From a bacterium (lineage in GTDB: Bacteria > Patescibacteriota > Saccharimonadia > UBA4664): a stretch of DNA of 33,623 nt. The translations under genes were made by a program, and so were the position numbers. The notes beneath the pieces were generated by a model that worked only from the letters and a program-made list of their open reading frames with translations, was not told the origin of the DNA and did no database searches. How positions within the stretch are numbered: position 1 is the stretch's first letter; each line of letters begins with the position of its first letter. The stretch spans positions 1-33,623 of the forward strand of contig JAYUCF010000057.1 in NCBI GenBank assembly GCA_043740495.1, in the 5' to 3' direction. Below are positions 1 through 33,623 of the stretch, piece by piece.

Positions 1-857
1 GCCATAGCTTCGACTATGGGAAGGCCAAAGCCTTCGAATCTAGAGGCGCTGACAAGCGCGGTGGCGCTGTCGAGCATTTGAGCGTATTCTAGGTCGCTGG
101 CACCATTCCAGAACGTGACACGATCCGTAAACGGGGCGGCCAGTGTTTTGAGGGCGGCGAGACGATCGGGGGTTCCCCGGCCGGGTAGGTGGAGGTGATA
201 ATCGGGCAGGTATTGTAGCGCCCGTATGAGCAGCTCGGCGTTTTTGTAGGGAAGAAGAGTCCCCATGAAGACGAGCTCGGGCTTGATTTTTCCATGAGCT
301 TTGCCCGGTCCCAGGTTGGGTGGAGCGTTATAGACAACCTCCACCGGACGGTCTGTGAGATGATGTTTGAGAATATCTTGTTTGGTAGTTTCACTCACGG
401 TCACTAGGAGATCGGCCCGGTTGAGTATGAGTCGTTGCGGCCAGTACACGCGGTGCATGAGCCACAGGAAAAAGCTGGGGGAGGCACCCAAATAGCCGGA
501 CAAGGCCGGGTGTTTGAACTCGCTTACGTGCTTGAGGGTGTAGAGTACCAGGTCGTGCAGGGTGAAGATGAGCTTGTAGTGGCGGCCGAAGCTTCCCATG
601 ATCTGCATGGGGCTGTAGACCACATCGACGCCAAGCTTGTTTAGCCTCAACGGCAGGAGTAGCTCGCGGGGCGACAGAGGGTTGTTCACTAGGACATAAG
701 GGACGTTTTTGGGCAGCATTTCGAGCTGGCGAAGATCATAAATGAGAACAGTGACCGGCGTGAGCTTCATGAGTGCTTCGAGTAGGTTGGCGCCGAACCG
801 ACTAATACCGTCATGATGCCCTATTTTTGTCCAGCGAGAGTCAAAAATTACATTCAT
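1..857 (-). CDS. Glycosyltransferase family 4 (GT-B fold); N-terminus complete, C-terminus cut by window edge
   Basis: Not in the ORF track because it has no stop in the window. Own translation from ATG (857-855): MNVIFDSRWTKIGHHDGISRFGANLLEAL...LLVTVSETTKQDILKHH...ELVFMGTLLPYKNAELLIRAL...LVSASRFEGFGLPIVEAM. The last segment is the start of the E-x7-E motif of GT4 enzymes. Listed ORFs 89..394(-) and 435..644(+) are off-frame shadows. Confidence 0.8.
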   Translation of the reverse strand, partial: MNVIFDSRWTKIGHHDGISRFGANLLEALMKLTPVTVLIYDLRQLEMLPKNVPYVLVNNPLSPRELLLPLRLNKLGVDVVYSPMQIMGSFGRHYKLIFTLHDLVLYTLKHVSEFKHPALSGYLGASPSFFLWLMHRVYWPQRLILNRADLLVTVSETTKQDILKHHLTDRPVEVVYNAPPNLGPGKAHGKIKPELVFMGTLLPYKNAELLIRALQYLPDYHLHLPGRGTPDRLAALKTLAAPFTDRVTFWNGASDLEYAQMLDSATALVSASRFEGFGLPIVEAM

Positions 858-891
858 ATTACCAATACTCTATCATAAGTAGGATAGGGGT

Positions 892-900
892 TGGTATAAT
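892..900 (+). promoter_or_regulatory. Extended -10 promoter element TGgTATAAT for GT4 gene (leaderless configuration)
   Basis: TG at 892-893 and TATAAT at 895-900. Only 6 nt (gaagtt) separate the hexamer from ATG 907, with no Shine-Dalgarno. Confidence 0.5.
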
Positions 901-906
901 GAAGTT

Positions 907-2106
907 ATGCGTATATTAATTGCCTCCGATCTTTACTGGCCCACAATGAATGGTGTTGCCACATTTGGGCGTAATCTGGCTCAAGGCCTGGCTGAGCGTG
1001 GTCATGAAGTGGTGGTGGTAGCCCCGTCCCAGACTGGCAAGAAATATGTGGAAACGGATGGGAACTATCGGGTGATGCGCACGGCTTCGGTGGTATTTCC
1101 GTTCTATCAGAATTTGCGAGTTTCCTTGTCGCCTAATCGCGAGATAAACGAAATTACTAAAAATTTTAAGCCCGACATTATCCATCTGCAAACCCCGTTG
1201 GGAGTCGGACTTGGGGCAATTGGGGCAGCCAAGAAATATCACGTGCCGTTGGTAGCTACAAATCACTCTATGTCCGAAAATTTGATCGACAACCTCAAGC
1301 TTTTGGCGCCATTTGCACGTCAGATTGATTACATTTTGCGGCAGTACGGGAGCCGGTTTTACGGTAATGCCGACTTCGTGACGCTACCGACGGTGGCCGC
1401 AATTAGGATGCTGAACCCAGGTTCCTTTGCTAAACCGTACGTTGCTATTTCCAACGGCATAGATCTGAAGCGGTTTCATCCGGGAACAGTGGCGAAGGAG
1501 TTTTATGAGCGGTACAACATTCCAATGGATAAGCCAATCGTGATGTATCTTGGGCGGCTAGATGCGGAGAAGCATGTATCGATATTGTTGCGGGCATTAC
1601 AACATTTGGATACAAAATTACCGTACCACGCGGTGGTTGTAGGGGATGGTAATGATTTGTCTCATCTCATGGAAGTAGCGACCGATTTGGGTTTGGAAAA
1701 GCGGGTAACGTTCGTCGGAAGAATCGAAGAAGCTGATAAACCGATGATACTGCGGCTGGGAACTATTTTTGCAATGCCGTCGCCGGCGGAGCTGCAGAGT
1801 ATTTCCACGATGGAGGCCATGGCGAGCGGTATGCCGGTTGTGGCCGTGAATGCGGGGGCGTTGTACGAGCTGTGTCAGCACGAGCGTAACGGGTATTTAT
1901 TTGAAATAGATGATTATGAAATGATGGCCCGCGGTATTGGTATGTTGCTGGCTGATCGTGAGTTGGTTGAAACTATGAGCGCCCAGAGTAAGGAAATCGT
2001 GGCAAAACATGATCTTAGTGTGACCCTCGATAAATTTGAAGAATTATATGCCGGGGTGATTGCTCAGCGGGCTCCGGTAAAGTCGGAATTGTCGCAAGTA
2101 AGCTAG
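907..2106 (+). CDS. Glycosyltransferase family 4 (group 1 glycosyltransferase)
   Basis: 399 aa. N-terminus MRILIASDLYWPTMNGVATFGRNLAQGLAERGHEVVVVAPS is typical of the GT4 N-domain. The C-domain has FAMPSPAELQSISTMEAMASGMPVVA (E-x7-E region). Confidence 0.9.
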   Translation: MRILIASDLYWPTMNGVATFGRNLAQGLAERGHEVVVVAPSQTGKKYVETDGNYRVMRTASVVFPFYQNLRVSLSPNREINEITKNFKPDIIHLQTPLGVGLGAIGAAKKYHVPLVATNHSMSENLIDNLKLLAPFARQIDYILRQYGSRFYGNADFVTLPTVAAIRMLNPGSFAKPYVAISNGIDLKRFHPGTVAKEFYERYNIPMDKPIVMYLGRLDAEKHVSILLRALQHLDTKLPYHAVVVGDGNDLSHLMEVATDLGLEKRVTFVGRIEEADKPMILRLGTIFAMPSPAELQSISTMEAMASGMPVVAVNAGALYELCQHERNGYLFEIDDYEMMARGIGMLLADRELVETMSAQSKEIVAKHDLSVTLDKFEELYAGVIAQRAPVKSELSQVS

Positions 2107-2954
2107 CCGAGGAAGTCCGAGATGGCGTCGGACGCGGCGGCGGGCGTTTCGAGGTGTACAAGATGGCCGACTTTGGGAATCAAGATGAGCTCTGAACGGC
2201 TGATGGCGGCGTGGAGCTGGCGCTGAGAGCCGGCTGGGGCAATCGGATCCTGTTCGCCGGCAATGAGCAGGGTTTCTAGATGGATGCGGGCGGCATCGTC
2301 GAGAGCGGTCTTGGTGATGGAGGCGGCGAATGACTCGGCGATGGCGCGGGGGTGCTGAGCCTGATCGAGGTCGTCCAGATGGTGCTGGTACACGAGACGG
2401 CGCAATGCGGGGTCGCTGGTGCGGCTCAGCGATAGACTCATCGCTCGGTTGAAGAGGCGGCTGCCCAAAATCCACTGGCTGAAACCATCGGGGGTGTTCG
2501 TGCCCAGCCAGTAGTAGGCTTCCACGAGTTTGGTGACGGCGCCCTTGGCGCCAGTGCGGGGTGAGACAATGATCGGGTTGATTAGAATCAGTTTGGAGAA
2601 TAATTCCGGTTCTCGGGCTGCCAAATGGGCAGCCACAATGGTACCGAAGGAATGCCCCAGTAGTACCGGATGAGTTAGACCGGTGAGCTCCATGAACTGT
2701 CGGGCAAAATCGCTGTAGCCGTCGATGTCGTGGGGGCGATCGGTCATCGGCTGAGATTCGCCAAATCCGGGCAGGTCGGGGACCACAATCCGGTAACCGC
2801 TGAGGCCGGCAATGATGTACTTCAACCCTTGATGGTTACCCCGGAAGCCGTGCAGCATGAAGATGGTCTGCTGCTGGGTGGGATTATAGACCCAGTATTT
2901 CGTCTGGCTGCCGAAAATATCCAGGCTCAAGGCCTGAGAGTCTGACGGCTTCAT
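2103..2954 (-). CDS. Alpha/beta-fold hydrolase
   Basis: 283 aa. It has the HGFRGNHQG oxyanion-hole region, the nucleophile elbow GHSFGT (G-x-S-x-G) and a C-terminal GHLVHLE histidine. It converges on the GT4 gene with a 4-nt overlap. Confidence 0.85.
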   Translation of the reverse strand: MKPSDSQALSLDIFGSQTKYWVYNPTQQQTIFMLHGFRGNHQGLKYIIAGLSGYRIVVPDLPGFGESQPMTDRPHDIDGYSDFARQFMELTGLTHPVLLGHSFGTIVAAHLAAREPELFSKLILINPIIVSPRTGAKGAVTKLVEAYYWLGTNTPDGFSQWILGSRLFNRAMSLSLSRTSDPALRRLVYQHHLDDLDQAQHPRAIAESFAASITKTALDDAARIHLETLLIAGEQDPIAPAGSQRQLHAAISRSELILIPKVGHLVHLETPAAASDAISDFLG

Positions 2955-3150
2955 AGGGCGGCCAACGCGGATAGGGTGCTGCCGCTGGCGAGCCCGCCGA
3001 CATTAATCAGGTGAGCAGTTTTTTTAATGAGTTTCACGCCTTAGATTATATCACTTGGGCTAATATTCCCGGCGCAAACGCCCCGGCTACTCAACAGATT
3101 GAGAGGCCGGGGTGGTGCTATGGGACTGGACCGGGGGATAACAGGGTCAG

Positions 3151-3456
3151 TTACTGGTCGGCGGACTTGTGGTCCGATGGGTTGTCGGCCTCAGCCTCGT
3201 CGTGAAGATCGTTGTCATCGAGCTGGTCTTCGAGGTGGGGATTGGCGGAGGGCGTGATGGCCTCACCAAATCCGTCTTCTATGGCGCTCTCGGAGGGGCT
3301 CAGAGGCATCATTTCATCTTCAGACATGCCCTCCTCGGCAGTGTCCTCGGCGCCGATTCGCTCACCAAACTCGTCGAGCTCATACTCTGGTCCGTCGTAG
3401 ATACTTTCTCTCAAACCCGGGTCCATTCCCTCGTAATCAGTGAACTCCTGTTCCAT
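3151..3456 (-). CDS. Small highly acidic protein, FGERI-motif family (paralog 1)
   Basis: 101 aa, very D/E-rich. GGAGGTG Shine-Dalgarno lies 7 nt upstream of ATG 3456. It shares the motif DEFGERIGAED with ORFs at 8035..8262 and 10447..10653. Confidence 0.7.
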   Translation of the reverse strand: MEQEFTDYEGMDPGLRESIYDGPEYELDEFGERIGAEDTAEEGMSEDEMMPLSPSESAIEDGFGEAITPSANPHLEDQLDDNDLHDEAEADNPSDHKSADQ

Positions 3457-3632
3457 ACTCGCACCTCCACATTACGCTTTGAATGTTACGCCTAGCCTAG
3501 CGGTATGGCATTGTAGCCACCCCCAAAAAGCCAATGGAAATAACAGGAGTTTTTGGACATACCGTCGCTTTTTTCACAACAACACTTATGCTTCAATTAC
3601 AACATCTGAGCCGCGTATTGCAGCAGTAATAA

Positions 3633-3661
3633 TTGCGCAAACATCCCATATTTGCTATAAT
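3633..3661 (+). promoter_or_regulatory. Sigma70-type promoter of ssrA (-35 TTGCGC, 17-nt spacer, extended -10 TGcTATAAT)
   Basis: TTGCGC at 3633-3638, TG at 3653-3654, TATAAT at 3656-3661. The mature tmRNA 5' end lies 16 nt downstream, consistent with a short RNase P-processed leader. Confidence 0.6.
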
Positions 3662-3676
3662 CTGAGGGTAAATCGT

Positions 3677-4054
3677 GGGGCTGATCAGGCTCGACGTTGG
3701 GACTTTTACAAGCTATGTGCGCAGGTCGGAGGCAAACGTTAGATTCCATTAGTTAGCTTAACTGCCAACTTCATTTCGTGGGTGAAGGCTGCCTTTACGG
3801 TACCTTCATTCGCACCCGCTTACGCCTAATAACGTAAGCTATCGGCACCTGATTCCCGGTAGGGGTTCGTCGGTATCAAATCATCGGGACGCTCTTAGGG
3901 TTGGGCCTCTGCCCCTAAGCTAAGATCTGAGGATGCTCTCGTCACCGTTTGGTTTGCTCACAGGTGATGGGCTAAGACATGTAAGTAAACTAAGCCTGTA
4001 GTGCACTAGCGAGTAACCTGACGGACCGGGGTGCGATTCCCCGCAGCTCCACCA
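3677..4054 (+). ncRNA. ssrA: tmRNA (SsrA), one-piece, CCA encoded
   Basis: The 5' end GGGGCTGATCAGGCTCGACG resembles E. coli GGGGCUGAUUCUGGAUUCGACG. The 3' end has T-arm CGGGG(4027-4031)/TGCGATT/CCCCG(4039-4043) and acceptor strand CAGCTCC(4044-4050)+ACCA. The 7-bp acceptor stem includes a G3:U pair (alanine identity). The tag ORF starts at GCC 3764 (tmRNA nt 88) and ends TAATAA 3827-3832. The stops lie in the loop of hairpin GCTTACG/CGTAAGC (3818-3839), as in E. coli helix 5. Confidence 0.92.
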
Positions 4055-5558
4055 TAAGGGCATCTCTCGACAAAAGAGGTGCTTTTTTGGTGGTTGCTAA
4101 TCTGTAGAGAGGACTGATTTGGGTGGTGCTAACTTTTTTCATCGAGTCGAAGCGAATACCCGCAGGAAATAACAGTTGTTGGCACTCAGCCCTTGCTGAC
4201 TTGTCTAGGAGCCACCAATCCTCCTTCAGTTCATTCGCATATCCAAGCGCAAACTCAACGAATTCAATTAAGTCCTCCTGTAAATCGCTTTTATCTGCAA
4301 GTTTACCTTCAATCTCCGCCACCTCAGCTTTTATGGCTTGAATTTCATCCTGCAAGTCACTCTTTAAGAGTTCTGAAGCAGCAGCAAACTCCCTGAGTAA
4401 ATGAGATTTGCTTGTTCTGAGTGTGTCCAGGCGCTTAGATAGTGCAGTGGCTTCCGCTAGAGAGTATTCCTGTTCTTTGCCCCAAACAGCGGTCAAGGCA
4501 CCAATAAATTCCTTGAGTTGGGTCCCCGTATATTCAAATCGGGACAGGGTTTCTGTTAGAGCGTCATTTATCTCCTCGCGCTTGTATTGTTTACCGCAAT
4601 TTCTGCACCGATATTTTGGGTACTTACCTCCGTGCCCGTTTCCTTGAAAGGAGCCGGTAAATTTAGCGCCCTCTAAGCAGTCATGTTCAAGCAGGTTGTT
4701 CAAGGGGAACTCAGGATTATATTGTTGCCGCTTATATTGGCGAGTTTTTCTCCCATTCAAGATGGCGCAAATTGCGTTGTGTTGTTCAGGAGTTATCATT
4801 TTTTCATGCCTACCAACCTCGCAGCGTGCCTTTACTTGCCGATCCATTTGCACAATGCCGGCATAGTAGGGGTGCTTAATATACGTAAGAAACTTGTCGA
4901 TTTTCAGAGGTGCCCTGCGCTTCGTAAAATCACTTGAATTCAGTCGTTTTAGGGCCTCTGCGGGCGTTGCAAAGCCCGATGCAATATCCTGCAAAGCCGT
5001 TTGCAATGGTATGAACTCAGTTGGATGGGGGATATGCACCCCAGGCTCGTGGCCCTTCATGTACCCTGCCTTTGGCGGGAACGTGTATCTGCCTTCTCTG
5101 ATAGCTTTTTCGTGCCCCGATATAGACTTTGTTTGCCGTTCAAGGTTACTTCCTTCGGCGGCAAGGTACTTAGTGAATTTGAGCAACTTTGCTCCGAGGT
5201 CTGAAGTGTTGAGCGAAGGGTCGGAGGCGTACCAGACCTTTACCCCGAGCTGTCTAAATAGGACTTCAAAAAACGCTGCTTCATCGATTGAGCGCATAAA
5301 TCTGTCGGGCTCGTCTACTATCAGGTACTTAACGGATCTATGGAGTCTGCAGTATTCCAGCATTTGCTTTAGGTCTTTGCGGTTGACGTTAGTACCTTCT
5401 TTACTAGAAACGTCACCTGACCACCATCCGTCATCTGGTATTTCAGCGCCGAGTTCCGTGGCGGCCTTCAGAACGCTCTCTTCCTGGCGGTTTAAGCTAT
5501 TGTTGGACCTTTGTTCCGGTGTAGATACCCGGCACGCTGCTATAGCGAGTAGTTTCAT
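3990..5558 (-). CDS. Large serine recombinase (integrase of the ssrA-inserted element)
   Basis: 522 aa. N-terminal resolvase-type catalytic domain has MKLLAIAACRVSTPEQRS (catalytic Ser in RVST-x-x-Q) and VDEPDRFMRS. A recombinase domain follows, then a Zn-ribbon region (DCLEG...YRCRNCGKQY) and a long coiled coil (LQDEIQAIKAEVAEIEGKL). The 3' end overlaps the tmRNA 3' end. Confidence 0.9.
   Translation of the reverse strand: MKLLAIAACRVSTPEQRSNNSLNRQEESVLKAATELGAEIPDDGWWSGDVSSKEGTNVNRKDLKQMLEYCRLHRSVKYLIVDEPDRFMRSIDEAAFFEVLFRQLGVKVWYASDPSLNTSDLGAKLLKFTKYLAAEGSNLERQTKSISGHEKAIREGRYTFPPKAGYMKGHEPGVHIPHPTEFIPLQTALQDIASGFATPAEALKRLNSSDFTKRRAPLKIDKFLTYIKHPYYAGIVQMDRQVKARCEVGRHEKMITPEQHNAICAILNGRKTRQYKRQQYNPEFPLNNLLEHDCLEGAKFTGSFQGNGHGGKYPKYRCRNCGKQYKREEINDALTETLSRFEYTGTQLKEFIGALTAVWGKEQEYSLAEATALSKRLDTLRTSKSHLLREFAAASELLKSDLQDEIQAIKAEVAEIEGKLADKSDLQEDLIEFVEFALGYANELKEDWWLLDKSARAECQQLLFPAGIRFDSMKKVSTTQISPLYRLATTKKAPLLSRDALMVELRGIAPRSVRLLASALQA
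4060..4088 (+). terminator. Rho-independent terminator of ssrA, located inside the recombinase CDS (antisense)
   Basis: Stem GCATCTCT(4060-4067)/AGAGGTGC(4075-4082) with one G:U, loop CGACAAA, then TTTTTT 4083-4088. It begins 6 nt after the tmRNA CCA. Confidence 0.75.
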
Positions 5559-6038
5559 CTTTTGCCTTCAGAGCAGCAGTGGCAGCCCCTGGGGAACGCC
5601 GTGCGAGACGGCAACAGAGACTGCCACTGATGTTCAAAGCCGTAATATTCTCGCATGCTTGTTCCCATAGCCATTATTGCTCTATTCGTTTTTTTTCGAA
5701 AGATTTTTCTTTGATTCGTATCTCTTGTATAAGTAATTTGCCCATTCGTTCAGTTGTATTTTTGTGAGAGCCTTAGCTACGCGGGCTTGAGAGTTGTCTT
5801 CCGCATTCTTCTGTTTATAGCCGGAATCCTTACGCACGATGTCTCCACGCTATTGGTATAGCTTGGTGAGACTACCGCAAGGTATGGCTTATGCCGCTCT
5901 TGGCATCTACCTCACCCTAATGCGATTGCTCCGCAGCGCCCTTTGCAGGGGTGTACCTTGGTCGCTCTAGGGCACAGTTAATGTAACGTAATTATTATGC
6001 CCCCGCTTGATAATTACAACTTAATATAAAATGTCTGT

Positions 6039-6422
6039 ATGGGGCAAAATGAGACAATTATGATGCTAAGTTCACAACAGCGGTTGTTTATCGACTATCT
6101 GGCGGCAGGTCAAATAGATGTCGATGGAAACAAACTAACATATGAGGAATTCGCAAAGGTGCTTGGGGTAAATCGTAAGACGTTATATCGGTGGAAAGAA
6201 GAGATTCCTGGCTTCTGGGACTACGTAGCCAAACGCTCAGCCTACTTCGTAGCTAGATACGTGCCGAAAATCCATCAAGCATTGTTAGTTAGAGCGCTGA
6301 AAGGTGACGTAGGTGCTGCGAAATTATTGCTTAACCAGGCGAGCGTTCTTAGGCCGTTACCCTCCTCCAAGAATATCGGCTATCTGACCGTAACAATCGA
6401 TGAGGTACTAAATAAGGCCTAA
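6039..6422 (+). CDS. Helix-turn-helix DNA-binding protein, small-terminase/phBC6A51-like (possible regulator or directionality factor)
   Basis: 127 aa. LSSQQRLFIDYLAAG...TYEEFAKVLGVNRKTLYRWKEEIPGFWDYV is an HTH. The following ALLVRALKGDVGAAKLLLNQ resembles the helical tail of TerS-like HTH proteins. Family assignment is from memory only. Confidence 0.55.
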   Translation: MGQNETIMMLSSQQRLFIDYLAAGQIDVDGNKLTYEEFAKVLGVNRKTLYRWKEEIPGFWDYVAKRSAYFVARYVPKIHQALLVRALKGDVGAAKLLLNQASVLRPLPSSKNIGYLTVTIDEVLNKA

Positions 6423-6976
6423 AAACATGGAGTTGGGTTCTGCGCTCCAAAGGCATTTGGAAAGCACATAATGGGGGCTGGCCGAGTATAAGTCTGCTGC
6501 TGTCTCGTTCCAATAATTTCCTCAGCGGCCTTAGGCTGCAATGAGACCCAACTATCAATTTCAGTTTTACTTACTTGAATATTCCCGCGATAAGTAACTC
6601 TATAGCGGTGCATCTTAATTCCGGTCTCTGCTGTCGATGTAAAACTTGAGTAGCTTGAGTCATAAAATTGGCTGTAAGTAATAATTGGGTCGCCTGGATA
6701 TATAGTTTCCTTTTCATCGACATTTACTGAGTGCTGAATATTAAGCACTTCTTGAGCCTTGGTCCAGGTATCATTAAGTATTTTTTCGCCGTATGCACTT
6801 CTTGAGAATAAAAGCGCTACTAATATCGCTAAAACCGCTATACCGGCAGCTAAGAGGGGTTTTCGTGACCTTTTCCGCTCTATTATTTGAGTCTGTTGCC
6901 CACATTGAGCGCAGAATTTGGCATGCTTTTTTACGGTATGTCCGCACTTCGCACATTTTGTTCTTGAGAGAGGCAT
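6419..6976 (-). CDS. Zinc-ribbon / single-pass membrane protein with G5-like extracytoplasmic domain
   Basis: 185 aa. N-terminus has CAKCGHTVKKHAKFCAQCGQ (C-x2-C...C-x2-C). A basic stretch precedes TM helix LLAAGIAVLAILVALLF. The C-terminal segment HRYRVTYRGNIQVSKTEIDSWVSLQPKAAEEIIGT resembles a G5 domain. The gene is low in GC. Confidence 0.6.
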   Translation of the reverse strand: MPLSRTKCAKCGHTVKKHAKFCAQCGQQTQIIERKRSRKPLLAAGIAVLAILVALLFSRSAYGEKILNDTWTKAQEVLNIQHSVNVDEKETIYPGDPIITYSQFYDSSYSSFTSTAETGIKMHRYRVTYRGNIQVSKTEIDSWVSLQPKAAEEIIGTRQQQTYTRPAPIMCFPNAFGAQNPTPCF

Positions 6977-7110
6977 ATTATATCGTTAATGCTTTGACCA
7001 AAAGTATCTATGTAAAGCGTTGTTTTAGCAATACAAAGGCAGTTTAACTTGCGGTGTTAAAGCACTTTGAAGGCCCCCCTATAGAATCCCTTGGCTCGCG
7101 CATAGGGTAA

Positions 7111-7275
7111 GTAGGGGAAGGCAGTATCGTTGGGTGCGAATCCTCTATGTGAGTCACCAAGTAGGAAGGTGGGATTCGCTGAGAATCTGTCTTTTGTACT
7201 GCAAGTTTAGAAATGACCTCCAGCGAGCAACCTCATTGAGCAAAGGGTGCCAACTATCAACCACTTGCTCCACCA
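7111..7275 (+). repeat. Degenerate duplicate of the tmRNA 3' portion (candidate displaced native ssrA 3' end / attR side)
   Basis: Short blocks are colinear with the live tmRNA. GTAGGGG 7111 vs 3859. GTATC 7124 vs 3873. GTCACC 7153 vs 3941. AGCGAGcAACCT 7222-7233 vs AGCGAGtAACCT 4008-4019 (11/12). GGGTGC 7245 vs 4029. GCTCCACCA 7267-7275 vs 4046-4054 (9/9). In addition GGGTGCGAaTCC 7132-7143 matches the T-arm GGGTGCGAtTCC 4029-4040 at 11/12. No intact T-arm can be folded in the copy. Confidence 0.5.
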
Positions 7276-7309
7276 AAAAAGACTTTTCATCAAACGAAAA
7301 GTCTTTTTT
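7275..7309 (+). terminator. Strong (bidirectional-type) rho-independent terminator directly after the remnant CCA
   Basis: Perfect 14-bp stem AAAAAAGACTTTTC(7275-7288)/GAAAAGTCTTTTTT(7296-7309), loop ATCAAAC. Its position right after ...GCTCCACCA mirrors the terminator after the live tmRNA. Confidence 0.85.
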
Positions 7310-7372
7310 GTTTGAGTTTAGCTACAGGGATAAGCAAAGGGATTTTAATTGATAAGGTTGCGGGAGGTTATA

Positions 7373-7401
7373 TTGACAAAGTAGTAAATTTATGCCAAAA
7401 T
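7373..7401 (+). promoter_or_regulatory. Promoter: -35 TTGACA, 17-nt spacer, extended -10 TGcCAAAAT
   Basis: TTGACA at 7373-7378, TG at 7393-7394, CAAAAT at 7396-7401. It lies upstream of the 7466 CDS. Confidence 0.55.
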
Positions 7402-7465
7402 GTTTATTGACCTTGATAACTCGACACAGGTAAGCACTCACCCAACACCTACAGGGAGGCACGTC

Positions 7466-7903
7466 ATGTTCTCGAGGCAGAATACTACCTGCATACGTCC
7501 CGAAGCACTCGCAGCCGCCCGATGGTGGGGCGATCAGCTTCGCGGCCCAACTCAGCGCAATATCAGCGGTGATTCAACTACGGTTGGTGCGGAGCTCACT
7601 AAGGCCGCACCGGCGGCAGACGCTGAGCTCAACTCGCACGACGTCACCGAGGATCGCATTGTGCAGTTCGAGGCAAAGTTGGCTGAGACCATTTCAGCTC
7701 AGCTGAATATGCCTCGGGAATATGACGTGCAGGTGAGCGTAGGCTACGATCCCAACAAGACCGTGTACAAAGCCGCTCAGGACGCCGGTATACCCTCTGC
7801 GATGATATTCTTCTCCTCGAAAACCGTCATGGTCATCAGGGATGGGGAAGTCAAGGTGAGCGCGGGTTACTGTGCCAAGTTCGTAAATGTTCCTATGAGC
7901 TGA
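7466..7903 (+). CDS. Hypothetical protein (unknown function)
   Basis: The track ORF starts at 7400. I prefer the in-frame ATG 7466, which is preceded by GGGAGG (7454-7459). High GC, host-like. Sequence features: RPEALAAARWWGDQLRG...VSVGYDPNKTVYKAAQDAGIP. I recognise no family. A GC-rich nested hairpin plus T-run follows the stop (about 7921-7980). Confidence 0.6.
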   Translation: MFSRQNTTCIRPEALAAARWWGDQLRGPTQRNISGDSTTVGAELTKAAPAADAELNSHDVTEDRIVQFEAKLAETISAQLNMPREYDVQVSVGYDPNKTVYKAAQDAGIPSAMIFFSSKTVMVIRDGEVKVSAGYCAKFVNVPMS

Positions 7904-8034
7904 CCCTCCGGGTCGGCTCCGCGCCCCGCAAGGACGAATCAACACCCACCAGGGTGGAGCCTCGTTTCGGCGGGGCTTTTAGTTTGCAGAAATAACGCCC
8001 CGGAGCTGGTGCAGCGGCTAAACTCGTGGGCAGC

Positions 8035-8262
8035 TCAGGGGTTTTCTTGCTCTTTGTGACGCAAATACCATTCAGCTAAGTCGTCATCTTCGCTGTAATG
8101 TCCCTCGGAATGCGTGTCTGGATCTTTGGGAACGGCTGAGTTGCCCATGCTGTTGCGATCGATGCGCTCGCCGAATGTCTCGGCTCTTTCGACCGTTTGG
8201 GCATCACTGGCTTGGTCACCCATGTCCATATCGAGTTCTTGTTGCTGATCGTCCTTATCCAT
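8035..8262 (-). CDS. Small highly acidic protein, FGERI-motif family (paralog 2)
   Basis: 75 aa. It has AETFGERIDRNS and C-terminal DDLAEWYLRHKE, both shared with paralog 3. Confidence 0.7.
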   Translation of the reverse strand: MDKDDQQQELDMDMGDQASDAQTVERAETFGERIDRNSMGNSAVPKDPDTHSEGHYSEDDDLAEWYLRHKEQENP

Positions 8263-8378
8263 ACCCTGCCAGTATCAATGCGAATATGATAGCGGTCATA
8301 GTGCGCGGTGGCATTAGTCAATTCGCCTAAATATTCGGTAATTAGAACGGCGTATGCTGATTTGAAATGTAATGTGTC

Positions 8379-9269
8379 ATGAGTATGAAGAAGCGCAAAC
8401 TAGGTGAGCTGGAAGTTTCGGCGATGGGCCTGGGCTGTAGGGGGATGAGTGAATTTTACGGAGAGACAGATGAGGCGGAGAGCCTGCGGACGATTGATCG
8501 GGCACTGGAGCTGGGTATCAACTTCTTGGATACGGCCGATATGTATGGTCCGTTTACGAATGAGGTGCTGGTCGGGAAAGCCATTAAACATAGGCGTAAT
8601 GATGTAATTTTGGCAACGAAATTTGGTAATGTACGCACTGAAGATGGTGATTGGCTGCCATGAAACGGTAAGCCCGAATACGTAAAACAGGCTTGCGATG
8701 CCAGCTTGAAGCGGTTGGTGACCGATCACATTGATTTGTATTATCTGCACCGGGTAGATGATTCGATGCCGATCGAGGACACGGTGGGAGCGATGGCTGA
8801 GCTCGTGAAAGAAGGGAAGGTGGGCTATATCGGACTGAGCGAGGCGGCGCCGGAGACGATTCGGCGGGCGGCTAAGGTGCATACCATTACGGCGCTACAG
8901 ACGGAGTATTCGCTGTGGAGTCGTGACCCGGAGGAGGATATTTTGGCGACGGTGCGCGAGCTCGGGATTGGATTCGTGGCGTATAGCCCGCTGGGTCGGG
9001 GCTTTTTGACGGGGCACTTTAAGCAGCCGGAGGATATTCCAAAAGAAGATTATCGAAGCCGTCTACCGCGGTTTCAGGGTGAGAACTTCTACAAGAACCT
9101 AGAGTTGGTGAAGCTGTTGGAGGAGATGGCCGTTGAGAAGGGTTTGACGGTGTCGCAGCTGGCGATTGCCTGGGTAATGGGCCAAAGCCGCGATATTGTA
9201 CCGATTACTGGCACAAAGCGGTCGACGGCGGGTGACAGGTATGGGGATATGTCGAGTGTGAATCGCTAG
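8379..9269 (+). pseudogene. Aldo/keto reductase pseudogene (in-frame TGA plus internal in-frame deletion)
   Basis: ORFs 8379..8663 and 8706..9269 are in the same frame. TGA at 8661-8663 interrupts ...[40 protein letters not shown], which is otherwise a contiguous AKR sequence. After IVPITGTKR (to 9221) the usual roughly 30-35 aa (x-x-L-E-E-N...) are missing. The sequence jumps to the family-typical C-terminus [13 protein letters not shown]-stop. Confidence 0.8.
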
Positions 9270-9416
9270 AGGGGTGATTCTTGGGCGCTTATTTAACCTA
9301 GCGTGCGGTTGCGCCGGCCTCGGCGTCAAAGTAGTGCGGTCATGAGTGTGGTGATACATCGACAAACAGCAGCCGGTTATGTCCAGTCTAGTATCAAGTA
9401 CCGCATAAACGCTTTG

Positions 9417-9450
9417 CGGCCGAGGAGACGATTGTCTCCTCGGCCGTTTT
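9417..9450 (+). terminator. Orphan strong intrinsic terminator
   Basis: Perfect 13-bp stem CGGCCGAGGAGAC(9417-9429)/GTCTCCTCGGCCG(9434-9446), loop GATT, then TTTT 9447-9450. It lies 147 nt from the nearest credible ORF end. Confidence 0.7.
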
Positions 9451-9695
9451 GCCGTCGGTGGACAGGCAGTGGTTTGTAATTTTGTCCGGATACCTAGATC
9501 GGATGGGGCTCCCGCAGGAGGATGAACCATTCGTTTTGGAAGATGAGGTTGGCGGTAGGGAAGGCGGCCGCAGCGTCGGAAGCATCGCCAAACCCGTGCG
9601 GGCCGGTGGGTCTAGTGGCGCGCGCGTGGCGGTATCACTCAGAGGATGAGACTACCGGTTGTGGGCGGCCGAGTGAAGGCTTCGTGTGAAGTATT

Positions 9696-10088
9696 TCAGT
9701 CGGCGTGCGTGAAGGGGAGGCCGGATCTTGCTGATTCCAAGTAGCTCGTCTCGGGGTGGGTGAGTGCGTGGCTGGCGTGGATGTCTGCGGTGTAGCCACA
9801 GGTTTTGCACTGCCGTCTGACGGTGTTCAGACCGTCCTCGATAACGACCCGGCTGGCAAAGTAGCCTTTCGAGTAGAAGCCGATGCGCGGCTCTCGGCCA
9901 ACGTAAGGACAGGTTCGACGCTCGGCGTTGAGGACCTCGTGGGCTAGCTCATCGGTCAGGCGGAGGCGGTGAAAGCCACCAAACCTGGACTTGGACGTGC
10001 GCAACGGGGTGTAGGTACGTCCATTGCCGATTAAGGCGCACAGAGGGGACTCAGTCAATTTTCCATTGCGATATACCTTGATGTCCAA
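9696..10088 (-). CDS. Hypothetical protein (four Cys, possible Zn-binding; no family recognised)
   Basis: 130-aa ORF with protein-like composition. Notable segments are ...RTCPYVGREPRIGFYSKGYFASRVVIEDG...RQCKTCGYT. Host-like GC. Confidence 0.5.
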   Translation of the reverse strand: MDIKVYRNGKLTESPLCALIGNGRTYTPLRTSKSRFGGFHRLRLTDELAHEVLNAERRTCPYVGREPRIGFYSKGYFASRVVIEDGLNTVRRQCKTCGYTADIHASHALTHPETSYLESARSGLPFTHAD

Positions 10089-10276
10089 GGTGAACCTTTC
10101 GGTCTGGTTGAGTGGTCAGAGATGCTCAATTAACAGAGTTAAGGCTGTCGAAAAGTTATACTACTGTACGATAAATTATATCGTATGTAAATGGATTGTC
10201 GAAGAGCAAGTTTAGTCCTAGCATAAGCACACCCAACTCAACCTGGTATGATTGGGGCAATGGTTATAGGGAGTGC

Positions 10277-10444
10277 ATGATGGTGCGTTTGAGTGCAATA
10301 TCTAGTGGGCCGGTCGGTGCGCAGGCAACCTCCACCACCGCGCCGGTAATGGCGGGAGTGCCGGTGATGCTGTTTGGGATAGTATTTTTGGTGGTACTGG
10401 CGGCTTTTCTGATCTGGTACATGATTATGCGCCGGCGCCCGTAA
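10277..10444 (+). CDS. Small membrane protein (C-terminal TM helix followed by RRRP)
   Basis: The track ORF starts at 10196. I prefer in-frame ATG 10277, preceded by AGGGAG. An extended -10 TGgTATGAT sits at 10244-10252. TM segment: VPVMLFGIVFLVVLAAFLIWYMIM. Confidence 0.45.
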   Translation: MMVRLSAISSGPVGAQATSTTAPVMAGVPVMLFGIVFLVVLAAFLIWYMIMRRRP

Positions 10445-10446
10445 GT

Positions 10447-10653
10447 TTAGTTGTGGCGGTCGAGCCACTCTCCAAGCTCGTCGTGGTCACGGTAGATTAG
10501 TTCACCATATTCGTCGGTCAGCTCCTGGTTGGCACTAGTATTCTCTTTTGCATTTTCAATTCTTTCTCCGAATGTAGGCGGATCATCTATTAGTTTTGTT
10601 TCATGGACTACATGATTCCTATCGCCACGCTGATTGCTTTGATCGTCTTCCAT
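10447..10653 (-). CDS. Small highly acidic protein, FGERI-motif family (paralog 3)
   Basis: The track start 10665 is TTG. I prefer ATG 10653, with GAGGG 5 nt upstream. It has PPTFGERIENAK and C-terminal DELGEWLDRHN. It lies 27 nt downstream of the methyltransferase on the same strand. Confidence 0.7.
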   Translation of the reverse strand: MEDDQSNQRGDRNHVVHETKLIDDPPTFGERIENAKENTSANQELTDEYGELIYRDHDELGEWLDRHN

Positions 10654-10680
10654 CTCAACCCTCAACCTTATTGGAGAATC

Positions 10681-11436
10681 CTAGGGCGCGAATGGAGAAT
10701 ATGCATTGGCGGAATTGCCAACAACTTTCCGGCAAACGAAGTAGACACGGTCGGAGCGGTCGGTGGGTGGTTGGTGGTTAGAATCGAACCTTTCAAGAAC
10801 CTCGAAAGTGGTCTCAAGCTCAGCGGTGACTTGTTCGATAGGGAAGGAAGCTTCATTCACTCGCTCTTGATAGACCTGGATAGCGCCATCGGATCCGGTT
10901 TCCTGAATGGTGACGTGCCAAACAACTTCATTGGTACTGATCGGCTCGATAATCATTTCCATAGTTCCGGTTTTGAAGTTTTGGACGAAACTCGGGACGG
11001 CCGTGAGGGCCTGCAAACGCTCTACGGTGTCCATATCGAAGATGAACAATCCATTTGAACACAGATGTTTTTTAGCACTGGCAAAGAGTTTTTGCCAATC
11101 AGAATAATCAATAAGATGGTTCAGCGTATCAAAAACGCAAATTATGATGTCGAACTGCTGATGCAGTTCAAAGCCGGCGATGGTACCTTGATGAAGGGTA
11201 GCGGCTGGGAGCTTGTGTTGTGCTATTTGCAACATATTGGCGGATTGGTCGATGCCGTGAAGTTCAAATTTGTCGCTAAAACCGGCCATGATACTACCGG
11301 TGCCGCAACCAAGCTCGAGCAGGGAGGCGGCGGCGGGGTGGTGGCGGTTGATGGCAGCGGAAACGATGCTAATAACGTCGCCGCGATCGCCCATGGCGGT
11401 GTCGTAGAAAGGTGCAAATTGGTCGTAGTGAGACAT
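10681..11436 (-). CDS. Class I SAM-dependent methyltransferase
   Basis: Motif I is LLELGCGTGS. The N-terminus MSHYDQFAPFYD is typical for the family. I chose start ATG 11436 rather than 11490 because the longer form overlaps the divergent MFS gene. TATAAT (11448-11443 on the minus strand) lies 6 nt upstream of that ATG. Confidence 0.85.
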   Translation of the reverse strand: MSHYDQFAPFYDTAMGDRGDVISIVSAAINRHHPAAASLLELGCGTGSIMAGFSDKFELHGIDQSANMLQIAQHKLPAATLHQGTIAGFELHQQFDIIICVFDTLNHLIDYSDWQKLFASAKKHLCSNGLFIFDMDTVERLQALTAVPSFVQNFKTGTMEMIIEPISTNEVVWHVTIQETGSDGAIQVYQERVNEASFPIEQVTAELETTFEVLERFDSNHQPPTDRSDRVYFVCRKVVGNSANAYSPFAP

Positions 11437-11460
11437 AGGCCCATTATAGCCTCTCTGGCG

Positions 11461-11469
11461 TGCTAAAAT
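11461..11469 (+). promoter_or_regulatory. Extended -10 TGcTAAAAT, 6 nt before ATG of MFS gene (leaderless configuration)
   Basis: TG at 11461-11462, TAAAAT at 11464-11469, ATG at 11476. Confidence 0.5.
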
Positions 11470-11475
11470 CTGCTC

Positions 11476-12834
11476 ATGACACGTAAACAAGTTCTGACAT
11501 TGGCGGCCACCATCATTGGGAGCGGGCTAGTGATCCTCGACGGAGTGGTGGTGAACTTGGCCCTGCCAAAAATCGGTATCGATTTGCATGCGAGCTTCGC
11601 GGCGCTGCAATGGATTGTTGATGGTTATCTGCTGAGCTTGTCGGCCTTGATCTTGCTGGGAGGGTCGGTAGGAGATATCTTCGGACAGCGCCGGGTATAC
11701 TTCACGGGATTGGTGGGATTTGGAGCGGCATCACTGTTGTCCGGATTGGCACCTAACCAAGAAACGCTCATAGCTTTGAGGATGGTACAGGGTGTATTCG
11801 GGGCCTTGTTGGTACCGAGCGGACTGGCGATAATCAATACGAACTTTCCGCCTCAGATGCGGGCCGCCGCGATTGGGCGGTGGACGGCTTATTCGGCGAT
11901 TGTGACGGCGGCGGGACCCTTACTCGGCGGGTATCTGGTAGACGCCGGCTCGTGGAGGTTAATTTTCTTCATCAACGTACCGTTGGTACTGGTAACGTTG
12001 CTGATGGCGCGGGCCGGCATGGAGCAGCATACCGGAGATCGGAGTCGGCGGGTGGATGTCGGCGGAGCGGCTCTTGCCATGGCGGGGCTGGGCAGCTTGA
12101 CGTACGGGCTGATCGAAGGTCCGGTGACGCATTGGGCCGCGGCTGAAGTGCTGGCGATAGCGGCCGGAATAGTCCTAATGATTGGTTTCGGCTGGTACGA
12201 GCGCCGTCAGTCGGACCCGATGCTCAAGCTGGATTTATTTAAGTCGAGAAATTTTCTTGCAGCAAATATTACAACGTTTTCGATGTATGGCGGCCTCGGC
12301 GGTTTCTTGTTCGCACTGGCAATCTACCTCCAAACGACGGCCGGCTACACAACGCTGCAGGCTGGTGCGAGTTTGCTGCCGATCACGATAATTTTGTTTT
12401 TGGTGTCGGCTCGGGCGGGTGAGTGGGCTGGGGCTCACGGACCGAGAAGGCTGATGACAGTCGGACCACTGCTGGCCGGTACCGGAATCGGGATGCTGGC
12501 GTTCGTGGGCAAGTCGGCGCCGTATTTCACGCGCGTGCTGCCGGGAATCGCGGTGTTTGCGCTGGGGCTGGCGCTGACGGTGGCACCGTTGACGGCAACC
12601 GTAATGGGCTCAGTAGACGAGCAGGACTCGGGGATAGCCTCGGGGGTGAACAACGCCGTATCGCGGGTGGCGGGATTATTTGTTATTGGATTGCTAGGTT
12701 TGTTTGGAGCGGCGAGTTCCTACCAGTTTGCAGCTATCTTGTGTGCGTCATTGGCGGCTTTAGCCGGGGTGATATCATATTTCATGATTAACGACCGGCA
12801 GATCGTGAAAGGTGGCGTTCAGGAGCGGACGTAG
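11476..12834 (+). CDS. MFS transporter, DHA2/EmrB-QacA-like drug:H+ antiporter type
   Basis: 452 aa, polytopic. N-terminus LAATIIGSGLVILDGVVVNLALPKIGIDLHASFAALQWIVDGYLLSLSALILLGGSVGDIFGQRRVY is characteristic of 14-TMS DHA2 members. Confidence 0.85.
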   Translation: MTRKQVLTLAATIIGSGLVILDGVVVNLALPKIGIDLHASFAALQWIVDGYLLSLSALILLGGSVGDIFGQRRVYFTGLVGFGAASLLSGLAPNQETLIALRMVQGVFGALLVPSGLAIINTNFPPQMRAAAIGRWTAYSAIVTAAGPLLGGYLVDAGSWRLIFFINVPLVLVTLLMARAGMEQHTGDRSRRVDVGGAALAMAGLGSLTYGLIEGPVTHWAAAEVLAIAAGIVLMIGFGWYERRQSDPMLKLDLFKSRNFLAANITTFSMYGGLGGFLFALAIYLQTTAGYTTLQAGASLLPITIILFLVSARAGEWAGAHGPRRLMTVGPLLAGTGIGMLAFVGKSAPYFTRVLPGIAVFALGLALTVAPLTATVMGSVDEQDSGIASGVNNAVSRVAGLFVIGLLGLFGAASSYQFAAILCASLAALAGVISYFMINDRQIVKGGVQERT

Positions 12835-12846
12835 AGCCCGAGGATC

Positions 12847-12855
12847 TGATACAAT
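12847..12855 (+). promoter_or_regulatory. Extended -10 TGaTACAAT, 7 nt before ATG of FKBP gene (leaderless configuration)
   Basis: TG at 12847-12848, TACAAT at 12850-12855, ATG at 12863. Confidence 0.5.
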
Positions 12856-12862
12856 CGGCATA

Positions 12863-13522
12863 ATGCTTAGGATGTTCAAAGTCGGAGGCTTGGTGGTGAC
12901 TACGGGGGTGTTCGTGGGTCTGGGCGGGGTCGGGGTGCTGTACTGGCAACACGCCAACAGCCCAGCGACGTCGGAGAAACCCGGCTCGGTGGCGCTTGAT
13001 ACGGCGGCCACACCACTCCCAACTGCCGGACCTGGTCTGCACGTGGCTAGCCCCGGGTCGGTAGAGACAAATGGCGGCGGAGCGCAGATGCTCCTGTCCG
13101 GCACCTCGAAATATGGTGGTGGTACCGATACGCAATCGGCGGCTCCGAGCGCCACGCCTACTGCCAGTGAACTGAAACAATATGAAAAGTACGGGACAAA
13201 CACTACGGCGTTGTACGGAGATTACGTGGCGGGCCAAGGTGCGGCCGTGGCGGCCGGCAGTATTGTAACCGTGAATTATCGCGGTTGGTTGACCAATGGA
13301 ACGATGTTCGATGAATCGTATTCGCGCGGGCAGAGCTATAGCTTCAAGGAGGGTGATCATCGCGTGATTTTGGGTTGGGAAGAAGGTCTGTTTGGGATGA
13401 TGGCGGGCGGTAAGCGGCGGGTGATCGTGCCGCCGGCCAAGGGCTACGGGGCGGCAGAGCATACTGGCATACCGGCTAATTCGGTGCTGGTGTTTGATAT
13501 TGAATTGGTGTCGGTGCAATGA
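12863..13522 (+). CDS. Membrane-anchored FKBP-type peptidyl-prolyl cis-trans isomerase
   Basis: The C-terminal FKBP domain reads VTVNYRGWLTNGTMFDESYSRGQSYSFKEGDHRVILGWEEGLFGMMAGGKRRVIVPPAKGYG...VLVFDIELVSV. N-terminal TM is FKVGGLVVTTGVFVGLGGVGVLYW. I chose start 12863 over the track start 12812. Confidence 0.88.
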   Translation: MLRMFKVGGLVVTTGVFVGLGGVGVLYWQHANSPATSEKPGSVALDTAATPLPTAGPGLHVASPGSVETNGGGAQMLLSGTSKYGGGTDTQSAAPSATPTASELKQYEKYGTNTTALYGDYVAGQGAAVAAGSIVTVNYRGWLTNGTMFDESYSRGQSYSFKEGDHRVILGWEEGLFGMMAGGKRRVIVPPAKGYGAAEHTGIPANSVLVFDIELVSVQ

Positions 13523-13956
13523 TGCGCAGGTTTCAGCTCTGGCTCGGTCTTGGCTTGGCAGGGGTGGTGGTCGGGGGTCTGTTTATTGCGGCTGGGGGGC
13601 TTGAACTCATAGTGAAACCGCCAGCTTCAACGCCGGTGCCAATAGCTGCAAAACAGGGAAACTCGGGTAAATATCTCTACGGCATTACAAACCTGACGAG
13701 CCAGAATAAGAAACGGGTACAATTTGACCCATCGCTACCGACGGACGATACCCTGGTAGTAAAGACCCTGAAGGCGGTGGCGAAGGACGGGTACGGGCTG
13801 GTGCTTGATGAGGAAATTCCGCCGGTGGTTGAGACGATCAACGAGATTAATTTCGTGACGTTTACGGTGGGCCGCACTAAGGTGTTGTTTGAACTGTTTC
13901 GGAATTCGAGCGGTGGGATTGGTATGGCTGATTTCTCGACGGAGCAATTACCCTAA
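13519..13956 (+). CDS. Hypothetical membrane-anchored protein
   Basis: 145 aa. Its start overlaps the FKBP stop (ATGA coupling). N-terminal TM is LWLGLGLAGVVVGGLFIAAGG. Confidence 0.55.
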   Translation: MMRRFQLWLGLGLAGVVVGGLFIAAGGLELIVKPPASTPVPIAAKQGNSGKYLYGITNLTSQNKKRVQFDPSLPTDDTLVVKTLKAVAKDGYGLVLDEEIPPVVETINEINFVTFTVGRTKVLFELFRNSSGGIGMADFSTEQLP

Positions 13957-13984
13957 TATGTTTTGGCCTCAGCTCGATGGCAAT

Positions 13985-14014
13985 TTGGCAGGTTGAGCGT
14001 AAATCTGGTAGAAT
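13985..14014 (+). promoter_or_regulatory. Promoter of guaB: -35 TTGGCA, 18-nt spacer, extended -10 TGgTAGAAT
   Basis: TTGGCA at 13985-13990, TG at 14006-14007, TAGAAT at 14009-14014. This implies a leader of roughly 55 nt before ATG 14077. Confidence 0.5.
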
Positions 14015-14058
14015 GGGCGAAATCTCCTGGCGAGGTGGAGCTCATATTTTTAATATAG

Positions 14059-15549
<1,491 letters not shown>

Positions 15550-15581
15550 CTAACTAGGACCAGACAAGGAGCAACCTGAGC

Positions 15582-16685
15582 ATGGAACTAGATCCTGAGC
15601 GAGAAGCCGGACGTTTCAGGCATCCGGATGCAAACTCATATACGCATCAGCCCGCGATTGACAGTATTGGTGTGGGCGAAACGCTACCGCTGGGCGCCCC
15701 ACGCCGAGTGGGAAAGCCGGCTCGGCGCAAACGCGGCGGATGGCGGTGGGGCTTGTTGTTGGCGGGGTTATTCCTGGTTATGGTTCTGGTATATGCGGCA
15801 TATATAGTCACAATCGTTGTAAAAATATCTACGAATTCATTTCAAATTGGCCCGTTGGCGTCAGACGCAGGCGGGCGGACAAACGTCTTGATATTGGGAG
15901 TGGGCGATCCGGGGCACGCGGGTGAGAATCTGTCTGATACTATGATGATTTTGAGTCTGGATGGCCCGGATCACCGTTTGGCACAGATAAGTGTTCCCCG
16001 CGATCTGCGGGTAGCAATACCGGGATTTGGTTACAATAAAATTAATGCCGCTAACGCGTTCGGAGGAGTGGATCTGGCTAAACAGACGGTGAGCGATACG
16101 TTTGGCCTCCCGATAAACTACTATGTGAAGACAGATTTTAGCGGTCTCAAGGGTTTGGTGGACGCCGTGGGTGGAGTGGACGTAACGGTGAAAGTGCGGT
16201 TGGTCGACCGTGAATATCCGTGCGATGATAATCAATACAAAGTTTGCGGACTGGATATTGAGCCGGGACTTCAGCATATGGACGGCACCGCGGCGCTCCA
16301 ATATGTGCGCTGTCGTAAAGGGACTTGCGGTAATGACTTTGGTAGGGCAGCCAGGCAGCAAGAGTTGTTGGCGTTGCTTCGGCCGAAGCTGATGGATCCA
16401 TATTTGCTGCTGAGTCCGGTAAAGCTAAAACTTCTGGCTGACGCTACCGAAAAAGGCATCAAGACAGACCTGGGGTTGTTCCAACTCCTTGAGCTCGCCA
16501 ATAGCTGGCGAGTGAATTCGGCCAATAAGCCGGTGAACTTGGTGCTGTCGACGGGGAGGGGAGGATACCTGCGTTCGGACCCTTCCGGCTCCAGTGATTT
16601 ATTGCCAATCGGCGGAAATTTTTCGGCTATTTCAGATAAGATTAAGGCAGTATTTTCATCCGAGGGGATTACCCCGACGCTGTAG
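15582..16685 (+). CDS. LCP (LytR-CpsA-Psr) family cell-envelope phosphotransferase
   Basis: AAGGAG Shine-Dalgarno upstream. N-terminal TM, then NVLILGVGDPGHAGENLSDTMMILSLD...ISVPRDLRVAIPGFGYNKINAANAFGG, typical of LCP domains. Confidence 0.88.
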   Translation: MELDPEREAGRFRHPDANSYTHQPAIDSIGVGETLPLGAPRRVGKPARRKRGGWRWGLLLAGLFLVMVLVYAAYIVTIVVKISTNSFQIGPLASDAGGRTNVLILGVGDPGHAGENLSDTMMILSLDGPDHRLAQISVPRDLRVAIPGFGYNKINAANAFGGVDLAKQTVSDTFGLPINYYVKTDFSGLKGLVDAVGGVDVTVKVRLVDREYPCDDNQYKVCGLDIEPGLQHMDGTAALQYVRCRKGTCGNDFGRAARQQELLALLRPKLMDPYLLLSPVKLKLLADATEKGIKTDLGLFQLLELANSWRVNSANKPVNLVLSTGRGGYLRSDPSGSSDLLPIGGNFSAISDKIKAVFSSEGITPTL

Positions 16686-16750
16686 CGGTTGCCTCATAAT
16701 GACTGGGTTGACACCACCGGTAGCGGAGGGTAGTTTGGAATTAAAGAGAT

Positions 16751-16786
16751 GCGTCCCGAGGGTCGTTTGCACGAGCACCGGGACGC
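16751..16786 (+). terminator. Hairpin downstream of LCP gene (possible terminator)
   Basis: 8-bp stem GCGTCCCG(16751-16758)/CGGGACGC(16779-16786) with a 20-nt loop, followed by TTATTGATTT. The loop is large, so termination efficiency is uncertain. Confidence 0.35.
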
Positions 16787-16788
16787 TT

Positions 16789-16802
16789 ATTGATTTATCA
16801 AT
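16789..16802. promoter_or_regulatory. Inverted repeat ATTGAT-tt-ATCAAT upstream of the sugar-utilisation cluster (candidate operator)
   Basis: 6-2-6 inverted repeat about 77 nt upstream of trehalase ATG 16879. Confidence 0.3.
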
Positions 16803-16878
16803 CTGTCAGATGGGTATGCAGGCGGTTCGGGAAGATATACATTATTAAACATAAGCATCGCTTGGGACTATATGCATA

Positions 16879-18234
16879 ATGAGTACTCCAAATACACAAC
16901 CGGGGCCAGTATTTACGAAGGAACGTTTGCGGCCGTCTTTGGAATACATAGACGTGTACTGGAAGAAACTTGAACGCTATAATCCCCACGATGACGGGAC
17001 GTTGATCGGACTGCCCGAGCCGTACTTTATACCGAGTGCCCGCAACGATACAGGCTTTCAATATGAAGAGATGTACTACTGGGATAGCTACTTCATTGCC
17101 CAAGGTCTGGTAGGCACGCCCAGGGAGCACAGGGTAAGGGGGATGGTAGATAATCTTATTACGATGATGAGGCGATTTGCGGTAATCCCGAATGCGGGCA
17201 GGTTCTATATGACGAGCCGGTCGCAACCGCCGTTTTTGTCGAGTTTCATCATGGATGCTTATGATATAGATAAGGACAAGCGCTGGCTGGAGCAGGCGAT
17301 CACGGTGGCCAAGCACGAGTATCGGACCGTTTGGATGGGGACATCGCAGCCCAACTGGCGGCAGGTGTTTCATGGATTATCGAGGTTTTACGATATTAAC
17401 GTGCTCGACGATTTGGCTGAGGCTGAGAGCGGCTGGGATATGACTACCAGGTTCGAGCGCAAGGCACTGTCGTACTTGCCGGTGGACCTGAATGCATTGT
17501 TGTATAAGTATGAGCGTGATTTTGAAGAATCGGCCAAGATACTGGGCTACCTGGAAGAAGCCCATGAGTGGTCAAAGCGGGCGATGTCACGCAAGGCCAC
17601 GATGCAAAAGTATCTGTGGGATGACAATAAAGGTTTTTACTTTGACTACAACTACATGACTTCAAAGCTCAGCCCGGTATTTTCGTTGGCGGCGTTCTAT
17701 CCGATGTGGGCCGGCATGGATAGTCCTGCCACCGCTGCTAGGATTATGGAACATCTTCAAAGGTTCGAGAGCGATGGGGGCCTGGCGACGAGTGCCGAGA
17801 AGCCACAAATTAAGTCGGATATCCCAACTCAGTGGGCATATCCCAACGGTTGGGCGCCGCTGCAAATGATTGCAACTCAGGCTATGGAGCGATACGGGTA
17901 CCGCGAAGAGGCTGAACGGGTGGCCCGCAAATGGATTAATGCTAACTTGGTGCAATTTGAATCTACAGGTGAATTTTATGAGAAGTATAACGTGGTCAAA
18001 ATCGAAGAGGAGCCGGTGGAGGGTGTGTATCCGTCGCAGTCCGGATTCGGGTGGACCAATGCTGTGTTTTCGTACTTCTGCCAGAGGTATCTCGGCCCCG
18101 ATGAGCTGCCGTTGATCCAAAGCAGCGCGATAGTGGTATCGCCGCTCACGCAGCTGGTACGTGATCCGCGCAGAACACTCCGCAAAGTTGGAATCAAGCT
18201 CAATACAGCATTACCTAAGCGGCCTTTGTTGTAA
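16879..18234 (+). CDS. Trehalase (glycoside hydrolase family 37)
   Basis: 451 aa. GH37 signature regions are EEMYYWDSYFIAQGL, RSQPPFLSSFI and QWAYPNGWAPLQ. Confidence 0.9.
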   Translation: MSTPNTQPGPVFTKERLRPSLEYIDVYWKKLERYNPHDDGTLIGLPEPYFIPSARNDTGFQYEEMYYWDSYFIAQGLVGTPREHRVRGMVDNLITMMRRFAVIPNAGRFYMTSRSQPPFLSSFIMDAYDIDKDKRWLEQAITVAKHEYRTVWMGTSQPNWRQVFHGLSRFYDINVLDDLAEAESGWDMTTRFERKALSYLPVDLNALLYKYERDFEESAKILGYLEEAHEWSKRAMSRKATMQKYLWDDNKGFYFDYNYMTSKLSPVFSLAAFYPMWAGMDSPATAARIMEHLQRFESDGGLATSAEKPQIKSDIPTQWAYPNGWAPLQMIATQAMERYGYREEAERVARKWINANLVQFESTGEFYEKYNVVKIEEEPVEGVYPSQSGFGWTNAVFSYFCQRYLGPDELPLIQSSAIVVSPLTQLVRDPRRTLRKVGIKLNTALPKRPLL

Positions 18235-18266
18235 CATTTTCAGCAGTTTGTTTACTGGTTATGGTT

Positions 18267-18275
18267 TGATACAAT
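18267..18275 (+). promoter_or_regulatory. Extended -10 TGaTACAAT, 6 nt before ATG 18282 (leaderless configuration)
   Basis: TG at 18267-18268, TACAAT at 18270-18275. The track start ATG 18276 abuts the hexamer, so the second ATG at 18282 is the more likely start. Confidence 0.45.
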
Positions 18276-18281
18276 ATGATT

Positions 18282-19922
18282 ATGGAACCTGCACCAATAG
18301 ACTTGTGGTATCGTCGCGCTACACTCTATCACATATATCCTTTGAGCTTCGCGGATTCAAATGGCGATGGCTATGGCGATCTGCGCGGTATCATAGAGCA
18401 CCTCGATTATCTAAATGACGGTAAATCGGATTCGCTCGGTATTACGGCGGTTTGGCTGTCGCCGATATATTTATCGCCGATGGCGGATTGGGGTTACGAT
18501 GTGGCCGATCATATGGCGATTGATCCACGTTTTGGTACGATGGCGGATTTTGATGAGCTGCTGGATAAGCTTCATCAACGCGGTATTAAATTGCTGCTGG
18601 ACTTTGTGCCCAATCACACCTCGGAACTGCATAAATGGTTTATTGAATCGCGCACGAGCCAGGATAATCCGAAGCGGGATTGGTATATCTGGGCTGATCC
18701 GGGGAAGGATGGAGGATATCCGAATAACTGGGTGAGCATGTTTGGCGGGCCGGCTTGGAGTCTCGATAAGACAACGGGGCAGTATTATCTGCATACCTTT
18801 TTGCCCCAGCAACCGGACTTGAACTGGCGCAACCCGAAGGTTCGCGAAGCGATGTTTGACGTATTGAGGTTTTGGCTCAACAAGGGAGTGGATGGATTTC
18901 GCACCGATGCCGTGCAGGGGTTGATCAAAGACGATCATCTGCGCGACGACGCGCCAAATCCGAATTGGCGCCCGGGTGTGACAGATCCGGCTGATGAGTT
19001 CTTGCGCACCCATAGCTCGGGGCAAAATGAGCTAAGTGAGGTGATTGGATCTTTTTGTGACGTATTGGCCGAGAAAGAAAGCAAGTTTTTGCTGAGCGAG
19101 GCGTATTTGAATATTCCGGGACTGCATAAGATGTACGACGCTTGCGTGCGCCACCCGGTGCACGCGCCGTTTAATTTCAACCTGATGGGCTTGCCCTGGA
19201 GTGCGTCAGCTTACCGTGAGTTTATCGATTCTTATGAGGCGATGCTTGGGCCGGAAGATTGGCCAAATTATGTATTGGGCAATCATGATCGGCATCGCTT
19301 GGCCTCAAGATTGGGGGCGGACAGAGCCAGGCTGATGGCGGTGCTCGAGATGACATTGCGTGGACTGCCGGTAGTTTATTATGGCCAAGAACTCGGCCTC
19401 CCGGATACTCAAATCGGGCCGACCGAAGTACGTGACCCATGGGAACAGCGGGTGGCGGGGCACGGGTATGGCCGCGATCCCGAGCGCACCCCTATGCCCT
19501 GGAACGGTGAGACTGGCGGAGGTTTTACGCAGGTGACGCCTTGGCTGCCGCTTGGTTCGGCCTCGGCTAACCTAAATGTTGAGAGTCAGCGACGGGATCC
19601 GCTGTCATCGTTGAATTTATATCAACATTTAATACATTTGCGCGCGCACTCGCCAGCGTTGATTGAAGGTGATTATCGGTCAATCGATATTGGCAACGGC
19701 TACGTTTACGCGTATATTCGGGAAACGGAAAGGCAGAGGTTTTTGGTGGTTCTCAACTTTGATTTCAACCCGGCAATTGTGACTTTGCGGGGCCAAGTGG
19801 GAAATTGGGTGGCTGGAACTCACGTGGTCGAGGGAGATGGGAAGGCGTGTACTGCGGGAGAGTTGGAGCTGGCACCGTATGAGGGTAGGGTATATGAATT
19901 GATGCAAGGGGAGAGGTCATGA
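18282..19922 (+). CDS. GH13 alpha-glucosidase / oligo-1,6-glucosidase-like
   Basis: LYHIYPLSFADSNGDGYGDLRGI, DFVPNHTS, GVDGFRTDAV and VLGNHD are the conserved GH13 regions. The start could also be 18276. Confidence 0.9.
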   Translation: MEPAPIDLWYRRATLYHIYPLSFADSNGDGYGDLRGIIEHLDYLNDGKSDSLGITAVWLSPIYLSPMADWGYDVADHMAIDPRFGTMADFDELLDKLHQRGIKLLLDFVPNHTSELHKWFIESRTSQDNPKRDWYIWADPGKDGGYPNNWVSMFGGPAWSLDKTTGQYYLHTFLPQQPDLNWRNPKVREAMFDVLRFWLNKGVDGFRTDAVQGLIKDDHLRDDAPNPNWRPGVTDPADEFLRTHSSGQNELSEVIGSFCDVLAEKESKFLLSEAYLNIPGLHKMYDACVRHPVHAPFNFNLMGLPWSASAYREFIDSYEAMLGPEDWPNYVLGNHDRHRLASRLGADRARLMAVLEMTLRGLPVVYYGQELGLPDTQIGPTEVRDPWEQRVAGHGYGRDPERTPMPWNGETGGGFTQVTPWLPLGSASANLNVESQRRDPLSSLNLYQHLIHLRAHSPALIEGDYRSIDIGNGYVYAYIRETERQRFLVVLNFDFNPAIVTLRGQVGNWVAGTHVVEGDGKACTAGELELAPYEGRVYELMQGERS

Positions 19923-20731
19923 TATTGGTATTTGATTTGGGCGGAACCGAAATGAGGGTGGCTTTGGCGCAAAAGGGCGAAATCGGCGAGGTACTGCGTG
20001 TGCCTACCGACCGTAGTGCGGCTGGGTTTGGTAAGTTTTTGGGGGCGCTGCAAGAGGTGGCGAAGGGTCGCCAGATTATTGCCATTGCCGGTGGGTTTCC
20101 GGGCCAATTGCAGGGCGAAGATGGTGAGTTGGCGGTGGCAACCAATCTGCCGGATTGGCGAGGGCTGCCGTTGTTGCGTGAGCTGAAGCAATTATTTGAT
20201 CTGCCGGTCCATATCGCCAATGACGTTGAGTTGTGCGGGCTCGGCGAAGCCAGGTTTGGTGCCGGCATTACTGAAGGTGTGATGGCGTACTACACCGTGA
20301 GCACCGGGGTCAATGCGGTGCGGCTGGTGGACGGCGATATTGACCAGACGGTGAGCCGATATGAGCTCGGTAAACAGATTGTGGGCAATATTGGCGGTGA
20401 GCCTCAGGCCCTGGAGCCCCTGATTGGTGGGGCGGCCTTGGAGCAGCGCACCGGTAAATCACCTTATGATGTTCATGATGAGAGAATCTGGAGGGAATTT
20501 GAGCGGTCACTAGCTATTGGTATTTACAACACTGCCCTGTATTGGAACCCAGAGTTGGTTGTGATGGGCGGGAGTATGATGCGCGATATAAAGGTGGCGG
20601 GGGTAGCTGAGGCATTGCATAAGCTACCGAATGTATTTGAGCGCTGGCCGCGGCTAGAGGCGGCGCAGCTGGGTGATGAGGGGGGAGTGCGCGGGGCGAT
20701 GGTGTGGCTTGAGCAGCTTGGGTACGAATAG
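19919..20731 (+). CDS. ROK-family sugar kinase-like protein (putative glucokinase)
   Basis: 270 aa. N-terminal ATP-binding motif is MILVFDLGGTEMRVAL, with ANDVELCGLGE further on. Its ATGA overlaps the upstream stop. It is short and lacks an obvious Cys-rich zinc motif. Confidence 0.75.
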   Translation: MILVFDLGGTEMRVALAQKGEIGEVLRVPTDRSAAGFGKFLGALQEVAKGRQIIAIAGGFPGQLQGEDGELAVATNLPDWRGLPLLRELKQLFDLPVHIANDVELCGLGEARFGAGITEGVMAYYTVSTGVNAVRLVDGDIDQTVSRYELGKQIVGNIGGEPQALEPLIGGAALEQRTGKSPYDVHDERIWREFERSLAIGIYNTALYWNPELVVMGGSMMRDIKVAGVAEALHKLPNVFERWPRLEAAQLGDEGGVRGAMVWLEQLGYE

Positions 20732-20805
20732 AAGACTCAAAATGTACGATTTGAGCGCGGTTTGTGCTAGGATAGACATAAGAAGATTACCCAAAAACAA
20801 ACCTT

Positions 20806-22677
20806 ATGAAATGTTCTGTATGCCAAGCAATGTTATTACCCGTTGACGGGGAGATGTTTTGTTTGCAGTGCGGCCAGTCGGAGCATGTGGCACCGGCTAC
20901 CAATGGTGAGGAGCCCAAGTCCGAAGATACCACTGATCCGCTGCTGAAGCGGGCTTTGTTGGACGCTACGGACGGCGATATTGTGTTTAACGATACGGCG
21001 GGGGCGTTGGAATTGGTGCCGCCGGGGGCGGGAGCCGCACATAGGCCTGCGCCTGCGGGGGTTGCGGCCGTGGAAGGCGTGGCTCAAAAGAAGCCCGGGC
21101 ATACGTTTTTGTCACTGCGCGCGGTGATGGCGGCGCCGCGACCGTCGGCCACGAATGGCGCAATAGTGCTGCCAGCGGCCGTTCCAATGCCGCCGCCTGC
21201 CGCGATCCCTGATCCAGAGTCGGCGCGCAGTGCGCAAACGGCCGAGAGCGTCACACCCCGTGCTTCAACGGGCGCAAGGGTGGTGGACAAGGGTATGGCG
21301 AAGGCTTGGGGAATCGGGCTGGCTGGGCTCGGTTTGTTTATCGGTTTTAATTTGGCTGCGGGGGGATTTTATTCGAACCGAGTTTACCCGGGGGTGCGTG
21401 TCGATAATTTGGCAGTGGGAGGATGGACGTTCGATGAGCTCCATCAAAAATTGCAACAAACTTTGCCAAAGCCGGCTTTGTCGGCGGTGGTGGGCGCGGG
21501 GCACTATGAGCTTAATCTGAGTGATGCGGGGTATGCCGTCAGTGCTGATTTGGAACGCAATCTGCGCGAGTCGGGTCGCATGACGCCATTACCCTTGGCG
21601 GGTTTGATTGGATCGTGGTTTACTAAGCCCATTTCGCCGGCGTATGTGCTGGGAGACGACGCAGTGGACAGATCGGTGCAGCGATTGGCCGCGGCGGTTG
21701 AGAGAACCCCGAGTAATGCGGCGGCGATGATACACGGTACCGATGTTTTTGTGTTGGCTGATAAGCCCGGAGTACGGCTGGATAGGGCGGCGACCGCAGC
21801 GGCCATCAGGGCGGCGTACGGTCATGTGGCTACGGTAAGTATTAACCCGCTGCGCCTGCAACCCAGCGTGGGGGCGTCCGATTACGCCAATGACGCCACT
21901 CTAGCGCAGGCAATTATTACAACGACTATTCAGATTACGGTTAGAAAAGCTCATTATTCACCGACACCGGGCCAAATTGCGAGCTGGGTGGTGTTTCTCG
22001 GTCCCGGCAAAGGCGTAGTGGTGGATCCGGCGGGGGTTGCTGTGTTTGTTGCAACGATTCCGGGATCATTTGACCGTATCGGTACCGTCAATGGCGTGGT
22101 AGCGGTGCTAAATGCGCGTCAGGGGGCTATATTGTCGCCTTCGACCAAGAAGTCAACCCCGGGTCCAAATCCCGCTAGTATGGCAATGGTCGGGCCCGTG
22201 GCCAGCTATAGTTATTGCATTGATGAAACGGCCGTAGCGGTACCGGAGCTGGCTCAAACCGCGGCAGCGGTGCTAGGATCCGGCGGGAGCTGGACCTTGG
22301 GCGGTAAGTTGCGATTTGTGCAGGCCAAGACAGGCTGCAACTTTACGGTGAGGCTGGCCAACGCTTCGGCGCTGGCGGCGTTGAATTCGGCTTGTGAACA
22401 TCAGACGACCTGCCGGATCCATAATGATTTGGCTATCGCGACCGACAGTTGGTCGAAAGCTCCTTCGATCTGGGTGGGCGACACCACGGTGTATCGTTCG
22501 GAGTTGATAAATCACGTCGTGGGGCAGTGGTTGGGATTTGAACACCCAAGCTGCAGCGCGGCGGCCACGCTGGCGTCGGTACTCACAACGCCCAGCCTGA
22601 CAATCGGCGGTTGCTCCCCGAAGTGGTACGCGGTACCGGCGGAGCTGCAAGATACAAAGGTCATGCCCGGGTTTTAG
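20806..22677 (+). CDS. Zinc-ribbon / single-pass membrane protein with large extracytoplasmic domain ending in a degenerate metalloprotease-like motif
   Basis: 623 aa. N-terminus has CSVCQAMLLPVDGEMFCLQCGQ. An Ala/Pro-rich linker precedes TM WGIGLAGLGLFIGFNLAAGGF, then YPGVRVDNLAVGGWTFDELHQKL. Near the C-terminus is YRSELINHVVGQWLGFEHPSC (22510-22545 encodes NHVVGQWLGFEH). Confidence 0.6.
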   Translation: MKCSVCQAMLLPVDGEMFCLQCGQSEHVAPATNGEEPKSEDTTDPLLKRALLDATDGDIVFNDTAGALELVPPGAGAAHRPAPAGVAAVEGVAQKKPGHTFLSLRAVMAAPRPSATNGAIVLPAAVPMPPPAAIPDPESARSAQTAESVTPRASTGARVVDKGMAKAWGIGLAGLGLFIGFNLAAGGFYSNRVYPGVRVDNLAVGGWTFDELHQKLQQTLPKPALSAVVGAGHYELNLSDAGYAVSADLERNLRESGRMTPLPLAGLIGSWFTKPISPAYVLGDDAVDRSVQRLAAAVERTPSNAAAMIHGTDVFVLADKPGVRLDRAATAAAIRAAYGHVATVSINPLRLQPSVGASDYANDATLAQAIITTTIQITVRKAHYSPTPGQIASWVVFLGPGKGVVVDPAGVAVFVATIPGSFDRIGTVNGVVAVLNARQGAILSPSTKKSTPGPNPASMAMVGPVASYSYCIDETAVAVPELAQTAAAVLGSGGSWTLGGKLRFVQAKTGCNFTVRLANASALAALNSACEHQTTCRIHNDLAIATDSWSKAPSIWVGDTTVYRSELINHVVGQWLGFEHPSCSAAATLASVLTTPSLTIGGCSPKWYAVPAELQDTKVMPGF

Positions 22678-22695
22678 CAATCGACCGGGTTCGAA

Positions 22696-24270
22696 TTACT
22701 CGCCGACTTGGACGTAGATTTCTTCAAGCGGAGTGATACCCTGGAGGGCTTTGATGACCCCATCCTGAAGGATGGTCACCATGCCTTCTTTGATGGCGGC
22801 TTGTTCGATGGCAATCGAGGTAGTGGCGGTGCCTTTGGCGATGAGGGCCTCCATTTTGGGGGTAATTTCGAGTTGTTCGACAATGTTGATGCGTCCGTTG
22901 AAGCCGAAGTGGTGACAGGCTGGACAGCCAACGGGTTTGGCCAGCTTGAGACCGTTGAGTGACGGGTAGGCGGCCGCGGGCAGGCCTTCTAGGGCGGTCT
23001 TGATCTGCAGTAGCTCGGCTTTGGTGGCCAGGGTGTGGCTTTTGCAGACGTCGCAGAGCCGGCGGACGAGCCGCTGGGCCATTATCAGCTTCACCGATGA
23101 AGCCAGCAGTACATTTTCACCGATCATGTCCATGAGGCGAGAGATGGCGGCCGAGGCATTGGTGGCGTGGAAGGTCGATAGGACGAGGTGACCGGTGAGG
23201 GCGGCCTGGAGGGCGGTCTTGGCGGTATCAGCATCGCGAATCTCGCCGATCATAATGATGTTCGGATCCTCGCGCAGGACAGCGCGGAGCTTTGCCATAA
23301 ATAGCTCCTGATTGTCGGAACGCACGGGGACCTGTGATATGCCGTTGAGCTCATATTCAATAGGATCTTCAAGCGTGACAATCTTTATTTCAGGATTGTT
23401 GAGATGGTTCATGATTGAATACAACGTTGAGGTTTTACCTGATCCGGTGGGGCCGACTGCCATTACCATGCCTCGCGGATGGGCGACGCAGCGCAACAAA
23501 ACTTCCTGATGATGCTTAGATAGTTGTAAATTTTTCAACGTTAGGTACTTAATGCTGAGGTTAAATAACCGAATTACGACATCTTCGCCATGTAGGGAGG
23601 GGATAGTCTCTAGACGCATGTTGAGCTGGGTTTCGTCACCGTCATCGTTGATAATATTTAGGCTAATGCGGCCGCCTTGAGGGGCATCGCCGCCCCATTT
23701 CACGCCGGCGCGCATTTGGAGGTCGGAGGCAAATAAGTCGTAGCGGTCTTTGGGTAGGGTCGTGATGGGGTGGAGTGTACCGTCGATGCGGAAACGAATT
23801 CGGGCATCGTTTTCGGCCGGCTCAATGTGGATATCTGAGGCGCCCACTTGGTAGGCTAGCTGAGCGAGCGGCTCGAACATGAATTTTGGTTCAATATTGA
23901 GTAATTGCTGGTTGACGGAGCTAAAGTTGCCGGTGTCGAGGAGGTCGTTGTTGCTGGCGACGGACAAGCGGTTGAAGAGGCGATTCCAGCCAAACTGAGA
24001 GATAAAAGCGTACTGGACTTGGTAGCCGGTTAGGCGGTGGCGCAGGGACTCAAGCTGGGCACGGTCGGTCTCTTCGCTGGTACCGATGGTGAATTGATTG
24101 CCCTCGATCCGCAAGGGAACGATGCCGTAGGCTTCCATGCCCACGAGCGTGAGTTTGCCGATGAGCGGTTTGATGTCGATTTTGGGGCGAGTATCGAAAT
24201 AGGGCAGGCCGAGTTGCACGGCAAAACCTTCGGTTGCGGCTTCGATGTCGTCACGTTGAGCATTATCCAT
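22696..24270 (-). CDS. pilB: Type IV pilus assembly ATPase (GspE/PilB family secretion ATPase)
   Basis: 524 aa. Walker A is GPTGSGKTS. It has Asp/His boxes and the tetracysteine region CDVCK...[17 protein letters not shown]. There is also an N-terminal GSPII_E_N-like region. Confidence 0.9.
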
Positions 24271-24326
24271 GCTTCTTATGTTATCTTTTGCTGCCCGATT
24301 CGTCTACTGGGAGAAACCCAGAATGA

Positions 24327-26192
24327 TTAAGGGAGACGGTAAACGCTCCAGCTAGAGTTTGAGTATACCAACGTGTAGGCGGAGCTGATCCGAGCTTGGT
24401 CAACGACCCATTCGGAAGGTTCGGAGGCGGCGATCGCGAGATAATTGGCGTAGTAGGGATTGGACGAGGTGAGGTTGCCGCGGAGGGCGACGGCGACCGC
24501 TTCAAGGCGCGGTTGATAGTCGAAATTGAAATTGTAGAGCCAGCCGCGGTAGCCGGCCACGATTGATCGGCCGGCCAGTGTGGCTACGGGTTGATTGGGT
24601 CGATCGGTGGTGAGGAAAATGTCGGCAGGGAGGGTGGACCGGGTTACCCAGTCGGCTAGCGCGAGATCATCGGGGCTGGCAAATTGGTCTTGGTGCTGGA
24701 ATTCCCTCGCCACGGCGAGACTGCCGCCGGCAGAAACCAGGACAAAGGTGAGAGCGAGGGGGAGGGCCGTCCATTTGAGGTGCCGGATCAGCCAGAGAGC
24801 ACCGTAGCCGGCGAAGATGTAGGTGAAGAGATAGACGTAAAGGATGAGCTTGAGGTTATCGTAGGCGAAGGGCTGGAGGGAGTAAATATTGGCGAAGATG
24901 AATACGGCGAGGAGGGGCGCGAACCAAACGGCGTAGCGGCGGAGCGATCGGCGGGTGAAGATGAGGGCGGCTACCCCGAAGATGAGCAGGCCAGTGAGGC
25001 CGTAATTATTTGTCCAAAAGGCGATGAGTGATTCATTGGGCAGTAACGTCCACCCGAGGGCCAGATGGCCGCCGGTGCCGGTTTGGTTGGCAAAGCTTTG
25101 CCAGGCGATTTGCGGGGCGGCGACGATGAGGGCTGTGAGGCCGACGGTGAACCAAGTGCCCGGGGGTTGCCTGGTGCTGATGGCGGCCTCAATCCAGAAG
25201 CCGGCTACTAGGCCTCCGAGGACTACAAAGGTATGTGCGTGGACCAGCGGAAGCAGTCCGATTAAGCCGCCAGTGACGATAGCGAGGCCGCGGCCGGGAT
25301 GGCGCCGAAGTTCGGTCAACAGGATTAGAACGGCGGCGAACGTGGCCAGTCCCATCAGGAAGGCGCGTTGAGGAAGAAGGATGTCGGCGATGAAGTTGGT
25401 GAGCTGGGCGTTGGGCACGCTGAGGGCGGTGTAGTCTTGGGGCAGATGGGTGAGAAAAGAGCCAAGACTTTGGCCGCTACTCCGGAAATCGCCGGCGGCC
25501 GCAAAGAGGCCCACGGCTGAGCCGCTGAGCAGGGTGAGTGTGAGTCCGAGGATGGCTCCGCCGATGCGCCCAAATATCCGGACGCCGAATCCGAGCATCA
25601 GCTGGAGAAAGGCCCAGACGAGCAGTAACGAGGGGATGAACAGTGCCAGATGTAGGCTCCAGCCGCCGCGCAGGAGCCAAGCCGACAGTAAATCAACCAT
25701 GAAGGGGAAGGTGAGATGGGTGCCGGCCGCGATGGGAAAATCGAGCGGTAGGCGGCTGGCGGCCGCGAAGTGGCTGATGAGGCTGGCGTGGAGGCCAAAG
25801 TCGGCCCAGGTGGAATTGGCGGAGTAGAGGCCGCCCGATTTGGCGACGAGATCGTGGGTCCACATTAGCCAGCCGATCAGGGCGGTAGTGACAACAGTGA
25901 AGGCCCCCCAGGCACCCCACGCCCAGTGGGACTGGGATAGCCGGCGGATTGGGATGGGATGGCCGGTTCGCCATAGCCAGATACTGCCCATACCCGCCAA
26001 AGCTACGGTGGCCGGTAGGCTCAAAAAGTAGGGCAGCACCAAGGCGATGATGAACGACAACCAAGTCCAGAGCAGCAGTCCGAGAGCCAGGCTGAGGGCG
26101 GGAATTTCGAACCCAAACAGGCTGAGTTTCAGCCGCCGGGTGGCGGCAACCCCCAGAGTCAGGGCGGAGGCGAGATATATCAGACTCATCAT
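24327..26192 (-). CDS. Large polytopic membrane protein with C-terminal extracytoplasmic domain (GT-C-like, putative glycosyltransferase)
   Basis: 621 aa with more than 12 predicted hydrophobic helices by eye. The soluble tail is ...LAGRSIVAGYRGWLYNFNFDYQPRLEAVAVAL...YLAIAASEPSEW. It is adjacent and divergent to the GT2 gene and 56 nt upstream of pilB on the same strand. The GT-C assignment comes from architecture and context only. Confidence 0.45.
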   Translation of the reverse strand: MMSLIYLASALTLGVAATRRLKLSLFGFEIPALSLALGLLLWTWLSFIIALVLPYFLSLPATVALAGMGSIWLWRTGHPIPIRRLSQSHWAWGAWGAFTVVTTALIGWLMWTHDLVAKSGGLYSANSTWADFGLHASLISHFAAASRLPLDFPIAAGTHLTFPFMVDLLSAWLLRGGWSLHLALFIPSLLLVWAFLQLMLGFGVRIFGRIGGAILGLTLTLLSGSAVGLFAAAGDFRSSGQSLGSFLTHLPQDYTALSVPNAQLTNFIADILLPQRAFLMGLATFAAVLILLTELRRHPGRGLAIVTGGLIGLLPLVHAHTFVVLGGLVAGFWIEAAISTRQPPGTWFTVGLTALIVAAPQIAWQSFANQTGTGGHLALGWTLLPNESLIAFWTNNYGLTGLLIFGVAALIFTRRSLRRYAVWFAPLLAVFIFANIYSLQPFAYDNLKLILYVYLFTYIFAGYGALWLIRHLKWTALPLALTFVLVSAGGSLAVAREFQHQDQFASPDDLALADWVTRSTLPADIFLTTDRPNQPVATLAGRSIVAGYRGWLYNFNFDYQPRLEAVAVALRGNLTSSNPYYANYLAIAASEPSEWVVDQARISSAYTLVYSNSSWSVYRLP

Positions 26193-26246
26193 GAGGCTTA
26201 TTCTAGCACCAGGCGGAATTTTTAGGTTCCTGAGTTCAAATACGAT

Positions 26247-26963
26247 ATGCTTAATGACATGAAAACACCTTGGGTAAGCTTAAGTGTCTTTTTCCCGGTA
26301 TTCGATGAGGTTGAGGCGTTGCCGGGCGTAATAGAGCGGGCTTTGTGGGTGTTGGCGTCAATGGAGTTGGAGGACTACGAGGTGATTGTGGTGAATGACG
26401 GCAGTACGGACGGTACCGCCACCGTGGCAGACGAATACGCCCGTAGACACGCTCATGTGCGGGTGGTGCATCATGAACGCAATCTCGGGTACGGAGCGGC
26501 GCTGGTGAGCGGATTTGGCGCGGCCAGGTACCAATGGGTAGCGTACACTGACGCCGACGGGCAGTTTGACCTTGGTAATATCGAGCGTTTTATTGAGCCA
26601 TCCGGACGAGTTGATGTGGTGCTCGGCTATCGTCGGCGGCGGAGTGATCATGTCGGCCGCCGCTTGAACGCTTGGTTGTGGGGGCGCGTAGTGCGGGTAA
26701 TCTTGGATTTGGATGTGCGTGACTTGGATTGCGGCTTTAAGCTGTTTCGGACAGAGCGGGTCCGGGGGTTACAACCGCTGGAAGCCCGCGGTGCGGTGAT
26801 TTCGGCTGAACTATTGATGAAGCTTCGCCGCGCGGGGTGCAGTTGGGAAGAAGTGGCAGTGGAACACTATCCGCGCCAGACCGGCGCTCCGTCCGGTGCT
26901 CGCCTGGGCGTGATAGCGCGAGCCGTGAAAGAACTGATAGATTTGCGCCGAACCCAGGGCTAG
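26247..26963 (+). CDS. GT2 polyprenol-phosphate glycosyltransferase (Dpm1/Ppm1/GtrB-like)
   Basis: LSVFFPVFDEVEALPG...YEVIVVNDGSTDGT...NLGYGAALVSGF...AYTDADGQFD (D-x-D). About 235 aa, soluble. The start may instead be ATG 26259. Confidence 0.85.
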   Translation: MLNDMKTPWVSLSVFFPVFDEVEALPGVIERALWVLASMELEDYEVIVVNDGSTDGTATVADEYARRHAHVRVVHHERNLGYGAALVSGFGAARYQWVAYTDADGQFDLGNIERFIEPSGRVDVVLGYRRRRSDHVGRRLNAWLWGRVVRVILDLDVRDLDCGFKLFRTERVRGLQPLEARGAVISAELLMKLRRAGCSWEEVAVEHYPRQTGAPSGARLGVIARAVKELIDLRRTQG

Positions 26964-26973
26964 TCTGGCGAGT

Positions 26974-28371
26974 TTAGCGCCATGTAGGCAGCCACATGTG
27001 GCTGGCGAGCTCACCCGGGGTTAACGGGACGCCATAGCTCAGGGGGGCGAAGTAGATAAAACCGATTGCGGAGATCGCCAGGACACCAACATAGAGATTG
27101 CGGGAGGTGACGCTGGAGAATTTCCAGAAATTCGGGGAATCCTCCATCCAGTCGGCCAGTGCGCCTAGGAAAATGACGGCAAAAGCCAGGCTATAGATGA
27201 AGGCGAACAGATAATGATAGAGAAACATCACTCTCACGATGCGGCTGAATGGCAGAAAATTCATCAGGTAGCCGATGGCGAGAAAGACCATAGCAAAGCG
27301 GTAGGGCCGGAGTCGGCGCAGAGCCTTGGACGACACCAGAACGCCGGTTACGATGATTATGAGGATGCCCCACCAGACGGCAGGGTTACCGAGCAGGTAA
27401 ATGTTGCCCTGGGTGCCATTTGAGGCGGTGTTGCCTTGCCAGTAGTACACTGAGCGCGTCATGAACGGCCAACTGGTCCATTTGGAGCCGTACGGGTGGG
27501 TGGCGGTTTTGAGTGAGTTTTCCGAGGTTGCCATGGCGTGGTTGAGATCGATAAATTTATCCCAGAAGTTCATATGAACGGAGGGGTCGTAGTTGGCATT
27601 GCCGATCAGGGTGGATTGGAAGCGGGCGGACATGAAGGCGTCGCCCTGGCCGCTGGTGTGCAACAGGCCGAAATGGATCCAGAACACGGCTAGATAAGTG
27701 AGAACGGGTACTAGCACCAGCGTGAGCGTCTCGAGGAGGCGAGCCCGCCATGAGATATGGTGCGGTCGGCGGAATTGGTCGGTGAGCCAAATCAATCCAA
27801 TCAGACCTAGAGCGCTGAGGCCGGTCCATTTGGTGCTCACAGCCAGCCCGCCCAAGAGGACGCTCGTGGCAATCAGCCAGAACCTTAACCGACCCGTATG
27901 CCGACGGGCGGCCAGGAAGCAAGTGACGGCGGCCAATCCAAACAATATCAGCAGGCTGTCGATGAGAATGAACCGTGACTCCACCAGGAGGGCATTATCG
28001 AGCAGCAGCAGGGCGGCGCCGAGCGTGGAGACGCGGCGCGACGCGCCGAGATTGCGTAGGAAGAGATAGAAGACGGGGATAATCAGCGCTCCGGCAATTG
28101 CCGGGAGCACGCGCAGGACAACCGCAGGGTCGCCGCCGGTGAGAACGGCGGGATCTTGTTGGGTGAGCCAAGCCCAGGCCCCCAGCAAGAGCTTGCCCAG
28201 CGGGGGGTGAGGGTCGAAGTAATACGATCCGGTTAGATAGTCGCCGGCGTAGACCTTGAAGTAGACTTCATCGAAGACGACGGCAGCCGGGGTGAATAGT
28301 GCCCAGCAGCGCGTGATGATGGCCGCAATGGTAAGCAGAAATATTTCCGGATAGCGGCGAATTAGCTTCAT
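26974..28371 (-). CDS. GT39 dolichyl/polyprenyl-phosphate-mannose protein O-mannosyltransferase (Pmt family)
   Basis: 465 aa, polytopic. The loop-1 acidic motif and following segment VVFDEVYFKVYAGDYLTGSYYFDPHPPLGKLLLG are diagnostic for the PMT family. Confidence 0.85.
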   Translation of the reverse strand: MKLIRRYPEIFLLTIAAIITRCWALFTPAAVVFDEVYFKVYAGDYLTGSYYFDPHPPLGKLLLGAWAWLTQQDPAVLTGGDPAVVLRVLPAIAGALIIPVFYLFLRNLGASRRVSTLGAALLLLDNALLVESRFILIDSLLILFGLAAVTCFLAARRHTGRLRFWLIATSVLLGGLAVSTKWTGLSALGLIGLIWLTDQFRRPHHISWRARLLETLTLVLVPVLTYLAVFWIHFGLLHTSGQGDAFMSARFQSTLIGNANYDPSVHMNFWDKFIDLNHAMATSENSLKTATHPYGSKWTSWPFMTRSVYYWQGNTASNGTQGNIYLLGNPAVWWGILIIIVTGVLVSSKALRRLRPYRFAMVFLAIGYLMNFLPFSRIVRVMFLYHYLFAFIYSLAFAVIFLGALADWMEDSPNFWKFSSVTSRNLYVGVLAISAIGFIYFAPLSYGVPLTPGELASHMWLPTWR

Positions 28372-28399
28372 GCGGGTATTCTAGCAGACCCCGGAGAGC

Positions 28400-29077
28400 T
28401 TAATAGATGTATTTGAATTGGCGGGACGCCACCCAGCGGGTGCTGGTAACGCCGACGCCGCGGTAATTCATTTCGGAAACAAACACCTGTGAACCGTCCG
28501 CTGAGACCTGCTCAACCAGGGCGACGTGGCCTAGTCTGCCGTCCGGAGTCCAGGCGATGGCCGCCACGGCCGGTACCGTACCGACACTCCAGCCGAGCGA
28601 GCTGGCGCGGTAATACCACGATACGGCGTTGCCCCAGTGTGGCGGGATTTGGCGGCGACTGGCGACGTACCAGGTACATTGACCCCATGAATAGGAATTC
28701 GCATAGGTACGGACGGGGGCCATGGTGCCTGGTGGCAGGAGTTGGCCACTGGGGCCGCTGGGTAGTATGGAGGCGTGTACCGCTGCCTGGAGCGAGGAGG
28801 AGCTCACCTGGGTCACTGTGGCGGTCGCTGTGAGGCCGGAATTAGTCCAAGCCCAACTTGAGCCGACCTTGCCGGTTCCGAGGTCATGGGCGGCCTGCAG
28901 AGTGCCAATACTGGCAACCCAAATCATCATGGCTACGGCGGTGCGTTTGAGCAAATGGGGGTTATGGCGCTTGATGTCAACGAACTTAGTCCGAAAGCCG
29001 CCCCATGATGGCACTGAGTGGGGGCTGATGCTCGGCTGGACTAAATAGGCGGACATTGGTTTGCGAATGAGAAACAT
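28400..29077 (-). CDS. Secreted/membrane-anchored CHAP-domain peptidoglycan hydrolase
   Basis: The C-terminal CHAP domain reads YANSYSWGQCTWYVASRR (catalytic Cys)...GRLGHVALVEQV (His)...FVSEMNY. The track start 29254 overlaps the divergent gene, so I prefer ATG 29077 (or 29056). TM/signal: TAVAMMIWVASIGTLQAA. Confidence 0.85.
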   Translation of the reverse strand: MFLIRKPMSAYLVQPSISPHSVPSWGGFRTKFVDIKRHNPHLLKRTAVAMMIWVASIGTLQAAHDLGTGKVGSSWAWTNSGLTATATVTQVSSSSLQAAVHASILPSGPSGQLLPPGTMAPVRTYANSYSWGQCTWYVASRRQIPPHWGNAVSWYYRASSLGWSVGTVPAVAAIAWTPDGRLGHVALVEQVSADGSQVFVSEMNYRGVGVTSTRWVASRQFKYIY

Positions 29078-29219
29078 TGGAATCGCTTGGCCTTGCACAT
29101 TGAGTAATATAATGAAAAAGCAATCCGTAATCTTATCTGGATCGAGGTATATTGCAAGCACTGGCGGTTTGAGGGGCGCCCTTGGCTTGCGCGAGGCGAA
29201 AGGGTAAAGTGAGGCCAGC

Positions 29220-30119
29220 ATGCAACCACGCTCAAACATTCTAGGGGGACGCACCGTAATTTCGATCGGAATTATCGGGTTATTGGTGATTGGCGGCTTA
29301 AATTACGAGGGGCTGCTGGATTATTATGCCTTGTCGACGTATAGCCCCAGTGTTAAGTTGGCAGCGTTTGAATCACGCGTTAGCTTAAGCTCCCTGGCGC
29401 GAGCGACGCTCTACCGGGCCCAGCCGACCTTCGACGGTAAGACCAACTTTAATGTTGATTGCAATACTCGCCCCCACGAGCTCGAGCTGGGTTGTTACTA
29501 CCACGGGCGAATTTATGTATTGCAGATTGATAATGTCAGTTTGGCACCGGAAATGGATGTGGTGAGTGCCCACGAACTACTCCATGCGCAGTGGGACAAG
29601 ATGAGCTCAACCGAGCGAGCGCCGTTGAGTGCCGAGCTGGAGCGGGTCTATGGGTTGGTGGCGGATACTGATTTGCGCGACCGGATGGCCAGCTATGCTG
29701 TATCGGAGCCAGGCGAGCAGGCTAACGAGCTCAATTCAATTTTGGGAACCGAATTTGCCAACTTATCCCCGGCACTGGAGGCGCATTATGCGAAGTATCT
29801 CCTGAATCGAAGCCAAATCGTGAGCGCCCACAGCAGTTATAAGGCGGTGTTTGAATCCCGGCGAGCGGAGCTGGATATCGAGCTGAGTAATATTCGAGCC
29901 GATAAGGCGCGATTAAGCGTAATGAACTATCAGCTTGACGGCTACCGCTTGGATGGGCAAATTCAGGCGTATAACGCGCTGGTGCCGCAGCAGAATAAGT
30001 TGGTTGATGAAATAAATGCCCGAATTGGCCGTTATCAGCTGCAAGTTGACGAATACAATGCCTTGTCGAAAAGTCTGGACTCGCAAGCGATTACAGATAT
30101 TGAGCCTCCGGCTAAATAG
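29220..30119 (+). CDS. Membrane-anchored HExxH protein with C-terminal coiled coil (putative Zn-metallopeptidase-like)
   Basis: 299 aa. TM is VISIGIIGLLVIGGL. HELLH is encoded at 29571-29585, in the context GCYYHGRIYVLQ...VVSAHELLHAQW. The C-terminal third is heptad-like (RAELDIELSNIRADKARL...). Confidence 0.55.
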   Translation: MQPRSNILGGRTVISIGIIGLLVIGGLNYEGLLDYYALSTYSPSVKLAAFESRVSLSSLARATLYRAQPTFDGKTNFNVDCNTRPHELELGCYYHGRIYVLQIDNVSLAPEMDVVSAHELLHAQWDKMSSTERAPLSAELERVYGLVADTDLRDRMASYAVSEPGEQANELNSILGTEFANLSPALEAHYAKYLLNRSQIVSAHSSYKAVFESRRAELDIELSNIRADKARLSVMNYQLDGYRLDGQIQAYNALVPQQNKLVDEINARIGRYQLQVDEYNALSKSLDSQAITDIEPPAK

Positions 30120-30120
30120 C

Positions 30121-30146
30121 GAAACGGCCCTTTGCAGAGCCGTTTC
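30121..30146. terminator. Hairpin between convergent genes (bidirectional terminator candidate)
   Basis: 8-bp stem GAAACGGC(30121-30128)/GCCGTTTC(30139-30146). T-rich tracts follow at 30164-30190. Confidence 0.5.
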
Positions 30147-30260
30147 TGGACGAGAGTTTGTTCTTTTTTGTTTTGAGTACTTTTTTTGTGCAGGTACCTA
30201 TAAATAGATTAACGCTTAGGTTTTACCTCGTCAAGCAAGTTATACCCAGCTTTACAAGCA

Positions 30261-30701
30261 TTAGCGTTTTAACTGTCTGGCGATGTCTCGTTCGGTGTCG
30301 CGGCGCTTCATGGTTTCGCGTTTATCGTAGCGTTTTTTACCCCTTCCGACACCGATCTCAATTTTGATTAAAGAGCCCGCCAAAAGTAGGGCAGTTGGGA
30401 CCACGCTCAGGCCCGCTTGCTTGTGGGCAATCAGGGTATCAATTTGGCGGCGGTGGAGCAGGAGTTTGCGGTTGCGGGTGGGGTCGATGCCGGCTTTGTT
30501 GGAGGCTTTGGAGTACGGTGTGATATGGGCGGCCGTGAGGTAGGCCTCGTTGTCGCGCAGCGAGACGAATGACCCCTTGAGGCTGCCAAAACCGGATTTG
30601 AGGCTTTTTACCTCGTCGCCCGACAACACTAAGCCCGCTACGAAATGCTCGGTGAGCTCGTAATCAAAGGTGGCACGCCGGTTTTTAGCTAAAACTTTCA
30701 T
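30261..30701 (-). CDS. smpB: SsrA-binding protein SmpB
   Basis: 146 aa. MKVLAKNRRATFDYELTEHFVAGLVLSGDEVKSLK...KLLLHRRQI...GRGKKRYDKRE is canonical SmpB. Confidence 0.95.
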   Translation of the reverse strand: MKVLAKNRRATFDYELTEHFVAGLVLSGDEVKSLKSGFGSLKGSFVSLRDNEAYLTAAHITPYSKASNKAGIDPTRNRKLLLHRRQIDTLIAHKQAGLSVVPTALLLAGSLIKIEIGVGRGKKRYDKRETMKRRDTERDIARQLKR

Positions 30702-30740
30702 GGGCCTTATTATAGCTGGTTATGAGTTCAAGCGTGAGGC

Positions 30741-30749
30741 TGATATAAT
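30741..30749 (+). promoter_or_regulatory. Extended -10 TGaTATAAT upstream of argS
   Basis: TG at 30741-30742, TATAAT at 30744-30749, ATG at 30760 (10 nt downstream). The leader is very short or absent. Confidence 0.45.
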
Positions 30750-30759
30750 CGGGCTCAAT

Positions 30760-32454
30760 ATGACACTCAATCAACTCGAAAAACAGATCGGCAAGATTGT
30801 TACTGACACTCTGGGTAAAGAGCTCGACCTAAGCCGTCTGGGCGTGAGCCTGACGGCGGATCCGAAGCACGGCGACTACGCTACGAATGCCGCAATGGTG
30901 TATGCCAACGATCTTGGTCGGGCGCCGCGAGAGGTAGCCCAGGAACTGGCGGAGGCGATCAAGGGGGCTAGCCCGGATATTGAGCGGGCCGAAGTGGCTG
31001 GACCGGGGTTCATCAATATCACGCTGACAACTGGGGCAGTGGCAGCCAGCGCACAGGGAGCGTTGAAGCGGCGGCCGAAGCGCTATAACGGTCAGCAGGT
31101 GGTGACCGAATATTCTGATCCGAATCCGTTTAAGCCTTTGCACGCCGGGCACTTGTATACCACGCTGGTTGGTGATGTTATCGCTCGTTTGTTGGAACTT
31201 GGTGGTGCGCAGGTGGTACGGCTGACATATGGCGGCGACGTTGGCTTGCACGTGGCAAAAACCATGTGGGCTATAGTGAGCTTCTTGGAGGATGAGAACC
31301 CAGAGGCGTTGTCTGATGTACCGGCTGCGAAGAGAGCCGAATGGCTGGGTCAGCGCTATGTCGAAGGGAATACGGCTTACGAGGAGAATGAGTCTGCGCG
31401 GGAGGAGATCATCAAGGTCAATAAGCGCGTGTATCAGTTGCATTCCGATGATGACCACAACTCACCATTCGCGCAGATTTATTGGACGGGGCGTGCGTGG
31501 AGTTACGACTATTTTCCGGAGCTATACAAGACGCTTGGGGTGATAGCGTTCGACCGGACGATACCGGAGAGCGAGGTGACTCCTCTAGGTATAACTACGG
31601 TGCGGGAGCAACTGAAGGCTGGGGTATATGAAGAAAGTAACGGCGCGGTTATCTTCCGCGGCGAGCCATATGGTCTTCATACGCGGGTGTTCATCAATTC
31701 TCAGGGGTTGCCAACGTATGAGGCAAAGGATGTTGGTTTATTGTTTACGAAGTGGAATGATTATAAATTCGATCGATCAATCGTGATTACGTCTAGTGAG
31801 CAGCAGCAGTATATGGCGGTGATGCTCAAAAGTGTCGAGCAATTTGCCCCGCAGCCGGCAAATCGGAGTGAACACATAACGCACGGAGTGGTGAAGTTGG
31901 CGGGTGGGATTAAAATGAGCTCCCGCAAGGGCAACGTGGTTGGGGCACTGGAAATTTTGGAGGCGGCGACGGAGGCGGCTAGAAAGATCTCTTCGGCATC
32001 GAAGCATAATACGGTTCTGGCGGCCGTGAAGTACGCATTTCTCAAACAGCGTATCGGCGGCGACATCATTTATGATCCCGAAGAGTCGGTGAGTCTCGAA
32101 GGTAATAGCGGGCCGTATCTGCAGTATGCGCATGCCAGAGCCAGGAGTATTTTGGCCAAAGTTGGTGAGACTCAGGCGACGAAGCTCGGTGAGCTGGATA
32201 TTCAGGAGCGAAAGTTGGCGTTAAAGATTTCCGAGTACGCCGATGTGGTGGAGCGCTCGGTGGATGAACTGATGCCGCATTACATCGCAACCTACTTGTA
32301 TGAATTGGCCCAGATATTCAATCGGTTTTATGAGGGGAGTCGAGTGATTGGAGACGCGCGCGAAGCGCAGAGGCTGCAGTTGGTGTTGTTGTACGCCGAT
32401 GTGCTGGGCGCCGGACTGGCAATACTGGGTATAGAAGCCCCCGAGCGACTCTAA
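30760..32454 (+). CDS. argS: Arginine--tRNA ligase
   Basis: HIGH-type motif PLHAGHLYTT and KMSKS-type MSSRKG, with the C-terminal DALR anticodon-binding region (YLYELAQIFNRFYE). I chose start at MTLNQLEK (30760) rather than the track start 30670, which overlaps smpB. Confidence 0.95.
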   Translation: MTLNQLEKQIGKIVTDTLGKELDLSRLGVSLTADPKHGDYATNAAMVYANDLGRAPREVAQELAEAIKGASPDIERAEVAGPGFINITLTTGAVAASAQGALKRRPKRYNGQQVVTEYSDPNPFKPLHAGHLYTTLVGDVIARLLELGGAQVVRLTYGGDVGLHVAKTMWAIVSFLEDENPEALSDVPAAKRAEWLGQRYVEGNTAYEENESAREEIIKVNKRVYQLHSDDDHNSPFAQIYWTGRAWSYDYFPELYKTLGVIAFDRTIPESEVTPLGITTVREQLKAGVYEESNGAVIFRGEPYGLHTRVFINSQGLPTYEAKDVGLLFTKWNDYKFDRSIVITSSEQQQYMAVMLKSVEQFAPQPANRSEHITHGVVKLAGGIKMSSRKGNVVGALEILEAATEAARKISSASKHNTVLAAVKYAFLKQRIGGDIIYDPEESVSLEGNSGPYLQYAHARARSILAKVGETQATKLGELDIQERKLALKISEYADVVERSVDELMPHYIATYLYELAQIFNRFYEGSRVIGDAREAQRLQLVLLYADVLGAGLAILGIEAPERL

Positions 32455-32497
32455 GGTTGATCGCACATGTTTATAGTGCAGTGATATTGCGCGACAC

Positions 32498-33623
32498 TTA
32501 GGGTTTTAAGGAAAAGCTGACAAGCCGGTTGTCGACGGTGGCAAATACTTTGCCCAATTTTTGATCATAAATTGCGTCGTAGAGTTTTTTAGTGTCCTGG
32601 AGGGTGATTTGTTTGGCGAAGACTACCTGGTCGGCTTTGGCGTTCCAAATGGCTATGCGTCCGCTGCTCTGACTGGTTCCGATCACAAAGTCGCCGCCGG
32701 CCACGGAGCGCAGATTCGTGAGGTGGCCGAGCGAAGACGGGGTAGGGAGGGACTGCTTGAGTACTGGTCCCAGAAAACGTTGGAGACCGGAGTCGGATGT
32801 CACATATATCCAGCCATCAACCGCTAGGCCCGAAGTATTCTTTGATGAAACTGTTGTAGAAATGTAATTAGAACTTGGTGAATAACCGTTAGCGTTACGC
32901 ACGTTTTTGTAAACGGCTGTGTCGCCCAATAAGTATATATTTGAGCCATACGAAGCTATAGATGAAGCTTTTGGCCATTGGCCATATGCCAAAGTTTGCT
33001 CTGCTAAAGAATCATTGCTGTATCGGTAAAACCAAACAGACGGTTTATTTGTAAGAATAAATATTCCATCGTTGGCAGAAGATATAGTTGTGTTAACTAC
33101 ATCACCTAGTATAGATGTATTGGCAGTTGAATCTTTCTGATCGCCGGTCTCAAGATTGATAATCGAGATAGCATTGTGGTTGGCTGCGTCGAACACAAAG
33201 GCGTGCGCACCATCGGATTCGAAATGAATTGGGCGGGCATTTTTGGCGCTAATCTCGGCGACGGTCATGGGACTGACTTTTACCAGGCCGTCGAGTTGGT
33301 CGATTTGATCGGCCACCAGGGCCTTAAAGGCGGCAACGGAGGTGGGCTCGCCCTCGTAGAGAGGATTGTTTTTGAGGCGGCGGTTAATGGCGGCTTCGTT
33401 GGCAATTACACTGGGTAATTTTGCCTGTACAGCGACTAGCGAGGCCCGACTGGCGGTTTTGTTGCCATCCGCAGCAAGGGTTTGGGCGTGTGAATATTCC
33501 TGAAACAGAGTTTGGTACTGGGAGAATTGCTTGGCGCCGGCGGCATTGGACCCGGAAAGCCACAGGATGAGCCCGATACCACCAAATAGAGCCAGCACGG
33601 TGACCGCGCTGATCCGGCGGCCT
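32498..33623 (-). CDS. Membrane-anchored hypothetical protein (repeat-rich, beta-propeller-like extracytoplasmic part); N-terminus outside window
   Basis: The frame stays open upstream of the GTG at 33598 to the window edge (...GRRISAVTVLALFGGIGLILWLSG is a TM helix). The rest is S/N/T/G-rich with recurring hydrophobic-G-D/S patterns. Confidence 0.55.
   Translation of the reverse strand, partial: GRRISAVTVLALFGGIGLILWLSGSNAAGAKQFSQYQTLFQEYSHAQTLAADGNKTASRASLVAVQAKLPSVIANEAAINRRLKNNPLYEGEPTSVAAFKALVADQIDQLDGLVKVSPMTVAEISAKNARPIHFESDGAHAFVFDAANHNAISIINLETGDQKDSTANTSILGDVVNTTISSANDGIFILTNKPSVWFYRYSNDSLAEQTLAYGQWPKASSIASYGSNIYLLGDTAVYKNVRNANGYSPSSNYISTTVSSKNTSGLAVDGWIYVTSDSGLQRFLGPVLKQSLPTPSSLGHLTNLRSVAGGDFVIGTSQSSGRIAIWNAKADQVVFAKQITLQDTKKLYDAIYDQKLGKVFATVDNRLVSFSLKP

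What the first reader, a model, noticed from the sequence alone, without database searches (positions are those of the whole stretch)
3990..4088. tmRNA 3' end and its terminator are dual-coded inside the C-terminal codons of a large serine recombinase
Seen directly: the recombinase CDS (minus strand) ends with stop codon 3992-3990. Its final 65 nt (...LMVELRGIAPRSVRLLASALQA-stop) are therefore the exact reverse complement of the tmRNA helix, T-arm, acceptor strand and CCA (to 4054). The preceding ~11 codons (...KKAPLLSRDA) are antisense to the ssrA terminator hairpin 4060-4088. The live tmRNA still folds perfectly here: 5-bp T-stem, 7-bp acceptor stem with G3:U. Established knowledge: the ssrA 3' end is a classic island integration site, and the element supplies a replacement 3' end. 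That is normally done by tyrosine integrases using an identity block. A large serine recombinase, which needs no long identity, carrying a functional tmRNA 3' end plus terminator within its own ORF looks unusual to me. It would make trans-translation (smpB is at 30261-30701) dependent on element DNA.
Basis: partly seen in the sequence, partly recalled or inferred. Interest (0 to 1): 0.8.

Follow-up and report, generated by a model that had tools for sequence, protein, structure and literature searches.

The report
Self-splitting serine integrase at tmRNA gene
A 3.2-kb mobile element has inserted at the very end of a Saccharibacteria tmRNA gene using a serine integrase whose attachment site lies inside its own gene, so insertion swaps the enzyme's tail for antisense tmRNA and gives the tmRNA gene a new terminator.

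Summary
The tmRNA gene is 3677-4054(+), and a 522-aa serine recombinase ORF, 3990-5558(-), overlaps its last 65 nt.

A second assembly of the same organism (L093) lacks the element. It matches the window through 4054 and again from 7267, and it lacks exactly 3,221 bp. The whole tmRNA, including 3990-4054, is therefore native. The element supplies only the 3' flank, an intrinsic terminator at 4056-4088 embedded antisense in recombinase codons. A 9-bp core, GCTCCACCA, is duplicated at 4046-4054 and 7267-7275.

attP lies inside the recombinase gene. Integration detaches a conserved 37-codon tail, now stranded at 7157-7266(-), and replaces it with antisense-tmRNA codons. Circular free forms with the intact gene exist in relatives (L001, L002).

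This is a family trait. Among 80 mostly Patescibacteria loci, 50 ORFs end inside a tRNA (mostly Gly) or tmRNA gene. About 46 of those 50 carry the embedded terminator, and 57 of the 80 keep a displaced tail.

The closest precedent is DsiB of the Dehalococcoides ssrA islands (2011). I rate this a new variant of a known kind, of moderate to high interest.

The parts
3677..4054 (+). Native tmRNA gene (ssrA), tag ANFISWVKAAFTVPSFAPAYA. It is entirely host DNA.
   Evidence: Identical in the element-free assembly L093 at 9433-9810.
4046..4054 (+). attL copy of the 9-bp core GCTCCACCA, the last 9 nt of the tmRNA (end of the acceptor strand, discriminator, CCA). The crossover must lie here.
   Evidence: The first difference from empty attB is at 4055.
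3990..4045 (-). Host-derived end of the integrated recombinase ORF (..LRGIAPRSVRLLASALQA*). It is antisense tmRNA, read only because the native tail was detached.
4055..7275 (.). Integrated element of 3,221 bp (equivalently 4046-7266). GC is 45.9% against 54.6% for the rest of the window.
   Evidence: Absent from L093, which otherwise has 0 mismatches over window 1-4054 and 3 mismatches over 7267-17903. GC.
4056..4088 (+). Element-borne intrinsic terminator that now ends ssrA: stem 4056-4067/4075-4086 and T6 at 4083-4088. It is embedded antisense in recombinase codons KKAPLLSRDAL (P' arm of attP).
   Evidence: The same feature occurs in about 46 of 50 family members and in the free circular form L001.
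3990..5558 (-). Large serine recombinase ORF as found in the integrated state (522 aa). Positions 4055-5558 are element DNA.
6039..6422 (+). Element ORF of 127 aa with an HTH (HTH_Tnp_1_2, small-terminase-like). It is a candidate regulator or directionality factor.
   Evidence: No homologue in other elements.
6419..6976 (-). Element ORF of 185 aa with an N-terminal zinc ribbon. Function unknown; treated as cargo.
7154..7266 (-). Displaced native C-terminal tail of the recombinase (QVVDSWHPLLNEVARWRSFLNLQYKRQILSESHLPTW, stop at 7154-7156). It is in frame with the gene once the element is circularised (P arm of attP).
   Evidence: It is the only hit in the six-frame window to an HMM built from four foreign free-form tails (E 1.5e-6).
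7247..7255 (+). Conserved P-arm DNA motif GTGCCAACT, starting 20 nt 5' of the core. It codes S-W-H on the other strand. It resembles GTGCGATTC in the tmRNA T-arm (4031-4039), which starts 15 nt 5' of the core.
7267..7275 (+). attR copy of the core GCTCCACCA.
   Evidence: The last difference from empty attB is at 7266.
7274..7310 (+). Original ssrA terminator, displaced 3.2 kb downstream (B' arm).
   Evidence: (I1). It directly follows the tmRNA in L093.

Best explanation
The window shows a 3,221-bp integrative element of a Saccharimonadia (Patescibacteria) bacterium. It has inserted into the extreme 3' end of ssrA by means of its own large serine recombinase (LSR).

The element's attP lies inside the 3' part of the recombinase gene. 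The P' arm codes ...KKAPLLSRDAL and doubles as an antisense intrinsic terminator. The 9-bp core GCTCCACCA codes M-V-E. The P arm codes a conserved tail of about 37 residues.

Recombination with attB takes place inside the 9-bp core. attB comprises the tmRNA T-arm, the acceptor strand, the CCA and the native terminator.

The mature tmRNA sequence is unchanged by integration. Its native terminator is moved 3.2 kb away (7274-7310) and replaced by the element's built-in terminator (4056-4088).

The recombinase gene loses its own tail, which is left at 7157-7266. It now reads into antisense tmRNA until the first stop codon at 3990.

Shown here: the exact insertion boundaries, the native origin of 3990-4054, the terminator, the displaced tail, the LSR fold, circular free forms in relatives, and family-wide recurrence.

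Inferred: the crossover dinucleotide lies in the terminal (G)CACCA. The conserved tail is needed by the free-form enzyme, so the integrated chimeric enzyme probably has altered activity or expression. That would make the split a read-out of integration state.
For: Empty site: L093 is the same organism from another metagenome. It is identical to window 1-4054 (0 mismatches) and to 7267-17903 (3 mismatches). It lacks exactly 3,221 bp and reads ...CCCCGCA GCTCCACCA AAAAAGAC..., which is the attB I had predicted beforehand.

Displaced tail: the reconstructed 541-aa protein ends QVVDSWHPLLNEVARWRSFLNLQY.... This aligns without gaps to the tails of P0012, P0048, P0079 and P0034. An independent tail HMM hits only 7157-7321(-) in the whole window (E 1.5e-6).

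Free forms: L001 (4.7 kb) and L002 (6.5 kb) carry the intact-tail gene, have no tDNA, and have exact terminal overlaps of 25 and 21 nt, so they are circular.

Same architecture in L007: the recombinase is 61% identical, it overlaps ssrA by 65 nt, a second core copy lies 4.8 kb away, and the sequence beside that copy reads in frame as a family-type tail (LVEHDLKSSHTVWAEVERWRELL by my own translation).

Family survey: of 74 genome loci with a readable 3' end, 50 recombinase ORFs end inside an opposite-strand tDNA. These are tRNA-Gly (37, nearly all with a 23-nt overlap), tmRNA (3), and Ala, Lys, Val, Glu and Arg. About 46 of the 50 have a hairpin plus T5-7 directly after the tDNA, inside the ORF. 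In 57 of 80 loci a tail-coding segment lies on the same strand 1.7-7.9 kb upstream.

Core size: the identity block is only GCACCA in many tRNA-Gly elements.

LSR fold.

Foreign composition: GC is 45.9% against 54.6%.
Against: No excised circle or attP junction of this particular element was found. The exact 541-aa free-form protein is absent from the 15-billion-protein collection.

The crossover dinucleotide and any activity of either protein form are untested.

The predicted tail helix has low confidence (pLDDT below 50).

Part of the tail's conservation (S-W-H = GTGCCAACT) could reflect a DNA-binding-site constraint rather than protein function.

The 5-bp attP/attB motif offset is clear for the tmRNA subfamily but weak for the tRNA-Gly subfamily.
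Confidence: 0.85

Rival explanations
1. First reader's model. The element carries a functional replacement for the last 65 nt of the tmRNA (helix, T-arm, acceptor strand, CCA), dual-coded with the recombinase C-terminus. The crossover lies upstream of 3990.
For: The ORF does run through 3990-4054. Tyrosine-integrase islands do replace tDNA 3' ends in this way (PMC4383910).
Against: The element-free genome L093 has the identical sequence through 4054. The attR side (7211-7266) has no T-arm and instead encodes the family's conserved protein tail. Antisense-tDNA tails differ with the target and simply end at the first stop codon.
Confidence: 0.01
2. The anatomy is as in the best explanation, but the tail exchange is a neutral by-product. 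The 522-aa chimeric enzyme works like the full-length one. Placing attP in the gene is just genome compaction of a tiny element.
For: The catalytic, recombinase, zinc-ribbon and coiled-coil domains all lie upstream of the core. Replacement tails vary from 3 to about 35 residues among members, which suggests tolerance. The Dehalococcoides authors also considered a trivial explanation.
Against: The native tail (K-S-[WFL]-H..E..RWR.IL.VPYQ.YL) is among the best conserved segments in proteins only 36-55% identical overall. It is kept intact at attR in 57 of 80 loci. Arginine codons in the RW motif vary synonymously among the window, L001 and L007, which indicates selection at the protein level.
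Confidence: 0.35
3. 'Suicidal' integration. As with archaeal SSV-type integrases, the split gene yields an enzyme that cannot excise. The integrated copy would then be a dead end unless a second, intact copy supplies enzyme.
For: The concept is documented for archaeal tyrosine integrases (PMC8371274). Some loci hold 2-3 displaced tails, which suggests tandem arrays or remnants. No circle of this element was found.
Against: Only a C-terminal tail beyond the last folded domain is removed, not a catalytic part. Genomes with and without the element differ by 3 SNPs in 14.7 kb, so movement was recent. Either integration or excision could explain that.
Confidence: 0.15

Closest known systems
Dehalococcoides ssrA-specific genomic islands with serine recombinase DsiB (McMurdie et al. 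2011, BMC Genomics 12:287; PMC3146451)
   Same: Both integrate at the ssrA 3' end by a large serine recombinase of about 530 aa. In both, the recombinase gene always overlaps attL or ssrA at its 3' end and stops only outside the island. The authors already suggested that the gene may be fully functional only on the circularised element.
   Different: Dehalococcoides has a 20-bp direct repeat with insertion in the T-loop; here there is a 9-bp core at the extreme 3' end. Dehalococcoides has a multi-gene integration module (DsiA, ParB, Mom, tRNA-like) and 10-30-kb cargo; here there is a 3.2-kb element with no DsiA. The authors reported divergent C-termini and no conserved native tail or embedded terminator. 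Sequence relatedness to DsiB could not be tested, and no Dehalococcoides locus was among the best 80 genome hits.
Canonical phage large serine integrases (Bxb1, phiC31, A118, TP901-1)
   Same: The predicted domain architecture is the same: catalytic domain, recombinase domain, zinc ribbon and coiled coil. att identity is short. A possible 5-bp outward shift of a half-site motif in attP relative to attB matches the published LSR geometry, as I recall it from Rutherford et al. 2013.
   Different: Sequence is very remote (13-15% identity in Foldseek). There is no tblastn hit in 50,697 phage or 72,556 plasmid records. Only the Resolvase Pfam domain is detected. The known enzymes target protein-coding or intergenic sites and have attP outside their gene.
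Archaeal SSV-type 'suicidal' tyrosine integrases (PMC8371274)
   Same: attP lies inside the integrase gene, so integration partitions the gene. The target is a tRNA gene.
   Different: These are tyrosine recombinases from archaea, and the split removes essential parts of the enzyme. [quoted passage not shown] Here it is a bacterial serine enzyme, and only a post-domain tail is detached.
Integration-dependent immunity of mycobacteriophages (Broussard et al. 2013; reviewed in PMC9262239)
   Same: attP lies within the 3' end of a coding gene and the attB overlaps a tRNA 3' end. Integration exchanges the protein's C-terminus and so switches its behaviour. No RDF is involved.
   Different: The split gene there is the repressor, not the integrase. 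The integrase is a tyrosine enzyme with a common core of about 35 bp.
Classical tDNA genomic islands (Islander/TIGER type)
   Same: The island lies between an intact tDNA and a repeat of its 3' end.
   Different: Those use tyrosine integrases with longer identity blocks that truly replace the tDNA 3' end. [quoted passage not shown] TIGER sets aside 'Serine core' proteins lacking the Recombinase Pfam domain and applies 2-5-kb size cut-offs. This family would likely be missed.

Membership tests
Large serine recombinase (serine integrase) | N-terminal resolvase-type catalytic domain with a serine nucleophile | tested here: met
   PF00239, E 1.4e-13. R10, V11 and S12 of the RVST motif are invariant in 37 homologues.
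Large serine recombinase (serine integrase) | Recombinase domain (PF07508) and zinc-ribbon domain (PF13408) detectable by sequence | tested here: not met
   Neither is listed for the window protein at E <= 10. For P0012 the hits are weak only (0.087 and 0.3), below the curated cut-offs. A few homologues carry precomputed PF07508.
Large serine recombinase (serine integrase) | Fold comprising recombinase domain, zinc ribbon and embedded coiled coil | tested here: met
   AF2 model of P0012, pLDDT 77.9: helices 183-269, strands 291-332, coiled coil 352-456. C296, C324 and C327 are invariant. Foldseek gives full-length matches to 9dxd, 9y66 and 9iu2 at E 1e-12 to 1e-15.
Large serine recombinase (serine integrase) | Short att sites with only a short shared core around a 2-bp crossover | tested here: inconclusive
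   The identity block is 9 bp here and 6-9 bp in many tRNA-Gly members, which is consistent. The crossover dinucleotide itself was not determined.
Dehalococcoides ssrA-GI / DsiB system | Serine recombinase gene overlapping attL/ssrA at its 3' end | tested here: met
   against the description.
Dehalococcoides ssrA-GI / DsiB system | Integration module with a second small serine recombinase (DsiA), ParB, Mom and an embedded tRNA-like gene | tested here: not met
   The element holds only the recombinase, an HTH ORF and a zinc-ribbon ORF. It has no tRNA or other Rfam hit.
Dehalococcoides ssrA-GI / DsiB system | 20-bp ssrA direct repeat with insertion in the T-loop | tested here: not met
   The repeat is 9 bp and comprises the last 9 nt of the tmRNA.
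Dehalococcoides ssrA-GI / DsiB system | Sequence homology of the recombinase to DsiB/CcrB | not tested
None of the 80 best genome loci is from Dehalococcoides.
Tyrosine-integrase tDNA island (Islander definition) | Tyrosine recombinase integrase on board | tested here: not met
   The only recombinase is of the serine type.
Tyrosine-integrase tDNA island (Islander definition) | attP carries a tDNA fragment that regenerates the disrupted gene | tested here: inconclusive
   Only the 9-nt core is shared. The gene is effectively not disrupted, and only its terminator is replaced.

The most novel reading that the evidence does not exclude
The split of the recombinase gene may be a built-in directionality and state switch that needs no separate directionality factor. 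In this reading, only the circular form encodes the full-length enzyme with the conserved RWR..L.VPYQ tail, which would be competent for attP x attB integration. The integrated form makes a tail-swapped enzyme whose mRNA 3' end is complementary to abundant tmRNA or tRNA. It would therefore be either silenced or switched towards attL x attR excision. If so, this would be a bacterial serine-recombinase counterpart of the archaeal 'suicidal' integrases, spread across Patescibacteria and using the universal CCA end of tDNAs as its crossover.
Probability: 0.25. Interest if true: 0.8.

Novelty: new variant of a known kind. Interest (0 to 1): 0.6.

Why it matters
- It corrects the view that serine integrases do not target tRNA or tmRNA genes. 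A large family, apparently undescribed in the literature I could search, does so across Patescibacteria. Its identity core is only 6-9 bp, ending at the CCA.
- Standard island finders would probably miss it. The proteins show only the Resolvase Pfam domain, and the elements are 3-9 kb.
- It is a compact example of three overlapping codes in one stretch of DNA: recombinase codons, the recombinase's own attachment site, and an antisense terminator for the target RNA gene.
- The detachable conserved tail makes a directly testable hypothesis about how directionality is controlled without a dedicated factor.
- These minimal elements and their defined attP/attB pairs could serve as natural integration vectors for Saccharibacteria, for which genetic tools are scarce.

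Tried and rejected
- The metagenome scan with the predicted attB junction returned only L090. This is an unoccupied ssrA of a different organism (different tag, 55% tmRNA identity). It is supportive but not a true empty site. The true one (L093) came from tracing the flanking host protein.
- The exact reconstructed 541-aa free-form protein is not in the protein collection, so there is no direct evidence for this element's circle.
- tblastn of the recombinase against INPHARED phages and PLSDB plasmids gave no match. IMG/VR gave only 2 contigs. The elements are therefore not recognisable phages or plasmids.
- The cargo ORFs (HTH, zinc ribbon) have no homologues in 90 related loci. No accessory protein cluster is shared by more than 9 of 57 elements, so no conserved RDF or replication gene was found. 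BLASTP may miss small, divergent proteins.
- The simple terminator scan missed the 4056-4088 hairpin, but folding shows it clearly.
- A permissive Rfam scan of the element found no RNA family.
- Literature searches for Saccharibacteria with serine recombinase and tRNA, for later work on dsiB, and for attP inside LSR genes found nothing beyond McMurdie 2011.
- I considered and rejected the idea that 7211-7275 is a decayed displaced 65-nt tmRNA end. It encodes the conserved tail instead.
Full report
**1. Observation.**
ARAGORN and Rfam RF00023 both place a full-length tmRNA at 3677-4054(+). The minus strand carries a 522-aa ORF at 3990-5558 with its stop at 3990-3992. Its last 65 nt are therefore the reverse complement of the tmRNA 3' end. 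The preceding codons, KKAPLLSRDAL, are antisense to a hairpin at 4056-4086 followed by T6 (dG -13.3 kcal/mol). The protein has a Resolvase catalytic domain. The other two LSR Pfam domains are not detected by sequence. An AlphaFold model of the homologue P0012 shows a recombinase domain, a zinc ribbon and a long coiled coil. It matches full-length cryo-EM structures of serine integrases, including Bxb1, at E 1e-12 to 1e-15.

**2. Where the element really begins and ends.**
A second GCTCCACCA lies at 7267-7275, followed by a strong terminator hairpin. The region between the two copies has low GC, 45.9% against 54.6% for the rest. From this I predicted an attB made of window ..4045 + core + 7276...

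Tracing the host protein encoded at 7400-7903 led to L093. This is an 87.6-kb scaffold from a different metagenome with the same gene order but no recombinase. L093 is identical to window 1-4054 (0 mismatches) and to window 7267-17903 (3 mismatches). It lacks exactly 3,221 bp. Its tmRNA (same tag) runs directly into AAAAAGACTTTTC...T6, exactly as predicted.

Four conclusions follow:
- The whole tmRNA, including 3990-4054, is native.
- The element is 4055-7275 (equivalently 4046-7266).
- Strand exchange must have occurred within the 9-bp core.
- Only the 3' flank of ssrA, meaning the terminator, is element DNA.

**3. The recombinase gene spans attP.**
Joining 7266 to the core and 4055, as in a circle, extends the ORF to 541 aa with the tail QVVDSWHPLLNEVARWRSFLNLQYKRQILSESHLPTW.

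Among 641 homologues, most end in antisense-tDNA peptides such as ..LMVELxGxAPxS.. or ..LVRVRGL*. A few (P0012, P0034, P0048, P0079) end in a tail that aligns without gaps to the reconstructed one, with the pattern S-W-H..E..RW..L..Y.

P0012 and P0079 sit on small contigs without any tDNA. These contigs have exact terminal overlaps of 25 and 21 nt, so they are circles of 4.7 and 6.5 kb.

An HMM built only from those four foreign tails hits a single place in the six-frame translation of the window, 7157-7321(-), at E 1.5e-6. Integration therefore detached the native tail and left it at attR.

**4. It is a family trait.**
L007 carries a recombinase 61% identical to the window's. It shows the same 65-nt overlap with a related tmRNA and a second core copy 4.8 kb away. 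The sequence beside that copy reads in frame as a family-type tail (my own translation).

A scan of GTDB species genomes returned 80 loci, almost all from Saccharibacteria or other Patescibacteria. The findings across these loci are:
- Of 74 loci with a readable gene end, 50 recombinase ORFs end inside an opposite-strand tDNA. These are tRNA-Gly (37, nearly all with a 23-nt overlap), tmRNA (3), and tRNA-Ala, Lys, Val, Glu and Arg.
- About 46 of those 50 have a hairpin plus T5-7 immediately 3' of the tDNA, inside the recombinase ORF. This explains the conserved 'KK....' peptide. The free form L001 already carries this hairpin.
- In 57 of 80 loci a tail-coding segment (K-S-[WFL]-H.I..E..RWR.IL.VPYQ.YL) lies on the same strand 1.7-7.9 kb upstream of the gene.
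- In tRNA-Gly elements the attL/attR identity is often only GCACCA. The crossover must therefore lie in the terminal discriminator-CCA region.

The P arm carries a strongly conserved DNA motif, GTG.AAACTTT (GTGCCAACT here), 20 nt 5' of the core. The tmRNA T-arm has the similar GTGCGATTC 15 nt 5' of the core. This 5-bp offset is what published LSR structures predict for zinc-ribbon motifs in attP versus attB. That statement rests on my recollection of Rutherford et al. 2013. The offset is suggestive only, and it is weak in the tRNA-Gly subfamily.

**5. Host and element content.**
SmpB is 83-85% identical to proteins named Candidatus Saccharimonadia or Saccharimonadales. The tmRNA tag resembles that of a Saccharibacteria MAG.

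Besides the recombinase, the element has an HTH ORF of 127 aa and a zinc-ribbon ORF of 185 aa. Neither is shared with other elements. No accessory protein is common to more than 9 of 57 elements. The recombinase has no detectable relative in phage or plasmid databases and only two in IMG/VR.

**6. Mechanism.**
The steps shown by the evidence are these. An LSR element inserts at the last nucleotides of ssrA, which leaves the mature tmRNA unchanged. It replaces the native terminator with its own antisense-embedded one. It exchanges its enzyme's tail for antisense-tmRNA codons.

The inferred steps are these. The tail is conserved at the protein level, since arginine codons in the RW motif differ synonymously among the window, L001 and L007. 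It should therefore matter for the free-form enzyme, and the integrated chimeric enzyme should differ in activity, stability or expression. Its mRNA 3' end is also complementary to abundant tmRNA. Whether this acts as a directionality switch, as a dead-end 'suicidal' integration, or has no effect cannot be decided from sequence.

**7. Comparison with known systems.**
- The closest precedent is the Dehalococcoides ssrA islands. [quoted passage not shown] That system differs in repeat length (20 bp, in the T-loop), in its accessory module (DsiA, ParB, Mom), in island size, and in reporting no conserved tail or embedded terminator. Homology to DsiB could not be tested.
- Archaeal SSV-type tyrosine integrases also carry attP in their own gene. 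A 2021 review calls this exclusive to archaea.
- Mycobacteriophage integration-dependent immunity swaps a repressor's C-terminus by the same logic.
- Islander stated that serine integrases were not known to target tDNAs. TIGER's domain and size filters would likely skip this family.

**8. Verdict.**
The key interpretation, that the element supplies the tmRNA 3' end, is wrong; only the terminator is supplied. What is there is a self-splitting serine integrase element, one member of a large Patescibacterial family that targets tDNAs. I classify it as a new variant of a known kind, with interest about 0.6.

Noticed in passing
L008 9460-9578 (-); similar segments in L009, L032, L044, L012, L031, L068, L052, L058, L016: A LOOT RNA (Rfam RF03000, 75 bits) lies a few hundred nt upstream of the recombinase start. 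nhmmer finds related sequences at about the same position in 9 further loci, all but one (L052) on the opposite strand. The window has none. LOOT RNA may be a component of a subset of these elements.
   Followed up: partly
window 7220-7233 vs 4005-4018: CCAGCGAGCAACCT in the displaced-tail region matches CTAGCGAGTAACCT of the tmRNA at 12 of 14 positions. Its distance to the core differs by 6 nt, and it lies outside the usual LSR half-site range. It could be chance (I estimate roughly 0.03 for this region) or a relic of an older, longer identity block.
   Followed up: no
L051 (118, 3614, 5325), L020, L042, L056: Two or three displaced tail-coding segments lie upstream of a single recombinase gene. 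This suggests tandem arrays or remnants of earlier elements at the same tDNA, as in the Dehalococcoides ssrA arrays.
   Followed up: no
L006 10001-11689: P0034 has an intact free-form tail yet sits 567 bp from the end of a 16.7-kb contig that carries ordinary chromosomal genes and no tDNA. Possible explanations are the second unit of a tandem array, a mis-join, or integration elsewhere.
   Followed up: no
L091 8982-10535 and L092 (IMG/VR UViGs of 45 and 38 kb): The only two IMG/VR contigs with a family member show the same arrangement. The L091 ORF ends 23 nt inside tRNA-Gly(GCC). In L092 the tRNA-Gly starts within the last 14 nt of the matched stretch. Some larger, virus-classified elements may therefore use this integrase.
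   Followed up: partly
window 5560-5626 vs L007 9934-9999: The 68 nt immediately upstream of the recombinase start codon are 79% identical between two elements whose recombinases are only 61% identical. The rest of the roughly 480-nt intergenic region is not conserved. This may be a leader or regulatory site.
   Followed up: no
window 1-33623: GC skew on the + strand is persistently positive (0.12-0.29) across the host DNA whatever the gene orientation, but close to zero across 3000-6000, where the element lies.
   Followed up: no
window 7348, 8136, 10283: These are the only three differences between the element-bearing genome and the element-free genome (L093) over 14.7 kb compared. Gain or loss of the element was therefore very recent within one population.
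   Followed up: yes

Follow-up and report, generated by a model that had tools for sequence, protein, structure and literature searches.

The genomic islands at ssrA in Dehalococcoides carry beside attL the gene of a serine recombinase of about 540 amino acids, DsiB, which reads antisense into ssrA and reaches its stop codon only past the island border. The authors who described it in 2011 suggested that full function of this gene may be limited to the circular form (PMC3146451). In the 'suicidal' SSV-type tyrosine integrases known from viruses and plasmids of archaea (Badel et al. 2020, PMC7253208; reviewed in PMC8371274), attP is located within the integrase ORF and the target is a tRNA gene; the integrase gene is split when the element integrates and made whole again when it leaves (PMC7253208). 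Islands formed by tyrosine integrases at tRNA and tmRNA 3' ends keep the target gene functional and have a long copy of the tDNA 3' end with a displaced homologous fragment. According to the Islander paper, no serine recombinases are known that have tRNA genes as targets (PMC4383910). The canonical phage enzymes among the large serine recombinases (LSRs), such as Bxb1, phiC31, A118/LI and SPbeta, have a multi-domain fold with a catalytic domain, a recombinase domain and a zinc ribbon with coiled coil, and very short identity between their att sites; their targets are protein-coding or intergenic, attP lies outside the int ORF, and a separate directionality factor is used. Serine integrases are valued as simple one-directional tools, with the direction usually credited to a separate directionality factor.

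The stretch of DNA analysed here (the window) is 33,623 nucleotides long and comes from a member of the Saccharimonadia. ARAGORN finds one tmRNA gene in it, and an LSR reading frame on the opposite strand overlaps the 3' end of that gene (Table 1). Considering the observed anatomy of the locus, the continuity of the reading frame, and a homologous tail that adjoins the gene on circles and is detached in integrated copies, it is very probable that 4055-7266 is an integrative element of 3.2 kb that crossed over in the 9-bp CCA end of ssrA, with its own LSR gene split. On the sequence evidence, the LSR gene is whole only on the free circle.

Table 1. Features of the element in ssrA and of its surroundings, in window coordinates
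Feature	Position	Strand	Evidence or remark
Live tmRNA gene (ssrA)	3677..4054	+	ARAGORN; Rfam RF00023, 101.9 bits; native through the CCA end
LSR ORF, integrated form, 522 aa	3990..5558	-	ORF list; Pfam Resolvase; PHROG 95 integrase
attL core GCTCCACCA	4046..4054		Last 9 nt of tmRNA: 3' strand of acceptor, discriminator and CCA
Integrated element, about 3.2 kb	4055..7266		Composition; break of synteny with L001; attL/attR
Element-supplied (P' arm) Rho-independent terminator for tmRNA	4055..4090	+	-17.8 kcal/mol, z -4.3
Cargo: 127-aa HTH protein, terminase-small-subunit-like / excisionase-like	6039..6422	+	
Cargo: 185-aa zinc-ribbon protein with hydrophobic segment	6419..6976	-	
Motif 2, GGATTCGCACCC on the minus strand (GGGTGCGAATCC on the plus strand)	7132..7143	-	T-arm-like
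Detached 3' end of the recombinase gene, 37 codons (QVVDSWHPLLNEVARWRSFLNLQYKRQILSESHLPTW)	7154..7266	-	Stop at 7154-7156
Motif 1, AGTTGGCACC on the minus strand	7246..7255	-	At core+20 of the P arm
attR core GCTCCACCA	7267..7275		Exact repeat of 4046-4054
Native tmRNA terminator (B' arm), displaced by 3.2 kb	7274..7310	+	15-pair stem and T-run

The LSR ORF of the window overlaps attL at ssrA, as that of DsiB does. The Dehalococcoides islands, however, have a 20-bp repeat and an insertion point in the T-loop (PMC3146451), whereas the window has 9 bp at the acceptor/CCA end. DsiB also comes with a partner, DsiA, a six-gene integration module and islands of about 12 kb or more (PMC3146451), in contrast to the window element, which is 3.2 kb and lacks DsiA. 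The alignments of DsiB were described as 'divergent' beyond attL and a conserved C-terminal tail was not reported (PMC3146451), whereas a tail is found here at attR and on circles. Most members of the present family target tRNA genes. With the SSV-type systems the window shares an attP inside the ORF, although its recombinase is a serine and not a tyrosine enzyme. The SSV-type integrases are archaeal, and their genes are left inactive in two large fragments; the bacterial LSR of the window, on the other hand, loses only its last 37 codons and keeps all recognised domains. The window LSR has the very short att identity of the canonical phage LSRs and is predicted, from a homologue, to share their fold; it differs from them in target and in the position of attP, and may differ in the use of a separate directionality factor. 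Its sequence similarity to structurally solved LSRs is too low for phmmer. Compared with tyrosine-integrase tDNA islands, the 9 bp and the recombinase coding sequence take the place of the long tDNA copy and the displaced fragment. A case of the tDNA-island type, with a 105-bp repeat, is present in L001, a genome from Patescibacteria UBA6017. No published description of this LSR family in Saccharibacteria was found in a literature search of incomplete coverage.

The catalytic domain of the LSR is recognised as Resolvase (PF00239, E 1.4e-13, residues 6-157), the only domain that Pfam detects in the window LSR, and residues 2-448 match the integrases of PHROG 95 (E 1.5e-37). The residues R10-V11-S12, with the catalytic serine of a large serine recombinase, are nearly invariant in 34 homologues. 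The search gave 641 LSR homologues, and those listed are almost all from Saccharibacteria/Patescibacteria. Against the PDB, phmmer gave no match for the LSR and a profile search matched the catalytic domain only. The AF2 model of the homologue P0012 (54% identical to the window LSR, mean pLDDT 77.7) has a beta-ribbon with conserved Cys and long helices at 352-430, and thus in this homologue the C-terminal recombinase domain and a zinc ribbon with embedded coiled coil. Foldseek searches with this model, which is that of P0012 and not of the window protein, gave matches covering about 515-535 columns to SPbeta-type integrase complexes (E 3e-13), Bxb1 (2e-11) and the C-terminal domain of LI integrase (2e-8). 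The fold of the family as modelled is that of the large serine integrases. The stretch of identity between attL and attR (9 bp for the window element, 5-12 bp across the family) is also as short as in serine integrases.

The last 21 codons of the LSR ORF are the antisense of the tmRNA 3' end (overlap 3990-4054), and the last 18 of them, after MVE, give LRGIAPRSVRLLASALQA and a stop. Most of the 120 listed homologues are 517-522 amino acids long, and the C-termini of most of them are likewise antisense tRNA/tmRNA peptides (..SLMVELxGxAPxS.. or ..LVRVRGL and stop). The longer homologues P0012, P0048 and P0079 continue with ..MVELIEKSWHSIEQEISRWRSLLVVPYQ.. instead. When 4055 is joined to 7266 on the minus strand at the shared 9-mer, the frame remains open for 37 more codons with no stop or frameshift, giving an ORF of 541 amino acids that ends in ..MVEQVVDSWHPLLNEVARWRSFLNLQYKRQILSESHLPTW with the stop at 7154-7156. 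The tail of the window (..SWHPLLNEVARWRSFLNLQY..) matches the tails of P0012, P0048 and P0079, and in each comparison none of 2000 shuffles was as good. A tail HMM trained on 53 sequences from other genomes, leaving the window out, was scanned against the six-frame translation of the window and gave a sole match at 7270-7190 on the minus strand (E 1.4e-6; next best 0.42).

The consensus of the tail, KSxHxIxxEIxRWRxILxVPYQEY, is predicted to be helical. Its conserved residues E, R, W, R, L, V, P and Y are spread over all synonymous codons (six for Leu and six for Arg), and the tail is therefore conserved as protein. Positions 7154-7266 encode this conserved C-terminal tail of 37 amino acids and are not derived from tmRNA. 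Since free circles have the encoded tail directly joined to the LSR, this is DNA of the element and not of the host. In the P0012 model the position of the join falls in a predicted disordered linker past the last zinc-domain strands; the tail is a predicted helix (516-529) with pLDDT below 50, so that the model is not informative for its placement.

The contigs with P0012 (4719 bp) and P0079 (6537 bp) are taken to be circles because overlaps of 25 and 21 nt, respectively, connect their two ends. On both, the LSR runs directly into the tail, and tRNA and tmRNA genes are absent. Around the join, in the sense of the target gene, they have a T-run, a hairpin, the TGGTG core and the tail. An independent copy inserted in tmRNA, L010, has an LSR that is 61% identical. 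Its tail is on the LSR strand at a distance of 4.85 kb upstream, where it directly follows TGGTGGAGC and adjoins a different native-looking terminator. The LSR of the window is predicted to recombine attP with attB, given that its family is seen both free, in circular form, and inserted.

A scan of GTDB genomes gave 80 loci of the family, almost all from Saccharibacteria/Patescibacteria. The LSR adjoins a tRNA or tmRNA gene on the opposite strand in 49 of the 73 loci with a complete LSR 3' end; 33 of these targets are tRNA-Gly and the others are Lys, Phe, Glu, Val, Ala, Arg and tmRNA. The tail HMM has 54 matches (E<1e-3) in 47 of the 80 loci, all of them on the LSR strand and all except one upstream of the LSR, with the detached tails a few kb away. 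The attL/attR cores of the family begin at the CCA end of the tRNA or tmRNA (TGGTGC.., TGGTGGAGC). Element sizes are 3.5-11 kb in the family, and the window element, with 3221 bp separating its cores, is the smallest of the series. A scan of IMG/VR gave only two loci, both insertions in tRNA-Gly; this is not a family that typifies recognised phage contigs. It targets tRNA and tmRNA 3' ends, a niche long credited to tyrosine integrases only (PMC4383910).

The 9-mer GCTCCACCA is the sole stretch shared exactly by attL and attR, and no long direct repeat of the tmRNA end was found in 3600-12000. The nearest genome found is L001; its alignment with window positions 1-4054, at 78-83% identity, breaks off exactly where the tmRNA ends. 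L001 is without such a recombinase element and its tmRNA matches that of the window through the final CCA, barring one extra C in the T-arm; positions 4020-4054 are therefore native and not borne by the element. The G+C content is 0.41-0.50 over 4001-7500 compared with 0.50-0.60 in both flanks.

The hairpin at 7274-7310 has 15 pairs (-17.0 kcal/mol, z -5.5). A distant member of the Saccharimonadales, L011, has a tmRNA-like gene ending in GCAGCTCCACCA and directly thereafter AAAAAGACTTTTC..GGTCTTTTTTTG, a terminator like that at 7274-7310. This arrangement supports the reading of the hairpin as the native tmRNA terminator, in agreement with the first-pass annotation of this DNA, which had pointed to a terminator right after ..CTCCACCA that mirrors the live gene. 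L011 was the only result when the genomes were searched with GCTCCACCAAAAAAGACTTTTC for an empty site or attR, and the metagenome scan gave nothing. Neither scan gave an empty attB or the attP junction of this very element. There is no synteny to the right of the tmRNA with L001 or L011; the downstream region is therefore variable, and the ancestral junction is not obtainable from these two genomes. The other hairpin, at 4055-4090, lies antisense within the LSR codons for ..TTKKAPLLSRDALM.., and an equivalent hairpin with T-run is present in L010 and in the circular L008. The ..NKKDL.. motif, found family-wide in the LSR, is the antisense of the U-tract and stem of the element terminator, with the KK(D) codons corresponding to the U-tract part.

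In the preferred explanation, a small circular element would bear attP inside the 3' end of its LSR gene. The LSR would recombine attP with attB, which would consist of the ssrA 3' end and its terminator, by a crossover inside the shared 9 bp GCTCCACCA. The modelled junctions are ..CAACCACTT-GCTCCACCA-TAAGGGCATC.. for attP and ..CCCCGCA-GCTCCACCA-AAAAAGACTTTTC.. for attB. Because attP lies within the frame of the LSR itself, integration has had three effects in this reading. The tmRNA sequence remains intact and its terminator has been exchanged for one lying antisense in LSR codons (4055-4090), the native terminator has been shifted to 7274-7310, and the last 37 LSR codons (7154-7266, minus strand) have been cut off, the integrated gene continuing instead for 18 codons of antisense tmRNA. 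On excision, 4055.. and ..7266 would be rejoined, giving back the LSR of 541 amino acids. A large, little-annotated LSR family thus places attP in its own frame, each integration altering the C-terminus of the enzyme and each excision restoring it, and the target gene would be kept working by an element terminator that doubles as coding sequence.

The P arm also appears to be constrained at the DNA level. Motif 1, AAAGTT(T/G)(A/G)CAC, is found at core+20/21 in at least 33 of the 54 family arms. Its codons K-S-L-H (D-S-W-H in the window) precede the conserved tail residues and are without synonymous variation (AAA 21/21, AGT 21/21, TTA 26/26, CAC 42/42), and motif 1 is therefore regarded as a DNA motif. 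It is probably a binding site of the recombinase in the P arm. Motif 2 is a second copy of the motif, located 11-15 nt past the tail stop in the window and about 11 nt past it in most family members. It is seen at core+112 to +137 in 32 of the 54 family arms and may likewise be a protein-binding site. It has the form GGAGTTACAC in members targeting tRNA and AATAGCACCC in L010. The members targeting tmRNA (the window and L010) have GCACC in motif 2 and GCAC in motif 1, like the T-arm of tmRNA, while those targeting tRNA have ACAC. The distance from the 9-bp core outward to the start of GCAC in the window, L010 and L012 is 16 nt on the P-arm side and 11 nt on the tmRNA-arm side. Rutherford and colleagues reportedly predicted in 2013, from a structural model of LI integrase, that the zinc-domain motif is shifted outward by 5 bp in attP relative to attB. 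The two GGGTGC blocks that had been taken as part of a tmRNA copy, one contained in motif 1 and the other in motif 2, are probably shared recognition motifs and not a result of descent from tmRNA. A general likeness between B arm and P arm was considered as a rule for the family and was rejected, with z about 0 in most pairs.

The first-pass annotation had noticed six short blocks in the same order in the tmRNA 3' portion and in 7111-7275, and had read the latter as a candidate displaced and decayed ssrA 3' end; the crossover would then be in AGCGAG-AACCT and the functional 4020-4054 would have been brought in by the element. The blocks are present, some of them with starts off by one: GTAGGGG (3859/7111), GTATC (3873/7124), GTCACC (3941/7153), AGCGAG(T/C)AACCT (4008/7222), GGGTGC (4029/7245, and also 7132) and GCTCCACCA (4046/7267). 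A local alignment of 3840-4100 with 7060-7330 is not above shuffles with strict scores (+2/-3) and significant with permissive ones. Since the permissive score came from the core and the two terminators, the region was split into distal, proximal and core parts. The collinear likeness holds for the exact 9-mer and for the proximal part (4000-4045 against 7210-7266), which is above shuffles (z about 5, P<=0.002) through AGCGAG(T/C)AACCT and GGGTGC, but the distal part (3859-4007 against 7111-7221) is at chance level, not above dinucleotide shuffles (P 0.26-0.92). Two 12-mers matching at 11/12 were seen against 0.07 expected (P about 0.001-0.002). If all this were chance next to an unrelated terminator, one would expect what is indeed seen for the distal part and for most blocks, which are 5-7-mers. 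An exact 9-mer placed precisely where the tmRNA ends, with a terminator behind it and an in-frame conserved tail, in a pattern repeated across 47 loci, leaves practically no room for such an absence of any feature. The proximal similarity and the 11/12 match agree with a displaced ssrA end, which is also the usual signature of tyrosine-integrase tDNA islands (PMC4383910). That reading is nevertheless very unlikely to be right. The tmRNA covariance model has no tmRNA match in 6800-7500 even at E<=10, with noise on the hairpin only, and the contiguous tDNA homology expected of a displaced fragment amounts to just 9 bp. The native 3' end is the one at 4020-4054, as element-free L001 has it through the CCA except for one C, and the family identity between attL and attR is confined to 5-12 bp from the CCA, which argues against a crossover in AGCGAG-AACCT. 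Positions 7111-7266 are instead element DNA, the P arm of attP, in which 7154-7266 encodes the LSR tail that circles have contiguous with the LSR. Because the crossover is not in AGCGAG-AACCT, the excised ORF does not end in ..RLLAGGHF as had been predicted, an ending that is found in none of the 120 listed homologues, but in the ..MVEQVVDSWHPLLNEVARWRSFLNLQYKRQILSESHLPTW of the joined ORF. The earlier annotation was right in assigning 7111-7309 to the attR end of an insertion in ssrA, in stating that the supposed copy cannot form a T-arm, and in expecting the end of the recombinase ORF to change on excision.

The tail at 7154-7266 might also be the leftover of an older, decayed tandem element, with the true right end elsewhere. 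Arrays and remnants do exist in the family, as two or three detached tails are found in L044, L053 and L022 and a repeat-flanked remnant in L001. This possibility is given only a small chance, because the window has a single tail match, the frame is continuous with the resident LSR with no stop or frameshift, and the low G+C content runs from 4055 to about 7400. The size of 3.2 kb is near the family range, and the tail is of the tmRNA type (SWH and GCACC motifs) like those of other members targeting tmRNA. The core-proximal P arm might also descend in part from a tmRNA 3' end that was captured long ago or copied in by gene conversion. Such an origin would be compatible with a recombinase gene split by integration and is somewhat less improbable, though still improbable. 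It would fit the proximal similarity and the T-arm-like motif 2, which matches the T-arm at 11/12 in the window and at 10/11 in L010. However, 19 of 21 other attL/attR pairs show no similarity between the arms, and AGCGAG-AACCT sits in the conserved tail codons E-V-A-R-W in a reading frame that differs from the antisense tmRNA. Motifs 1 and 2 also recur in tRNA-targeting members as AGTTTACAC, which fits binding sites better. The split of the recombinase gene by integration, which we prefer, does not account for the proximal similarity between tmRNA arm and P arm, and this similarity counts against it.

Our preferred guess regarding function is that the two LSR isoforms would differ in activity or direction. 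A more specific suggestion is that the swap of tails is a built-in switch of directionality or commitment, which we consider possible but rather doubtful. The form of 541 amino acids with its conserved amphipathic tail, made only from the circle, would then drive attP x attB integration, and the tail-less isoform of the integrated element would either be inert and lock the insert or recombine attL x attR with no directionality factor. Motif 2, about 110 bp from motif 1, might be an accessory site as in the res sites of resolvases. Such a switch would give elements of 3-11 kb a substrate-encoded control of the LSR across the family at tRNA/tmRNA 3' ends in Patescibacteria. Whether the element is a circle or an insert would be written into the isoform of its recombinase, an idea that is testable. 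Most database 'recombinase' proteins of this family have artefactual tails from antisense tRNA, and such elements will be overlooked by island finders that depend on a displaced tDNA fragment or on the Pfam Recombinase domain.

Besides the LSR, the window element contains the HTH protein, the zinc-ribbon protein and small ORFs, and Pfam gives no second Resolvase match in it. A tblastn search with the cargo ORFs gave no match in L008, L009 and L010, where the LSR alone matched. The protein of 185 amino acids has weak similarity, below cutoff, to Zn_Ribbon_1/DZR in Pfam. The HTH protein of 127 amino acids matches HTH_Tnp_1_2 in Pfam (E 4.9e-12) and terS in PHROG (E 8.6e-11), together with an NCBIfam excisionase domain below cutoff (E 7e-4).

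At attL, one stretch doubles as terminator and coding sequence. The element supplies its target tRNA or tmRNA with a terminator, and the conserved ..NKKDL.. motif of the recombinase is encoded antisense to that terminator's stem and U-tract, both in the window (4055-4090) and at the attL sites of the family. Most database proteins of the family (listed homologues P0001-P0120) end in antisense tRNA- or tmRNA-derived peptides. Pfam Resolvase is the sole Pfam match in most of them, and integrase-mining pipelines demanding both Resolvase and Recombinase domains would therefore skip these proteins.

The P arm (the element side of attR) is more similar to the tmRNA arm than shuffled sequences are, with z about 5. 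The excess is owing to AGCGAG(T/C)AACCT, matching at 11 of 12 positions between 4008-4019 and 7222-7233, and was found only in the window element. The conserved P-arm motif has a second, T-arm-like copy, GGAGTTACAC in the family and ATTCGCACCC in the window, about 11 nt past the stop codon that closes the recombinase's detached tail and 92-115 nt from the first copy. It may be an accessory binding site.

Two or three detached tails upstream of a single recombinase gene were found at each of three family loci: three tails in L044 (1170, 4757, 6049), three in L053 (2133, 5623, 7334) and two in L022 (3371, 7223). These look like tandem arrays or the remains of earlier insertions into the same tRNA.

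The element also carries a helix-turn-helix protein. It is similar to the small terminase subunits of phages (PHROG E 8.6e-11) and has a weak likeness to excisionase HTH domains. A role as a directionality factor is conceivable, as is one in packaging hijack by a satellite-like element.

Features in and around the element and in a distant Saccharimonadales genome (L011)
Feature	Location	Strand	Remarks
127-aa HTH cargo protein	window 6039-6422	+	PHROG small terminase subunit likeness
Second copy of P-arm motif	window 7132-7143; family loci core+112 to +137		T-arm-like
First ORF right of attR	window 7400-7903	+	PHROG 8937 (unknown function), E 7e-13
Oxidoreductase-like reading frame, two consecutive ORFs	window 8379-8663, 8706-9269	+
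tmRNA-like gene, 557 nt	L011 1917-2473		GGGGCTG 5' end; T-arm and CAGCTCCACCA 3' end

In the nearest relative found (L001), the tmRNA 3' end with its terminator (~105 bp) is present twice on the minus strand (8155-8060 and 7375-7270), enclosing about 780 bp that lack a recombinase gene and contain two small ORFs. The whole arrangement is the remnant of a classic tDNA island with a long repeat, in contrast to the window element, which is of the 9-bp type. The tmRNA-like gene of L011, missed by ARAGORN and scoring under the Rfam gathering threshold, is a tmRNA that is either unusually long or interrupted.

No synteny downstream of the tmRNA was found between the window and L001 or L011, and the region right of attR in the window is possibly one more mobile remnant at this hot spot. 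We read the oxidoreductase-like frame there, from its translations, as a candidate aldo/keto reductase; its division into two ORFs may mean that the gene is frameshifted or a pseudogene, or that the sequence contains an error.
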